A DNA stretch of 64,000 nucleotides from NCBI RefSeq assembly GCF_003918875.1, contig NW_025765225.1, forward strand, positions 1,240,001-1,304,000, in the 5' to 3' direction. The notes under the pieces were generated by a model. The model saw only the letters and a list, made by a program, of their open reading frames with translations, was not told the origin of the DNA and did not search any database. The position numbers and the translations under genes were made by a program. Source of the stretch: Haliotis rubra. Its lineage: Eukaryota. This document shows positions 1 through 64,000 of this stretch, piece after piece (the first letter of the stretch is position 1; every line of letters begins with the position of its first letter).

Positions 1-82
1 CTTGCATGTGTTGAGTAAAAGGCAGAGTAGTTGAAGACCGACATAGCCGCTCGACATTGTTTTTAGTCGGGGTTTCTTGATA

Positions 83-3000
83 CTATTCATGTGCAATCCT
101 ATTTTCTGATATATAATATATAATAAGTTATTGCGTTTTACAGAGACCCGACTATAGACGAAAGCTAGAAAATAGTTTTTTGTCAACACAACTGGTACTC
201 TATCAAATATCCAATCCAGAAATGAGACAGACACACTGACCTGCTCCAAGTCCATGGCCTGGCTCGGGGACGACACCTTAAACATGATGATTGATGTGTA
301 AGGAAATGTAGAATAAAACCAACAAGTAAAACATGTTTAATAATTATGAACATAAACATCCATTATTAGCAAACTATAATGTTTTGTTATCTTGAAATAT
401 TAATGTTCATGATACATAACACAAAATCCCAGTTTACTCATGTCATTATGGAATATACTTCACGCTAAAATAAATAATGATATTTTACCTGCCCCTATTC
501 CATGTTGGGGCTCAGGTAGTGGCCCCACTCCAAATCCCGGCTCTGGGAGTACACCTATAAACAAATACACATATTACGATGTCTTTATGTTCACGATCAC
601 TGTGATCAAGATATAGTTATGTGCGAAAATATAGTCCTCATTCTCAGCACAAGATAAGATCTCTATTCCTCCAAATGCATGTGATGTCGACGATATGTAT
701 GTGTTTTTCTACTGTCCCTTTTCTTTTGACAGTGAAGGATTGATACCTCTGAGACATTGGCATTTCATTTGTCAGTATTGAGAGGGCCTCTGTTAGTAAT
801 ATTCGAAACTGAATGTATTCACCCTTATAGAAGAAGAAGGGTGGTTTGAGGCTTTTACATATTAATATAGTGAATAATCAAGGTAGTTTCATTACCTGAT
901 CTTATTCCATGTGTGATGTGGATAGCTGGAAACAAATATAAAATGCATACAAATAAAAAACGTGTACACAGTAATATATCATGTTGAGCACAGCATCTGG
1001 TATCTCAAAAGCCAGATCCCATATCTTGCTACAATGTTACCAGTATGTTTGTATTGTGCCGTGTGGCGGTGACTGGTTAACCTGTTCTCACCTGACGTTT
1101 CTGTTCCAGTTCGAGGGTTCCCTACTATGATGCAGACGAGTACTACAGGTGATGTAAAAGACACTGGGTGTATTCCACATTGTATTTTAGTAGGGGATCA
1201 GCTTTAACAAGCAGCTTAATAGTAAAATACCAAAATGCACATTTTTGAAACCATGTAATACATTACAAATTACTCGTGTTGAACACGTAGACCGTTTCAA
1301 TGCATAATGTGGTATATGGAATACGTGTGTAGTCATCAGTGTGATTTCAGAATGCATTGACAGATGTAACCAGCTGTATTCCGAGATCCGACTTTATTTT
1401 CAAAGACAAAGTATTGCACTGTTATCAATGTCATAATGGGTACTAGAGTTTCCCTTGGAAAATCGATTTAGGAAATAGGATTAATTCTCACAGGATTACT
1501 AGATATACGGTAAAACAGGTATGTTTGGAATAGCCTATGCAATGGAGTCGACGACAATATGTTTTACACTATTGAAATAGTATCATAACTATGGAGTTCA
1601 GTTGGTTTGTTTGCTTGTTAGTAAGTTAGTTCTTTAGTTTGCTGTTAATGCACCATTCAGCAATATTCCAGCTACAATATTCCAGCTGGCCTAGTGGTTA
1701 AAGCGTTTGCTCGTCACGCCGAAGACCCGGGTTCGATTCCTCACATGGGTACAACGTGTGAAACCCATTTCTGGTGTCTCCCGCCGTATATTGCTTGAAT
1801 ATTGCTAAAAGCGGCGTAAAACTAACCTAACTCACTCACTCACTCGTAGCTTCAGTTTGTTGTGAACGCCACACAAAGCAACATGAGCATCGATCTTTCC
1901 AATGAGGATTCAATTACAACAAAGTCAGTGAGTCTTATTACAGTCAGTATTGTACTTCCGGGGTCGGGACTTAGAGTGGAACCTATTAGTCGCCTCTAAC
2001 GACAAGCATGGGTTGCTGAAGACCAATTCGAACCCGGATCTTAACGGGGAAGTGTTTTGGGGAAAGGAAGGCATACACAACTGGATACTGTACCTGGTTC
2101 GGGTTTTGGAATCACACCAAATCCAAAAACTGAAAGAGAACAATATTTCTTTGTAAGAATCTGTAAATATGGGACGCTTCTATATGATAACATTTCTTAT
2201 TTGTGTCTGAAAGTATGTATTTGAGTGTCGTTTAATGCCCAAGACAGCAATATTATACAGCCTCGGCTGGACAGACATGGCGTTGATATTATGAACAATG
2301 TCCCGAGACGTAGGTATACAATGAAACACAAGCAACAAGTCACCGAGCGTGACAAACAATCTAAATAATGAAGTAGTATTGTTTGCAAATACCGCACAAA
2401 GATCAGGGGATATCCTTTAACAGGTCACGCCAGAACGACCTTTCATCTGACCGATCACTTACCAAATATAGACAATGACATCTGACAATGACAAGGCATT
2501 CCGAACCACATTTACATGCTGTGCGGCTCATTCTGTCAAACTCATCGTTATTTAGTTCTATTAAATAATCACATGAACGGAAGAAACAGTGCAATACTTA
2601 TAATATCGGCCATCTAGAATTAAGGAATTCTCTTTCCTTCAGATGTTTAAACTGCAGAAACTAGCCTGGAATGGACGTCTCAAGTTAAAACTCGTGCCGT
2701 AAAGCTCGAGAATGATTGCTTATGTCGACTTCATTTCATTAGATCTGTGAGTAACGCTAACCAGCACCAAAATCTAATTTAATGAAATTGGCTTTTAATT
2801 ACTGCTGGTGAATGTTATTTGCAGAAAATATTTTTCAACTTCTAAATCGGAATCTCAGTTTTATCGAACTATCAATAAATAAAGTTTGGAGTCGTGGCCA
2901 TTTCTCCACAAAAAATGTAATCTAAGTGTAGAAATACCACTGTTCGATGAATTACATAGTTTAAAACTAAACAGGCATATACGACGGTAGTAAAATATAG

Positions 3001-3184
3001 AACAGAGCTGTGAATGCCTTCACTAAAATAAATAACAAGTATTCATCGTTATAAGAATTAATATATTCAAGATAGGAGTACATTGTCATACGAAACAATT
3101 TTGTTTGACGAATATATAGTTGAAACACAAATAAGAATATTCACCTGTGGTAAAAGAAAGAATAAGTACTGTAAGTGCCCTCAT
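83..3184 (-). CDS. Orphan 64-aa secreted Pro/Gly/His-rich peptide (PEPG repeats), 5 coding exons: 3145-3184, 896-925, 489-554, 241-276, 83-105
   Basis: Hand-spliced: MRALTVLILSFTTAIHITHG-IRSGVLPEPGFGVGPLPEPQHGIGAGVVPEPGHGLGAENRIAHE*. All introns are GT-AG and phase 1. Internal exons are 30, 66 and 36 nt (multiples of 3), the N-terminus is signal-peptide-like, and TATATA lies ~50 nt upstream of the ATG. The last exon is the least certain; the gene could instead continue beyond the window start. Confidence 0.72.
1687..1845 (+). mobile_element. tRNA-derived SINE family A (5'-truncated), inserted into an oppositely oriented family-B SINE
   Basis: A-box gcctagtggttaaagcg, B-box ggttcgattcc, tail aatattgctaaaagcggcgtaaaac-(actc)n. 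Family-B pieces flank it at ~1600-1686 and ~1880-2048. Confidence 0.85.
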
Positions 3185-3228
3185 GTCAACGGTCCAAGCC
3201 TAATGTTGTAGAGGGTGTATGCAGTAGC

Positions 3229-3238
3229 CCTATATAGA
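3229..3238 (-). promoter_or_regulatory. Candidate TATA box of the PEPG peptide gene
   Basis: cttcTATATAggg on the minus strand ~50 nt upstream of ATG 3184. Confidence 0.5.
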
Positions 3239-3381
3239 AGCTTGTATGTGGAGCTGGTGACACTGTGATATTGATGGCCATATAATGTCCCAGTCACTGT
3301 CGCCCTCTAGGCATTCACGTCACTGTTATTGATGTCTCCGTGTACGTCAACTATGGTATTACACAATGTAGCACTAAGTAA

Positions 3382-4017
3382 GTGTCCATTTTTGACACAT
3401 TGCCATCTGTATTGTCTCAGCTGAGCCTATGAACGCTTCCTTCTGACCCGGGCCACGAAGTCAACACACCTCTTTTTTCGTAAACAATTTATCATCTTTG
3501 CATTTTCTGCAGACTAGATTTACCCCTTCGTTGCAGGAAAAAGAGTTCTGGCTCTGTACGATGTATCGCTGGTCAGGCTGAAAGGACCATATATATTCAT
3601 TATGTATTTGAACTCGCTTACTCAGTGAGAAGTTCTTTGTTATTGGTCTTCAGTAATATAGTCGTATCTCTTATCATCGTTCTAAATTGAGAATGAGTTG
3701 TTTTATATTGTTGTTTGATCAGAGTTACCTCATCTAAATGGGTGTCCATTTTTGACACATTGTCCTCTGTATTGTTTCAGCTGAACCCATGAACGCTTCC
3801 GTGTGACCCGGCAACGAAGTCAACACATAAAACTAACCTTTATGTTTTGGTAAACAATTTGTCATATTAGCATTTCTTGCAGACTAGATTTACTCCTTTG
3901 TTGTAGGAAAGAGAGTTCTGGTTTCGTATGTCCTGCTGGTCAGACTGAACGGAAGGACAATACTCGTCGTCACAATGTACTAGTATCTTTTTATGTATTT
4001 GAACTCTCTTACTCAGT
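3382..4017. repeat. Diverged direct duplication (period ~360 bp) upstream of the peptide gene promoter
   Basis: gtgtccatttttgacacattg...tatgtatttgaactc.cttactcagt occurs at 3382-3626 and again at 3742-4017. Confidence 0.85.
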
Positions 4018-4719
4018 ATAGCTCTTCGTGTTTGTTAATGTCAACACGTGACTTGCCTTTGCGTGTGTTTGTGACAAGTACCGCCATAATGGGGAGGATA
4101 TGGTAACCTTAAACGAATGCTAATGATGGATCTCGTCGTAATCGTACAATGGTCTTCTTGGATATTGTCACCGTTTTAAACGAATACTTTTGATGGATCT
4201 GGTTGGAATCGTACAATGGTCTTCTTTTGGTATTGTTTTCGTTATTATAATTATAGAATGGATTTTGTCGGTTATATTGGCCAACTTTGAGAGCAACATA
4301 TACATGACGTTATAGGCGACTATATTGATCGGGGTCGACGTCATCACGTCGTTGATTGCGTGTCATCAAACCTTAAAGGTGTGGACCGTTGTTCGCAGTA
4401 TCAGTCATTATATTGTCCCATCCAAACATCAACTAGTGCTGGAATATATATGAATAATATTGTCTCCATTAGGCGAAGCAATAACGGGCAAATGTACTAC
4501 AAGAGGGATGAATTCGAATTTACAGTCGTCTGGCTTTGGTGTTTAGATTAACCTTTAATTATACATGCAGGTTTTGCTGAGATAAAAATATTTCTTTTCG
4601 AAAATAATCGTTTACGTTGAATTTGAAAGGCCATATGTGAGTAATTGAAGAGGTTTTAATCTGCTTTCAATACTTTTCCAGCATTGTCACGAAACGCCAG
4701 GACACTCCAACCACTCCAC

Positions 4720-4820
4720 CCCAAAAATAAAACAACAACAACCAAAACCAAAACAAAACAAAAACAAACCCAACAAAACAACAGCAAAAAGAAAAGAAAA
4801 CCAAAAACGCAACATAAAAG
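4720..4820. repeat. A/C-rich low-complexity (AAAAC)n-like tract
   Basis: Seen directly; explains the spurious ORFs at 4667-4905. Confidence 0.8.
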
Positions 4821-5499
4821 ATACCCTGTGACCACAACTCATGGCTTCCTTCCACTTGATCAAAAGTAAAATATATTTACAACAATGGAAGTCAATCATG
4901 TTCATCGATTACATCGTTAAGGCAATACACACATCAGTTTTCACAGACTGTTATTACCTTGCCAGGTATGACAGGTGCTAATTGAGGAGTGTCGGTGACG
5001 CGTTGTACCTTCAAATACCTCTTTAGATCAAAGCCTTGAAACGAAACAGACATCAACGAAGACTACCACGACAGTTGATATGGAATGTAATAACTTATAT
5101 TTGTGGCAGGGGCCTCGGGCTGACCCACTCTACGAGCCAATCATATTTATTCTTTAAACGGATCCTTCTGTCGTCAGTGTCTATAATGATGCCTTGAATA
5201 CGTTATACTTTAGATAAGGAAGGGAAATCAAAGTATGGGTACGTTTTTATGGTAGACACTAGATTATCATTGGAAAATGACGTGGACAAACTGTTACAGT
5301 TACATTATTTGTCGTTAGAGGCTGTATGGTAAATCCTGGGGCCTGGGGCCACCCGTGTCTTCACGTTCTACTGGCTGAGTTCAGTCTCTGTTCTTAAGGT
5401 ATGGTGCATGCGCCAAGTCTTTGTCTTCCGGGTCAGATGGCTGTGTTCAATTTGCCTTCGTAGTCTTGTCCTTGTGTGCACCACTTCTTCTTGTCTATA

Positions 5500-6245
5500 G
5501 CACGTGTTCAGCCAGTGTCTTCCCCATATGGTGCATGTGCCCAATTTGTGTCTTCACTGTGGCGCATCTGTCCAGTTTGTGTCTTCACGGTGCAGTACAT
5601 GTGTCCAGTTTGTGTCTTCACTGTGTGGCGCATGTGTCCAGTTTGTATCTTCATGGTGTGGTGCATGTGCCCAGTTTGTGTCTTCACTGTGTGGTTCATG
5701 TGTCCAGTTTGCGTCTTCACTGTGTGGCGCATGTGTCCAGTTTGTATCTTCATGGTGTGGTGCATGTGCCCAGTTTGTGTCTTCACTGTGTGGTTCATGT
5801 GTCCAGTTTGTGTCTTCACTGTGTGGCGCATGTGTCCAGTTTGTATCTTCATGGTGTGGTGCATGTGCCCAGTTTGTGTCTTCACTGTGTGTGCGCATGT
5901 GTCCAGTTTGCGTCTTAATGATGTGGCGCATGTGTCCAGTTTGTGTCCCCACGGTGTGGCGCATGTGTCCAGTTTGTGTCTTCACGGTGTAGTACATGTC
6001 CAGTTTGTGTCTTCACTGTGTGGCGCATGTGTCCAGTTTGTATCTTCATGGTGTGGCGCATGTGTTCAGTATATGTCTTCACGATGTAGTACATGAATCT
6101 AGTTTGTGTCTTCATGCTGTGGTGCATGTGTCCAGTTTGTGTCTTCACGGTATGTTGCATGTGTCTTGTTTGTATCTTCCTTGTGTGGTGCATGTGCCCA
6201 GTTTGTTTCTTCACGGTGTGGTGCATGTGCCCAGTTTGTTTGTTC
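5500..6245. repeat. 33-bp minisatellite (~22 copies) with a 99-bp higher-order trimer
   Basis: Unit ~ggtgtggtgcatgtgtccagtttgtgtcttcac. The variant catggtgtggtgcatgtgccc recurs at 5652, 5751 and 5850 (99-bp period). Confidence 0.95.
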
Positions 6246-6757
6246 ATCAAATGGTTCGTATGTCATATCTGTATTTGTTTGGTTGTACAAAGTTCTAGTC
6301 GAACATGGATCGAATGTATTGCGTTCATGACGCATATAAGTGAGCCTAGCGCCACGTCAGTATATTGGTGTGGGAGTCAATAGCGGAACGGTAATCTGTC
6401 AGTGAGTGGTAAATTTATGAGGTTCTGTTAAAACGGTAACCTCTGATAAATAACTATAAATAAATAAATTCACAAGCGGGTTGGTGAGACTGAACCATAT
6501 AAAAATCGACACTTAAAACTCTGAACTGCCCAATGAACAGCCCAGTTTAACGCGATGATGAAGTTCTTGTTGTTGCACCGTCGGAATAACAAAATTGATT
6601 ATATTCAGATTCTGTTACAAATTCTGTATGAGTGGCAGTGACTATAGAACTGGTGTATGCGTGGGATAGCAATAGGCATTACAGGTTTGTGGTAATAGTC
6701 TGTTGGCCACCTTACTTGAGACACGTTCTGGGAACAAGATATCATCTTAAAGGTAAA

Positions 6758-6948
6758 NNNNNNNNNNNNNNNNNNNNNNNNNNNNNNNNNNNNNNNNNNN
6801 NNNNNNNNNNNNNNNNNNNNNNNNNNNNNNNNNNNNNNNNNNNNNNNNNNNNNNNNNNNNNNNNNNNNNNNNNNNNNNNNNNNNNNNNNNNNNNNNNNNN
6901 NNNNNNNNNNNNNNNNNNNNNNNNNNNNNNNNNNNNNNNNNNNNNNNN
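6758..6948. other. Assembly gap (N run)
   Basis: Run of Ns. Confidence 1.
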
Positions 6949-7289
6949 TCGCAGTCTGTAAATACTACACTGTAAGAAGTGCCTGAAACCACAAGGACTG
7001 ATCCAAGGCATCATTGGAATGAACACACAACATGACTGATCGATAGTTTTTAGTCGGTTCATAGGTTCGTAGTACTTCATGTCTTGTATAGTTGGTCTGG
7101 GATTTTGACATGTTTTGATAGGTGGACATTCCGTTCATTCTGAAGTTGTACATCACTTGTTGCAAAATTCCACCATTTTGGGGGCGAGGGGAGCCATGAA
7201 TGTGCTTTCCATATTGTATCAATATTCAGAATCGAATCCGCTCGTTTGTTCCAAATCGCCAAAATAATAATAATGGCATTCATATTGCG

Positions 7290-7412
7290 TCCAGGCAGGG
7301 ACCAACAAGTACCATATTTTAACGTCTTTTGGTATGACGCGGTCGGGGATCGAACCCGCGACCTTCCGCTCTCCGGGCGGACGCTCTAACGACTACACCA
7401 CGGAGGCGGTCA
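7290..7412 (-). mobile_element. tRNA-derived SINE family C, 5' part only
   Basis: Near-identical to the head of the full copies at 12895-13247 and 49137-49479. Confidence 0.85.
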
Positions 7413-7414
7413 GA

Positions 7415-8823
7415 CTTTGAATGAAGGTGTAGCTGTCAGTGATATATTTGTCTCGATTTGATTTTATGCAGATGACATCGTTCTAATAGCCCCCACCGAA
7501 GAAAAGCTACAGCAAATGCTTGACGTTGTCACCTCCTGGTGCAGAAGATGATGTTTGTGTGTAAATGAGGATAAACGAAAATTATTCACTTCAGAAAGGA
7601 CTTCTCCATACGTTCAGATGTTCAATGTAGATGTTGTAATCATGTGATTAGTTACGTTGAATCCTACAAATATTTACGGCTTTGCTTTCATGGGCATCTA
7701 AACATGAAGCATGCTGTGAGAGAACTGGCAAAAAGTGCCCAAGAGAACCCCATCATTGCTTATTACGAAGTACAGACTGTGCGGTGATATGGCCTATGAC
7801 GTATACAGGAAACTGTACGAATCGACTGTTGAGCCCATCCTTTTGTATTGTGCGCCGATTTTGGGTATGTATAGCCATCGTGAGATCAGCAACGTACAAA
7901 ACAGAGCTTGCAGGTTTTTCTTGGGCGTGCCTCGCAATACGAGGAACACTGTGACCCATGGAGAAATGGGGTGGCCTACCTGTTTCACTAAACAACGAAC
8001 AGATGTTTTACGTTTTTATATCAAGCTACGAAACACTGACAGACTGATCACTAAACGTTATAACTGAAAAGGAAGAAGAGGTTCGATCGCTTATACAGCA
8101 CAACGCTTATGCAGAAAACTAGGCATTAAGTGTAATACCACCGACACTACTGGACATACAATAAGAGACATGAAGAGACGTCTGATGAGACTGGATGAAG
8201 AAGATTGGTTTAGGGATCTTTGGAATGATAAAGGCAACGTAAACGGAAACAAGCTCAGTGACAGGACTTACAGATTATTTAAAAAGATCGACCCCAGAGA
8301 CATACTTAAAGGCTATAGTTAACAGAAACGCAAGACGAAATCTCACCAAACTAAGCTGCGGTAATCTTGCTCTCCATGTCGAAAGAGGATGATACAACAA
8401 AGCACCCACCCCCCCCACCCCCACACTGAATCAGAGAATATGCCCATTTTGCAGCAGTGTAGAGGATGAAATCCACTTCCTTTTAAATTGCCATTTTCAC
8501 AATGACTTATTCACAATGACTTATTAGATATTTCCGATTTTCAAACTTTTCAACGTTTAAATGCTTTTGTCATCAGGTCCATATATTTTATATATTTTAG
8601 CAATTTCTGTTAATGAAATGTTCAAAAGAAGAGATATTTTAACCTAAGGTTATGTATATATATGGTTTTATAAAAACCTTTCTATGATGCATATTTTTAA
8701 CCCCTAGATAACAGTGTCTCATAAGCCTGTTAAGGCTTGATGTATGTAAATGTGTTTAATGTATATGTATTTTATTTCTTGTTTACATACATGTGACACT
8801 TTAATAAACTATGTCTGTCTGTC
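7415..8823 (+). mobile_element. 5'-truncated, decayed non-LTR retrotransposon (LINE) ORF2 3' half
   Basis: LYADDIVL RT motif at ~7461-7485; 'LYESTVEPILLYCAPILG' and 'VQNRACRFFLGV'; C-terminal CPFC...EDEIHFLLNC knuckle ~8440-8490; tail aataaac-(tgtc)n; multiple stops and frameshifts. Confidence 0.9.
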
Positions 8824-9059
8824 ATATTTTCTGCTGGGTGAACAGAGGCAATTTTTAACAAACTCACTTCACAAAATGAAGGAATACACGATGCACTAAT
8901 TCCTTAGGTCATGAGGATCTGAAGCTAAGACAATATGAAAATATGGACATTGCTTGAATTTGAAAAGTGAATATTTACGAAAACATATCATAAATGAATA
9001 TAGCAGGTACATCGTGAGTTATTCTTTATTCTCCATTACACTGCCCAACAGAGCGGCAA

Positions 9060-11656
9060 CTACTTCCCAATCACATGACCGTGGTGGTTTCCGTTTCCGG
9101 TGTGTGGTGGTGTCGGGGTAAGTTGGGGGGACTCGCACAACTTCAAGCACTCGTCTTCCGTCTTGAAGTTGTTGGAGTTACCCCCGCATCCGCTGTAGGG
9201 GAAGATGAGGCACTTGCTTTGGAACATGTCGAAGTAGTACCGGCTCTCGGCACCGTGGCAGTGACCGCTCACCGGCGGCAACAAACACACTGAAGAGTAT
9301 CACATAGGTTGTTAAAACTGCCCGTACACACGAGTCATTATTATTTCCAAAAGCGAACGAGAATTCAGCGTGAGTTAGTTTTTTCATTACATTAGCACAT
9401 TATATTGTATGAATGTAATGAGTGAGTTTGGTTTTACGCCGCTTTCAGCAATATTCCAGCAATATCACGGCAGGGGACACCAGAAATGGGTTTCTCATAT
9501 CGTACCCATGTGGGGAATCGAACCCGGGTCTTCGGCGTGACGAGCGAACGCTTTAACCACAAGGCTATTCCACCGCCCCATGAATGTGTAATGGATGAAT
9601 ATTACCAATATCGACAGATCAAAAGTGGGTACAAAACAGACCGTTTTCAAATAGTAGTCAATAAGTTTAACAAAAACGTTCATGCATATTGGATATAGAT
9701 TACGTTTGGTGTAAAGAGCAAAAGGTCGTGAGAATCATATGCATAGATATCATTGGGAAATTGGCCTCTCAAAATTCATGAGCCTTTTCAGTGTTCAGGT
9801 GACACGTCTTTACAGTACAGACCACGATCTTGAGCCCTTTTTAACCTATTGGCACTAGACAGATTAAGATGGGGGTTAAAGACAACAAGCAGAAACAGAC
9901 CCTGTTATATTTTCTGACCGGAGATACGTAACTACTTTCCTGAGTGAGATGGACAACTGTCTTCTACAATTAGTTTCGTTGGTTTGTTGTTTAACGCCGC
10001 ACTCAGCAATATTCCAGCTATATGGCGGCAGTCTGTAAATAATCGAGTCTGGACCAGACAATCCAGTGATCAACAGCATGAGCATTGATCTACGCAATTG
10101 GGATACGATGACATGTTGGTCAACCAAGTCAGCGAGCCTGACCATCCGATCCCGTCACTCGCCTCTTACGACAAGCATGGGTTGCTGAAGACCAATTTTT
10201 GACCCGGGTCTTCACGGGTCTCTTACACTTTGTGAAATACCAAACATATTATAACTTTCCGATGTTTCACGAGGCTACTCATTGAACTCAACTAAAAAGA
10301 ATCAAAACCATGCAAGCATGTTACTGCGACTAGAAATATAAAATAAAAATGAAATTTCTTTGATATAAAATGTTTTTAAATGACGTTTGACTAAAAAATA
10401 TTAAAACCCCTTTCAATAAAAAATACTCCTTTGCGCATGTGCTTCTGAACTTTACAAACGAGTATTGTCTATGTAAACATATCGCGTTAATCCAAGTCAT
10501 TATCAAAGGACGTATCATAATCCAGTAGGTTTGATTCAAGTTGATTGAATTCTCATATATTTTGCTGAATGATTTATATTATATTATATTTGAAGAAATC
10601 ATGGATACACTCTATTTACTGAACGCATTTGTGTGCGTTTAGTCTGACGCCGCTTTCAGCAATATTCAAGTAATATCACGGCGGGTGACACCAGAAATGG
10701 GCTTCACACATTGTACCCATTTGGGAATAGAACCCGTGTCTTCGGCCCGACGAACGAACGCTTTAACCACTAGGCTACCCCATCGCCGATATACTAAACG
10801 GAAAGAGGCAGTGGTAATAAAACCTGTATCACAACATATTATTCTTGATGTTTCAAACGTATTTCACTGAGGGAAGTAACTTCAAAACCGTGAACGCATT
10901 GTGCAGCCACATTTGTTTACAGAACCATCCACTTATTGGGAACCGTGTAGTTTCGTGGATAGAACGACTTCCAAGAGAGCAGAATTTGTAACTAAAACAG
11001 ATATACACACTATTAATTCATCTTGTATACAGTGAACACTCCCAAACAGCAGGTGGATATTCTTAGTCTAGATTCAGAAGTGCACCTGGCAATTCCCACA
11101 ATGACTTACTCTTAGAAAGGTGAAGGTCGTTTAACTGACGTCTTTAATTAGAACGGCCGTCTTACCTATATCTGAAAACAAAAACAAATCATATAACTAC
11201 AGAATCATAAATTGTGTTGACTTTCTGATGCAAGGAACATTCTGAAAAAAGTAAACATAGAAACACCCACTCGATCGATTCGGGGCAACAGAATATAACA
11301 GTTTTGTTATGCTTCATTTCTGTTTCTACTCTCATCTAGCACCACGGATTAAAAGAATACAAAAAGACAATTTAAGTTTCACCTGAGTCATAGCTAGTAA
11401 ACACCTCATGTCTCAATATCCTGGCATTTTCTTTAACGGGTTCAAAGATACCAGAATGTTAGATGTTTAGTTTCAAACTGACAGACAAACTAATTTTTTT
11501 ACGTTACGAATATCGGTTTTCAGTTTAAAAACGTCATGGAACATATATAATCCGACTCACCCAGTACCGTCAGTAGCACTTACCATAACTGTCGATTCGT
11601 GACACGCAACTGAATATGACCAATAAGGCGACTGTGGACGCCCAGACTCGGTTCAT
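9060..11656 (-). CDS. Secreted single-domain Kunitz/BPTI-type protease inhibitor (~102 aa); exons 11584-11656, candidate micro-exon 11166-11171, 9060-9289
   Basis: Signal exon MNRVWASTVALLVIFSCVSRIDSY with G|GTAAGT donor. Kunitz domain with 6 Cys at BPTI spacing and FxYxGCxGNxNNF. Phase-1 junctions. AATAAA ~30 nt after the stop (9025-9030). Confidence 0.92.
9420..9578 (-). mobile_element. SINE family A, full length
   Basis: tRNA-like head with A/B boxes, same body as 1687-1845. Confidence 0.9.
9975..10220 (-). mobile_element. SINE family B (V-domain-like core cttgtcgtaagaggcga)
   Basis: Matches the copy at 43557-43772 and fragments at ~1985-2048, ~25900-26050 and ~58700-58760; shares its 3' tail with family A. 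Confidence 0.85.
10631..10787 (-). mobile_element. SINE family A, diverged copy
   Basis: ccagaaatgggcttcacacattgtaccc...aacgctttaaccactaggctaccc. Confidence 0.85.
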
Positions 11657-11844
11657 AGTTGTTGGTGTAGGAGAATGGGACTGAACTCGAACAGTAGGCT
11701 GCACTATATGGCAGTCAGGTCTGGTGTGTAGCAAGCAGTGTGGTGCTGCATGTCGTGACAAGGGCCAGATAAGCTACAGGCCAGGTACATCCTGACACTG
11801 TGTGTCTCGCGACAGTGAAGAGATAACGAGCTGGAGACAGACTT

Positions 11845-13330
11845 TTCTGAGAATGAAATAACTGTCCTGTCCTAGAATGTGCTCTGTCCCAGAAAAAAAG
11901 GTATTTCTTTTGTGGCAGAGTGTGACTCACATTGTAATTGGTGTTTATCCTGTTGGGGGGTGACTGTTAATGTGCGTGGTGTTTGTCCTGCCCCAGGGCG
12001 TGAATCTCTTGGAACTGGGTATTTCTCTTGTATCGTGTGACTCACAATACGCTTGGTGTTTGTCCTGCCCCAGGGCGTGAATCTCGTGGAACTGAGTATT
12101 TCTCTTGTATCGTGTGACTCTCAATACGCTTGGTCCAACCAGTGTTCATGCAGGTAGCAAAAGCACTGTAAGTCCCCATTGTCACTAGTATGGTGATCTA
12201 CGAAAACCTTCAGTTGTTGGCAACCTATAGCTCGTTTTTATATTGTATTTCTGAGAATGAAATAGCTGTCCTGTCCTAGAATGTGCTCTGTCCCAGAAAA
12301 AAGGATATTTCTTTTGTGGCAGAGTGTGACTCACATTGTAATTTGTGTTTATCCTGTTGGGGGGTGACTGTTAATGTGCGTGGTGTTTGTCCTGCCCCAG
12401 GGCGTGAATCTCTTGGAACTGAGTATTTCTCTTGTATCGCGTGACTCTAAATACGCTTGGTCCAACCAGTGTTCATGCAGGTAGCAAAAGCACTGTAAGT
12501 CCCCATTGTCACTAGTATGGTGATCTACGTATACCTTCTGTTGTTGGCGACCTATAGCTCGTTTTAATATTGTATTGTCTTCATAAATAAAATAGTTTTA
12601 CATGTACATGCTAGTTTTAGGCTCCACCTGTGATACTCTAGTTATTTTACAGTCCTTCGATGACTGATTATTTAGCAGCCTAAATTTATTGTTTATGTAA
12701 TACATTTCTAGTCACTATATGGCTGAAATATTGCCGAGGTGACGTTAAATTTTAACTCACTCACTCACTCACTCAGGCGTGAATTTCTTTGAACTGGGTA
12801 TTTCTCTTGTATCGCGTGACTCTCAATACGCTTGGTGTTTGTTGTGCCCAAGGCGTGAATCTCTTGGAACTGGGCATTTCTCTTGTATCGTGTAGTGGTG
12901 GTGGTGGAATTGGGTTTAACGTCGTGCTTGAGAATATTTCGCTCATATGACGACGTGCATGCGTGTGTATGTGTATGTGCGGATGCTTGTATTAGCCCAG
13001 ACTTAAGCTGGTTTTATAGTGCTAGCCCACTGAGATACCATGCCGCAGTGAAGCATGAATACCCCACTCAGACACATTACACTGACTCCGAGCCGACCAG
13101 TCCTTATTGTACCCATTAATGCCGAGCGCCAGGCAGGGACCAACAAGTACCATATTTTAACGTCTTTTGGTATAACGCGGTCGGGGATCGAACCCGCGAC
13201 CTTCCGCTCTCCGGGCGGACGCTCTAACCACTACACCACGGAGGCGGTCTTGTATCGTGTAACTCTCAATACGGTTGGTGTTTGTCCTGTCCGAGGCCGT
13301 GAATCTCGTAGAACTGGGTATTTCTCTTCT
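11845..13330. repeat. Complex tandem duplication upstream of the Kunitz gene (~400/330-bp units plus ~73-bp sub-repeats)
   Basis: ttctgagaatgaaata.ctgtcctgtcctagaatg starts at ~11845 and ~12249. Sub-repeat gcgtgaatctcttggaactgggtatttctcttgtatcg occurs ~6 times up to 13330. Confidence 0.85.
12895..13247 (-). mobile_element. SINE family C, full length, with 14-bp target-site duplication
   Basis: tRNA head (gtggtgtagtggttagagcg ... ggttcgatccc); TSD tcttgtatcgtgta at 12881-12894 and 13248-13261. Confidence 0.92.
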
Positions 13331-13966
13331 CTGAGAGTGTGATTATCGTGGTGCTGAGTATCTGTCTTGTTTAAGAGACCGACTTCCCGGTGCTGAGCAT
13401 CACCTTTAGCAACCTCCATTTCAAAACAAACATCACCTGGATGCACGAGGCATATATATTCCAAAAAAGGTTCGGGAACATGAGTATGTTAGGGGAAGAT
13501 TACTGTGAAGAATTACAAAACTCAGTGTATTGTAACCGTTCTAAATATTCATGATCCCTAACTTAAGTAAACAAAGCAGGGTCTCGAGGGCCTGATTTGA
13601 AATAATATCCCAACAAAGGCCTAATACGTGAAAATGTGTGAGTAAGATTTTTTGTTACACCCTTTTGTTGAGGAAAGTCTAAAGTGGTGCAGGGATCAGC
13701 CGTTTACCACTGTTGTGAAACCCAATATCATGTTGTGCTCGTGTGCATCATGATGTTTTGTCCTGAATAAGACGGCATATATCAGCTGAGTCTCGACTCT
13801 GTCCTCACCGTGTGTTATATAATCTGTTATTCCTCCATAGTGAAGAGTACAAAAGGGAAAAAACAACAACATTTATGCAGTTATTTCAGGATCTTTTTCG
13901 ATTTTCATGCATATGTGAGCCGATATCACGTTTTCGTGATCAGCCAAACACTAGAGTCATAATGAG

Positions 13967-14500
13967 TCACTGGAACACAGCTTTGTACATCATGGTGATG
14001 TATTTTATGCACAGAGTGGAAAACTCAATCAAGTCCTCTTTGATCAGGGGAAAGTCAGTTGTACACGACAACAAGCACTCAGTAAGTTCAGTTGGGTTCA
14101 TGTTGTGAAGTTTCACACTGGATTCAATTGGCCCAACATTGATCAGGCCTATCCACAGTTCGTCCCGAGTTGCATCTGTGTATCCACACACAACTACGGC
14201 GTGAGTCAGGGGGTCATTATACATCAACGTACACCGATGACACAGTCCTGCTTCACATAGGTCTCTCATTGTATCGCAGGCTTTGATGACAAAGTTAGCT
14301 TGTCGTCGGAGTGATGCGTCAAGCAATGACACCCTCCATGCCGGATGGACTTCAAGCTGGCGATGTATTGCACCTGTGCAAGCATTACACGGGCTACGTA
14401 ATAAAAAGAAACATATGTCACCATGAGTGAAGTACCGGTCAATATTCATCGCCACAGGTGAAATAGAGGACGTATGAACAATCAATACATCTGAAGGGTT
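13967..14500 (-). mobile_element. Probable LINE ORF2 C-terminal relic abutting the glycosyltransferase start
   Basis: 172-aa ORF with a CxxC-x8-H-x4-C knuckle (CHRC...H...C) typical of the non-LTR ORF2 C-terminus; no splice partners found. Confidence 0.55.
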
Positions 14501-14551
14501 GACAACTTCTACACATGGTTACAGCAGCATTAACTCAAGAACATTATTTCA

Positions 14552-17500
14552 ATGTTGATCCGACATCATTTCCTGTGTGTTTTAGTGGTATCAGTGGTGG
14601 TAATCTTTTTCCTTGGTGTACACTGGACAGCACGTAGTTATGTGAGACACAGCACAAAACAACACGAGGACATTCATCATTTTTCAAGGGAAGAAAAGCT
14701 TTTAACACTGGATTTAAAACGCGGATCTGGGCGGTCTTGTGTTTACCCTGCTCATGAACCAAGTGATGTTCCTTGTCGGCCGAATGATCTTCGTGAGTCT
14801 GCTTTCTCATCGGTAGAAGTATCTACTTTACATTAGGTATCGATACGGTAGTGTAGTATTTCAGTAATATCACGACGTGTCAGATGAATGTGAGAGGAAA
14901 ACTGAAGATGAGGAACAAGGAGGCAAATGTCTATGAGTTTCGCCACCTTGGGTTTTCACACCCATATCAAACTGACATACCGTGACATAAATGATGTAAT
15001 TCTGAATGTTATATTGAACCGAACCTATTTACTCCACATGTCCAGGCTATCAGATTTCAGATGCACCCGACATCCTATATTTAAGCTTAACATTCCAAGT
15101 AAGCAGGCATGACGCGAGCATCCTTTGATAAATGCTGCAGTACCAACATGCTGAAGAAAAATCATTTCTTCACCGATCTCGTTCAAATTTGAAATATAGG
15201 TTGATCATAACATATAAAAACAATATACGATTTCAAAAGTCTAGATTTTTATTTTTTAAAGATTATTGTCCAAACAGTGATACGATCCCCTATGAATGTA
15301 CCCCCCGAAACATTTATGAACAAAGTAAGTGACCGATTACATAGTTTTGTCAACATATTTGTGAATGATGTTTTAATGATTATGTAACGTTTTTGTTCTA
15401 CGAAGGTTTATACGAAGTACTGAAGTCATGTACTGAAAATAGTCTTGCATAAAGTGGTAATCAAGTGAAAATCTCAACATAAATGCTCAGGGTAGGCTAA
15501 AAACTCTTAAAAGAAGGAATTTGTATTAGTACATCTTTGAAAATTTCATAGGCATCTTTGTATATAGAAAATGTATTTGTGATTTTCTTTAGTTGAGAAA
15601 CGGCGAATACTGAATGAAACGCTTAAATGGCTTGATCTCGAGAAGACCTTGAATGCGTCCACGACGCTTGTTCCCGGGGGATACCACCGTCCCGTTGGAT
15701 GTGCTTCCGCACAGCGACTTGCCGTAATAATTCCCTACAGAGACAGAGAAGAAAACTTGAAGATCCTCCTCAACAACCTCCACAGAGTGCTTCAGAAGCA
15801 ACAGGCGGAGTATGCCATATTTGTAGTGGAGCAGGTATGTTGACAGCAAAACTCACAGTTTAGGAGTTTTCCGTCGTTTATTACATTTTCAAAAAACATT
15901 TCTTAAATATAAGAGTTAAGGTTACATTTTAGTGAATGCGTTATCGTCTTACTAGAATTAATGCTTAAGAGTCGATTGCTTACAGGTCGCAGAGTCAGGC
16001 CAAAAATATTTGTGTGTGGGTGGCGGGTAAAGGTATAGTTTGGCATGAAATGCATGTGGACCCGGTTTTTTGTAAATATCACTTCATCCAATGGCCCAAT
16101 CGATCTCAAACTGTGCAAGTGGATGTTTTGTCAGACAACCTAATCACATTGTAAATCACCGATTTTATGCATTTGTATTAAAGAATCTGTCTATGTAACT
16201 GTCAACAAAATAAACAGCAGAACGCAAACCGCTTGCAGAGGGAGGGAGCCAATGACCTGTAACAGCGGCAGTGTTGGGTCATAAAGGTCAACGTTCGTCA
16301 ATGTAGGTCAGCTATGCACGTGACAGGTATGAAGAGGTGTTCATTTCTAGCAAATAGCCGGCGAATGACATCTCTGATGACCCTGATGTCAAAAGAATCT
16401 AACTTTGGATGCCTACTTTTTTGTACAAGGTTTTGTTTATTGGTTGTTGGTTTATTTTTCACAATTGTTAGCACGATGTTCTTTTTCAAAAGTTGTACGT
16501 TTCATGTAATCCGACACCTTATAAATCGGTTTGCTACGTTTGCTCTCTTTATTAAAAACATTCAACACATTTCAAATTAAACATTTAGCATCATCTGAAT
16601 AAGCTTTCATAATGACAGCTAGAAGTAGTCAATGTGAATGATCCAAACGATCTATCACTGTGCAGTGCACAGGTAACTATCATGAACTGCACGTGCATTT
16701 ACCTTTATGACCCAACACTGCCGCTGTTACAGGTCATTGGCTCCCTCCCTCTGCAAGCAGTCTGCGGTCTGCTGTTTATTTTGTTGACAGTTACATAGAG
16801 AGATTCTTTAATACAAAATGCATAAAATCGGTGATTTACAATGTGATTAGGTTGTCTGACAAAACATCCACTTGCATAGTTTGAGATCGATTGGGTCATT
16901 GGATGAAGAGATATTTACAAAAAACCGGGTCCACATGCATTTCATGCCAAACTATAGGTCGGAATCTGATTACCATTTTCATTCTAGCACGACAATGTGT
17001 GATACTCGATTCTGATTGGCTGAGAGCTCATCAAAACCGTACTTAAATGACAGTTTAAGGACCGCTAATTAAAGTGACCGATTCACCGCGTATGAATACA
17101 ACGAACTCGTTGACCCTATTGTTTGTAAACAAACATGTCGGACATCGGCAATTTCTATCTCGGCAGCATCTTTGGTGTTTTTGAAGTAAAAAGCGAATGG
17201 TTTGAAGAAGAATTTCTTGACCCTAATCCCAGTGAAGAAACTACGAAGCTGGAAAATCCGTCAGCAGCGCAAAAGCGGCAGTATATTCAAAGCGGGTCCA
17301 GATCTACGTGTGTTGACGTCGACAACACACGTCGGCCCACACGTCCTAACCTGACCGCTTCCGTCCCGGCCGTAATGCCCAGTCCTTCCACTTCCACTGT
17401 CCATGTATCCCACATAAAACGTGGCATGTCAGGTCTTTTCCAAATTGGGAATAGTAGGGTGGTTATCAACAATTATTTCCGTGAATAAAGTTAGCGGCGA

Positions 17501-20500
17501 CTAAACTTAGCGAGTTCACGGCTTGCATTTGGGCGAGTCAATTGTCATACAGTAGGGGAGATCAATAATTCGCTTGAGAAAAATCAAATAATTGTACTTG
17601 CTCACAGTATAAACTGTATTTTTTTATATTTATGTATGCTACTTGTTACAAATACAAGCATACTGGTTCCTGAAATATAGCATTTATGTTGTTGAAAATG
17701 TCTTATTTTGTTCATTACACAACCTGTCCCTCAACGGGACGATTCCAAGCGATTTCCAGGAAAAGGCCCCTTTGCGCCTTGTGTTCTTGCGCGCCAAACA
17801 GTTCGGTTTTAAAACGCTTATCAGTCGTGCTAGAATGAAGATAAAGCTACTCTGTTTTCAATTTTGCGGTCCTTTATCGTTGATTTAAGACCGCTAAATG
17901 TTTAATTTAAAAACCTCACGCTAACGCGTTCGGTTTTAAATTACATTTAGCGGTCTTAAATCAACGATAAAGGACCGCAAAATTGAAAACAGAGTAGCTT
18001 TATCTTCTAAGTTCTATTCCGTCCCTGAATACCCTCAAGGAATATTCAGGAAATATGCATTATATATACTACCCATCAAAAGTTTAGACTCACTAGTGTA
18101 AATGTAGCCACGTACTTCAGTCAACTGTTCTAAACTAGATTTTGCTAAATATTCCATAATGTTTAAAGATACTGTTTACACATGAACTGATGTATTGTAA
18201 AACAAATTCGTAATGTTGAAAACATTATTTTCATGAGTTCAATAAATCATAAAACTCGGTGAAAATTGGCGAATTCTTAACAAAACTTTACACCGAAACG
18301 CAGGTGTTCACATGCATGATATTTGCACATGCTTTTCAGAAAATCGATGCATGATCCTCGCGCATTTCATCTGCAGATGGTTAGTGGAGAAATTCATCTT
18401 CGATGTAACCGTATATATATATACATAACATATAGTGAGTGCATTAAGTGAGTCTAAACTTTTGATGGGTAATATATTTCAAATCTTAAGGTGTGTAATC
18501 AATCAATGCCTTTTGCACTTGTCTTGATAAAGCTAGTAGTTCACAAGAGATTGTTACACAAGGAGGAATGATTTGACATAGAGAAGATTAATTATAAACG
18601 TACAATGCCGTAATTACATATATTTCAGGAAAGCGGTACACCTTTCAACAGAGGATTGATTAAAAATATTGGTTACCTTGAAGCCCAGGCTCTGTGTCAT
18701 TTTGATTGTTTCACCTTCCATGATGTGGACTTGGTGACAGAGAGTGAGCGGAATACCTACATGTGTGGGACGTTGGCTGTGCATCACGCTAGACGACTCA
18801 ACACATGGAATTATAGGTAGACCCAACTCTCTACCATCCTACCTACAAATTATGAAGGACTGACTCACATACAGTTGTATACTTCCCGTGTGTAGAGGGC
18901 GGGAAAACTGTTTTTACAAGTGTATAAACACATGTGTGGTCAGAATGTTTTGTCAACCATAATTCCTAATAACAGTAAAGGCGACAAAACGTTTTTTAAA
19001 AAACATCTATTGTACGATTCCGAATTTATCGTGAGCTTAAGAATTCTTGCTTCAAGGCAATTAACCCAGTCAAAATATATTAAAAAACTAAATATCACAC
19101 CACAAAATTGAGCTACTACATTAATCAAGGATATGAGTCTAAAATAAAAAATAAATAAAATTTAAGTGAGCAATTATTCATTTAAGGAATGTCTGTGAAA
19201 GAAAGATCGATATATAGATTTAAATGACAGACCTTTTGTGTAGGCTTGCACTGTAAATATTATTCTATTTGTTTTTGATATACATTTGCGTTTCAGGGTA
19301 TTGTACACTTTCCTGTTTGGTGGAGTACTCACCTTCAACGAGACATATTTCTCGACCATCAATGGATACTCCAACTTGTACTTCATGTGGGGTGCGGAAG
19401 ACGATGATCTTTTTGAAAGGTGAGGCCTTGCACCTGGAACTTCTTATTCCTGCGGTCTTTGTTTCGGGGACAGCTGTTATTAATATTTTCTAATGAAGTG
19501 TTAAGTGAGCAACGACAGACTCAAGAAACGCTCGTAAAATATAACTGTCCAGAAAACATAGGCACAACCACGGACCTTCGCATGAAACACCTCGTTTTCA
19601 ATGGTTGAGTGTGTAACAACTAATCAGGAAGTTTCGGCTCCCGTCATTTATAATGAAAGGAACGATAATATTCTTCTCTTCGGTTTTGGAACATGACACG
19701 TTTGTGACGTCCAAACTTCATGTGCTACTCAACTTATCGGTCTTACCGGAAAAAAGTAAAACCTCCTTAGATATTATCTATTACGAGGAAAGAATGGAAC
19801 CAGGAACATATTTCCTGGAGTTTTCGTTTCGGGGAGAGTTGTTAGTAACATTTTTTTTATGATGCGTTTAAGTTTCTCATGAAACGCTCGTAAAAAATAA
19901 CTGTCCAGCATAGGCCAACCACGATACCTTCGCACTTCTAATGGTTGGGTGTAAACAACTAATCAGGAAGTTGTACTCCCGTAATTTATAATGAAAGAAA
20001 CGATAACATTCTTCATTGTAACGTCCAAAATTCATGTGCTACTCACCTTTTTGGTCTTACCGGGAAAAAGTAAAACCTGCCTAGAGTTTATATATTGCGA
20101 GGAAAATTTAAAGAGTAACGCCCAAAGCAATGGTCAGTATCCGGGATAGATTGAAAAAATGTTACTTACACGTATCATACAGACACGTTTTCAAACAATG
20201 TTCGGAAACTCAACATTTATGTAATTCAACAGCTATTCATGGCGTGACAAAGTTAGATACAACAAACGCATGGAATCCAACAACACTGATACAGTGACTG
20301 CGGTTAAGACTTAAAATAATGACACCACATGGTAAGAGTCACCAGTGTATGAAATAAGCCAAAACCACAGCCAGACATCAGGGCTGGTAACTTCAAAATG
20401 TTACCAGTTCAAAATGGATTTAACCAAGATATGAGTCCGGCGTATATAACATCTAATTCTGAAATCTAACCCGTCTCGGGCTGTCGGACGGGCCTTATTT

Positions 20501-21966
20501 CATACACTGCTTAGTAAGACCCTGAACATGTAGATGGAGTCATGGCAAAATGATGATTTTAAACTTCTTTTGAATATTTCGGTATACAGCAAGTGACATA
20601 ATATATGTTAGTGATGTTTCGGTCCCAAGGGGGCAAATAATAATAGCAAGGGTACCTGAGCTAACGATGCCAGGACGTCCAAACCTCTCTCGGATGCATT
20701 TTATTTTAACATGTAAAACATAACAACAATAGAGATATTTTGAAAAAAAAATGTTATGCTGTTTATGCTGAGATGTAAATAATCATAATGTTTACCTATA
20801 CTCTCGGGTACACTGGTGAAATATTAAAGCGGTGTTCAACGCTCATATTGGCGTTAAATATTGCTGAAAAATATAATATTCTGATAATTGTCGTGAATGC
20901 ACTGCTCTTTCAAATCATATTCATGTCTGAATAAATATGATATCAACATTTTCCAGAATGCGGAAGAAACAACTGAGGTTTGTAGCAAGCAAATACCCTC
21001 GTTACACTGCTCTGAACCATGAACGGGAACCAAGGCATCCTAAAGAAAAGTACGTGGAGTTGGAGCACACCACATTGTGAACCTTATTTAGTATATATTA
21101 CCAGACAGTTCATTGTTGAATACCCCTGTGGATATTACACATATCCGATTGCACATATGTTCAAATTTGAAGCACATAATGTGTATTCACTGAATATTCC
21201 TTGACAGTATTCAGAAACAGAACAGAACCATGTTGCTTTGTGAAAAATATCGAATGTCTTTCGGAAATCACGATAGTTTCTGGTTATGAACATGTGCTCT
21301 TGCAATAAAATATTTTAATGTGGATTGTAATAAATAGGATAAATGTTCCATGAAAAAAATTCATGTATCTGTGAGGAATGCACAAGCATCATACTCAAGA
21401 TTTCTTTCAAGCGTTGTGATGTCATGTAGATTCAAAGAGTTGATAGTTAAAGCAATGCTAAAGATATATAACATTATGTATTCACGTAAAATGTATTCAG
21501 CTTTTTAGGGACCGTTCATACCTTTTGGCTGGGGGTTGATGATGATTTTAAGGAGGGGGTGGGGTGGGGGTCCAACCCATTTCGTTCTGGGAGGTAGGGG
21601 GGGGCAGCAATTTTGTACACATGTACATGACATGCAGAGGGGGTTACTTACTTTGTACTTAAATTTTAGGGGGAGGGGGGTCAGTCACATCGTATATGCT
21701 TCTCCATAAAAATCCTCATCACCCCCCTAGCTATAAGTTATGAACGGTCCCTTAAAAGTGATGAATATTTATCTTCCAGGATGAAGATCTATGCAAACAG
21801 TTCTCAGAGGATGGACACGGATGGTCTCAACAGCATGGGAAGGTTGTACCAAGTTATATCTGTGGACTACAAGCCTCTGTATACTCGAATATATGTGTCT
21901 GTTAATCAAACCGAAATATATAATCAGCTCAAACGTTATGGGATATCACTATTAAATACAAAATAA
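14552..21966 (+). CDS. Glycosyltransferase family 7, beta-1,4-GalNAc/galactosyltransferase-like (bre-4/B4GALT-like), ~378 aa; exons 14552-14792, 15262-15324, 15593-15834, 18629-18816, 19297-19419, 20957-21049, 21780-21966
   Basis: Type II N-terminal TM segment; motifs PGG..RP..C, AVIIPYRDRE, FNRG, FHDVD, FGGV, NGYSN, WGAEDDD, DGLNS. All junctions GT-AG with consistent phase (1137 nt in total). Confidence 0.93.
16036..16954. mobile_element. Non-autonomous Tc1/mariner-superfamily DNA element with ~250-bp TIRs and TA TSD
   Basis: 16036-~16290 is the reverse complement of ~16700-16954; TA on both sides; the interior encodes a transposase-like fragment (KLDSFDIRVIRDVIRRLF, minus strand). Confidence 0.85.
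16980..18008 (+). mobile_element. Hairpin-terminated element (possibly non-autonomous Crypton-like)
   Basis: 14-bp IR cattctagcacgac (16980) / gtcgtgctagaatg (17824-17837), followed directly by a perfect 65-bp-arm hairpin (17837-17901 / 17943-18007). Superfamily assignment is inference. Confidence 0.6.
18067..18474. mobile_element. Tc1/mariner-type MITE
   Basis: 28-bp TIRs tactacccatcaaaagtttagactcact / agtgagtctaaacttttgatgggtaata, TA flanks. Confidence 0.9.
19520..20105. repeat. Diverged direct duplication within a glycosyltransferase intron
   Basis: gaaacgctcgtaaaa...aactaatcaggaagtt...gaaaaagtaaaacct appears at ~19525-19790 and ~19880-20105. Confidence 0.8.
20343..20509. mobile_element. 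Short MITE with 16-bp TIRs
   Basis: cagtgtatgaaataag / cttatttcatacactg; no clear TSD. Confidence 0.65.
21508..21751. mobile_element. G-rich MITE, Kolobok-like (TTAA-type target)
   Basis: TIR gggaccgttcata / tatgaacggtccc; flanks ttta / ttaa. Confidence 0.75.
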
Positions 21967-24900
21967 AAGTGTTTGATTTGTTTCAAAGGAAATAACTTAC
22001 TTTTTTATTCGGACCGATTCTTTGTTCATTGACCCGTATTATACACAGTACAAACAGTCGAATGACACATCAAAGAAAACACTGTGTGTTTTTGTTAGAC
22101 ACAGGGTAAAATTTCGCTTCTAACATGTGAAAAAATCAGATATCAAAGTGTTTGCTCCTAGACACAGGTACAATGTCTGTAATAACAGCAAGAATACCGT
22201 TTACCATTAACGTAGGAAATACTGGCTAAAATGATTCATTTTACAAAGGAGACAGTATATGAGTCTTTATCACGTGTTTTGGAATCAAAATCATTTTTTT
22301 TTATGATAACATAAATAAATCAACCAAATGTGCAGCTGCTGTAAAAATGTTGAAAACAAAGTTAGATATTGTCCCTCTTGCCATACAGTATGATCCCATT
22401 TAGTGACTCTGAATCTGCATGCATAGATCTGAATATGACTATTTTTAATGTAAGCGGGTGAATAAGGGAACTGGCTGAAACCCCAGGAGCGCCATCTGCC
22501 ATCTTTAGGCACGAAAATTGCAGGTAATTCGTGTTGGTAAAAATATATCTAAACAGGTTGAGCGCTAATGAACAACCTTTGTCAGTCATGGTTACAAGGC
22601 AAGCATATGTAACGGTGCATCTGTGGAGTGTGTGTTTTACGTCTAGCTTTAGTTTTTAAGTGTTCGTCAGGAACAGCGCAGCTGATATCATCACACACCA
22701 TTCTGCTACAGGTAACACTGTCACGGACGAACTGGATCTATTTATTTAGTTATTTACAACCCACCCTGTTAGAACACCGAAATATGCATAAAACTGTCAG
22801 TCTGGCGATTATTCAGTCGAACACGTGTTTCTTCTATACATAATCTGGACACTGTGATTGTATTAATTGTTTCATGTTACATACTCCAGCTATATACCAA
22901 CGTTTGTAAATAAGCAAAACTGTAGCAGTCAGTGTAATGATTGGTATTGAAGCGTATTAGTGCTGGAGTCTAAGATGTTTTAATACGTATATGATAAAGA
23001 TATATTAGACTGTGACACTAATACTCTTCCATAATTTATAATGTGATCATCGATCCACTCTCTTGCTACTCCAGCATTATGATTGGTATTTGGTCTGTGT
23101 TGACTCCGACTTGGACCGGGCAATCAAAACAACTGAGACCTCACAGATCCATCATTATATATGAATATATTTACCAAAAAGACCCACTTATATCCACATA
23201 CATACTACTTTATAAAACATAAAATATCTATCGACTCTGTTGTCCAATGAAAAACAGTTTCATGCTGTCACGTTACATTCATAAACGGAATTAATCTTAA
23301 CCTTCTGTTTAGAGCAGAAGTGAATAAATATCAACCCCTAAAAACAAATACAAAACAAAAGAACAAAACAAAACAATAAAAAAACACAAAACAAATTTCC
23401 CCAAACCCCAAACAAAGACAACAACAATAATCCAGAAACATTCATAAGAGCAATTCGTGCCCCTCTGGAAGGATTTCTAATCGAATGACAACTGTGTTGT
23501 ATTTCTGATTAATCCCTTCAGTAATATACATTACTGAAGCAATCGATAACTGCTGGGTTTTTTAAAAAAAAGGCTTTAAGCTGTTTTAAACAATAACAAT
23601 CATGATGATTTGTTGAAAACATATTCCAGCGTTATTATTACCAGAGCTGTTCACCATTTCCAAATGTATAAGCAAAATACGGTTTAAGAATCGCAAATGG
23701 GATTTTCTTTGTTGAACAGGCAATTAAAAGAACACTGTAAACGTGTCATGGCTACAAGTCTTATTTTTGAGTTGCCGAAAACAGAACTGCAACATTGTCA
23801 AAGGCCACGACGTTGAACTGCCGATTAAAGCAAAACTGAAGATCAATGATTGATCAGTCAGGAAGTATAAGGGAAGGATAAGAAGGAATCCATTCTTGGA
23901 ATTCTGAAAGTCGCCTTCTCTCTTCTTGCATTAACGAAAACATAATACACTAAATATAATTCTCCAGAAGACACCATTAACCCAAAGGTATATTCTCATG
24001 TGGTCTGCTGGGACATGGATGCACAAGTGCCAATTCGGAGTGCAGTTCAACCTGATTATTGAACTTGCAAGTTTCGACAAGGCGGTACAAGTCTACGAAT
24101 TGCGTCACATGGGGCTTTCCTCCAATGTCAGGTTCCTTGGTATACTCAAGCCAATAATGGTTGTCACCCCCCTCCCCACCCCATCCCCACACCCCCTCTC
24201 TATTATATTTTTTTGAAAATAACCATTATTGGCATGAGTATATAACTAAATAAGTGTAATAAATAACTGTGTATCCGAACAGATCCCTAGTGATACTTAC
24301 AATAACTCTAGAATAGCTTTAAGACAGTTCCGATTGAGACCGGGATGAGCTGGCCAAGCCTCGGTACACAGAAGACTGAATGTTTTCGTTTGTCAACATC
24401 ATCGATTCTTGTTCAGTCAGTGGTTTGCCAGATGCGGTCTCGCTTACTTAATTGACCGACGTTAGACAAGTATATTCGAGAAGATGAATGAATTAGGTGT
24501 TATATACTATATCCTCACTCAGAAAGATACTCCCTTTAGAAACATGGTCAGATGATGGTAGATGCTACTTTGTGTGCCATTGGACTGGTTTAAAACGCAA
24601 TATAGATAAAAACAGACACCATTATTATGGGTGAAACCTAGAAACATAATCGGAGGCAGGTGAGATTCGAAACCATGATCATAAGTTTCAGGCGTGCCCA
24701 AGGAACGAAACTCACAATGCGATGTAAATTCCAGTGACTAATCCGACTTGGCATTTACAGCAATACAGGGGAGATAGTAACCATTTGCTTTGATATTGGA
24801 GTGAGTGAGTGGGCGAGTCAGGGTGAGTGTGCATATATGTTATGCGTTTGTGTAAACAGCAATACCATAATTGTGAAACATGATTCTTTATTGCCTAACA

Positions 24901-24990
24901 CATCCTAGACCAAATCCGCGTCCACTCATGCATATGTTTGAAGTCGCGTAGAGCGTTGGTGTCACAGGGTAAGGTTAACTGAATAACGCG

Positions 24991-27900
24991 TCATCGTCTG
25001 TGTACACGTTCCATCAGCAAAACAGCTCCAGCTACAACCACACCAACAAGAAGAGAGTAAAATGAAGACTGTACATCAACAAGGGTGACAGCTTGGCCTT
25101 TTGTCTTCGCCGGCTGTGAGCACTTGTTCTCTGGCCACCATGCTTGTGTCAGACGTTCAATGACACCCGTGTCGAGCAACCGCAGAATTCTAAAAGTAAA
25201 GACATGAAACTGTTTCTGAGTGGGGTATCCATGTATTTTGATGGAATTTCAGTGGATTAGCACTGTAAACCATATGTCTGGGTCAGTACCAACAGATACT
25301 CGTGCATAAAAGTGCAAGTGGTCTTGAAGGCGATTTTCAGCTCCATTTAACCTCATCTCTCTTTCACTGTGCCCAATGAATAACTATACTCACATGTCCG
25401 AGACAATCTTCTTGTATGGAGATCCATTTGGAAAAGCAAAGCTATATCTGACAGGGAAGAAATCATCTTTGAGTATGCGCAGCTGGCAGTTACGACTCCT
25501 CCAGTAGTTGGAGAGCGGACGACCTGCTATAAAGGCATAGTCCTCTGTTAATAGTTTCTTCAGATGCACGTCTTGATAGGGACTTAGAATATCTGGATCC
25601 GATTGGCTGAATTTCTGTATACCTTCAAGAAGGAGCTTGTGCATGGTCACGTTGGACATCTAACAAAACAGACAATATACTCGTACATGTACATTTATCA
25701 CTGTTTTGAGTACGCAGTGGTGACTAAAAACAATCTTAGTTTAAATTTGTCACTGTTTGAAAAAGTATTTTGAGATATAATTTATCATGTGATAAACAAA
25801 TGCTGGTCATTCCGGATTTGAGTATAATACCTGACGGTAATTGACTATTTCTAATTATACTGTTCACTTGTATTTGTTTTGTTAAGTAACACAGTCTGCT
25901 ATATCTGCTCCAGCTATGGCTTCATGAAAGCGGCGTAATCAAGTGTGGCCGACAGACCAGTAATTGATATATTGTACTACAAACAATAATCTACGTTGTC
26001 GGGTGCGTTTACGCGCTACCACCTGTCAGCAAACCTGACCACCCGATCCTTTGTCGTTTGTAGCTTCCAATCTGCTGTTGTAGGGTTGTATGAAAACGGA
26101 TGATAAACATTGTAGATGTTTTGTTCTGAACTACAGCCTACATTGTCAGTATTCACGTGTATTCATGCATCCTTTAGGACTATGCACACATTAGTCAGAT
26201 AGCGATGCATCAAATATAAGGTTATCAAGGACACCTTCATCAAAGCACGATGACGGCATTGTATTAATCTGTTGTAATATATTGAAAATGTATTGCAAAT
26301 TTAATGAAAACCTGTCCCATGCGTACCTTAAACTGAGTCAGAAAGCTGCCCCCGCTGACACAGCCCCATTTGAAATTAGTCTGGGTTGCCATCTCCATTG
26401 CCGTCTCAAATGGTGGCGATTGTGTGTTGACGGTGAGGAAGGCGATGAGGTTACAACAGAAACTAGCAGTCATGAGGCACGTTAGTGCCCACCAGCAGAC
26501 AAACAGAACACGACTGCGGGCATGCCGAAACATCTGTTCATTGCCTGGAAGTAAAAGCGCAATGACCATTCTGTAAGAACAGCCAAAACGTCTAGTTAAT
26601 ACAGACTAGGATTAGACACACTGGCCAAACAAGCAAGTGTTGTTGAAGTCAGTCTAAGATTGCATTGTCACCAATCTGCTTCATACTGCAAGATGTGTAT
26701 CAGTATAAAGGGGACTATTACCCTAAGTACATTGAAACAATGTCTCATATTCACACGAATATTAGGTATTAAATCAGTACATATCCAGGCTGTGTGATGA
26801 ATTTGGAGATGTAATTGTGCTCTTATTTAAAACCAGCAAACTTTCATGGAACTTTGACACGATTATGATATTTGTTTACATTTCCCCAGAACATTCACAA
26901 ATATATCATGGCAGAGAAGATGATATGGTTGTTCTCGAACAGCATCTGGAAACTATTGCTGGTGACCATAGTGATAAAAAAATATATATGGCTGGTGACT
27001 TTAATGTCAGAACAAAAGACTTTGATGACTACATTCAAGATGACAGTATTAACTTGCCTATAGGTACGGCGATGACATTGATTGATATCCATCCGACGAA
27101 TTTTGTATGGCAAGAGCGAACAAAGACACTGATTATAATAATTACGGTATAAAACTGACAGAATTTTGTTGTACTTTCGGGATACATTTATTTAACGGCA
27201 GACTTTTTAATGATAAAAATAGCAAATTTTACATGTTTTACACACAATGGTCAGAGTGCCGTTGATTATATGCTGGCATCAGCAGATGTATTTCCTAAGG
27301 TAACATATTTTGGTATAGCTATGCGTGATGAGTCTAACCATTTTCCATTGTACTGTTCTTTAAGAATTCATCTAAATAATTGTAATGTAAAGGAAGGACG
27401 ACCTGGTGAGAGGATTGATGTAAATGTGGGTAAATGGTACTGATGATGTCAATGAATGGTCAAAATATGTTTGGATAGGAAATGAAAGCCAAATATTTAC
27501 TGATAATTTTGTGTGTAACCTATCTGAGGTTTCTGAAGATTTGTGTGAGCAGATTCATACGGATACAGACAAAGCTTTAGCATCTATTATTAGCATCTAC
27601 CAATCAGCAGCAGTCAATTCTAAGAGGATTTATCGGAGTAGTTGGGGTAGAAGCAATAGTCAACCTCCATGGCGGGACAGGGATTTAGAAGATCTTAAGC
27701 AGAGAAAGTATCAGGCACTTAGAGCTCATAGAGATAATGGTAAGGATATTTGTGAGTTCAGAACATTAAGAAATTTATTGGCAAAATTAGATTGAAGCAA
27801 AAGAAATATTTATCAGCTGAAAATGAAAACAGACTTAATTGACTGTAGAAATAATGCTAAAGTATTTTAGAGGGAGCTGGACAAGTCATTTTAGCAATCT

Positions 27901-30900
27901 TTTATGTGCAGATGGTATTACTAGTGATTTCAGTCAGGATAATTTGGAAAGTCATGTAAATATATATTCAGTCTTAATGCTCCTATTACCCATATGTAAG
28001 TTTGTTTCATATAGATAGGATCGGATTAAACAAATCACCTGGTCCTGATGGCTTACCTGTAGAGTTTCTAAGGAAAACTAAGAATCATATTTCACCTTTA
28101 TTAGTTTTAGTGTTCAGTAAGATATTTGAAAGTGGCAATTTTCCCAAAGAATGGGGTAAGAGTATTATATGTCCTCTGTTTAAGTCTGGGGATAGGCATT
28201 CTCCTGATAATTATCGAGGAATTTCTTTAATCGATGCAGTATGCATAGTGTTTTGCTCCATTCTTAACTATAGGCTTCAGAGGTGGTGTAATGAACATGA
28301 TGTTATTGACGAAGCACAGTTTGGCTCCAGAGCCAATCGTTCAACTATTGATGGCATATTCTGTTTGCACTCTGTTCTCTTTTCAAAGGCCTTTGACTCA
28401 ATTAACTATGATGTATTGCTGAGTACCTTGGAGGCAGTAGGTGTGGGTGGTAATTTTATGAAGATCATAGTATCGATGTATTCTAACCTGACAGCTTGTG
28501 TTGGACTCACAAACGGTTTGTCAAATTATTTTAGTTGTAATATTGGTGCATTTTAAGCCCACAAATGTTTATCATCTTCATAAATAAGCTGATAGACTGT
28601 GTGAAGGAGAGTGGTGGCAGAGGTGTTTATTTATCTCATACTTTTGATAGTATGTTTGTTTTTATGTTTGCCGATGATGTGACATCTATGGCAGATTCAT
28701 GTCTACAGTTACAAAAAGATCTATGCTCTGGAGCTTTTTTGTGACAGTACGGGTATGAAAGTTAATCTGAGTAAGACAAAGGTAATGGTTTTCCGTAATG
28801 GTGGTCCATTGAGGAAATATGAAAGATGTTTTTTCAAGGGAGATCCAATAGATGTCTTTTCGTCATACAAATACCTTGGTCTTGTTTTTACACCCAAACT
28901 CTGCTGGAGTAAGGCACAGGATTCTCTTGCAGCACAGGCAAATAAAGCATTATTGGCTATGTACACTTATTCAAGGAAATTCGGCAGCTTATCATGTAAG
29001 GCCGTGTTTAAGATATTTGATGCTACAGTTGTTCCAATATTGTGTTATGGTTCAGAAGTATGAGGTGTAAATTATTGTAAGAAAATCGAGAGTTTTCTAA
29101 TTAAATTATGGAAATGGATTCTTAAAGTTGGCAGGAATACTACAAATAATATGGTTCTTGGAGAATGTGGAAGAGTCCCACTTCAGTATATCTATACGAC
29201 CAGAGCGGTTAAAGAACAAATACACTTTGTTTTTTTTACTCTTTTAACTACTACATATGAAAGATTTGTGGTTAGACTTATGCGGAACACCAAATTTATT
29301 CTTTAAAAACTTGTGGTTAATTAATACCGAGCGATTAAAAGTTGCCAAAAAGTCGCCTGCTTCACTCTCGCCCGCCAACGAAACCACAGACAGGTTACGT
29401 AACTCTGTCGCCAGAGCTCTGCAGTGACGTCATATGAGGAACGATTTTCAGTTAGTGGTATAGAAAGTGTGTAGCACGCTCATCATTTTGATGATTTCTC
29501 GACATCAACGACGACATGCCGAATCGTTGCTTTGTCGTCAATTGCTCCTAGACCGAAGTGAGTAGTTTTAATGACGGGGTTTCATTTATAGCGATGCCAG
29601 TTAGTGATTTATGTATTTGTACCCCTCTAGAGTATATGTGATCTTTAAGTACTGGACAAAACTATGAGAATGAAAATAGGAATATGAATGAAAATAGGCT
29701 ACCTTTGCAATGCTATAATATGATGTTGTTACAGGATGAAGGTGGAAGAACAAATTGGGTTACACATATCAAAAACATTTTGTTTAGACTTGGCTTTGAA
29801 TTCGCTTGGGTTGCACAAGATGTAGGGCACCTCGATACCTTTAATTCGGCATTTAAGCAAAGCTGTTTGATAATCTCCATCAAAAGTTGGTTTCAGAATT
29901 GGGAGTTTTATCAAAGACACAATACTATAAGCAGTTTAAATCATTATTAACCCATTTATGCATAGGGTCTTAGATTTTCATCACATTTTGTGAGCTGATT
30001 TCTTTTGGCAAGCAATGAAAGGTATGAGGTGTCATTTTACCAGTAAATAAATTTTTCCATTCTTTTTTACACTGCAAAAGTACGCCCCATAAATGGGACA
30101 ATATGCAGATGAGTGAACTTAAATTAGGTAATTTATTAGGCTTAGGTGGGGAAATCAACCTCTTAAATCTTAAAAATTGACTCTTTTCATTTGAAAGCTT
30201 TCATGGAATAAAACTAAAATGGCTTTTATATGAAATGTGTATTAACAAATTGAAACCTGAACATTTCATGGACATTCTTGATTCCATTAAATGTTTTCTG
30301 ATGAACTAAACATCATAGTTGATGAATGTATCCTTAAGTCATCTGCTGTTCCTCACATATGTAAACCATGGGTACAGGGTTATTTTACAATGTTAGGTAG
30401 GTGCATTCATACAGACATCTGGAGGAAGTGAAGGGCCTTGGGTAAGTATTTCTTGATGTGTTATACTAAATCATGTAAATCTTTACTTCTGTTTCTTACA
30501 TAAACCACATTTTATGCTAGTAAGTAGATTATTGGTTTCCAAGTGCCAAACTAATCAATTATTGATCATGCGTTCCATGGTTTTGCAAACGCAGCTAGTT
30601 ATTGAAATTTGTCGATAATTTGAATGATCGGTATGGTCACGTCCAGGTTAAGGAATTGTAAAAATTATAGCATCACGGCATGAAGAAGGAAATTCCACTG
30701 ACGTCCAAATGCTATCAAATATATTTAAAAGGGTTTCTAAACACGATTCTGTAAGTGCTTCGGGAGTTGATACTAAATGTTATCAGTTCCTGCAGCAGTA
30801 TCTTGAGCTTGTTTGAAGCTCATGAATAGAAAACATTTCATTATAATCTTCCCCAGCAGAGGACTTAGGGATACATTCATCAACTATGATGTTTAGTTCA

Positions 30901-33900
30901 TCAGAAAACATTTTATGGGATCAAGAATGCCCATGAAATGTTCAGGTTTCAATTTGTTAAAACACATAGTTTCATATAAAAGCCAGTTTGGTTTTATTCC
31001 ATGAAAGCTTTCAAATGAAAAGAGTCAATTTTAAGATTTAAGAGGTTGATATCCCCCACCTAAGCCTAATAAATTACCTAATTTCAGTTCACTTATGTGC
31101 ATAATGTCCCATTTTTGGGACGGCACTTTAGCGGAAAATTGAGTATGGAAAGAATGGAAACCATTTTCATTTTATTTTTCTATTTGAACAACGAAAGTTT
31201 AAGCACATTATAATGAACTTACATAGTTAAAATAGGGACCAATAAAAAATAATCCTATCTCACACTTCGCCGAATTGACAGGGGACCTGCCTTGCCACTG
31301 CAAGTGGCCATGCTTAAAGAACTTAAACTCTACAAGTGATGTAAATGGTTAAACCACTAAACAATTTACTCAGCTTCATGCACGTCTATACTGCAAGTTT
31401 CTGTATTCAACTATAGGAGAGAAATGCTTCCTAGAAGTACCCGTCCCCAAAAAGGGACGATATGCACCAGTGGGTTAAATGTTGAATTGGTATACTGAAC
31501 CACAAAACAAATGTCGCACCGATAGCGGTTTCTTAAAGCACACACTTTAATTCACTCTAATTAACAATCAAAACCAAGGATTGAGTTCAAATTTGACAAT
31601 TATGGTTAACACATTTTCGGGAATCACATTTAGAGTTCACACAAACAAAATGACCAAAAATGGTACAGTAAAGATACCTCAAAGTCAGTATTGTGTGTGA
31701 TGTAAATCACTTCATGTTTGAGTTCAAACAACGCTGTATAGATATTAATATACAACACTGGAATAGTAAAATAAGAAACTTATCATTTCTTGTAAATTAT
31801 AGTACATTTAAGTCACTCCTTGAACCTGAACTGTATATTTCCTGTGGCGCATTACACAAAGATCTTATGCAAATGTTGATCAAATTCCGATGCCAATCAC
31901 ATAACTTGAATATACAAAAACAACGTTTTTCAAAGATAATTGTCCCATATAAAGAATTAGTTTGTAACATTTGTACTTTAACCGTGCTTGAAGACGAATA
32001 TCACTTGTTGCTAATATGTCCATTTTATAACCGATGCAGATCCCAATGTATTCCAGCCTATTTCTACAGCCCACCTTCAATTGTCAAATTCCGAGCCCTT
32101 ATGAAGATACACAGTGTCACTGTTCTTAAAGGAATATGTATATTCCTGAACCAAAACCTACGTTAAAATAATTGTATTATGAATTATATTTCAACTCTAC
32201 ACACCATGACAATGTTGTATTACCTGTTGTACTCTTGGCCACATGGCCTTCAATTCTGAATAAAGTGATCAAAGTGATCAAAGTATTGTGTGTGGCCTCT
32301 ATGGGCATCGATGAAAGCGTTGCATCGTCTGTACATGGAATGAATTAGCCGGTTTATGAAGGCCATAGGCACTTGTGTCCATACTCTGTGAAATGCCTGA
32401 TCGAGTCCAGCAGCAGTTGTCGGCCTTGGCTGCAGGTCATTCAGTCTTCTTTGAATCTCGTCCCAAAGGTGTTCTATTGGACTCAAATCAAGACTGAGTG
32501 CAGGCTATTGTAGGGTTTGGAGTCCAATGTTACTCTGGCAGTGTGGGCACGATCTTTGTCTTGCTGGAAGATGTGATTTCTGTTAAGGTCCAAAATGTGG
32601 TACAAAGTGGGGTCTTATGACTTGGTCAATATAGCGAGCAGCTGTCACGTCATTTCCTCATCCTGGACCGAGATTCTGGAACACCACGGTGCTAACTATC
32701 TGGTTCAGACCGATTGCACCCCCCCACCATGATGATTGGACCACCCCATGAGTCTTTTTCAACAATACTCTATTGGAAAACAGTTCCCCACGCCTTCACC
32801 ATACTCTCACTCTGCCATCGACTGTCGAAACACAGTATCGGCTTTCAGGAGATAAAAAGCACAGTTCTCCATTGTCGATAACGCAAATTTCAATGCTGAC
32901 TTGCCCATTGCAGTCGGTTTTGGCGATGATGAGCGGTGAGGACAGGACTGCAATATGTGACAGCAGAGGTTTCTCCCACGCAAACGTCGACGCATTGTAT
33001 CGGCATTGATGGGTCTGTTGTGAGTCCCAATGGTCTGGCGTGCTGTTTCCGTCTCTCTGGGGAAGCGATCCTTGAGATGGTGTCGGCCTTGACGTTGTGA
33101 TGTTACTGAAGGTCGCTTACTGCGTGGACGGTCTTGGATGCTGTTAGTGACCTGATACCGCTCCTGCAGTCGGTTGACTGTCCTAACATGAACATTAAAA
33201 TGATTGGCTACCCTCCGTGCAGTCTGCCCAACTTGCAATCGTCGCAAGACTTGGTTCCTCCGATCTCTCGTAAGTCGTGCCATGACGATTGTGTCAAAAC
33301 AAACATGATTTCAGGTGAGTTTGGGACTCGCTTTCATTGGTAGGGTTGTCACTATATGCACGTGCCTTTTCATTTTCACGAATGTCATACGGAACCTTTT
33401 ACCACGTCTGCCAGTTTAGGTGCGTTTGGTCGATATGCTTTTTCATCGGAAAACACACTGATGTTGGTAATAACTGTCAATTTGGATTGAAAAACATGTT
33501 AATAAAACGATACAATCATAATAAAAACACCATTTTGTATGAACAAAATCTTGCATTTGGTTTTGAAAAGCGACGTTTCTTTTGTGGTTCAGTATATTTA
33601 TCATCAGATTTTCCTTTTTGTATTGGGTCTGCCATCGCAAGATTTAGATGTTGTACTTATGGACTAGCAGTAGAAACAGGCCGTTATGATGGTACTAAAT
33701 ATATAAGGCGACTCTGCCCTTTTTTGCCTTAAAGATGTATTATCTTTTGTGGAAGATGAATATCGTGTTCTATTTGCAACCATAAGAAGCCCTTATATTT
33801 TCAAGCATGTAACTTCAGTATCACATCAGTCTTTTATGTATATTATGGCATCAGATAAATGTAGTGTTGTCTATGATATTGGTCAGTTCTTACTTAAGGT

Positions 33901-36900
33901 GTATAAACTTAGAATTGCCCTTACACGTGAAATTGATGTGTGATATGTGTACATATGACAGGTAAATATATATACATGACAGCTCTTGCCTGGAATAGTT
34001 CATGGACTCTATGTTGTGTATTTATGCGCGGATTGTGAAAGTTAATCCAACGCCAAGACTGCATTTTGGGCCAATGGCCTTGATATTGGAATAAAGGTCT
34101 GTCAGTCTATCTGAATCACTAACCACTAGGCCTAGACTTAGTGGGCATTGCATTCTAGAACATTGGCTTTCTAGATATTTTACAATATTCAAAGACCGTG
34201 TGTTGAGGTAATTGTTCATTCTGCTACAATACTTTACTTTCAATATCTAATAAACTCCTCACAACGGAATCATGATATCATGCCCCTTCCCCCCGACACA
34301 CACACACAGACACAGACACTCATACTCACACGCACGCACACACGCACACATATACACACACTGTGTATCTACACAGAGAAATCTGAACGTTATGACTACT
34401 CCGTCCCAGTAGAGACACCAAATACGATGGTCGCCAGCTAACATCGAAGAAGAGCTTGTACTAATCTCGCACTCACCTTGACGAAAAGGTACTCCAAACA
34501 TGTACCAGAAAATATCAGCTCTCTTTAGCGTCCTTGTTGATGCCACTGCATTTTTACAATCCGACAATTCCACAGCACTGACCATAAGAAACACGACGAT
34601 GAAGGCCAGTGTTAAGCACACATACACCTCCCACTTAAAGGGCCAAGTGAACGTCCAGATCTTCCTTGTGTCATCTGCAGACTCTCTGACTATAATGCTC
34701 GTTGTGTCCATCATGAAGGGGAAAGCAAAATCTACAATTTTGTCTCGTTCGTACGTTATGCTTATATCCGTTATTGCCATCTCTACTGCCTGACAAAAAA
34801 CAAACACGTGACAAAAACATAAACTGATGAGTAAATGAGTGAGTGAGTGAGTTTTGTTTTACGCCGCTGTTACCAATGTGGCAGCAATATCACGGCAGGG
34901 GACACCAGAAATGGGCTTCACATATTGTACCAATGTGGGGAATCGAACCCGGGTCTTCGGCGTGACGAGCGAACGCTTTAACCACTAGGCTACCCCACCG
35001 CCCCGACGGGTACATTAAAGGTATTCACTTGAAAATTGGATTTGACCAGAAAACAGCTTACGTCATTACAACTTTTTCTAGGCTGAAAACAGTCGCCGAA
35101 AGGCGACAAACTTACTATGACACCACTAAATGCATCATCATCCAATAACCATTTCTTGTTTGTGGATTTTTGTTCCACCATAAAACTGCTATTAATGTTT
35201 TTTTGTGAACTCAGTCCGTTTGTATTTGAGGGTTTACAAACACCCACATCTGTTCTGATCTGAATTTAATGACATAATTCAAGCTAAGGTGACGATATAT
35301 AAAATAAACTTTCTGATATGTAATACATAAACTTATCCACAAGTGAGAGTCAAATCCAACATGAATTAAAAAGTGCATAATAATGTTGACAACGAACCTT
35401 ATTTTGCAGCTGACCCACAAGTCCTGACCATTTACCATTGCCAATATGTGCTCCGTACTGTTTGTCTTCCGGCTGAACGAATTCGTAACTACAAACATAA
35501 GATGATAGGTTATGGACCTGGATCTCGTACTGGTGTAATGTCCTTTTCGCTGTATATTTACATGTCCATCAGAAATTGTAGGGATTAATGCCTCTGGATC
35601 AGCGTGCGACACTGTTTGTTCCATCTAAAAGACCTGTATTCACAATGGTACTAAGAAACATCGATCTTTGTTATTGATGTCGTCCCCACCAAATATAGTT
35701 CCTTCTGTTGTGTCAATTTGCCAAATATTCTGTTTCTTTCAAATTACTTTATTCTATTGATACGTATTATCATTTATCTACACAATATAACATAATGCTC
35801 GCGTGTACGCCAGTGAATAATCTGTGTGGACTATCCAATGGATTGGATTCCAATCGGCGTTGAAAGGAAAAATAGAACATGATAAGAATGCTGTCCTGTG
35901 CTTTACAAGTAAGCAACGTGTGAATCAGTTTATGGTGTCTCGGTCGGTGTAATACGGAGTAAAATCATATTCACTCCAATCCAAGGCATACTCACGTAAA
36001 GTTCAATCTGTCCCTTACAATGTTGAACAAGTCCACACAGAAACCGGAATAAGTTTGATTGCGGTGAAAAACGAATGGAGGCCACTGAAAGCAATAATTT
36101 ATGTACCATATTTCTGACGAGCGATAAGCCCTGAAAAGTTTACGGAGGTATTGTCAGCATCACACCCGGTTAAGACTCAGACCTGGATCACTTAGGGTTT
36201 TGTCCAACAACATGAAGTTAACACGCCGTCATATGAAACTGTCATAATTTTACAGCTATATTCTCCAAAACAGTGTTTAAACCAAACCCAGTCCATCATT
36301 CAATGTCTAAATCAAGATAAATGTATTACGAATATGGATCAAAGAACTCATAAATATGTCTAATAATTTCAGAGGTTGATACAACGCTTAAGCAATAGCA
36401 AGTTCAACTGTAGGGATAGTTTGAAAGGGAAGAAGAGGCGGTCGAAGAATAGAACCCAGCTATGCTTTGCGTTTCCTATTCTTGTTGTTGCTTACTATAT
36501 AGCTTGCTTTGTACATTTAACTCACCTCAAGAGTCCCCACAAGAAACTTGCGTCCATTGAAGCCTCGTCGACTGTTTGGGTAAAGGTCCTCGTCTACGGA
36601 CTTTTCTTGTTTGGTAATTCTGTGAAAATGGCGTCCTTCCTTACTCCACAGCAATGTGTAATAGATTAACCGTTCCTAGAACAAAGTGCTTTTATACACG
36701 TATGGGCTGACACTGCTTGGTGAGATTATGTTCAGTAATTATCACTGAGAGTTTTTGTGTGTGTGTACGCGCTGTCCGTAGAGCCCCATACTAACGTACG
36801 AACTCAATGATTCAAACAATTTAACACCACGTCATTGGCCCTTTTTTACTTTAAGTCGTGAGAGAGACGTTTCGATACAGATTCTTGTACCGTTCTCAAG

Positions 36901-39900
36901 CNNNNNNNNNNNNNNNNNNNNNNNNNNNNNNNNNNNNNNNNNNNNNNNNNNNNNNNNNNNNNNNNNNNNNNNNNNNNNNNNNNNNNNNNNNNNNNNNNNN
37001 NNNNNNNNNNNNNNNNNNNNNNNNNNNNNNNNNNNNNNNNNNNNNNNNNNNNNNNNNNNNNNNNNNNNNAGGAAAACAACAAACTAACATAATCGGCTTC
37101 TTGGGAGTAAGCTGATAAAGCCAGTTAGTAAACAAATGGAAGCACATGGAAGCCAGATGTGCCCTTTTCTCATTGATTGAAGATTATTCACAAAATATAT
37201 AACAAAGACCACATCTCGTATTGGTTAATGTTTTTTTCTAGCAGTTTCTAGAATATATTGGAATATAGTGACGCGCAGACTTCAATGTTGACTTAGCTCC
37301 ATATGTGTTTATTTACTGAGACATTTGAAGTATAAAATTAAAATGATAAAAAAATAATTTTCTATATCCTTTGGTTATTTTATCTTATTATTATATCTGA
37401 AATCTCTGACCTAACGATGGAATTTGTCACAGCATCGAAATCGAAGACAGGGAATGCCATTCCCAGTTGGTACAGGTTCTATATTATGTTATATGACTAC
37501 ATGTTATTGATCAAATCAAACACTAAACATACCGAGATACACGTCACGGGATAACAATACAAAGAAAGTAAGTATTGACCACGAAAGAACATCTGATAAT
37601 ACTTTCTGAAATTGTTCGTCTATGCCGCTTCCGTTATCTTTTGTCTTCTGTGGTCAATAAGCGTCTTTGCTTGTCAGCGAATTCTGTTGTGTATATAACT
37701 CCAGGAGTTGATGATTTGTTCCACGTGTACAATACTATCTCAGGTTACTGGAAATTGCAGTAAAGGCACCCTATATGTTCAGGCATTTTCTTATGTTGTA
37801 TCGTATTGCCTCCCCATTCTCTTCTTACTACATATGCATTCATGACCAGCTCGTGTATTCAGCGAAAAGCCGAATGGTGACTCGTGTCCCCCAAGAAGGT
37901 TCCATGTTGGCGTATCAGAACTACTTTATACAAGAACGACAAGTCTATTTCTGCTTAAATCCAATCGTGATGAGCCTTAAAGAAGCATGCGACTGTAACC
38001 ACTTTGATAGGTTTAACAAATAAATATAACACTGATAGTATTGTTTGCTGTAAATATGTTCTAAGATAATTATTCTCAGCTGCTCTTCTTTTATTTCCAT
38101 ATGTATATACCCAGTTACGGTATTGAAGCTAAAACAGAGGTTGCAGTTAAATGTGTCTTTAGTTTAAACATTAAAGAATCGAAAATGTGATTTTACCTGG
38201 ACTCATTTGTCAATACAAAATGAAATTATACTGAATTTTTACCGAGGGAAAATGAATTACCCATAACAAATCATGTTTGATCGGCACTGTTGTTAATACA
38301 ATAAATGCATTTGTCAGGGATCTTTATAGGTCATCCACATACGTTAAGGATTTGTGCAGGGGCAGATAACGATCTAAATTAAATAGATCGTCACAGAGAA
38401 AATAAACTCACAGGAAAACATGTGAGCCGTTATGTAAACAAACGGACCTTTTGTACTCAGGATGTTTTTATCAAAGTATCTCAATCCTTACGCGCAATCT
38501 GCACTGTTTGTTTTATTTTATCAGATAACATTCATCGATTGAGGAACGAGTTTTCATGCAGACTACGGAAACGGTCGAGTTCTGACGAAATCAATGTTCA
38601 CACACTGAAGAAGTCTTTACGTTCAGTTCTGTATATGTTCTTGTGTTCTCAGTAGTATGGTAACAACCACCCAGGTGCCAAACGCCATTAGTAAGTGTAC
38701 ATGTGTCTGATTATCAAACATGACATGCATACTGATCGAATTTCAAATCCATACACACTTAACCACATCCGAAAACCTGGTGCTGACGACAAAAGGCTCA
38801 AACAATACCTTTTTACGAAACAATGACATATGCCATAGACAAACATTACAATTACTTTCACAAGATATGAGTAATTTCTTGAGTACTTGATCATTTCTTG
38901 TAGACATTAATGTTTTTTAAAAAGGCTTAGGTTGACACAAACCATCTTGAACTTTTTTCTTATACGAAATCGATTTCACGACGACAGAGTTTATTCCATA
39001 GATGTTTAGTTTGGTTAAAAGTAGTCGATCTTGAAGGATGAAAGCATGGTAGGGAAACCATGACAACACTAGAAACATGTGGGCTGGCGTTGTCCTGCAG
39101 CAGAAAAATCCCTAATTTAGGGGCTGATGACGAGAGGCAGGAGACGTTGGAGAATTTCTTCTCGGCGTCGTAATGCTGTCAAATTGCCTTCCCCGAGTAG
39201 CATGTTAGTTGATATGGTGTAGGATATAGTTTCCCTCATCATGACCTCGTCACTCGGAATCTTTTCACTTCAACAACACAGTTTTTATTACGTTCATTGT
39301 TACTTTATGTACACATCTCGAAGATGTATTGAAAAACGAGATTCGCCACTGAACCAAACTCTACTCCAGTATCTCAGATTTCATGTCTGAGTGTTCACAC
39401 AACACCGTCAGTCTTGGCGTCGTGGAACAGCCCCGCAATACGTCCCGAAATCCAAACTCACAAAGACGATTACGTGTTGTTTGAGCTGTTCCCCAACGGA
39501 GACCAGACACATTTGAAACGGCGACCGCTCCTGTAACGATCCAGATTTCAGAACTGGATGAAGCTGTCCTGAGCTTCAAATTTGATCCTTGGTGTGGTTA
39601 AAGATCATGGGCGATCTGTTTTAGACCCATCCCGTTTGTATCTGTCTCCAAAGACATGAAATTAGAACTTAAAATGGCGGTTAAGTCATGGCAAGGCGTC
39701 CAGTCGTGGCATATCGAAAATTAAATGCAGTTTATGTGACAGTAAACGGTTTTTCGAAAGAATACGACCCCTCTATACATCCACTCCTACACGCAGTTTC
39801 CCTAAAAACCATGTACGAAATGTAAGCAGCTTATGTTTCACGTATATTTCGTGACACGTTCGAAAATCCGTTTCAAATGTCAATAAATCACCAAACGGTG

Positions 39901-41882
39901 AATGTGGTCGATGCAACCTAATCAGAAAACACTATAAAGTAGCCCTAAGAATTCTTAACTTTGATCGTAGCCAATGTGTTAAGAATGGGCTTAAGAAGTG
40001 CGTAGGGCTGCGAACGTTTCGAGAATAGCTAACCTGGTATAAGTAACTGTATAAGGAATGTTAAGCTATATATGCATATTAAATTAATAAAGAAAATCAG
40101 CATTGCCTTTCCTTTTGGGCAGAGTACATTACGTGTGAGCATAAAGTATAATTCAATTTCTACACAGACTGATACATACCTGGGAACATGAATTTTGTGT
40201 AGATGACGTGATGACAATTGCTGCAACGTTGTCGAGTACGACATCCAGAACGGGTAGAGGTTTAGGCTGACGTACGGTTATAAGCCATCTTGAAGCATGG
40301 CGCAACATGGAGTCCACGTGATTATCCTGGGAGTACCTACTAGCCTTAAGAAGAGAGTTCATAACCGGTTAATAGCTCAAACTAGTTCAAAACGTTATCT
40401 ATTTTCAATAACGTTAAATCGAACGATTACATCTCTTTTAACATGCACCATCCGTCAACATTGTAGTTTGATAAGTAAAACAGCTATGTTTGATTCTGGA
40501 ATAAAGTAAATGACAAATACATAAGGAGGGACCGTGTGGTCCGTTGTGGGATATCGCTCGTTCCTAACGCTATCAAGCATTTATTTTCTATAATAACGGA
40601 AATATGTTTTCACCTGTGACATGATACGTGCCAAACACGTGGCCGAACACATGATCAAGGTTGTGTCTTCCCCAGAAAAGCTGCTGAAATCAATTGAAAT
40701 GTTGCTTGTGTACGTATGAATACGCATTTGAATCCCTGCCGACGACAGTTTGACTGACAGCCACGACGCCGAGGCCTCTGCAAGTGAAAGCGACAAACTT
40801 CTTTCAATAATTACAGAAATATGATTGTACGACTGAACTATATCGTAAGCAAGCCTTTATGGATCACTATCACATTGTGATGACGCCAGGTGAACGTATT
40901 CTTCCGTTCCGAGGGCAATCGTCCCAAACACATGCAAAGGCAAATCCACACGAAAAGAATACGGCAATATATGGTACAAGTCTTAATACGTTTAAGAATA
41001 ATAATGCACTCGTCGTGGGCATAAAATGATTGTTATGATACTCTTGATCTATCCAGATTTATACCATATTGAAACATTAAGTCTAAACATGATGATGACA
41101 TTATCTGGACAGTGGAACATCATGTCAACCGTATTGCAAACAACATTATACAATCATCTAGTTGATAAATCCCATAAAACTACATTACCTTCACTTGAGT
41201 CATGAATAATAGTTACAGTATTCCACCTGAGGGTTGCTACCAGCCTGAGAATGGTGCCTAAAGCCTTCGCCGTGCCCGGGGTACGGGGATCGCTATATGT
41301 GTAATGACCAAACAGGGCATCTCTTGCTTTGTCTCCCTTGGTAAATGTCCAGTTTGTGTGGACATTGTCATCACCTATACAAGGCTGAGATGTATAGCAA
41401 CCAGTTCCATCAAAACCACAGTTGATACTGTTATCAGGTACACAAAGTTGAGTTGTACAACACACAATTCCATTACAATCACCGTTCATGTTGTCATCAA
41501 CTAAAAACAGTTGAGTTGTACAGCAATCAGTTACATTGCAACCACCGTTGATGTTGTCATCAACTATACAAGGCTGAGCTGTACAGCAGACACTTCCATT
41601 GCAACCACCGTTGATGTTGTCATCAACTATACAAGGCTGAGCTGTACAACAGACACTTCCATTACAGACATCGTTGATGTTGTCATCAACTATACAAAGT
41701 TGAGTTATACAGCAGACTGTTCCATCATAACCACTGTTGACTTCGCCATCAACTTTATAACGTTTAACAATAACTCGATCCGTGCCACCAACAAATAAGC
41801 CATCGGAGGAATAAAATGACCAAATCAAAAGGAAATATTTTACAACTGACAACAGCGATGGGATATTTTGCGATATTGACAT
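24991..41882 (-). CDS. Divergent ionotropic receptor (IR / iGluR-family ligand-gated channel), ~782 aa; exons 41189-41882, 40614-40777, 40180-40344, 36526-36675, 35996-36084, 35398-35488, 34477-34789, 26327-26544, 25394-25659, 24991-25189
   Basis: S1 motifs WPPFV, YSGFCVDL, WSGLVGQL, ITYER..VDF; M1 after WPFKWEV; pore FWYMFG..FRQG; M3 SFCCNLIAFLT; S2 YSFAFPNGSPY, TGVIERL...WW; M4. All GT-AG and phases consistent (2349 nt). Exons 1-3 are less certain than exons 4-10. Confidence 0.88.
29213..29644. mobile_element. Kolobok-like non-autonomous DNA element with TTAA TSD
   Basis: TTAA at 29209-29212 and 29645-29648; imperfect TIR agaacaaatacact / agtatatgtgatct; removal restores the LINE reading RAVKYWTKL; THAP-like start MPNRCFVVNC at ~29516. 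Confidence 0.75.
29951..31474. mobile_element. piggyBac-like non-autonomous element (TTAA TSD, CCC...GGG ends) with a ~265-bp internal inverted repeat
   Basis: ttaa|cccatttatgcat ... atgcaccagtggg|ttaa; removal restores LINE FKSLLNVE; ~30083-30347 is inverted at ~30854-31122. Confidence 0.8.
31493..33594 (-). mobile_element. Tc1-like transposon (decayed transposase starting at 33283), TA TSD
   Basis: TIRs tactgaaccacaaaa.aaa.gtcgc / gcgacgtttcttttgtggttcagta; HTH start MARLTRDRRNQ...; SPIEHLWDE and GHTQY* C-terminus; frameshifted. Confidence 0.92.
31700..32281 (+). mobile_element. 5'-truncated LINE with 13-bp TSD inserted at the end of the Tc1 transposase
   Basis: KFRCQSHNL, CNIC..EDEYHLLLICP; tail aataaagtgatcaaagtgatc; TSD agtattgtgtgtg at 31687-31699 and 32282-32294. 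Confidence 0.88.
34290..34362. repeat. Imperfect (CA)n microsatellite
   Basis: Seen directly. Confidence 0.9.
34835..35004 (-). mobile_element. SINE family A, full length
   Basis: ggggcggtggggtagcctagtggttaaagcg head; (actc)n tail. Confidence 0.9.
36902..37069. other. Assembly gap (N run) in IR intron 3
   Basis: Run of Ns. Confidence 1.
39040..39700 (-). mobile_element. Highly decayed Tc1-like transposase relic
   Basis: Minus-strand WFSGESR (FSDES-like, ~39340-39358) and LLQDNASPH (~39078-39104) motifs. Confidence 0.6.
41364..41753 (-). repeat. Coding 63-bp tandem repeat (6 copies) encoding VDDNINGGCNGSVCCTAQPCI-like units in IR exon 1
   Basis: Seen directly in DNA and in the ORF 41154..41882 translation. 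Confidence 0.92.
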
Positions 41883-43556
41883 GTTCAGTCCGATCGCAGT
41901 CAGTGCTTCATTGTCAGTCAGGGTGTACCCTCCACAAGAACTGCTGTCGCATCTATCGACTATTCGTTCGTCAGGCCGTTGTTAAAAGTTAAGAGCATGG
42001 TAAACTACGGTACACTCCGTTATCGGATTACTTCCGATATGAGAAGATCGGTGGTAACCATGTTATTGGTTCGCCATTATTCTCTGCATCTGTCTATTGA
42101 GTATTTCGCGATATATGTAGACATAAACCCAGAAATATGCTTTTATCTCATCACGCATAATCTAACTTCCCTTTACCATTTCTTAAGTCACTCTTTCGCG
42201 AAGGTCTGGTATCATCATTAATTAAGGTGATTGAATCGTACAATGCACGATCTACTTTTAGTATTACATTTCTTACGATTTTTCTATTTGCTTTTATTTT
42301 TGTTTAAAAGATGAAAGGATCTAAGTCTAATTTCAACGGGGAGATGAGACCATGTTTGAAAAATGGACGTCCCCGTGTTGCTGTTTTCGTGTGTCAAAAG
42401 ATTCTTTGATGATAATACTCTTACAAGTATAGAATTCATTGTTTGGGGTGTATGTTGCAGATGTATCATTGGTTTAAGTTTAGGAATGACAAGTTTTATG
42501 GATGATCAACTTCTTTATTGTACAATAGCGACGTTTCGGAATAGATACTTACACCGTTTAGAAGCAGGAGGCGGTGAATGTGTACAGCAGGGAAATACAA
42601 TAGCGTTCAAATTGTCATTTTCATAACTAAAGGATAACAAATATAGTCATAATATTATGAGGAGATGTAACAGAATATGCTAAAAGTAGGTCAGTTAAAA
42701 TACAGACTCCGTTTTTTGCATTAATGTAGTTTAAATTTCTGCATATGTTTTATTGAACATTAATCGTTTCATCTATGCCGTCGGCCAGTCTTCATTATTT
42801 AGGTTTAGTCCCGATTTTGACAGTCCCAATTTTGACTGTGAAAATTCACACTTCTGTACTTGATCTAACCAGTTGTCCCAAATTTGACAGTCCTCGGCTG
42901 TTCGTCTCAGATACATATATCCATCCTGCAGCAAATCTGCACCTAGTCTCCTACCATCTAAAATTGTACCTTTCTCAGCCATGACGAAATACGATGTGAA
43001 AATGTGATGCATATGTGGGTGTCTATACTTTGCCGTTACTGGTAAAGCTACTTCTCCCATCTTGCATTCACACGTCTCAACCGATAATGCTACTTCTCGC
43101 CTCCCGTTCTCTCAGTTGATTGCATTCTCAGCCTCCCTTGGCCTTCAGTGTAATTATCATTTCAATGTTTGAATTATTGTGATATTAGAACAACATATTA
43201 TATTTATATCAAGGACTCTAACATCAAAACCGGATTGTTGTTAAAACACCCCAACAACATTAATGTATAATATGTATATTTCACAATCTAAAGATGATGT
43301 TGATAGTAAAATAGTTGAATCTGTAATATCAAAAGGAAATTTTGCTTGGCTAATTTAATATATTGTAATTATTACATTGCATTCTGTTGTGAGTTTTTGT
43401 GGTATATAACCGTTCTCTATCTTCAGGATTGCTTAACTGTCTAGTTTAAGATTGTTATTTTGTATGGCAGAAGTCTTAAAAACGTTTAAAAAAGACCTTT
43501 TTAACATTGACATTGTTTTAACCAATTCAAAATGTTATGTAAACCCCTCTTGTGTT

Positions 43557-43772
43557 GTACCCGTGACGATCCGGGTTAGAATTGGTCTTTGGTATTTACT
43601 GTAACCCATGCTTGTCGTAAGATGGTTGACACATGTCATCGGTTCCCAATTGCGCAGATCGATGCTCATGCTGTTGATCACTGGATTGTCTGGTCCAGAC
43701 TCGATTATTTACAGACCGCCGCCATATAACTGGAATATTGCTGAGCGCGGCGTAAAACTAACCTCACTCACC
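43557..43772 (+). mobile_element. SINE family B with internal deletion
   Basis: gatccgggttagaattggtctt ... gatgctcatgctgttgatcactggattgtctggtccagactcg ... gcggcgtaaaac. Confidence 0.85.
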
Positions 43773-44731
43773 CTCTTGTGTTGCCACTTGTTGAGATATA
43801 CTGAGGGAAACAAAAAAGGGAAGACTACTTTATGGCAGTGTTCCTTTATTTATTCTCGGATTTCCTCCAGTAGCGCTATACACAGCTGGTGATGAAAACT
43901 GGAAAATATTATAGAAACGCTTGAATTTTCCCGTGTTCCTTTGTTTGTTTCTCTCGGAAATAAAAATGTTGTATAAGATAAATATCAACTTCGCGTGTGA
44001 AATACCATTAGGATACTCACGAATAGCTAGCATCATTGTTAAGCGTTACTGATTCATAATACTAATGATACAAGATTAGTCGAAATCGTACAACAAAGTC
44101 GGTTTTTGTCAGGTATTTCTAATGAATTATAAATTGTATGTCTTTATTTCCTTGCTATGTAAGGCACATCAGTTTTTAAGCTGATTCCTTTAGCGTTAAA
44201 CATACGTGCAAATGACGGGATTGGGGATTTAGTGCAAGATATCAACATACGTGTATATATAGTCAACGAGAACACTTCTGAAGTTAAACGCCCATTACTC
44301 TGTGAATTGTCACTCTATTTTACGGGAAATCGAGTGTATAGCAAACAATACTTTAACGCATAATGGCCTTGTTTATACAGTTTTATCGACCGTAACTAGT
44401 CCCGAGGCTTAATCCTCAGATAATCCGTGACCATCGGTAAATTCAGGGTAACTCGCGCACCTCGGCACATTTGAAGCCTTCATTGGGTGATTAATATCAG
44501 AGGAATCCTGAATAGGCTGCTATCACAACACCGGCTAGACAGACAGTTACAATTTTACACCAAGCCAGTCAGGGTGTACAGTAAAGTGCTACCTTTGTAC
44601 ACTATCCTTTTCCCATTTAGCTTACGCTGAGTATGTTTTTCTTTCAGTGAATAGATTTATCTCCGAAGCCTTTAATACCTCTTCCACGTGAGCTTCTAAA
44701 GCGAGTGGATATGTAAACACGTTGATTTCAC

Positions 44732-44739
44732 TATAAATA
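44732..44739 (+). promoter_or_regulatory. TATA box of the 141-aa orphan gene
   Basis: cTATAAATAc ~95 nt upstream of ATG 44826. Confidence 0.6.
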
Positions 44740-44825
44740 CGGACCTCTTTTCATTCTGGGTAACACTGAGAACCAGACACTGAAGGTAGAACATCCTAAG
44801 GATATCGCACAACGTTGTCTACTAT

Positions 44826-45704
44826 ATGGACATGAGACAATCCCGTAACATACGTAGTCGACGAAGACTTGTTGTAAGTTATGCACAATTTTCTCATATT
44901 AACTGTTGATCACTATTCATAATATACATGCATGATTAACATGCTCTCGTATATACTCGAAACCTTGGCATTCTCGATGGATATATATGTTATGGATGGA
45001 ATGATATCAACTGAGTCTAGGATTTTGATGACAGTTCCTCCCTCATTGTCTTTCTATTGACTTTAAACATGAATATAAACATGAAGCCACAGATACTATT
45101 GAACTTTGAGTTTACTATAAATACACACTAAATTTGGATGAAATGTATGTAACTGATAATTCTAAAAAACTTTCAGTATACCACGGCTTCGTCACCAGTC
45201 ACGGGGATATCAAGACTCACTCTCCATAGTCCATGTCACGTCACGTCATCTCATGACAGTCCACGTCCACTCAGTGACAACCCAACCTTCTCTGACAATG
45301 ACGTACTACATGACAGTGGCTTTGAATCATGTGACAGCAGCGAAGAGGTAAGCGTTCAGTAGAATACATGTATACAGTGTTTCAAAAAGAAAGGAATATG
45401 GATAGTGTCTTGTTTTGGTGGTTCAAACTCAAAATTAATTACTGTAGATTTACATAATGTATACGAGCATTTGTTAATAATACTTATTTTTTTTCAGTTG
45501 ACACCTGACAGCAGACCCGGTGGCTGCATTCATTCAGACACAAGTCTGTCCAGTGTCAAAAGAAGTCTATTTACAAAGAAACGATCACACGACGATGTCA
45601 AGGGATATCCAAGCACTAAGAAATCAAGGCTCGGAAACAGTGATGCTCAAGTGACATGTGACGTTAATCTTTATATTCCGGGCGCCTTAATGGACATCGA
45701 CTGA
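44826..45704 (+). CDS. Orphan 141-aa Ser-rich, probably disordered protein with cyclin-docking, beta-TrCP-degron and NLS motifs; exons 44826-44873, 45177-45347, 45498-45704
   Basis: Donors GTAAGT and GTAAGC, acceptors tttcag and tttttttttcag, all phase 0 and stop-free: MDMRQSRNIRSRRRLV/YTTASSPVTGISRLTLHSPCHVTSSHDSPRPLSDNPTFSDNDVLHDSGFESCDSSEE/LTPDSRPGGCIHSDTSLSSVKRSLFTKKRSHDDVKGYPSTKKSRLGNSDAQVTCDVNLYIPGALMDID*. TATA upstream; AATAAA at ~46718. Confidence 0.8.
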
Positions 45705-47396
45705 TGTCATGGCGATGTACGTCTTCATGCCTTCAAACATCTTTGTTGACCCATATCTGTATCCCTCTCCGACCACCCCAAGGAAATGATATCACAAGAG
45801 TCACCGTGTAATGGACCCAAAAAAGTCCAACGATAATAGTCGAGAGAAAGACACTTGTCATATTTCGTCATGTTGGCAAAGGATATATATTTATTGAAAT
45901 GTGTTCAGTGCTGATTTGTGATACAGTGCCACTGTAATTCAATTCAACAGGCATCTTGAAGGATTTGTTTTCCAGTGAAGTGTGGCGTTGATGATGATGC
46001 ACAGTGGAAACCCGTTCATACCAATTAACGAATAACGTCATTTCTCTTTCCCATCGGTAATCCCCTAGAAGGCGGGGTTTGTGGAGCAATAGCGTCCTGA
46101 CTAACGAAGTTTGGCGCCAGGAAACAAACACGTACTTATTGTTATGCAAACTAACTGTGCTGCAGGCGCTACTGGTAAAACATATGCTCAGACTCACTTT
46201 TTTGGGCAAATTTGTAAAACTGTACCCTTAATGAGCCTTTTACGCTCAAAGAGTCTGTCTTTCTGGCGTTATCTCTTTGATATTCACCCCCAAAGCGAAC
46301 GGATAAAACATTTTCAAGTTCGTACCAGAGGGCTAGTGTATCACCTCTCCTATAAAGACCCAAGTTGACTTTTTGTGCAGAGTGATCATAATAATATCAT
46401 ATCATATCATATATAATTAACGGCCGTGTTACATTTTTCAAGTCTTCGTCACTTTGTGGTAGAGGACAGTACAATGGATTTGTGTGTGTTGGTTGTCAAA
46501 CTTGTTTTGACCCGCTGTGTTAAGGTCAATAAGCCGTTCTGAGCTTGTGAAGTTGTTATTTTACTTGTGGTATTCTTGTATGTTTTAGTAATTAAATGAA
46601 TATCACCATTGTTATTCATGTATGTACTCATGTGTATGATAATCTATATTTATCGAAATAGCTAGCGTCTCAGAACGGGGCAATCACAACGGCCATGTAA
46701 TGGGCGTGCATTGGTGTAATAAATGTTTCATAAACGTACAATACTTTTATGTAGTTTTCCACTATTCATTCATTTTCCTACAATTTTCAAACGACCATCG
46801 GTTTTCTTTCAAAATCTACAAAACTGAATTGAACTGAACTTGACTTGAAATGATCCGAAGCCATATTTCTTCAACATGAGAGACAGATACATGGGGTACA
46901 TTTTGGTACATTATGGCATTGAGAAACATTTTCACCTGCAGCTTTTATAAGAAAAACAACAACACCAAAATCCTCCCTGTGAGGTTTGTTTAATCAAAGT
47001 ACTCATTTAATTTTTTTTTGTCTCGGATACGAAAATAAATTTAGCCTCGGGGTATTTCTGCATTTCATAAATTCTGTTTTCCGATCCGGCACCTGCCATC
47101 GTTTTTCAAAACAAAAAAACTGCGTAAGCGTTACATAAGAGGTAAAACTTCGAGTACTTGCCGAACCCAATGTGTACGGTACCCAACTGACAACGTCTAC
47201 ACATGCTTTGGATCAGTTTCCATGATCAGTGGTGTGTGTATCGATGAATGATGTTTTTCGCCACTCCCAATAATAACGTTTGCGTGGACCACGCAAATAT
47301 GTTGTTGATCTTACGAGCAATGTTTCTGACGCATCTGCCACCTTGTAAACGGATATTCTGGTCATGGCATGTCGGCATGAATGCGTTCCACTATTG

Positions 47397-47560
47397 GGGT
47401 CGATGGGGTAGCCTAGTGGTTACAGCGTTCGCTCGTCACGCCGAAGATCCGGGTTTGATTCCTCATATGGATACAATATATGAAACCCATTTCTGGTGTC
47501 CCCCGTCGTGATATTGTTGGAATATTGCTATCAGCGGCGTAAAACCATACGCACTCACTG
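47397..47560 (+). mobile_element. SINE family A, diverged copy
   Basis: ggggtagcctagtggttacagcgttcgctcgtcacgccgaaga...gcggcgtaaaac. Confidence 0.88.
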
Positions 47561-48099
47561 TCAATAAGACAGCTCATGTTAGGTCACGTGTCCACGTACT
47601 TCGAGAATTTACTTGAAATCACGCCATACCAAAACAATTCAAAGCTGGCACTTAATTATGGTACGAAGACAAGGGCTGGTTGTGGCGGAGTCAGTGTACT
47701 GTGTACAGAGTTTAGTGTCCATGTTAAACCGTGATATGCTCTTAGCGGACTAGCACTAAAAGTCTTAACAGTTGATTCATACATCTCGACTCTGATCAGC
47801 GAGGTGGGGAAATCAAGCTTGTTCTGCTTCCATGGTAAACTTTTAGTGCCTTCAAAGAGACAATAAGGGTCCTTGGGGCGGTTGGGACCAGAAAACCGCG
47901 TTTAATAGCAGTTTCAGGCAGTCTGTAGTCTCTGATCTAGATCTGTGTGAGCGAAACTTTCCTAACTAACGACTCCAAGACACACACGGCACGGGAACAA
48001 CAGAAAACGGATCATGTTCTTTATCTCCTTTCGAGCTATCTCCACTCCCCAACCCCCATGGAGCTCCTCAAGGCCTAATGATGCAGGACCCTAATCTCT

Positions 48100-49125
48100 T
48101 TGAGAAGCTATTGGAGAACATGTACATGTTCTAGAACGAAGGTATGTTGCGGGGACTTTCATTCCAGGACGTGCGTGGGTGAGTGAGTGAGTGATTATTT
48201 ATCGTCACACTGGCAATATTTCAGCCACATTGTGACGATAACAATTTAGGTGTCAAAGATAACCGGAATAGGAAGTGGCAGTGACTTCATTGATGGTGTT
48301 GACATCAAAGCGGAATGAACGGTTATCGAACGTGTTTGAGTTCTTAGTGAATGCTAGTTTGTGCATTATGAATGGACGTATCATATGGGAAAACGGATCC
48401 TCTGTGGAGGACTATGTTATCACATGGACTATGAAATCTCTGCTGAACATGAAGTCAATGACATGGCAGTGCCAACTAAAACGCGGGACAAAATGAATGA
48501 CAGTACTAAAATGGTATGTACAAAGAAATGTTACGGTTTCATTCTTATAAAGCGAGGAAAGTGTCGCACAACCAAATCAGGACAATCTGAAGGTCTCGTT
48601 TTGTCCATAAGCCTCCAATCCCTGAATGAACTGCCATAGGCAGCAATTAAGCATTGCCACGACCATGAATCTCGTTTCCTTGGACATTCCTTCAGACATC
48701 GCTGACCACGCACACAGTCACTTGGTAAATAGATGTGGGTTACGCCATTATGAACTATATTCCTGTAACACCACGACAGAGTACACCAGAAATGGTAACA
48801 CATTGTACTCTCGAGGGGAGTCGAACTTTCTGCCTCATTACTTCAATCCAGTGTATACCAAATGTCTACACCCATGACCATTTGGAATAAGGTGACTGGA
48901 ATATCTGCCATGTTGAAAACAAACATCTGTTGCTCCATGGGATCGCGTATTGGTAATCAGTGATGTGCTTACTTATTACTTGATATGTGTTTACATAGTT
49001 TGAATATCTGTGAGCTTAGTAACGATGAAGCGATGATGCACCTGCAGGGCCCGAACAAGGTGAAACTCCAAGCAGCATGTGACCACTATTCTCCCTACAA
49101 TCACAATATACCAAAAAGAGTCTAT
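48100..49125 (+). mobile_element. Very decayed LINE fragments
   Basis: EN-like remnants AGDF (~48148-48160) and FLVNASLCIMNGR..NGSSVEDYVI. Confidence 0.5.
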
Positions 49126-49136
49126 ACCAGGATAGG

Positions 49137-49479
49137 TGAGGTGAGGTGAAATTGGGTTTAACGTCGTGCTTGAGAACATTTCACTCATATGACGACGTGC
49201 ATGCGTGTGTATGTGTATGTGCGGCTGCTTGTACTAGCCCAGACTTAAGCTGGTTTTATAGTGCCAGCCCACTGAGATACCATGCCGCAGTGAAGCATGA
49301 ATACCCCACTCAGACACATTATACTGACCAGTCCTTGTTGTACCCATTAATGCCGAGCGCCAGGCAGGGACCACAAGTACCATATTTTAACATCTTTTGG
49401 TATGACGCGGTCGGGTATCGGACCGGCGACCGTCCGCTCTCCGGGCGGACGCTCTAACCACTACACCACGGAGGCGGCC
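49137..49479 (-). mobile_element. SINE family C, full length, with 10-bp TSD
   Basis: Near-identical to 12895-13247; TSD ccaggatagg at 49127-49136 and 49480-49489. Confidence 0.92.
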
Positions 49480-52253
49480 CCAGGATAGGCCCTTATACAA
49501 ATACCGCAATCCTAACATGTCTGTCGGGCGTGTGGGACTAACACAGGAGTCATACACGGTCCCAAATCTCATTGATGTTTTTCCATCAGAATAAGGATAA
49601 TAGAGAGCGAGTGGGTTTTCAGCGCTAGATCACCCCAGCCCACAGTAAACAAAATAAACAGATTTTAACTTTTTTTTATATTAACTTTGATCTGAGAAAT
49701 ACAGCATCCGCCGTGTTAAACATTTACAAATGTAATACTCAGCATGAATACAGTGATATTGCGTTGCTTTGTTATACCAATCTTCCGAATATGGATTCGA
49801 ACTATGAGTTACGTTACACATGGAAATTGCATTGTCAAGGCATATGGACTAAAAACACATATAGTAAGACTACATACATATGGCTGTAAAGGCCTCCAAC
49901 TGACAATTAGTGATGAGACATGAAGAAGCACTGACAACTGATATAAAAGTTGTCATCCATAAAAAGTTTCATATCTTCATAATTAGGAAGATTAGTTTGA
50001 AATTCTAGAATGATTAAATCAAATGTCTCAAATGGAAAACTTATGGATTTAATGTGTATTTAAATGCTCCAGGTTCCGGGAGTTTCTAACAGTTTCAAGT
50101 TCTGAACCATATAAGGATAAAACGTTGTTATATAATCATAATGTCTGATAATATTTTATGCCTTTCCCCCATTTTCTAACGTCTTTACGATATTCCAACG
50201 TCACCAAACGACGTTACAATGTAATAAGTAATTTTCATTGACATTTTCTCAAAGAATGTCTCAACCGATTTGAAAATATACACTCGAAATATGCTTTGAA
50301 GAATCGATTTTCGGAGTGAACATAAAATCATTTCAGTAGATACCTTAGGCCTTAAATACACCACCAATACATGTATGTACGTAGCTACAGAAAGAATATG
50401 CAAATAGTACAGGAGGTAAATACAGACTCATTAAGGATTTGACGAACGTGGGTTAGGAATGGTATAAAAGTTTACTTTGTCATTCTGTTAAAGCCGATGA
50501 TAAAAAAAAGATGTTGTCTATAGAAAATGTAATGACAGATACTGTAGCGTCGTGATATAGCTTAAGATGCTATTAAAACAAATTATCATCTTGAAATATT
50601 GAATATTGGCATGCTACATGTATGGAATGAAGAAAACCTCAATATTCATATACATCATCGGGGGAAATATCAATAGTAAACCAAGTAATTGAACATAGCA
50701 GTCGACTATGTAAACCTGTAAATCACAATTTAAACGTAAAAATCAACATGTAAACGGCCATGCGATATTGATTAAAACATTCAAGGCACATCCTCGATTG
50801 AAAAACTTATTGACGGAAGCATATAATAATTCAGCGCAGTCATTTCTGTGGCTAATTAACGGCGAGGACCGGCATAATTCGTTCAAAAAAGCAAAGGCTG
50901 AGGGCTGAACCTCGATACATTAAAAAGTAACTGAAGCATTGCATTGGAATGACATAAAACATATATTCAATAATTGTTACATAAGGTTACGTATTAAAAC
51001 GCCTATATAAAAAGTATAGTGTATATAAATTGCATTGCTAGGGCATTATAAATATCGCATGTCATGACATGGTATGAAATAATCCAAAATCTATAAAAGA
51101 CAAATGTAGATGCGATATTAGAAACTGGAAATGAAATAAACAGAAACTGATAAAAACAGTAAGAGATATAACGGTTCTCTCATCTTAAAGATAAAACTTT
51201 GCATTGATCTGCATTGCATATGTTCCCTGCCTGGAACTACATTTTAACCACATGTATATCAACACATTCATAACAGTCACGTAGCATTTATACACAAAAT
51301 GAATCAGTAAAGCATGTCACAGAGTAAACTCTACGAATTAAGCAATCGTTTGATTCGACTGTTTTGAGTGAGTGTGATTTAATAAAATTCATGATGACAA
51401 ATACAGGTAACAGAAAATAAGTTGATAGAAAACATATATGTACATGTCAGTATCAGTTAGACAACTCAGGTTAAATTAGGTACGGTTTGGTAAACAAATG
51501 CAGAAAAATACTTACATGCTATGTCCAGTACAAAGTTCTCAAATCAACAAAACAATTGGGACGTGTAATATTCAACTGGTTTTCACAACATTGCTGTAAC
51601 CTCCCTTGGATACAACACCATACGTTCATACTAAATTTGTGCTTTCTCTGAAACATTTCCTTTATTTCTTGCCATTGATGTGGGATGTCAAACCCCTTTG
51701 GTACTCTGGACGTCGGGCATTATTAATTTGCGTTTAACAGAACAGTACGATATATGCCATGAACAGTTTTGTACGCGGATGCCAATGTTTTAATGCCAAA
51801 ATATATTTTTCGTCGTGTTCACTTGCAAATGATGACGAATCATTACAGTATCATGATCATGCATCATTATGAAAATGCCAAGCTAACTTGCTTGTGCTAG
51901 ATGTTTGCATCGATATTATTGACAGGACTTAAATTGGACCCAGTCAAGACCCATTCTCAGTTGTCAGTGCAGGTCTAGACGTTGTGATAAGTGACATATG
52001 TCAAAATAAGACATTCTATTTGTATTATAAGATACACCACTGCCTTCTCGATTGGTGGACAATATACTTTGCGTTTCTCACTCACAAATCCGGGTTTGAA
52101 TTTATTTAATCAAACTTGCTAGGACTGCCAACTGGCATGAACCTACTAGTTGCCGTTACGGTTTTTTTGGCATTGAACGCCAAAGATACTTCCTCCAAAC
52201 TTTACATATCCTTCATCCGTTTCCTAGAATTGCTTTGGTGGGTAATCCCAATT

Positions 52254-55200
52254 CTAATGTAAGTTAGGGGTACCTCTAACTTTGTAGGTAATGCACGCCA
52301 GGAGGAAGAACCCACCAAGGAAGCCCGTGATGGCGCCGAAGTTTCTTTTGATATTCCCCAAAGCTTCTGGGTAGAAGAGTTCCAAGTACCGATCTCCGTT
52401 GGGAAACACACAAGGCACGACTGGAATGATATATTACATACAACCAATGTTTGATATTAATATATTGTCTGATATGTTATAAACGACTTTACCTGCAATC
52501 CCTCGGACAAATACGAAGCAAATGTTCAAAACAACTTCTTCAGTGTCCCTCTCTGTTGACATTATAAGACTAGTATGTAGATATTGTAATAATGACTTAA
52601 TTGAATATGAATATCATTTTAGTTGAATGTCCAATTTATAATGATATTAGAACAAATACGTAATGGAATATTTCCAGCACAAACCAGATGGTAACACATG
52701 TTTTAATGACACGTGACTGTAACAATGCTATTACAAATTTATATATCTACATATTCCACGCAATGGAATTTAAGAAATGAAACCATGTAATGTGACACGC
52801 CAGATCATGTATACTAAGCAGCAAAAGAAACGTCAGTTTGGAATTGTCCTTCGCAGAAACTGTAAACTCATTTAATGTTTTGATTGTATATTTTCGACAA
52901 CATCTCCAACTTTACCAGAGCAAAGACATTCCTTTCCAAACACAGAATGGAACCCAGGAAATGGTCTCCAAAACGCAACCTGATCTCGGAGATGGTACGG
53001 TGTTCTCCATGTTTTTCATGCAACTCATGCTGCACGTGCTGTTCACAAGGACCAGCCCTATAAAATGCACCCCCAAACCTGGTTGAAACATTCACATTAC
53101 AACGTCAGCAGGATGCCGCGACTCACGACAGCTCAGAGGAACCAGGCGCTAGGAAGACTTGAAGCTGGCCACACTGCACAAGCCTTCGTCAATCACTTCC
53201 AGGTCAACGTTCGGACCATCTACAGGCTGCAGCAACGTTTCCGGGTCACAACACCAAAAATGATCGCCCCCGTACTGGCAGACGAAGGGTGACCACAAGA
53301 CGACAAGACCGCTATGTTGTGCGATAGCATGTACAGAGGTATCCTCCCAAAACTTTCACATCCCAAAACTTCCACAGCTTATAACAACAACATTTCTGGT
53401 TGACTGCAAGCACACACTTCAGCATACTGCATTACCTCAGTCTGTAATGATTTAACCCAAAAATCGGTAATGAATACAAACTGTCACTTAGTAATTAATT
53501 ATATATTTTATTAAGTCAGGGTTATTAACAAAAATATATACTTTTCTATCTACATGAAAAAAGAAGACGTTTATTCGTATTCAAGGCCTCATGGCCAAAA
53601 GTACAAAGGTGTATATACATATTTTCAGTGCGCATGGGCATCGAAGTGATTATTTATATGTAACAGAAATTGAATTGGTAGATTTCGTTTCAAAAAGGTT
53701 GCAAGATTTTTTTAAGCATTCTTGATTTTGCGAAGACATAAACAAATAAAACTTTTCATGTGTGTGATAGGTATAAAAATAACTTGGTAACAACAGTTTC
53801 CTGCTTTCATCATAGTATGGACAGACCAATAGAAAGTAAAATTCATCTTGAATGACATTATAATTACATTTTGTACCCTTCAGTAATTCAGTATTTACAT
53901 TTTTATCATATCGATATTGCTGTACATTAAGTTTATGGCTCATGCATCTTAACATTTGTGGCACTTACGTGAAGAAAAAGGTTCAGGATGAGATAAAATT
54001 GCAATTGTCTTGTCATAAATTGTCCAGAAATATTTCAAGTTTTCACAGGTCTTTGTCGATTTCGTCTACGTGGTGACAAGCAACCGATGCGACCACGCCA
54101 GCTCATAAGTGAGTCTCCCATTTCTCACGTGCAATCGGTGATAGGCAACTGAGTGACAGCTATTGACAGCTATCAATGTCTCACCACTTGAAATGTGCTT
54201 CGTTTCAAAAGTCAAAATACACTCGATCTGTGATATTTCGGTTCAATACTACTTACTAGAGCATTTCTGGTGACACTTGTTCCTCAGTACATTGTTAAAA
54301 AGCAGTTTTGAAACCAAAAAGGCTCACTTTTGTCTCTTTTGACGCATGCGCACCACCCTTGTTACATATAACAGCCTATGTAGAACATCTATATGAAACA
54401 TATGTCCTATAGTGTCCAAGATTTCACCCGCACATTTGACAGTCATAACCCTGTCACTCTATGCTGTTGTTGGAGCATTTTATACTGTCACAGTGTCACT
54501 GCCGTAACATGCAGTCTTTACCTGTTTTATACATAACAGGGACATCCATAATAAATGTAAATCTTTTGCCTATTACATATTCTTTAAACATTCTGAAATA
54601 TCTGATTGACAAATTTCTTTTAATTATCTTTTAAAGTAAACATATAAAACTCGCTATTGTTACAAATGTCACTACCGTTACTGTGTCACTACCATAACAA
54701 TTAATGCCAATGTCCATACCATAACATTATAAATTTCCTTATTTAATTAAAATTGATTTATGTGTTTATGCCTGGATTTGGTAGTGCAAAATATGTTTGG
54801 TAGTAGTGCCTCAAGTAAGCATAACAAATTCATACTCTCATTTGGAATTTTTCGGTACATATTACTTTATATTTGCAAATCAGAATTGAAAGGAATTGTT
54901 TGGCTTGTTGGCCCCTTTTAAGCAATAAATATAAAATTTGAAAACTCATTATATTGTAAAACTACATATTTTGACATACATGTACATCAAATGTACATTA
55001 AGCTTGCATAATTTATGTTTTGCATGTTCAGAATTCTATGAACGTAATCAACAACATTTCAAGGTAAAACAAGAAAACACAATTTACAATTTTGACCTAC
55101 ATGAAATATGCACAAATTTATATTATATATCTTTCAGATTTATTAACTTACTGCTGTCTTCTCTAAAAAAATCTCCTCTCTGCTAAGTCAGGTGTGATGT

Positions 55201-58200
55201 ATCATTACCTGTTGTTTCAGTTCAGTGCACTTCCTGGGCTATCCTATTACCTAAAAAGGGTTGACGAGGAGTAGTTGTTTGAACAATGTGTGGTAGTATT
55301 GGGATGTGGAAGTTTTGGGATATAACCTGTACAGAATCCCTTCACGCCAGACAGTGGGAACACACGGAAGACCAATCAGTACTGCTACAATACGCCGACG
55401 TCTTAACATCGGGAACATCCATTGCCGTAGACCTTACCTCACCCCTCGTCATCGGCGTGAACGTCTACAGTTTGCCCTACAACACCTAAACTGGCGAAAC
55501 AGGCAATGGAGAACTGTTCTGTTCACAGATGAGAGTCGGTACTGCGTATGAACTGCAGATGGCAGAACAAGAATATGGCGACGACGTGGCCAGCGTTACT
55601 CAGACCGATGTGTTATGGATAGAGAGTCATGGGGAAGTGCAAGCATCATGGTATGGGATGGAATAGGCCTGAACCAGAAAGTGGGCCCTGTGGTGTTCCA
55701 GAACCTTGGTCCAGAGAGAGGAGGCGGCATCACAGCGGTGCGCTACGTTCACGTAATGTCTTTGAATTGTGCTGAGTTATTCATCGATGTGTCAAGATAT
55801 TGTACACAAAAAATGTTTTTGATCCGCTCATTATGTCCGTGTCTGTAATGATCTGATTACAGTGCCTATCTAATTTTGAATTCGTACTGACGGTTTTTTT
55901 GCTGCTGAGCATATTACAGGCCAATGGCCTCATCTGTATTACGAATGAATACCATCTGTGTTATGAATGAATAATGTTGTTGAATGTCCCTATTTAAACA
56001 TCTATAGACTGAGAACTCCAGCGGATTAAAAAAACAAAATAGATAAACTATTATCAAAGCGCAATATTATATTAGAGTATGACAAGAGAATAAAACTAGA
56101 AACTTCAAAATCGTAAGTCGAGAATGGCTAACACCATACGTAACTTTTACCCATATCAAGCGGGAAATAATGAATTTGTAAAAATCTGTTAAATAAAAGT
56201 ACTCCAACTATAATCCGTCTACAGATGTGAAATTCTGGTCTCTAAGCCATTTACTCTTTGGATTATAAAGAAACTGAACCTAAGATCATGTATACCATAT
56301 GGATTGATTGAATAAATTAAATTTCTCTGTACATCAAAACTACTATCCTTTACTTACGTGACAAATTGCACACTGACCTATGGAACTAGATATTTGAAAT
56401 GTTGTGGAAATCTTTCATGTGAATTGAAGTATTTGCTTTGCTTATTGTTGCTATGTTTGTGCAGAAGTGATTTTTAAAAATACAGCGGGAAGATAACAGA
56501 GACTGGTCCAGGAAGCTTTATTGTATTTCTTGCAGCCTAAACCCCCATGTGAGATCTTACATTTGCTGCTGTCATCACACGTCAGGTTGAGGTTGTGAAA
56601 CTCGTTGGCCACATATATTTCACTGGCATACTTCTGTATGGTTCCCCAACTCAGCCATTTCAGGGGCTCGGGAAGATTGTCCAGGGTCCTGAGGTGAGAG
56701 CGAATGATCTTTTATTACTTACCCGTTGAATATATCACTGTTTAATAATTTTACAATGTTATTACACATTGTGTAATAACATCACGTGATGCCGTACGTA
56801 TGACGTCAAAGTGGTTTACAGTTATGACGTCACAATGCTAATACCTCTATCACAATAATATTAGACCTTGCTTGACTTGCGGAAAGTTGAGAGTCATCAC
56901 ACTCGTTGAATTCTTTGGAAAGAAGTACTTTGCTCGATATTATTTTACTAATGTTGCGTGAGTAATAAATAAAATACTAAACTATGTCCTGTATAATACC
57001 ATCTTTATGAAACTCGTGAATGGTATCGGTAACTAACTCGCTTTCGCTCGTTAGATACCAAACCATTCACTTTCATAAATATGGTATTACACGGGACATC
57101 GTTTAATATTCTTAATATCTCAAACCAAGCGGTTGTGGTGTGTACATGGCCATCGGCACATTAAAGATATATGACGTGAGCGTCCGTCTCTTGGTTAACA
57201 TTATGGAGTTAACTGAGACCACCAGTGCTAACGTCTTGCTGGACTTAAACCACTATATATTGAAACCATGATTGCTTGAATTACGGAATCTGATTCGAAC
57301 CTTCTATAATTAGATCTTAAGAGTCACTGGCTGGAAATCCACACAGTAATGAGCCAAATACAAATGACCCATCCACATCCCAAAGTGTTATTAGAAGATA
57401 TATAAGATGTTTATTATTACAATCTTTTATCTAATCCTTCTATTCATAACTATCTCATATTACAGAAATGTTTAAACTGGAGAAAGGTTACATTAACACA
57501 AATAGACAATAACAAGACAGTTGATGAACATTGACACGTTTAGCCTACCTGAGGAATCCAGAGGCAAGCACGGTTGATGCCGAGCAGATGAGGGCGGTGG
57601 TGTTGTTGGCGAGCTGGGGATCAAAGTACAATCCCATCATAGACACTGTGAGTAGCTCCCCACCGTAGTGAAGGATGAAGACGACAGCCAGGAACTCCCC
57701 AAACAACACCGGGTCAGAGTTCATGCCAGATATCCTGACGGTGAGATACAATACAGTAAGGGTTATAATGACACGTCTTAGAGATATAACATTTGCAGCA
57801 TGTGGAAGGAAATAGAGCGACGTGATGCAGATTTTAAGACGCTGAACAGGTATGAGCTCACCGCCACCAACTAATATTTATCACTAAGACTGATCAGAAC
57901 ACACCGCAAACATGTATCTGACCAGCATCACATGTAACTGTCCAGTATATACCACATGTAACTGTCCAGTATATACCACATGTAACTGACCAGTATATAT
58001 CACATGTAACTGACCAGTATCTATCACATGTAACTGACCAGTAAATATCACATGTAACTGACCAGTATATACCACATGTAACTGACCAGTATATATCACA
58101 TGTAACTAACCTCTATATATGACATGTAACTGGCCAGTATATATGCCATGTAACTAACAAGTATATATGACATGTAACTAACAAGTATATATGACATGTA

Positions 58201-61200
58201 ACTGACCAGTATATACCACATGTAACTGACCAGTATATATGACATGTACTGACCAGTATATATGACATGTAGCTAACCAGTATATACCACATGTAACTGA
58301 CCAGTATATACCACATGTAACTGACCAGTATATGAGCGTGGCAAACACAGCACTTGAGACCATACAGAAAGGAAGCACGTGCAGGGCATATGCTGTCAGG
58401 AAGGTGAAGGACGAATAGAGACCGTCTCTACTTTCTCTGTAGTATACTTCTCGGATAGAGGGAACTGAAACATCATTGCATATAACAAATGATCATCTAA
58501 ATTTTAATATGCATTTTGACTTGATTTGAAAAATTATACGCAACCTTGTAAACACCATATCAAATCACGTTCCTTATACACTGAGCATTAATAATTCGAG
58601 ATGTGTCATAGACAATCCAAACTTACAACCATGTCACTGCAATTTATAGAAAGCATATCTACAAAATGTTTTCATACAACAGATCCAATGCGGTAGCACA
58701 GCCTTGTGGGTCCAGACAATCCAATGATCAACATCATGAGCATCGATCTACGCAATGTAAAACCAACACTTATGGTAATATGGGCGGTAGCACAGTCTTG
58801 TGTGATAAGCAGGTTAGATTCCCGATATGAATAAACTGTGTGAAGCCCACTCAACCAACTAAAAGACTCACTCATTTATCAGATGCTTGATGGGCATTCA
58901 GAAGTTGGATGGTAACACCACAACGTATGGTATGGATTTACAACTTCTTTATGAAGAAGTATATGAACCCATACCATACGTTGTTGTGTCACTTATCTAT
59001 GCGTAAAGAATTCATGACCATCTTACACAGTCCGATGACATTGACAATGGCGACCCAGGGCGGTACACTGACACACTGGTACAGCAGCCCCGTCCTGTCC
59101 TGCACACTCTTCTGGTTGTACTGCAAGCGCCCCAGGAAGATCACCACGAACAACACAAAATTGGGCAGCATTGTCAGACGCCACATAAAGGAGCTCCGGT
59201 CCCGGCTTAGATTTGTATGCATCCGACTAAAAGGAAACCCTAGTTAACAAGCTGCAGAAGCTGTTTGTAACATGGATAAAGATAGACACTGCATATGTCC
59301 TGATGGGTGACTGGAATTCATGAGATGTAACTTAATTTGTACATGATAATATTATAAATGTCATTACTTTCCTCATTGGCGGGTATAGGATATACTGTAG
59401 TACTGTTCAAAGCAGCCTAAACTCAAAAGCCCTTACACATTGACACTGAGGCGTAAATGAACGCCTTTTATCTGACACATCTCTCTTCTTTCCTACATGG
59501 TAGTATAAAGACGTTAATAGACGAACCCGTCGCTCATTGTTTTAAGTGGAAATAGATAAACTTATCAAGGGACGCAACCCTGCACAGTAAATTACACAAC
59601 GTATGCAACATTATCAAAAAAATATACTTCTAGCTTACAAATGAACATTTCCCCAATCCATACACATATAATACCGACAAAACATAAAGGGAACTGATGA
59701 AATCAAATTAAATGTGTACTGACGATAAATCCATATTTGGTGTGTCCGCCATCTTGGGTGATAAGTGTATGACACCTATGATGACACGCACGCACGCACA
59801 CGAGAAAACTGTATGAATATTATCGGGACCTACTTGAGCAAAACCCACAGTACTCTGAGAGTGCCTGCACCCGTGTGACCTGTCCAGTAGCCAGGCTTGA
59901 CCATTGCTGAGCGGGCGACGGAATCGGCAATGTTGTGTCTCATTTCGTTGAATGCCTCCGACTCAGTATGGGTGTTCACAATGTGGCGAACTCGTTTGAG
60001 CGTGAACTCCTCGCTAGCCGGTGTTCGCCTGTCAACGCTTGACACGTCAACTGTAAATGATTGTTCAATCCTGATATTAGGTAAGCGTAAGATACTTATG
60101 AATAGCATAGCTGGATCCCGATCCACATGGAGTTCTTAGCTTTACGACCTATACTCTTTACTTACGAATGATGTAGTGCCACAAACGCTTTCTAGATTGG
60201 GTCCAAGAAGTGCACAAGAATAAGGCGAATAGTTCGTAAATAATATGTATTAGGAAAACAGGACTTTATAGTAAATAGCATTGCTAAATCACACTGTCTA
60301 AGAAAAATTGTCGTATGTAAACCTTAAGCCATGTCCCAACAAAAACGCAACTGGCTCACTAAAGCACCTACATTCACTGTTTATTTCATCAAAAGTTATG
60401 CTTTCTCCTTTATTCAGAGAAACGAATTGTGTTAATTCTTCTTTGATGAAAAAGTAATGTATTTTCATTTCTGTTATTTCAGTAATTACAATGGAATTCT
60501 GCCAAATTATACTTCACTAAATTGAAAGAAATAATTAAGACTAAGTTAAGGTCAAGGCTCTAAGGTCCAGTCCCAACACTACGCCTTCGAAGTGAAGGTA
60601 TTTCAGTACAGCTTTTATTGCTCCCAGGTTTATTCATTTTTTTCACAACGTATCACTCAAGTCTACAGCAGAGGACTTACTGTATTCATCAAGAGGATTG
60701 GCGTATTTTGGACATGGGTAACCAAGATTTGTGAAGTACGGTACAAGATTGTCAACTTTCCCAAAGTAGGCCAGTTCACCGAGAGACAAGATGGCGACTT
60801 GATCGAGCAGCTTAAAAATGTCAGAACGAGGCTGATGGATGGTAAGGACAACAATCTTCCCTCTGTGTGCTATGTCCGCCAAGTTGGACACAAGGTAACG
60901 TGCCGTGTAGCTGTCTAGCCCAGTGGTGGGCTCGTCCAAGAGGAGAATCTCTGAATACACAATGCCATTTAGAAAGTGGTCAAATGTAACACATGTTATA
61001 TTTGGGATTACACTTTCTCAGAAATATATAGACTCTAGCACTTTTGCTGAGAAAAGTGTAATCCCAAATATAACGTGTTACGATGTTACGAGAATCACTG
61101 AGGTAAATAGTAAACAGTGTAATATTGTCATTATATTCGAAGTGCTACATCAAATGTTTACTTAATTTATCAAATCATTTTGAGCAAACTTGTATCAACA

Positions 61201-62574
61201 TGCCTGACATAGGTTACTATCTACTCTATTCTATTCTGAAGCTAGTTAGGTTATAGTTACCAGGGTCCTGAAGCAGCTGCAGTGCGATAGTGACACGTCT
61301 TTTCTCGCCGCCAGAAATACCCCTGATGATAGCGCCACCTATGCGGCTGTCGGCAACATTACGAAGTCCCATGTCCATGAGGACTTTCTGCACCTGGAAT
61401 GATTTACCCAACGGGTGACAATGTCAGCTTAGATTCACACAATCGCGTAACGATGCCACAACATTCCTGATTTGTCCAAGGCACTTGGACTCAATATGCT
61501 TATTCTATTAAGAAATGGTACTTTACGAACGGGAACACGATGGCAGAATTTCTGTCAATTTTTCCAAATGAAATTGCCTTTGAACGGATGTTGACACTGT
61601 TAAAACTGAAGTAAACATCAGACATCTACCTTTTCCTCAACATCCGCCTTGCTGGTACCACCGGGGAGTTTCAGGTACGCCGTGTATCTGAGGGTCTCTC
61701 GGACAGTTAAGTTCGGAAGCAGTCGGTCTGCTTGCATGACATAACTGGCATACGTCTTCATCAGACTACCTGTACACTTCCGGTTCCGGAAACAGATCTC
61801 CCCACTCATTTCCCCCTCTCCACGACAGGATATTACATCAAGCAATGACGTTTTTCCAGACCCTACAGTCAGAATACAACCCATATGACTTGGAACAAAG
61901 GACGCGGTGTCTATATCCATTTACAGGTAAACAGTGTGCAAACAACATTTAAGCAAGAGTCGTATCGCCATAGCAGGAATTGTATTTTGTGAAACGCAGT
62001 TACCAAGACTAGAGCTGCTGGGACACTGATCACTATAAGGGAAAGTTGACCACAGGAAACTTGAAGTAATCTCTCTGGTCATATAACGTCCTGTGTTTGT
62101 TTTGTTACTCCAAATGATTATGCATAGATATAAAAATGAGATAAGGGGGTCTCATTGGTTTCTTTTCATCAAAAGGGAAAATAATTAACTAATGACAATA
62201 ACTCCTAAACAATATACTGAAATAGACTAATTGAAATTTGTAACTGGGATAATTTAGCTTTTTGTATACGCACACAGCAGTAAACAGAATGGACCCTGAA
62301 TCCAGTCCATCTACACACCAGAACTTCCAATGATAGCTGTTATCTTCCCACTCTCCAGTAGCATTGAAATGTTCTTGAGCACCTTCCGTTGCCGACGTTC
62401 TCTGAAGCACAAACCCTTCCACCATGGCCCCATCCATTCTTTCACTGTGTACGACACGTCTTTTACGGAGATGACGCCGGCGGAGGTCCTATCGTTTTCA
62501 CAAGCCACTTCCGACGGCATGGGTGACATAGGACGAAAAACGCCATTCACTTCCGTCAACGTGGAGGTGTCCAT
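52254..62574 (-). CDS. ABCG5: ABC transporter G-family half transporter, ABCG5-like, ~642 aa; exons 62319-62574, 61630-61862, 61261-61393, 60681-60950, 59834-60050, 59027-59226, 58326-58464, 57549-57734, 56561-56688, 52254-52420
   Basis: NBD-TMD order. Walker A GSSGSGKT, Q-loop YVMQAD, signature ISGGE, LLQDP/LLLDEPTTGLD (ABCG5-type), IHQPR, NPLD, SVQDRTGLLYQ, ANEFHNLNLTC. All GT-AG with consistent phases (1929 nt). Confidence 0.9.
53338..55327. mobile_element. DNA element with GG-terminal TIRs and 8-bp TSD (Merlin-like, inferred)
   Basis: TIRs ggtatcctcccaaaactttcacatccc / gggatgtggaagttttgggatataacc; TSD tgtacaga at 53330-53337 and 55328-55335. Confidence 0.8.
53568..53965 (-). mobile_element. 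LINE 3' fragment related to 31700-32281
   Basis: RCMSHKLNVQ, QDEFYFLLVCPYY; 3' UTR tgtacttttggcca..ggcctt....gaataaa shared with the other copy. Confidence 0.8.
56712..57110 (+). mobile_element. Second hairpin-terminated element (possibly Crypton-like)
   Basis: Short IR ttattacttac / gtgagtaataa (56712, 56958-56968), followed by an imperfect ~60-bp-arm hairpin 56973-57110 with loop tcgctttcgctc. Confidence 0.55.
57911..58333. repeat. 24-bp minisatellite (~17 copies) derived from the ABCG5 exon 7 / intron 7 junction
   Basis: Minus-strand unit atatactg|gtcagttacatgtggt includes the exon end and the GT donor. Confidence 0.93.
60986..61081. repeat. Short near-perfect inverted repeat (hairpin / mini-MITE)
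   Basis: gtaacacatgttatatttgggattacactttctcag / ctgagaaaagtgtaatcccaaatataacgtgttac. Confidence 0.8.
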
Positions 62575-64000
62575 TTCCCCTTCTTACTGTTTCAAAATCA
62601 ATGGAATACTTGTGTGACTTACGAAAACATCAACCGTAACCATCACGAACTATGACACCATGCATTTCTAGTGGTGTTGACTGGTTACGGGACTTAAATA
62701 TACCCTAGCGAAGAGAACATGCCGTCGGTGGTTTCTCCATAGAACGAAAACCACAGTAGTAATGTTTGAAATTTAACAGTTGGGTGACACCTATCGGGTA
62801 AACGGATATGATGCTGGCAAATCTAGAAACATAATTCGGGCAAATGGGAATTTCAACCCACGATTTTAGGTTAAACAAATTCAAATCTACAATGACAGTT
62901 CTAGGATCAGTAGATACATAATGTACACCTAGGCATAATTCATATATTCTTACCCTTTGCCTGCACCAGGCTTTCACTTCATATATTAAGCAGCAAATGG
63001 GTATTGCTCTGGCTTGACTGCTATACAGTCATTCGCAGCAATGGCCACAATACCTTTGTGATGTTGTTCACTGTATCTGATAACAGTCCAGGTGTATCCA
63101 GTTTAGCCCGCAAGAGCATTTCACCGATTTAGATTAACCATATATCATGTACAGCGGTCGGAGTGGTGTAAACACACGTTATATTAGCGTGACATTAACT
63201 AATGCGATAACCGACTTCGTCAATTGCGTTTTTGCCACATCCTATGGAAAGTAGTGTGAGTAGAAATATTACTTTACAGAGCCGTGGGTAGGCCCGTTAG
63301 TTGAAATGTTACGTTGTGATGCATGATGCAATCGATCTCTCTCTCTTCCTACGTATTTAGTGTCATTGTGTATGATTGGATTATCATTACATTATGTCAC
63401 AGTATGTCACCTATATAATCTACATGTAATTTCGGAGATATTTCCAAGAAGCTGTCTAATTTATGAGGATTACTTCAACTTGGGCTAAAAATACTTCACG
63501 TATGACATCCATGCATAAGTAACTGCGTGTGTGTATGTGTGTGCGCGCGCACGTGTGTCTGTGGTACAAAATAATTTCGCTTCTTTAATCCTAGCCCACT
63601 CAGGTACCGAGCTGCAATACGCATACCTGGATACCGCATCCAGACACAGTAAAGCAACTCTGAGCAAACCAGCCCCTATTTTATATCCCCTGAATGCCGA
63701 CTGTCATGCTGGGTACTAACGCGTTGCTATAACGCGAATTAAAACAAATCTCGTTATTTAAAACACACGAGAGTTTACGTGGGTATGTGCACTAAAGCGT
63801 TCGTCTTATCAACAATACACCCATACCTTTAAGCCCTCTGCCTGTCTTCACAGCAAATCTGGAAAGTATCAACTGTGGCAGACAGCAAATTCAAAGTGTA
63901 CATTGGTATAAATTACTTCTCTCCACGATAACATGACACCCCGTACTTTTCAGTATAAAAGATCATGGGTGTTTACCGGATTCAACTCAGTTGGGTTCAC

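What the first reader, a model, noticed from the sequence alone, without database searches (positions are those of the whole stretch)
83..3184. Hidden micro-exon gene for a small secreted PEPG-repeat peptide
Seen: exons of 40, 30, 66, 36 and 23 nt, all joined in phase 1, give a signal peptide plus three copies of G(V/P)(V/L)PEP(G/Q)(H/F)G(L/V/I). One exon encodes two repeats and the next encodes one, so the protein appears to grow by symmetric exon duplication and could be length-tuned by exon skipping. No exon is long enough to appear in the ORF track. Established: molluscan shell-matrix, mucus and defence proteins are often lineage-specific, secreted and low-complexity. Inference: an undescribed structural, metal-binding (His/Glu) or antimicrobial peptide. 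I recognise no family.
Basis: partly seen in the sequence, partly recalled or inferred. Interest (0 to 1): 0.72.

Follow-up and report, generated by a model that had tools for sequence, protein, structure and literature searches.

The report
Abalone PEPG micro-exon gene, longer than reported
The tiny PEPG-repeat exons are real and look kept by selection, but they are probably the front of a larger secreted blacklip-abalone protein that runs off the window and likely ends in a Kunitz protease-inhibitor domain; no RNA evidence could be obtained.

Summary
The window is Haliotis rubra contig C335:1240001-1304000.

**Confirmed.** All have AG/GT borders and phase 1.

**Coding signal.**
- The motif [PA]EP[GQE][HF]G occurs 7 times in 74 kb, all at this locus. 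Shuffles gave 0.
- Repeat units differ 0.31/0.20/0.64 at codon positions 1/2/3 (pN/pS 0.35).
- A duplicated 66-nt exon is 97% identical, while its intron flanks are 76% identical (P about 2e-6).

- A 36-nt exon at 2129-2094.
- Beyond base 1: two more repeat exons and an Arg-rich exon.
- Probably also a Gly/His-heptad exon and a Kunitz exon, giving about 427 aa.

Intron phases, cysteine parity, the lack of any other signal-peptide exon, and an annotated signal-plus-Kunitz paralogue 6 kb upstream all favour one long gene.

**Relatives.** None were found for the repeat or Arg-rich parts. The locus appears unannotated, although the neighbouring gene is annotated.

**Limits.** Function is inferred only: a secreted, disordered, His-rich scaffold carrying a Kunitz domain. 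Interest is moderate.

The parts
3231..3236 (-). TATA-like box (TATATA), 52 nt upstream of the ATG
   Evidence: Read directly. Position fits a TATA promoter with a 5'UTR of about 20 nt. Function is inferred.
3145..3184 (-). Exon 1, 40 nt: ATG plus signal-peptide-like MRALTVLILSFTT; ends in phase 1; donor CAG|GTGAAT
   Evidence: mean Kyte-Doolittle 2.58 over residues 3-11. Unique in the genome. SignalP was not available.
2094..2129 (-).
   Evidence: Acceptor attgttctctttcag (85% pyrimidine), donor CAG|GTACAG. DNA resembles the middle of E3 (GGATTTGG.GTG...CC.GA.CC). Inclusion in mRNA is untested.
896..925 (-). Exon E2, 30 nt, phase 1-1, (A)IHITHGIRS(G). Its 3' half resembles the 3' end of E3 (CAYCATGGAATA...CAG|GTAA)
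489..554 (-). Exon E3, 66 nt, phase 1-1, two repeat units: (G)VLPEPGFGVGPLPEPQHGIGA(G)
   Evidence: It has a 64/66-identical duplicate at C335:1239157-1239092, with 76% identical intron flanks.
241..276 (-). Exon E4, 36 nt, phase 1-1, one unit: (G)VVPEPGHGLGA(G)
   Evidence: A diverged duplicate (30/36) lies at C335:1238651-1238616.
1..240 (-). Start of the intron that runs off the window. The next exons lie outside the window. E5 is C335:1239157-1239092 (66 nt). E6 is 1238651-1238616 (36 nt, AIAEPGHGIGA). E7 is 1238205-1237988 (IPEPEHGPGG..., Arg-rich; donor TGG|GTAAGG in phase 0, or a stop at 1237969-1237967). E8 is 1236402-1235841 (Gly/His heptads). E9 is 1234974-1234781 (Kunitz domain, then stop).
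83..105 (-).
   Evidence: No repeat motif, an AT-rich acceptor and no poly(A) signal within 400 nt. Better-supported exons follow off the window.
9063..9289 (-). Context: Kunitz exon of the upstream tandem paralogue, the annotated H. rubra 'kunitz-type serine protease inhibitor 2-like' (102 aa). It is entered in phase 1, like E9.
   Evidence: 46% identity to E9
11584..11656 (-). Context: signal-peptide exon of that paralogue (MNRVWASTVALLVIFSCVSRIDSY); ends in phase 1

Best explanation
The PEPG micro-exons are genuine coding cassette exons of one lineage-specific gene of the blacklip abalone. The gene starts at window 3184 on the minus strand and runs about 8.4 kb, mostly beyond the window start.

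The most likely product is a secreted modular protein of about 427 aa, made of these parts in order:
- A short signal peptide (E1).
- An acidic Pro/Gly/Glu/His repeat region of about 85 residues, encoded by six symmetric phase 1-1 exons of 30-66 nt (E1b, E2, E3, E4, E5, E6). It has one His or Phe and one Glu per unit of about 11 residues.
- An Arg-rich segment (E7, net charge about +15).
- A four-cysteine cluster spanning the E7/E8 junction.
- About 12-15 Gly/His heptads of the form xGH(V/I)(H/D)G(L/P) (E8).
- A C-terminal Kunitz/BPTI domain (E9) with Gln at the position aligning with BPTI P1 (my alignment by cysteine spacing, not a tool result).

Proposed origin: a tandem duplicate of a simple signal-plus-Kunitz inhibitor gene (the annotated neighbour) had its phase-1 intron filled by phase-1-compatible modules. 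Those modules then multiplied by exon and block duplication.

Proposed working (inferred, not shown): a disordered, His-rich, pH- or metal-responsive extracellular scaffold that carries or anchors a Kunitz domain. The length of the PEPG spacer can be changed without breaking the frame, because every cassette exon is phase 1-1.
For: Shown:
- Exon borders and phases were read directly.
- The motif is confined to this locus: 7 hits against 0 in shuffles.
- The repeat units evolve like coding sequence in this frame. Pairwise differences are 0.31/0.20/0.64 at codon positions 1/2/3, and pN/pS is 0.35.
- The E3/E5 duplicates are 64/66 identical with no indels. Their intron flanks are 76% identical with 44 gap columns (P about 2e-6).
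- E1, E3/E5, E4 and E7 occur nowhere else in the 1.38-Gb genome.

For the long model:
- The E7 donor TGG|GTAAGG is phase 0 and the E8 acceptor cattgcag|CAA is phase 0. The E8 donor AAA|GTAAGT is phase 1 and the E9 acceptor ctccag|TC is phase 1.
- E8 has no in-frame ATG, and no signal-peptide exon lies in the 1.6-kb E7-E8 gap. A disulfide-rich Kunitz domain (Pfam PF00014, E 1e-17; PDB hits) needs secretion.
- E7 has 1 Cys and E8 has 3. Joined, they make an even cluster of 4.
- The start of E7 (EHGPGG, GINS) echoes E8 (HGPGGH, GINS).
- The annotated upstream paralogue has exactly the ancestral layout: a signal exon ending in phase 1 and a Kunitz exon entered in phase 1.
Against:
- E7 found nothing in an exhaustive phmmer search of 1.84 billion representatives.
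- E7 and E8 found nothing in word searches. The same database does hold the annotated neighbour from this very contig. The locus therefore seems unannotated, which may mean little RNA support in the tissues sampled.
- E7 has a weak acceptor (tgctggaatag).
- E7 also reads on only 6 codons to a stop, with AATAAA 156 nt later. That is equally compatible with a gene ending there.
- Promoter and exon 1 show no convincing similarity to the paralogue.
- None of the motif strings occur in the greenlip abalone shell-proteome supplements.
- The E8 heptads show little codon-position bias.
Confidence: 0.5

Rival explanations
1. The PEPG gene is real but ends in E7 at the stop C335:1237969-1237967. It would give a secreted protein of about 175-187 aa with an acidic His/Pro/Gly repeat front and a strongly cationic Arg-rich tail, for example a pro-region plus a basic peptide. 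The Gly/His plus Kunitz exons would belong to another transcript, or be orphaned.
For: The stop codon lies 6 codons after the candidate donor, and AATAAA follows 156 nt later. The charge split is about -8 against +15/+17. RR and RxxR sites sit at the boundary. AlphaFold, run on the single sequence, draws three helices in the tail, but at low confidence (mean pLDDT 60).
Against: A strong GTAAG donor in exactly the phase that E8 needs would be a coincidence, about 3% by my own rough estimate. E8-E9 would lack any signal exon. Both products would have an odd number of cysteines. The hydrophobic moment of the tail is not above shuffles (492 of 2000 reach it).
Confidence: 0.22
2. The locus is a decaying or never-expressed relic. 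On this view it was once a functional duplicate of the Kunitz gene that picked up repeat exons, it is no longer transcribed, and its frames are still open by chance or recency.
For: No annotated protein contains E7 or E8, although the neighbour gene is annotated. No RNA data could be obtained. E7 has a weak acceptor.
Against: All ten exons keep open frames, compatible phases and AG/GT borders, despite about 24% divergence of the duplicated intron flanks. Third-position-biased divergence among units shows past purifying selection. E8 has 0% indels in its 21-nt repeat.
Confidence: 0.18
3. One reading: a five-exon gene for a peptide of about 65 aa that stops in exon 105-83.
For: An AG acceptor and an in-frame stop exist at 105-83. 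It could be a minor isoform.
Against: There is no repeat motif, no poly(A) signal within 400 nt and only an AT-rich acceptor. Such stop exons arise by chance. Conserved, in-phase repeat exons continue 0.8-1.4 kb further on.
Confidence: 0.04

Closest known systems
Kunitz/BPTI inhibitors of abalone, including the annotated neighbour 'kunitz-type serine protease inhibitor 2-like' (H. rubra) and the shell protein KCP
   Same: The terminal exon encodes a complete six-cysteine Kunitz domain (PF00014, E 1e-17). The intron position and phase before the first Cys match the neighbour, with 46% identity. It is a same-strand tandem neighbour.
   Different: The neighbour is 102 aa with only a signal peptide and one domain. 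KCP has two Kunitz domains (PMC2989941). Here about 360 residues of low-complexity sequence would precede the domain. The P1-equivalent residue is Gln. The link of the Kunitz exon to the PEPG exons is inferred, not shown.
Micro-exon genes (MEGs) of Schistosoma
   Same: A signal-peptide first exon is followed by a run of very short symmetric exons (multiples of 3). Exon skipping would therefore give in-frame protein variants. The product is secreted and lineage-specific.
   Different: There is no sequence relationship. The exons here are 30-66 nt rather than mostly 36 nt or less. In the long model only 270 of 1284 coding nt lie in micro-exons. Alternative splicing is not shown. The literature search found MEGs only in flatworms.
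Tropoelastin and titin PEVK cassette-exon regions (from general knowledge)
   Same: Small exons, each encoding one or two Pro/Gly/Val-rich (or P/E/V/K-rich) repeat units, all split codons the same way, so the number of units can vary by exon duplication or skipping. The sequence is predicted to be disordered and extensible.
   Different: There is no homology, no Lys cross-linking exons, and only about 8 units. The Glu-Pro and His content is not elastin-like.
His/Gly-rich structural proteins (squid beak HBPs, Nereis jaw Nvjp-1, mussel byssal His-rich domains) and other Gly/His genes noted in this genome by the scan
   Same: Secreted and disordered, with regularly spaced His in a Gly-rich background (E8 heptads; GHG(L/I)GAG in the PEPG units). 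This suggests metal- or pH-dependent assembly.
   Different: The similarity is at motif level only. The GHGxY pentads of beak proteins are absent. E8-like hits elsewhere in the genome are weak (45% or less). No tissue or metal data exist.

Membership tests
Kunitz/BPTI domain (PF00014) | Profile match above the gathering score, with the six-cysteine pattern | tested here: met
   E9 (C335:1234972-1234781) scores 64.5 bits against a cut-off of 21, E 9.9e-18. PDB Kunitz hits reach E 9e-22.
Kunitz/BPTI domain (PF00014) | The domain is part of the same transcript as the PEPG exons | tested here: inconclusive
   Phases, cysteine parity, the lack of another signal exon and the paralogue layout favour it. 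No RNA data were available.
Schistosome-type micro-exon gene (MEG) | Most of the coding sequence lies in symmetric micro-exons of 36 nt or less, between a signal exon and a last exon | tested here: not met
   The exons are 36, 30, 66, 36, 66 and 36 nt, and all are symmetric. They make 270 of about 524 nt (short model) or 270 of 1284 nt (long model).
Schistosome-type micro-exon gene (MEG) | Protein variation by alternative splicing of the micro-exons | not testable with these tools
Abalone shell matrix proteins (e.g. KCP) | Peptides or sequence found in a shell proteome | tested here: not met
   Six motif strings from the PEPG, Arg-rich and Gly/His parts are absent from 28 supplementary files of the H. 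laevigata shell proteome and from all searchable papers. This is a weak negative: the PEPG region has almost no tryptic sites.
Cationic antimicrobial peptide precursor (anionic pro-region plus amphipathic basic peptide) | Amphipathic helix in the basic part | tested here: inconclusive
   The best 18-residue hydrophobic moment is 0.63, reached by 492 of 2000 shuffles. Helices are predicted only at pLDDT about 60-70.
Secreted protein (classical signal peptide) | N-terminal basic residue, a hydrophobic core of 7-15 residues, and small residues at -3 and -1 | tested here: met
   M-R, then ALTVLILSF (mean KD 2.58), then T-T-A if E2 follows. Judged by simple rules only, because SignalP was not available.
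Any Pfam family for the repeat, Arg-rich or Gly/His parts | Profile match | tested here: not met
   No family at E up to 10 for E3, E5 and E7, and none for E8.

The most novel reading that the evidence does not exclude
A mollusc gene in which the single phase-1 intron of a small Kunitz inhibitor gene has been colonised by a series of symmetric micro-exons and low-complexity modules. These would be used combinatorially, as in schistosome MEGs or titin PEVK, to make a family of secreted isoforms. The isoforms would differ in spacer length and in whether they end as a basic peptide or as a Kunitz domain. This would be the first micro-exon cassette system described outside flatworms.
Probability: 0.2. 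Interest if true: 0.6.

Novelty: new member of a known kind. Interest (0 to 1): 0.38.

Why it matters
If the gene is expressed, it is a clean natural example of how a plain protease-inhibitor gene becomes a long modular matrix-type protein. Phase-1 cassette exons pile up inside one intron, and every intermediate element is still visible at one locus: the simple paralogue, single units, a fused two-unit exon and a duplicated exon block. It also shows that standard annotation can miss such genes in molluscs, because six of the ten exons are 30-66 nt long. For abalone biology it adds a candidate secreted His-rich, Kunitz-bearing protein whose tissue and role are unknown. If it is not expressed, it is only a well-preserved relic.

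Tried and rejected

**Spliced model**
- All searches were exon by exon by reference. The joined-protein search, SignalP-type analysis of the joined N-terminus and a fold of the whole product were left out.

**Searches with no hits**
- Pfam on E3, E5, E7 and E8.
- Word search with E7 and E8.
- Exhaustive phmmer with E7.
- Literature searches for twelve motif strings.
- H. laevigata shell-proteome supplements.
- Rfam on 1-3400.

**Other tests**
- Own-genome searches for paralogues of E1, E3, E4 and E7 found only the locus itself.
- The antimicrobial-helix idea failed: the hydrophobic moment is not above shuffles.
- Promoter and exon 1 homology to the neighbour is not convincing.
- A scan of the E7-E8 gap found no separate first exon for the Gly/His-Kunitz part and no other coding-like frame.
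- I considered a longer version of E7 starting at the acceptor ccccaaatag (C335:1238250). I rate it less likely because it adds an unpaired Cys, but I cannot exclude it.
Full report
**Where this is.** The window is contig C335:1240001-1304000 of a 1.378-Gb, 2855-contig genome. A protein encoded 6 kb from the finding matches at 100% an NCBI entry named 'kunitz-type serine protease inhibitor 2-like [Haliotis rubra]', on a contig of the same length, 4,544,917 bp. The organism is therefore the blacklip abalone.

**Checking the observation.** On the minus strand I read these exons:

| Exon | Window coordinates | Length | Encodes | Borders |
|---|---|---|---|---|
| E1 | 3184-3145 | 40 nt | ATG, MRALTVLILSFTT | donor CAG\|GTGAAT |
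| E2 | 925-896 | 30 nt | (A)IHITHGIRS(G) | |
| E3 | 554-489 | 66 nt | (G)VLPEPGFGVGPLPEPQHGIGA(G) | |
| E4 | 276-241 | 36 nt | (G)VVPEPGHGLGA(G) | |

- TATATA lies at 3236-3231, 52 nt upstream of the ATG.
- E2, E3 and E4 each lie between a pyrimidine-rich YAG acceptor and a CAG|GT donor. Each starts and ends in phase 1.
- The repeat is not chance. [PA]EP[GQE][HF]G occurs seven times in the six-frame translation of 74 kb, all at this locus and on this strand. None occurred in 100 shuffles.
- AG..GT segments that stay open in phase 1-1 are common on their own: 215 lie across the locus. The evidence therefore rests on the motif, not on the splice dinucleotides.

A sixth cassette exon lies at 2129-2094. 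It is 36 nt, phase 1-1, and encodes (V)FGFGVIPKPEP(G). Its acceptor is ttctctttcag and its donor is CAG|GTACAG. Its DNA resembles the middle of E3. The 3' end of E2 also resembles the 3' end of E3. All the cassette exons therefore look like descendants of one ancestral unit.

**The terminal exon is an edge artefact.** A search of the genome with window:1-1000 found two more matches just outside the window:
- 81% identity to the E3 region at C335:1239020-1239310.
- 83% identity to the E4 region at C335:1238605-1238662.

I fetched the flank and read it. In the table below, L004 coordinate = contig coordinate minus 1,230,000.

| Exon | L004 coordinates | Length | Encodes or features |
|---|---|---|---|
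| E5 | 9157-9092 | 66 nt | VLPEPGFGVGPLPEPEHGIGA |
| E6 | 8651-8616 | 36 nt | AIAEPGHGIGA |
| E7 | starts 8205 | | IPEPEHGPGG, then an Arg-rich stretch |

- E7 begins with another unit and continues through an Arg-rich stretch to ...RVRNCW. It contains 15 Arg in the stretch up to the candidate donor, and its net charge read to the stop is +15.
- At that point there is a strong donor, TGG|GTAAGG. Alternatively the frame reads on six more codons to a stop at 7969-7967.
- All three exons keep phase 1 on entry.
No poly(A) signal lies within 400 nt.

**Is it coding?** Two tests say yes.
- I aligned six diverged units codon by codon (E1b, E3a, E3b, E4, E6, E7). Pairwise differences are 0.31, 0.20 and 0.64 at codon positions 1, 2 and 3, and pN/pS is 0.35. 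The Pro-Glu-Pro codons use almost every synonymous form. The pairs are not independent, but the direction is plain.
- The E3-E4 block was duplicated to give E5-E6. Since then the E3/E5 exon has kept 64 of 66 bases with no indel. The aligned intron flanks are 76% identical with 44 gap columns (binomial P about 2e-6).
- The 70 nt upstream of the exon are also better kept (89%). That could reflect splicing signals for a small exon or a conversion tract.
- E4/E6 are 30/36 identical. The changes cluster in the first three codons, and EPGHG(L/I)GAG is kept.

**Where does the gene end?** Downstream of E7 on the same strand lie two more exons.

*E8 (L004 6402-5841)*
- Acceptor is cattgcag|CAA in phase 0. 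Donor is AAA|GTAAGT in phase 1.
- It encodes QCPRQTVCEYVDRWTSYCVPR, then NGG-type repeats, then 12-15 heptads of the type xGH(V/I)(H/D)G(L/P).
- The heptads form a 21-nt tandem repeat with no indels.

*E9 (L004 4974-4781)*
- Acceptor is ctccag|TC in phase 1.
- It encodes a complete Kunitz domain followed by a stop (Pfam PF00014, E 1e-17; PDB Kunitz hits).
- AATAAA follows 211 nt later.

*Reasons I think E7 splices to E8*
- The strong E7 donor is in exactly the phase E8 requires. E7 plus E8 together then form a phase 1-to-1 module.
- E8 has no in-frame ATG. The 1.6-kb gap holds no signal-peptide exon and no other coding-like frame. A Kunitz domain must be secreted.
- E7 carries one Cys and E8 carries three. 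Together they make C-x2-C-x6-C-x10-C, an even set.
- The start of E7 (EHGPGG, GINS) echoes E8 (HGPGGH, GINS).
- The upstream neighbour on the same strand shows the simple ancestral layout. Its signal exon is 11656-11584 and ends in phase 1. Its Kunitz exon is 9289-9063 and is entered in phase 1 one codon before the first Cys, with 46% identity to E9.

The whole model is 1284 coding nt, or 427 aa.

*Reasons for doubt*
- The stop and AATAAA just after the E7 donor fit a shorter gene of about 175-187 aa equally well.
- The E7 acceptor is weak.
- I put the long model at about 0.5 and the short one at about 0.2. Both could exist as isoforms.

**Relatives and annotation.**
- No Pfam family matches the repeat, the Arg-rich part or the Gly/His part.
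- E7 found nothing in the word search or in an exhaustive phmmer scan of 1.84 billion representatives.
- E8 found nothing among proteins of 103-327 aa.
- The database does contain this genome's NCBI annotation, because the neighbour gene was returned at 100% identity.
- The blanks therefore mean that no annotated protein contains E7. They also mean that no annotated protein of 103-327 aa contains E8. In that sense the gene really is 'hidden'.
- This also hints that the RNA data used for annotation gave little support. That is why I keep 0.18 on a silent relic.
- E1, E3/E5, E4 and E7 are unique in the genome. E8-like Gly/His repeats have many weak matches elsewhere, at 45% identity or less.
- None of twelve motif strings occurs in the paper library. 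None of the six searched there occurs in the supplements of the greenlip abalone shell proteome.
- Micro-exon genes appear in the literature only for flatworms.

**What I could not do.**
- Joining the exons for a search, for SignalP or for a fold was left out.
- No other abalone genome is reachable with these tools, so cross-species conservation is untested.

**How it probably works.**

*Shown*
- The exon anatomy, the phases and the signature of coding selection.
- The block duplication of E3-E4.
- The Kunitz domain.
- The paralogue upstream.

*Inferred*
- The protein is secreted. This rests on simple signal-peptide rules only: M-R, a nine-residue core with mean hydropathy 2.58, and T-T-A.
- The PEPG region is an extended, acidic, proline-kinked spacer with one His or Phe per unit. 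Because each cassette is phase 1-1, its length can change by exon gain, loss or skipping without breaking the frame.
- Together with the Gly/His heptads, it gives a pH- or metal-sensitive disordered scaffold that carries a Kunitz domain.
- By my own alignment on cysteine spacing (not a tool result), that domain has Gln where BPTI has its P1 Lys. It is therefore probably not a trypsin-type inhibitor.

*Weakly tested alternatives*
- The Arg-rich segment is drawn as three helices, but only at low confidence (pLDDT about 60). It is no more amphipathic than shuffles, so I do not favour an antimicrobial peptide.
- A shell-matrix role is possible by analogy but has a weak negative.

**Verdict.**
- Observation: partly confirmed.
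- Interpretation: partly supported.
- This is a new, apparently unannotated member of a familiar kind: a lineage-specific molluscan secreted protein built of low-complexity modules around a Kunitz domain. Its micro-exon architecture is unusually tidy.
- Interest is moderate, limited by the lack of any expression evidence.

Noticed in passing
window 9606-9611 (-), within the intron 11583-9290 of the neighbour gene: The annotated 102-aa Kunitz protein has two residues (Asp-Ile) between its signal exon and its Kunitz exon. These need a 6-nt phase 1-1 micro-exon. The only ATATTG followed by a GT donor in the intron is at 9611-9606, but the assembly reads CG, not AG, before it. This could be a non-canonical acceptor, a polymorphism or an assembly error. 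If real, the simple paralogue is also a micro-exon gene.
   Followed up: partly
L004:6530-6710 and L004:4605-4781 (C335:1236530-1236710 and 1234605-1234781), minus strand: The roughly 170 bp that directly follow the Kunitz stop codon are duplicated at 78% identity in the E7-E8 gap, about 130 nt upstream of E8, and are followed there by ATTAAA. These are the only two copies in the genome. It may be a remnant of an older gene end or a local duplication. No Kunitz-like coding remnant precedes the upstream copy.
   Followed up: partly
window ~1700-1850, ~9430-9590, ~10020-10210: Copies of a tRNA-like SINE (…ggcgtgacgagc…ttaaccactaggc… with a GAGT microsatellite head) sit in the introns of both genes. 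Rfam gave no hit at E 0.01 or below for 1-3400.
   Followed up: partly
window ~5400-6300: A long minisatellite is open in several frames on both strands (for example HVSSLCLHGVV units). It lies between the two Kunitz-type genes and is probably non-coding.
   Followed up: no
L004:1061-3805 (C335:1231061-1233805), minus strand: Reverse-transcriptase-like ORFs of a non-LTR retroelement lie just downstream of the Kunitz exon.
   Followed up: no
G000 contigs C2685:37257-38632, C817:85760-97261, C2423:830108-831132: Large arrays of Gly/His-rich open frames are weakly similar (30-45%) to the E8 heptads. C817 holds about 12 kb of them. This genome has many His/Gly repeat genes.
   Followed up: no

What the first reader, a model, noticed from the sequence alone, without database searches (positions are those of the whole stretch)
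41364..41753. Ionotropic receptor with an N-terminal array of six Cys-rich 21-aa repeats
Seen: between the signal-like N-terminus and the IR amino-terminal segment (LRWNTVTIIHD) lie six in-frame units, consensus VDDNINGxCNGxVCCTxQ(P/L)CI. They hold ~19 Cys, many Asp/Asn residues and NxS/T sequons. The units have diverged substantially, yet there is no stop or frameshift. I know of no iGluR/IR with such a module. Inference: a minisatellite recruited as an extracellular disulfide-rich or metal/Ca-binding solenoid, a potentially new receptor architecture.
Basis: partly seen in the sequence, partly recalled or inferred. Interest (0 to 1): 0.7.

Follow-up and report, generated by a model that had tools for sequence, protein, structure and literature searches.

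The report
In-frame cysteine-rich repeat in abalone receptor gene
An abalone gene for a glutamate-receptor-like ion channel carries, in its first coding exon, an old 63-base tandem repeat that stays in frame and would put six cysteine-rich 21-residue units at the front of the receptor; no transcript data could be found, so it is unproven that this part is made or useful.

Summary
A 63-bp x 6.2 array with no indels lies at 41365-41754. It is in frame in a 242-codon minus-strand ORF that starts with a signal-peptide-like ATG at 41882 and ends at a GT donor at 41189.

The ORF is exon 1 of an apparently intact gene. Ten exons (41882 to 24991) all have AG/GT borders and matching phases, 2349 nt in total. 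The S1, M1-M3, S2 and M4 exons match solved AMPA and kainate receptors. The gene is IR-like: the N-terminal domain is invisible to Pfam, and two of three glutamate-contact residues are changed.

The repeat has no relative among 1.84 billion representative proteins, Pfam, PDB sequences or the rest of this genome. It sits where the closest paralogue has about 140 non-repetitive residues.

Evidence that the repeat is a selected protein module is weak:
- pN/pS between units is 0.74, with no third-position excess.
- An open frame with 20 of 24 Cys kept has p about 0.03.
- Non-coding minisatellites in this genome show open frames of up to 377 codons.
- AlphaFold confidence is low.
- No RNA run was available.
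- A relative about 3% diverged has the array and shows no indel in the 660 exon bases its contigs cover.

Verdict: probably a coding minisatellite in a divergent receptor gene. A functional new domain is possible but unproven.

The parts
41189..41882 (-). Exon 1 (first coding exon, 694 nt, ends in phase 1). It holds the ATG at 41882, a signal-peptide-like start, the repeat array and the shared N-terminal-domain segment.
   Evidence: The ORF is seen. The ATG has A at -3, and the donor is GAAG|gtaatg. This ATG is among the most hydrophobic ATG-started ORFs in the 4.3 kb scanned, which includes its own ORF.
41805..41882 (-). Signal-peptide-like N-terminus (about residues 1-26; the hydrophobic core contains one Lys).
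   Evidence: Kyte-Doolittle 11-residue maximum is 2.26. AlphaFold2 predicts a helix at residues 10-24, at low confidence. No dedicated signal-peptide predictor was available.
41754..41816 (-). Decayed in-register unit '0' (43% identical to the consensus unit, no Cys).
   Evidence: The null is 26% +/- 6%, with a 99th percentile of 41%.
41376..41753 (-). Six 63-bp / 21-aa units. Cys stand at unit positions 9, 14, 15 and 20, and the motif D-D-N-I-N-G at positions 2-7. The central units 2 and 3 are 92% identical; the edge units are 70-78% identical to the others.
41313..41375 (-). Decayed in-register unit '7' (41% identical to the consensus; it starts GDDNV).
41189..41312 (-). Non-repetitive tail of exon 1. 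This N-terminal-domain segment ends at an intron position shared with paralogues.
   Evidence: The tail segment LVATLRWNTVTIIHD aligns with the end of the equivalent exon of paralogue C1868 (BLASTP E 0.08; tblastx E 0.03). Other iGluR genes of the genome also end an exon at the equivalent ...D-x-D-E-G position. Pfam finds nothing.
40614..40777 (-). Exon 2 (164 nt). The acceptor is ...cacttgcag|AG and the donor CAG|gtgaaa.
   Evidence: It is homologous to the next exon of paralogue C1868 up to the same donor position (E 1e-4).
40180..40344 (-). Exon 3 (165 nt). The acceptor is ...ctcttcttaag|GCT and the donor CAG|gtatgt.
   Evidence: It is homologous to the third exon of paralogue C1868 (E 8e-4).
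36526..36675 (-). Exon 4 (end of the N-terminal domain and linker to S1). With the acceptor ...ctttgttctag|GAA it joins exon 3 in frame. Further exons between 40179 and 36676, including inside the gap, cannot be excluded.
   Evidence: It shares the motifs TLLW and (F/Y)PN...GFN.R with both paralogues.
36902..37069 (.). Assembly gap (168 N) inside the intron between exons 3 and 4. It was not filled.
35996..36084 (-). Exon 5, start of S1.
35398..35488 (-). Exon 6, S1 (...YG....G.WSGLVGQL...).
34477..34789 (-). Exon 7: end of S1 with the ligand-contact Arg kept, then M1 and the start of the M2 pore loop.
   Evidence: Pfam Lig_chan-Glu_bd E 7e-7. PDB GluA4/GluA2 E 6e-8, with the Arg aligned.
26327..26544 (-). 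Exon 8: M3 (SFCCNLIAFLTV in place of SYTANLAAFLTV) and the start of S2 (G-S-F in place of G-S-T).
   Evidence: Pfam Lig_chan 38.7 bits, above the cut-off of 30.8. PDB GluK5/GluK2 E 3e-11.
25394..25659 (-). Exon 9, S2. Gly stands where kainate and AMPA receptors have the Glu that binds the amino group. The two closest paralogues have Asp there.
   Evidence: PDB GluK2/GluK3 ligand-binding cores, E 0.002, with alignment.
24991..25189 (-). Exon 10: end of S2, M4, a 7-residue tail and the TGA stop.

Best explanation
The array is an old, in-frame coding minisatellite inside the first coding exon of an apparently intact but very divergent abalone iGluR-family gene. The gene is IR-like: its ligand site is altered and its N-terminal domain is not recognisable as an ATD.

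Shown:
- The repeat, its frame and a canonical exon chain from the ATG to the stop codon.
- The channel and ligand-binding exons.
- The lack of any relative of the repeat.
- The presence of the repeat in a relative about 3% diverged.

Inferred:
- The exon is translated as read. The mature subunit would then begin, right after the signal peptide, with about 130-170 residues of Cys/Asp/Asn-rich 21-residue units. These take the place where the closest paralogue has about 140 non-repetitive residues of its N-terminal domain.
- The array grew by replication slippage or unequal exchange. Its central units are the most alike and its edge units have decayed.
- Selection has kept the frame and most cysteines but little else.
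- The product is most likely a disulfide-rich, N-glycosylated, beta-rich spacer on a receptor whose N-terminal domain is degenerating. It is less likely a finely tuned binding domain.
For: - Array and ORF.
- Exon chain: ten exons all have AG/GT borders and matching phases. Exons 1-3 sum to 1023 nt, exon 4 is 150 nt, and exons 5-10 sum to 1176 nt.
- Paralogue colinearity: the exon-1 tail, exon 2 and exon 3 are colinear with three successive exons of paralogue C1868, ending at the same positions.
- Receptor exons: the S1, M1-M3, S2 and M4 exons match Pfam Lig_chan-Glu_bd and Lig_chan and solved GluA and GluK receptors.
- Upstream limits: the ATG at 41882 follows a 2.9-kb spacer up to a divergently oriented gene at 44826-45704. 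It is among the best signal-like starts. No N-terminal-domain exon was found upstream. Exact skipping of the array by the only candidate sites is out of frame and runs into a stop (read).
- Frame and cysteines: the array has 0 indels over six clear units and stays in register into two decayed flanking units. An open frame together with at least 20 of 24 Cys kept occurs in 2.6% of simulations.
- Relative: in a relative about 3% diverged, all 6 indels of the covering contigs lie in the intron or upstream, and none lies in the 660 exon bases covered.
Against: - No transcript evidence: no RNA run holds the stretch.
- No predicted protein in a library of 1.84 billion representatives contains this exon. 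Either no annotated model includes it or the gene is absent from that library.
- Units differ as often at codon positions 1 and 2 (13.1%) as at position 3 (12.7%), and pN/pS is 0.74.
- An open frame alone is expected in 23% of random trials. Other minisatellites of this genome show longer open frames.
- The signal-like core contains a Lys, and there is no positive n-region.
- AlphaFold2 gives no confident fold.
- Divergence from the relative is about 3.2% inside the array, against 3.1-3.6% for the contigs that also span flanking DNA.
- Each unit ends ...tgtatag, a possible cryptic acceptor in a usable phase.
Confidence: 0.55

Rival explanations
1. The array is not coding. It is a minisatellite in the 5' UTR or in a first intron that happens to be open. 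The real translation start or signal-peptide exon lies elsewhere and joins an acceptor at or after the end of the array.
For: - Every unit ends ...tgtatag. An acceptor at 41376/41375 would continue in frame if the upstream exon ended in phase 1.
- An open frame is expected by chance in 23% of trials.
- Non-coding minisatellites of this genome have open frames of 130-377 codons without visible indels.
- There is no synonymous excess between units.
- No protein model with this exon exists in the large library.
Against: - No candidate upstream exon was found. The 2.9 kb up to the next, divergently oriented gene hold no better signal-like ORF and no N-terminal-domain exon.
- The ORF has its own ATG with A at -3 and a hydrophobic start, exactly in the frame used by exons 2 and 3.
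- The array stays in register into decayed flanking units that are also open.
- There are no in-frame ATGs after residue 132 that could start a secreted protein.
Confidence: 0.2
2. The locus is a silent or decaying duplicate of an iGluR gene. The array is a neutral expansion that destroyed the first lobe of the N-terminal domain, and the rest has not yet collected disabling mutations.
For: - There is no close paralogue, and both ligand-site and pore motifs are altered: E to G, T to F, and SYTANLAAF to SFCCNLIAF.
- The two closest paralogues keep Asp at the amino-group site.
- The N-terminal domain is invisible to Pfam.
- Repeat units evolve nearly neutrally.
- Large transposon insertions lie in the introns.
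- No expression data exist.
Against: - All ten exons are open, with canonical splice sites and consistent phases over 2349 nt.
- At 30-40% identity to its nearest paralogues the gene is old, and a dead gene of that age would be broken.
- The paralogue's N-terminal exons are equally invisible to Pfam, so this is a trait of the subfamily, not decay.
- The array is shared with a relative about 3% diverged, without indels in the exon.
- IRs in general lack glutamate-contact residues and are functional (PMC2924276).
Confidence: 0.2
3. The array is a selected new extracellular domain: a disulfide-braced beta-solenoid, possibly binding calcium through the D-x-N-x-N-G loops.
For: - Cys at unit positions 14, 15 and 20 are nearly invariant. 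Synonymous TGT/TGC changes occur at positions 9 and 14.
- Keeping at least 20 of 24 Cys has p = 0.08.
- Both AlphaFold2 models place two short strands in each unit.
- D-D-N-I-N-G matches positions 1, 3, 5 and 6 of DxDxDG-type calcium loops. This match is from my own knowledge and was not tested.
- There is a weak PDB hit to a left-handed beta-helix protein (E 0.2).
Against: - Model confidence is low: pLDDT 42 and 47, with no residue at 70 or above.
- No Pfam, PDB or atlas relative was found.
- There is no purifying selection between units.
- The Cys count is odd (21).
- The calcium-loop match lacks the acidic residue at position 12.
Confidence: 0.15

Closest known systems
AMPA/kainate-type ionotropic glutamate receptors (GluA2, GluA4, GluK2, GluK3, GluK5; solved structures)
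   Same: The order is the same: S1, M1, M2 pore loop, M3, S2, M4. The S1 Arg that binds the ligand carboxylate is kept. The M3 gate motif is recognisable. Exon-level E-values run from 6e-8 to 3e-11.
   Different: No ANF_receptor-type ATD is detectable. The Glu that binds the ligand amino group is Gly, and the S2 Thr is Phe. SYTANLAAF reads SFCCNLIAF. The intracellular tail has 7 residues. A 21-residue Cys-rich repeat follows the signal peptide.
Variant ionotropic receptors (IRs) of protostomes (Croset et al. 2010, PMC2924276)
   Same: It has PF10613 plus PF00060 without a discernible PF01094. Its ligand-binding domain lacks some glutamate-contact residues. Its long N-terminus has very low similarity to the ATD, as described for IR21a, IR40a, IR64a and IR93a.
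   Different: Orthology to any named IR clade was not tested. Its nearest relatives are members of a large abalone-specific iGluR expansion, at only 30-40% identity. No IR is described with a Cys-rich tandem repeat. Chemosensory expression is unknown.
Coding minisatellites (VNTRs) in extracellular parts of surface proteins, e.g. MUC1 (60-bp units), platelet GPIb-alpha, yeast FLO/ALS adhesins (from my own knowledge)
   Same: The unit length is a multiple of three inside one exon. The central units are homogenised and the edge units decayed. The sequence is tolerated as an extracellular spacer, and the repeat is lineage-specific.
   Different: Those repeats are Ser/Thr/Pro-rich and O-glycosylated, whereas this one is Cys/Asp/Asn/Gly-rich. 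Copy-number polymorphism is not shown here, because the contigs of the relative break inside the array.
Short disulfide-braced repeat folds: beetle antifreeze beta-helix (12-residue units), thrombospondin type-3 calcium-binding repeats, hexapeptide left-handed beta-helices (from my own knowledge)
   Same: The units are short, contain Cys and are predicted to form strands. They include Asp/Asn/Gly-rich loops.
   Different: There is no sequence match: Pfam finds nothing and the best PDB E-values are 0.07-0.2. The 21-residue unit length fits none of them. The model is too poor for a fold comparison.

Membership tests
Ionotropic glutamate receptor superfamily (iGluR/IR) | Bipartite ligand-binding domain S1/S2 (Pfam PF10613 and the SBP-like fold) | tested here: met
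   The exon 34477-34789 hits Lig_chan-Glu_bd at E 7e-7. Its 29.8 bits for a single exon compare with a whole-protein cut-off of 30. The S1 and S2 exons align to GluA4 and GluK2 ligand-binding cores.
Ionotropic glutamate receptor superfamily (iGluR/IR) | Channel part M1, M2 pore loop and M3 with the gate motif, plus M4 (Pfam PF00060) | tested here: met
   The M3 exon hits Lig_chan at 38.7 bits, above the cut-off of 30.8, and GluK5/GluK2 at E 3e-11. M1 aligns. M4 aligns to both paralogues.
Ionotropic glutamate receptor superfamily (iGluR/IR) | Intact reading frame across the whole gene | tested here: met
   Ten exons have AG/GT at every internal border and matching phases, 2349 nt from ATG to TGA. 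Extra exons between exons 3 and 4 cannot be excluded, because a gap lies at 36902-37069.
Canonical iGluR (AMPA/kainate/NMDA type) | Amino-terminal domain of the ANF_receptor type (PF01094) | tested here: not met
   There is no Pfam hit on the exon-1 tail, exon 2, exon 3 or seven other candidate pieces, even at E up to 10. No hit in this window appeared in a genome-wide PF01094 search. The closest paralogue's exons are equally negative.
Canonical iGluR (AMPA/kainate/NMDA type) | Glutamate-contact triad: Arg (S1), Thr (S2), Asp/Glu (S2) | tested here: not met
   Arg is kept. Thr is replaced by Phe. Glu is replaced by Gly.
Variant ionotropic receptors (IRs) in the sense of Croset et al. 2010 | Divergent ligand-binding domain lacking some or all glutamate-contact residues; ATD absent or not discernible | tested here: met
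   The definition is quoted from PMC2924276.
Variant ionotropic receptors (IRs) in the sense of Croset et al. 2010 | Phylogenetic placement in the IR clade; expression in chemosensory cells | not tested
   No tree was built, because only exon pieces could be used. No RNA data were available.
Coding minisatellite (VNTR) | Head-to-tail units whose length is a multiple of 3, inside an exon and in its frame | tested here: met
Coding minisatellite (VNTR) | Present in mature mRNA; copy number varies in whole units between alleles or species | not testable with these tools
   No RNA run holds the stretch. The relative's contigs break inside the array at 41570-41604 and show about twice the flanking depth on units 2-3, so copy number cannot be read.
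Known cysteine-rich extracellular repeat domains (EGF, TSP type 3, LDL-A, granulin and others in Pfam) | Match to the family profile | tested here: not met
   Pfam gives 0 families at E up to 10. PDB sequences give a best E of 0.07. The ESM Atlas gives no usable hit. Among 1.84 billion representatives the only hit is P0001, a Cys-free 21-residue-period repeat protein, so the match reflects periodicity only.

The most novel reading that the evidence does not exclude
An abalone chemoreceptor-type iGluR has replaced the first lobe of its amino-terminal domain with a self-grown, disulfide-braced and possibly calcium-binding 21-residue repeat. This would be a new extracellular module for this channel family. 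It would also be a caught-in-the-act example of a receptor domain being overwritten by a coding minisatellite, possibly born from the domain's own codons. Units 5-6 align weakly and colinearly with the paralogue's V-V-A-V-T-T-Q-L strand (E 0.02).
Probability: 0.15. Interest if true: 0.65.

Novelty: new variant of a known kind. Interest (0 to 1): 0.4.

Why it matters
If the exon is expressed as read, this would, as far as the searches here reach, be the first iGluR/IR subunit with a tandem-repeat module at its tip. The amino-terminal domain governs subunit assembly in classical glutamate receptors and has been lost in most insect IRs. This locus would show one concrete route of that loss or replacement: a minisatellite expanding inside the exon. 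It would also give a natural test of whether the channel still assembles and traffics without lobe 1. For abalone biology it adds a candidate to the large, poorly described mollusc iGluR expansion that may serve chemosensation. If the exon is not expressed, the finding is an ordinary minisatellite beside a receptor gene.

Tried and rejected
**Searches for relatives of the repeat**
- Pfam, ESM Atlas and PDB sequences gave nothing.
- The exhaustive HMMER search of 1.84 billion representatives gave one hit, P0001. It was rejected as a periodicity artefact: it is Cys-free, with a 21-residue period.
- In the own genome, the DNA search found only the array itself. The protein search found only other open-frame minisatellites.

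**Expression**
The two runs listed proved to be genomic contigs of a relative about 3% diverged.
- The per-site difference table was cut off before the exon, so synonymous versus non-synonymous divergence could not be counted.

**Upstream N-terminal-domain exons**
- The first set of ANF_receptor exons fetched turned out to be guanylate-cyclase or mGluR types.
- A small HMM from iGluR-type exons was too weak. Our own exon scored 3.9 bits. Its best hit, at 55225-55341 (E 0.09), lies beyond the neighbouring gene, just downstream of the ABCG gene exons, and was rejected as chance.

**Gene structure and origin**
- tblastx against the two closest paralogues recovered the S1-M4 exons and the linker exon, but no further N-terminal exons between 40179 and 36676. 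That interval stays unresolved.
- A search with the paralogue's first N-terminal exon found no relatives in the genome. The idea that the unit derives from the domain's own beta-strand could therefore not be tested beyond E 0.02.

**Structure**
- Two AlphaFold2 single-sequence runs gave pLDDT 42 and 47.
- No fold search was run, because matches to such models are meaningless.

- The bacterial promoter scan is irrelevant for an animal gene.
Only exon pieces and phase arithmetic were used.
- The costly word-index protein search was not used. Its length window (127-404 aa) excludes full-length receptors, and the exhaustive search had already been run.
- N gaps were not filled, and nothing here was taken for human sequence.
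Full report
**1. Observation**

Tandem Repeats Finder reports an array at 41365-41754: period 63, 6.2 copies, 79% matches, no indels. It lies inside a minus-strand ORF, 41154-41882, of 242 codons from the ATG and 275 codons stop to stop.

In register, the six units are 41753-41376, and each encodes 21 residues. The consensus is V-D-D-N-I-N-G-G-C-N-G-T-V-C-C-T-T-Q-L-C-I. The units hold 21 Cys and, with the following segment, four N-x-S/T sequons.

The in-register 63-mers on both sides are still 43% and 41% identical to the consensus. The null is 26% +/- 6%, with a 99th percentile of 41%. The array is therefore really about eight units with decayed edges.

Units 2 and 3 are 92% identical, while the edge units are 70-78% identical to the others. 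This is the usual picture of an array homogenised in its centre. The DNA is single-copy in the genome.

**2. Where it sits**

The window is contig C335:1240001-1304000 of a 1.38-Gb genome in 2855 contigs. Earlier notes of the scan call this genome an abalone.

Downstream on the minus strand lie exons of an iGluR-family gene. I placed the borders by reading the sequence and checked them by arithmetic.

| Exon | Coordinates |
|---|---|
| 1 | 41882-41189 |
| 2 | 40777-40614 |
| 3 | 40344-40180 |
| 4 | 36675-36526 |
| 5 | 36084-35996 |
| 6 | 35488-35398 |
| 7 | 34789-34477 |
| 8 | 26544-26327 |
| 9 | 25659-25394 |
| 10 | 25189-24991 (TGA) |

Every internal border is AG/GT and the phases match. Exons 1-3 sum to 1023 nt, exon 4 is 150 nt, and exons 5-10 sum to 1176 nt. 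The total is 2349 nt.

More exons could lie between exons 3 and 4. That intron holds transposon remnants, a very high-copy repeat at 39815-40176 and a 168-N gap at 36902-37069. Because exon 3 and exon 4 already join in frame, any such extra exons would have to add a multiple of three bases.

**3. What gene it is**

- Exon 7 hits Pfam Lig_chan-Glu_bd, and exon 8 hits Lig_chan above its cut-off.
- Against solved structures, exon 7 aligns to GluA4 and GluA2 (E 6e-8), with the carboxylate-binding Arg in place.
- Exon 8 aligns to GluK5 and GluK2 (E 3e-11). It reads SFCCNLIAFLTV for the SYTANLAAFLTV gate and G-S-F for G-S-T.
- Exon 9 aligns to GluK2 and GluK3 ligand-binding cores. It has Gly where they have the Glu that holds the ligand's amino group. 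The two closest paralogues have Asp there.
- No part of the N-terminal region hits ANF_receptor.

By the criteria of Croset et al. 2010, this is an IR-like member of the superfamily (PMC2924276). Those criteria are PF10613 plus PF00060, no discernible PF01094, and missing glutamate-contact residues. Clade membership was not tested.

The gene has no close paralogue. The best matches in a large genomic expansion are 30-40% identical, at C1868 about 947-962 kb and C868 about 1587-1605 kb.

**4. Is exon 1 really the first coding exon, and is its frame the right one?**

- The 3' end of exon 1 (segment LVATLRWNTVTIIHD, then the donor) aligns with the end of the equivalent exon of paralogue C1868.
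- Exon 2 aligns with the paralogue's next exon up to the same donor (E 1e-4).
- Exon 3 aligns with the one after (E 8e-4).

Three colinear exon matches, together with the phase match, fix the reading frame at the 3' end of exon 1. That frame runs open for 231 codons upstream to an ATG with A at -3. The start has a hydrophobic core and is among the best signal-like starts in the 4.3 kb scanned.

Upstream there are only 2.9 kb before a divergently oriented Cdc25-like gene at 44826-45704. Beyond that lie exons of an ABCG transporter on the same strand. No N-terminal-domain exon was found there. Skipping the array exactly, with the only GT...AG pair at its borders, shifts the frame into a stop (read).

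In the paralogue, the equivalent exon has an open frame of 199 codons with about 140 non-repetitive residues before the shared motif. Here that place is taken by the signal peptide and the array.

**5. Is the array under protein-level constraint?**

The evidence is modest.

For constraint:
- There are no indels in six clear units, and the array stays in register into the two decayed flanking units.
- An open frame together with at least 20 of 24 Cys kept occurs in 2.6% of simulations that mutate the consensus as often as observed. The open frame alone occurs in 23%, and the Cys retention alone in 7.7%.
- Synonymous TGT/TGC changes occur at two Cys positions.
- The two runs found are genomic contigs of a relative about 3% diverged. 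All six indels of the covering contigs lie in intron 1 or upstream, and none lies in the 660 exon bases covered. About 2.3 would be expected there, giving P about 0.1. The array is therefore older than that split, and no frameshift allele was seen.

Against constraint:
- pN/pS between units is 0.74, and variable columns by codon position are 8/13/9.
- Differences from the consensus are 13.1% at positions 1 and 2 and 12.7% at position 3. Cys codons are not significantly more conserved than other codons (Fisher p 0.35).
- One plus-strand frame is also nearly open.
- Non-coding minisatellites elsewhere in this genome give open frames of 130-377 codons.

**6. What the product might be**

Two AlphaFold2 single-sequence runs gave mean pLDDT 42 and 47. 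They placed a helix over the signal-like start, two short strands per unit, and a helix over the shared tail segment. This is too poor for a fold search.

The loop D-D-N-I-N-G fits positions 1, 3, 5 and 6 of DxDxDG-type calcium sites. That comparison is from my own knowledge and was not tested. A beta-rich, disulfide-linked, glycosylated spacer is a reasonable guess. A defined solenoid or metal site is not shown.

**7. Relatives and literature**

There is no relative of the repeat in Pfam, the ESM Atlas, PDB sequences or the rest of this genome. Among 1.84 billion representative proteins, the single hit is a Cys-free protein with a 21-residue period, so the match reflects periodicity only.

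The same blank means that no public protein model in that library contains this exon. That cuts both ways. Full-text searches found no iGluR/IR with a Cys-rich tandem repeat.

**8. Verdict**

| Reading | Probability |
|---|---|
| Old coding minisatellite in exon 1 of an intact, divergent, IR-like abalone iGluR gene, sitting where paralogues have the first part of their N-terminal domain | 0.55 |
| Non-coding minisatellite with the true start elsewhere | 0.2 |
| Silent or decaying gene | 0.2 |

One experiment decides most of this: transcripts across 41882-41189 joined to 40777.

Noticed in passing
window 56500-63100, minus strand: Exons of an ABCG-type ABC transporter lie here, with Walker A, the ABC signature and Walker B visible in stop-to-stop pieces. 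This gene lies upstream of the receptor gene on the same strand. Earlier notes of the scan describe an ABCG5/G8 pair just beyond the window's end.
   Followed up: no
window 57890-58430, minus strand: A minisatellite here translates as ...LHVIYTGQLHVVYTGQ... in one frame and is open in three frames. It lies inside the ABCG region and is another example of a long open frame from a tandem repeat.
   Followed up: no
window 39815-40176: This is a very high-copy interspersed repeat. Summed contig depth is about 265,000 in run X1, against about 50 in the flanks, and many loose ends are present. It lies in intron 3 of the receptor gene.
   Followed up: no
window 32250-33310 (minus) and about 38900-39600 (minus): Two Tc1/mariner-type transposase remnants lie in introns of the receptor gene. 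The first is also present, at 42-67% protein identity, in the intron of paralogue C1868.
   Followed up: partly
window 26800-29100, plus strand: Reverse-transcriptase ORFs of a non-LTR retroelement lie inside the 8-kb intron between exons 7 and 8.
   Followed up: no
window 34830-35020 and 43610-43780: Copies of an abundant SINE-like element (translating ...GRWGSLVVKAFARHAEDPGSIPH...) lie here. They also occur several times in both paralogue loci. They produce strong but irrelevant tblastx hits.
   Followed up: partly
window 34296-34361: A (TG/CA)-rich microsatellite lies about 115 bases downstream of the exon 7 donor, inside the stop-to-stop frame that runs on from exon 7. It makes the mechanical ORF 34259-34807 look longer than the exon.
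   Followed up: no
L068 (C868:1575000-1584999), about 490-1530: A 53-bp minisatellite (not a multiple of 3) lies about 10 kb upstream of the linker exon of paralogue C868. It is clearly non-coding.
   Followed up: no
window 41439-41501 (units 5-6) versus L067:1679-2275:-: The repeat segment I-V-C-C-T-T-Q-L-C-V-P-D aligns with V-V-A-V-T-T-Q-L-V-S-P-D of the paralogue's N-terminal exon (E 0.02). The alignment falls at a colinear distance from the shared tail motif. This hints that the unit was born from the domain's own codons.
   Followed up: partly
P0001 (769 aa, metagenomic): This protein has about 17 Cys-free 21-residue repeats (...TLTRGAGVVDA.T.RVAIA.D...) followed by a beta-rich C-terminal part. 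It was the only hit of the large search. It is unrelated to the finding, and its function is unknown.
   Followed up: partly

What the first reader, a model, noticed from the sequence alone, without database searches (positions are those of the whole stretch)
44826..45704. Orphan mini-protein resembling a Cdc25 regulatory N-terminus without the phosphatase: candidate new cell-cycle regulator
Seen: a clean 3-exon, TATA-driven gene for a 141-aa Ser-rich protein. It carries, in order, RRRLVY (RxL cyclin-docking type), SSPVT plus further SP/TP sites, a perfect DSGFES phosphodegron consensus (45312-45329), a second RxL motif KRSLF, a bipartite-NLS-like KKR-x10-KKSR and a C-terminal MDID. Established: DSGxxS is bound by SCF-beta-TrCP, and RxL motifs dock cyclin A/E. 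Human Cdc25A begins with RRRLLF...SPVT...DSGF in this same order, but then has a rhodanese catalytic domain, which is absent here. Inference: an unstable nuclear cyclin-CDK inhibitor or decoy, or a beta-TrCP titrator, either derived from Cdc25 or convergent. Best candidate for an undescribed system in this window.
Basis: partly seen in the sequence, partly recalled or inferred. Interest (0 to 1): 0.8.

Follow-up and report, generated by a model that had tools for sequence, protein, structure and literature searches.

The report
Cdc25 regulatory half, phosphatase lost
This small abalone gene is not an orphan: it is the first three exons of a duplicated Cdc25 cell-cycle phosphatase gene, keeping Cdc25's docking and degradation motifs but no enzyme part, and it looks kept by selection, though nobody has yet shown that it is expressed.

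Summary

The gene is not an orphan. The genome is very probably Haliotis rubra, and it holds at least 20 copies of a compact 7-exon Cdc25-like gene. The mini-protein aligns collinearly with their N-terminal regulatory region (Smith-Waterman 133, z = 17, 0 of 2000 shuffles). All three exons and both intron positions correspond.

No catalytic exon lies in the window or on its contig. No remnant follows the stop codon.

Signs of selection:
- The reading frame is open at about 42% identity, while a less diverged family pseudogene is full of stops.
- 14 of 20 family-invariant residues are kept, against 22 of 67 at variable columns (p = 0.004).
- Against a roughly 3-4% diverged relative, exons differ at 4 of 426 bases and introns at 19 of 453 (p = 0.0025). 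The exon changes are 3 synonymous and 1 non-synonymous.

No RNA evidence could be obtained. No orthologue is annotated among 1.84 billion protein representatives.

Best reading: a retained, catalytic-domain-less Cdc25 paralogue, probably a decoy for cyclin-CDK and/or beta-TrCP. The binding is inferred, not shown.

The scan separately noted a CDC25 duplication elsewhere in this genome (s1-352204).

The parts
44732..44739 (+). TATAAATA box, about 94 nt before the ATG
   Evidence: The block 44729-44860 shows no difference from the diverged relative. About 5.5 differences are expected at the intron rate.
44826..44873 (+). Exon 1 coding part, MDMRQSRNIRSRRRLV. It supplies the only usable start codon and the first RxL motif (RRRLV|Y).
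   Evidence: It corresponds to the family's 7-codon exon 1: MSRKQLK|F in H. rufescens and MPRRQLM|F in L014. The phase-0 intron sits just before the aromatic residue in each case. The single difference from the relative is synonymous (44861).
44874..45176 (+). Intron 1 (303 nt, gt..ag)
   Evidence: It shows 12 substitutions and a 12-nt indel against the relative.
45177..45347 (+). Exon 2, with SSPVT, three SP sites and an acidic run. It is homologous to the second exon of the Cdc25-like genes.
   Evidence: 45% identity to L005:1480-1662. Both end with the same phase-0 donor straight after S..E. Against the relative there is 1 synonymous change (45272) and an in-frame 9-nt deletion at 45283.
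45312..45329 (+). DSGFES, a beta-TrCP-type phosphodegron motif
   Evidence: D-S-G-x-E-S is invariant across the family alignment A2. The family's D-S immediately before it is V-L in the mini-protein.
45348..45497 (+). Intron 2 (150 nt, gt..ag)
   Evidence: It shows 7 substitutions and a 6-nt indel against the relative.
45498..45704 (+). Exon 3 coding part including the TGA stop. It is homologous to the first ~55 codons of the family's third exon. Homology ends at LYI, eight codons before the stop.
   Evidence: 40% identity to L005:2076-2255, with the acceptor at the same place. No remnant of MKSAVDKME..LIGDGS follows in any frame. No listed difference from the relative between 45519 and 45733.
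45558..45629 (+). KRSLF (second RxL) followed by the bipartite-NLS-like KKRSHDD...KKSR
   Evidence: L, F, K and R in xxSLFxxKR are invariant in the family.

Best explanation
The gene is a truncated paralogue of the abalone Cdc25-like ('M-phase inducer phosphatase-like') genes. It consists of their exons 1-3, the disordered regulatory N-terminus, and ends in a stop codon instead of running on into the four catalytic rhodanese exons.

It keeps the family's short linear motifs:
- an N-terminal RxL,
- S/T-P sites,
- the DSGFES degron,
- a second RxL next to a basic nuclear-localisation stretch.

It has been kept open and conserved. The most likely reading is a small nuclear protein that competes with full-length Cdc25-like phosphatases, or with other substrates, for the cyclin docking groove and/or SCF-beta-TrCP. 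That would tune CDK activation or Cdc25 turnover.

Shown: origin, exon structure, motif retention, signs of purifying selection. Inferred: expression, nuclear location, instability, binding partners, direction of the effect.
For: Homology:
- The best genome-wide matches of exon 2 and of exon 3 both fall in the same Cdc25-like genes, in order, just upstream of ...IIDCRYPYEYEGG.
- Smith-Waterman score is 133, z = 17.4, and 0 of 2000 composition-preserving shuffles reach it.

Exon structure:
- Exon boundaries coincide with the family's.
- Exon 1 and its intron position match the annotated H. rufescens gene.

Family:
- 20 catalytic-exon copies at E <= 2e-15 lie on five contigs. None lies on the window's contig.
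- Named relatives in Haliotis cracherodii, H. rufescens and H. asinina carry rhodanese domains.

Constraint:
- 141 codons are open at about 42% identity. A family pseudogene at 49-76% identity carries 2-4 stops per exon.
- 14 of 20 family-invariant residues are kept, against 22 of 67 at variable columns, p = 0.004.
- Against the diverged relative, exons show 4/426 differences and introns 19/453, p = 0.0025.
- The exon changes are 3 synonymous and 1 non-synonymous, with 96 synonymous and 327 non-synonymous sites.
- The promoter and exon 1 block is unchanged.

Other:
- Both flanks are single copy, so this is not a transposon or a recent segmental copy.
- CDC25A's RxL motif at residues 11-15 (RRLLF) recruits cyclins (PMC11316097).
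Against: - No transcript evidence. Every run that held the locus was DNA, and the few RNA-like runs of the relative held none of its words.
- No protein resembling exon 3 is annotated anywhere. This includes the annotated Haliotis protein sets that supplied the family hits, among 1.84 billion representatives and in the word search. The profile would have detected about 70-80% identity.
- The selection test rests on few substitutions and on a difference table that was cut. The 5' flank is also slow, at about 1.5%. At that rate the deficit of non-synonymous changes is only p = 0.04.
- Two family-invariant residues just before the degron are lost, so the degron may not work as it does in the parents.
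- Binding to cyclin or beta-TrCP was not tested.
Confidence: 0.55

Rival explanations
1. It is a non-functional relic: a partial duplicate of a Cdc25-like gene that lost its catalytic exons. It is silent or meaninglessly transcribed and has not yet decayed.
For: - The family turns over fast and leaves debris. One copy is stop-ridden (C2129:1147011-1148167). Another has its third exon fused to the last exon (L015, minus strand, 1824-2441).
- There is no RNA evidence and no annotated orthologue.
- The upstream flank is conserved about as well, so low divergence may be partly regional.
Against: - At about 58% amino-acid divergence a neutral copy should carry several stops, as the less diverged pseudogene does. 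This one has none in 141 codons, four intact splice sites and a start codon.
- Conservation is concentrated on the family's invariant residues.
- Exons are about 4.5-fold less diverged than their own introns, with 3 synonymous and 1 non-synonymous change.
Confidence: 0.3
2. It is the 5' part of a complete Cdc25-like gene. The catalytic exons would lie further away or be reached by alternative splicing, so the real product would be a phosphatase.
For: In the parent genes the third exon runs on and splices to the catalytic exons. A GT follows 12 nt after the stop.
Against: - The in-frame TGA precedes any such donor and is unchanged in the relative.
- There is no CX5R or IIDCR motif and no match to the catalytic exons anywhere in the 64-kb window.
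- None of the 46 catalytic-exon matches in the genome lies on contig C335.
- Independent contigs are collinear for 1.7 kb beyond the stop.
Confidence: 0.04
3. It is a functional, expressed Cdc25-derived protein, but not a competitor. It could be a regulated CDK substrate or adaptor with a new role, or the locus could act mainly as RNA.
For: The constraint evidence is the same as for the best explanation. The last eight residues (PGALMDID) and the exon-1 extension have no family counterpart. The residues before the degron have changed.
Against: The residues that are kept are exactly the parental docking and degron motifs. That makes competition for the same partners the simplest expectation.
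Confidence: 0.1
4. It is an unrelated or de novo orphan whose Cdc25-like motifs arose by convergence or chance.
For: Pfam finds nothing in the exons. The motifs are short.
Against: There is collinear similarity over 112 residues at z = 17.4. Intron positions are identical. The best genome-wide hits of two separate exons fall in the same gene.
Confidence: 0.01

Closest known systems
Abalone 'M-phase inducer phosphatase-like' proteins (XP_071089164.1 H. cracherodii, XP_046358408.2 H. rufescens, XP_067656509.1 H. asinina) and their copies in this genome (C2129, C1024, C2735, C358, C2210)
   Same: The first three exons and both intron positions are the same. Shared motifs, in order, are RxL at the exon 1/2 junction, DSGFES followed by S..E at the end of exon 2, an S/T-P at the start of exon 3, xxSLFxxKR and a basic cluster.
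   Different: The mini-gene stops eight codons after LYI. It lacks the MKSAVDKME..LIGDGS linker and all four rhodanese exons with HCEFSSERxP. Identity is only about 42%. Exon 1 is 16 codons instead of 7. The D-S before the degron is lost.
Human CDC25A N-terminal regulatory region
   Same: The order of motifs is the same: RxL near the N-terminus (RRLLF at residues 11-15, PMC11316097), an SPVT-type site, a DSGF degron and a later basic KRSH-type stretch. The last three are from my own knowledge of the human sequence and of SCF-beta-TrCP targeting, not tested here.
   Different: There is no catalytic domain. Pfam PF06617, which models the Cdc25 N-terminus, gave no match to the exons. Direct sequence similarity to the human protein was not measured.
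Small cyclin-groove binders such as Drosophila Fruhstart (Z600) and the Cy motifs of p21/p27 (from my own knowledge)
   Same: The proposed mode of action is the same: a short disordered protein that occupies the cyclin hydrophobic patch through an RxL-type motif and competes with substrates.
   Different: There is no homology, and no CDI domain was found by Pfam. The mini-protein derives from a CDK activator, not from an inhibitor family.
Mya arenaria hypothetical proteins WAQ98455.1 (840 aa) and WAQ94206.1 (247 aa)
   Same: These gene models consist only of Cdc25-type N-terminal modules without a rhodanese domain (MSIRTRLFEDSPVSDVTS..., ESLDSGIGSS, VKRSLFSGKRP...).
   Different: They are multi-repeat models with 11 and 3 repeats, possibly an annotation or assembly effect of tandem exon copies. 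They come from a bivalve and are not orthologous to the abalone mini-gene.
microProteins and truncated dominant-negative paralogues, such as Id proteins (from my own knowledge)
   Same: The concept is the same: a small protein born by truncating a larger one, keeping the interaction part and lacking the effector part.
   Different: Here the retained part is a set of short linear motifs in a disordered region, not a folded dimerisation domain.

Membership tests
Cdc25 / M-phase inducer phosphatase (as an enzyme) | Rhodanese-fold catalytic domain with the HCX5R active-site loop | tested here: not met
   No HC(E/Q)(F/Y)S..R or IIDCR motif occurs in any frame of the window. tblastn with the 331-aa Cdc25-like protein finds only exons 2-3. 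No catalytic-exon hit lies on contig C335.
Cdc25-like gene family of abalone (as a paralogue by descent) | Significant collinear similarity to the N-terminal regulatory region | tested here: met
   Smith-Waterman 133, z = 17.4, 0 of 2000 shuffles. There are two collinear exon hits in each of two loci.
Cdc25-like gene family of abalone (as a paralogue by descent) | Shared intron positions and phases | tested here: met
   Intron 1 lies between L-x and the aromatic residue of the RxL motif. Intron 2 lies after S..E and before x(S/T)P. All are phase 0.
Cdc25 N-terminal region, Pfam PF06617 (M-inducer_phosp) | Match to the Pfam model | tested here: not met
   No Pfam hit to exon 2 or exon 3 at E <= 10. 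Across the whole genome the model reaches only 21 bits, at the probable canonical Cdc25 on C2511, so it is insensitive to the abalone N-termini.
Cip/Kip CDK inhibitors | CDI domain | tested here: not met
   No Pfam family matches the exons.
SCF-beta-TrCP substrates or pseudosubstrates | DSGxxS motif that is phosphorylated and bound by beta-TrCP | tested here: inconclusive
   The motif is present and invariant in the family. Phosphorylation and binding are not testable here. The family's Ser three residues before the degron Ser is lost.
RxL (Cy) motif cyclin-docking proteins | RxL followed by a hydrophobic residue that binds the cyclin hydrophobic patch | not testable with these tools
   RRRLVY and KRSLF are present, and KRSLF aligns with the family-invariant LF. 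No complex prediction was run, because the cyclin and the spliced mini-protein have no usable reference.
Processed pseudogene (retrocopy) | Lack of the parental introns | tested here: not met
   Both parental introns are present at the parental positions.
Decayed pseudogene | Stops, frameshifts or broken splice sites | tested here: not met
   There are none in 141 codons, and the splice sites are GT..AG. A family pseudogene has 2-4 stops per exon for contrast. Silence of the locus cannot be excluded.

The most novel reading that the evidence does not exclude
Abalone have evolved, by truncating a duplicated Cdc25 gene, a selected 'regulatory-half-only' Cdc25. It would be a 141-aa disordered protein made only of cyclin-docking, CDK-site, degron and NLS motifs. 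It would act as an endogenous competitive regulator of CDK activation or of Cdc25 turnover, a kind of cell-cycle regulator not described before.
Probability: 0.3. Interest if true: 0.7.

Novelty: new variant of a known kind. Interest (0 to 1): 0.5.

Why it matters
Cdc25 phosphatases are controlled through short motifs in their disordered N-termini. A natural gene that keeps only those motifs would be an evolutionary experiment in motif-level competition. It would show whether the regulatory half alone can tune CDK activation or Cdc25 stability.

It sits in a lineage with an unusual expansion of at least 20 Cdc25-like genes, apparently undescribed in the literature I could search. That expansion itself asks why abalone need so many.

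If the gene is silent, it is still a clean example of how partial duplication creates motif-only open reading frames.

Tried and rejected
- Pfam on exons 2 and 3 and on the 99-aa open frame gave nothing.
- The word search with the exon-3 open frame (candidates of 54-173 aa) found no candidate.
- RNA evidence could not be obtained. Both run searches returned only DNA-like holders. The reads call showed contigs running straight through the introns, so splice junctions could not be checked.
- I looked for catalytic remnants after the stop and across the whole window. There are none.
- A DNA alignment of the sequence after LYI against the parental exon showed no convincing similarity. I therefore do not claim that the stop arose inside a still-recognisable parental exon.
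- A transposon insertion as the cause of truncation is not supported, because both flanks are single copy.
- In the probable canonical Cdc25 locus (C2511, 40 kb scanned) simple scans found no RxL, DSG or xxSLF counterpart. The link to the canonical gene's N-terminus is therefore open.
- Literature searches on abalone or mollusc Cdc25 expansion and on catalytic-domain-less Cdc25 found nothing relevant.
- Steps left out: an exact-sequence look-up of the spliced 141-aa product, its structure prediction, and a complex prediction with cyclin or beta-TrCP. A spliced product has no reference, and long sequences may not be typed.

Full report
**What is there**

- The exons are 44826-44873, 45177-45347 and 45498-45704 on the + strand.
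- Both introns are phase 0, with gtaagt/gtaagc donors and pyrimidine-rich ag acceptors.
- The product is 141 aa and Ser/Asp-rich.
- TATAAATA lies at 44732, and 44826 is the first ATG downstream of it.

All listed motifs are present: RRRLVY (across the exon 1/2 junction), SSPVT, four S/T-P sites, DSGFES (45312-45329), KRSLF, KKR...KKSR and C-terminal MDID.

DSGxxS occurs only once in the six frames of the whole window.

Exons 2 and 3 offer no start codon, so the model needs exon 1.

**Whose genome**

The assembly has 1,378,282,171 bases in 2,855 contigs. The published Haliotis rubra assembly has 1,378,265,264 bp in 2,854 scaffolds (PMC6774278). The nearest named proteins are from Haliotis species. 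The window is therefore very probably from blacklip abalone.

**It is not an orphan**

Each exon searched alone against the genome gave only weak hits (E 0.5 and 1.7). The best hit of exon 3 (C1024) and the best hit of exon 2 (C2129) turned out to be two about 94% identical copies of one gene.

tblastn of the spliced protein finds, in each locus, an exon-2-like and then an exon-3-like reading frame in the right order. In C2129 these are followed about 220 nt later by RLTTITGRHKDL...YQIIDCRYPYEYEGG, the start of a Cdc25 catalytic domain.

I rebuilt that gene:
- two N-terminal exons of 61 and 80 codons;
- four catalytic exons carrying HCEFSSERAP;
- 331 aa in total.

A local alignment of the mini-protein with its first 141 residues scores 133. 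Shuffles of the mini-protein average 32.7 with SD 5.8 and a maximum of 63 in 2000 trials, so z = 17.4. The alignment covers mini residues 22-133.

**Exon structure is shared**

- The family's second exon ends ...DSRDSGFESxxSDSE|gt, and the mini's exon 2 ends ...HDSGFESCDSSEE|gt.
- The family's third exon begins xSPxx... about ten residues before the (R/K)(K/R)(S/A)LF motif. The mini's exon 3 begins LTPDS... at the same distance.
- The annotated H. rufescens gene starts with a 7-codon exon, ATG..MSRKQLK|gtaaga, followed by F.
- The orthologous copy in this genome has MPRRQLM|gtaaga followed by F.
- The mini-gene has ...RRRLV|gtaagt followed by Y.

So the N-terminal RxL motif is split by a phase-0 intron at the same place in all of them. 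The mini-gene therefore equals exons 1-3 of a 7-exon Cdc25-like gene, copied as DNA and not as a retrocopy.

**The family**

The first catalytic exon has 20 copies at E <= 2e-15 on five contigs: C2129, C1024, C2735, C358 and C2210. The probable canonical Cdc25 on C2511 is a more distant match. None lies on the window's contig.

The N-terminal exons show matching copy numbers.

H. rufescens and H. asinina also carry tandem arrays.

**What is missing**

- Homology stops at LYI (residue 133), eight codons before the TGA.
- The family's following MKSAVDKME..LIGDGS linker has no remnant in any frame after the stop. Scores there do not exceed those of shuffled DNA.
- No catalytic exon is detectable in the 64 kb.
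- The kilobase on each side is single copy.
- Independent contigs of the same species and of a relative confirm the assembly and the stop.

**Relic or maintained gene**

Four observations favour maintenance.

1. The frame is open over 141 codons at about 42% identity to the nearest paralogue. A family pseudogene on C2129 that is less diverged (49-76% identity) already has 2-4 stops per exon.
2. The mini-protein keeps 14 of the 20 residues that are invariant among the full-length paralogues. At variable columns it matches its closest paralogue at only 22 of 67 (Fisher p = 0.004). The kept residues are:
   - the degron, its trailing S..E and three further residues of exon 2 (a Pro and two Asp);
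   - the Pro of the S/T-P at the start of exon 3;
   - L, F, K and R of xxSLFxxKR.
3. Contigs of a related taxon (coded organism A) were compared with the window.
   - Exons differ at 4 of 426 bases and the two introns at 19 of 453 (p = 0.0025).
   - The four exon changes are three synonymous (44861, 45272, 45518) and one non-synonymous (45511, Ser to Asn), over 96 synonymous and 327 non-synonymous sites.
   - The only exon indel is 9 nt, in frame.
   - No difference is listed between 45519 and 45733.
4. The TATA box, 5' UTR and most of exon 1 (44729-44860) are unchanged, where about 5.5 changes are expected at the intron rate.

Caveats on point 3:
- The difference table was cut. I checked it against per-contig totals, and one or two differences may be missing.
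- The 5' flank is also slow, at about 1.5%.
- With that lower rate the deficit of non-synonymous changes is only p = 0.04.

**Evidence against function**

- No run on record as RNA holds the locus, and the junctions could not be tested.
- A profile of the exon-3-type region with the mini-protein as first row was searched against 1.84 billion representatives. It found only four proteins: three Haliotis Cdc25-like phosphatases and two Mya arenaria hypothetical proteins, counting one cluster member.
- A local test shows the profile would detect a mini-like sequence down to about 70-80% identity.
- No orthologue is therefore annotated in the public protein sets searched. These include the Haliotis proteins that gave the family hits. 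The gene may be young, tissue-restricted, called non-coding, or silent.

**Mechanism**

CDC25A's N-terminal RxL (RRLLF, residues 11-15) recruits cyclins (PMC11316097). DSG-type degrons target Cdc25A to SCF-beta-TrCP (established knowledge, not tested here).

A protein that keeps just these motifs plus a basic nuclear signal, and has no phosphatase, would most simply compete for the same partners. It could occupy cyclin docking grooves, dampening the Cdc25-CDK feedback or other RxL substrates. It could also soak up beta-TrCP and stabilise Cdc25-like proteins.

One difference may matter. The family-invariant D-S just before the degron is V-L in the mini-protein. It may lack a priming site and be handled differently from its parents.

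All of this paragraph is inference.

**Verdict**

- Origin from Cdc25 is close to certain.
- A maintained coding gene is more likely than not (about 0.6-0.65 across the functional readings).
- The decoy mechanism is plausible but untested.
- It is a new variant of a known kind, not a categorically new system.

I took no step that needed referral. The spliced 141-aa product could not be given to the look-up, folding or complex tools, because it has no reference.

Noticed in passing
G000 contigs C2129:1038-1148 kb, C1024:1580-1605 kb, C2735:4-126 kb, C358:268-282 kb, C2210:965-975 kb: There is a large expansion of compact (~2 kb, 7-exon, ~330 aa) Cdc25-like genes in tandem and inverted arrays. 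At least 20 catalytic-exon copies are present. Similar arrays occur in H. rufescens (L023) and H. asinina (L024). I found no paper describing this.
   Followed up: partly
L015 (G000:C2210:970001-978000), minus strand, 1824-2441: A deletion derivative of a Cdc25-like gene. Its second exon is followed by a third exon that runs directly into sequence of the last exon, so the catalytic exons are skipped. This is a second kind of catalytic-domain-less copy.
   Followed up: no
G000:C2129:1147011-1148167: A decayed Cdc25-like pseudogene at the edge of the array, with 2-4 TGA/TAG stops per N-terminal exon at 49-76% identity. I used it as an internal control for neutral decay.
   Followed up: partly
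P0001 (WAQ98455.1) and P0004 (WAQ94206.1), Mya arenaria: These hypothetical proteins consist only of repeated Cdc25-type N-terminal modules (11 and 3 repeats; RTRLFEDSPVSDVTS, DSGIGSS, VKRSLFSGKRP) and have no rhodanese domain. They could reflect tandem exon amplification or an annotation or assembly artefact.
   Followed up: no
G000:C2757:5-55 kb and C2293:805-843 kb: Long tandem arrays with a period of roughly 2.7-5.8 kb of a reading frame 59% identical to the second half of the first Cdc25 catalytic exon. They may be another amplified rhodanese-containing unit.
   Followed up: no
window 47395-47500: A very high-copy repeat. Summed contig depth is in the millions in all four runs, with many loose ends, which suggests the edge of a SINE-like or tRNA-related element.
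   Followed up: no
L008 (G000:C2129:1103000-1112999), about 2500-6200: A ~3.7-kb minisatellite of ~57-nt units, open in all three frames (YYYFFVSLQTS...), lies directly downstream of a Cdc25-like gene.
   Followed up: no
window 34259-34807 (-), 41154-41882 (-), 28002-28556 (+), 32807-33283 (-): Neighbours of the mini-gene. An ionotropic glutamate receptor gene lies on the minus strand (Lig_chan-Glu_bd hit). Its 5' end is about 3 kb from the mini-gene's TATA box, in divergent orientation. There are also reverse-transcriptase and HTH transposase fragments.
   Followed up: partly
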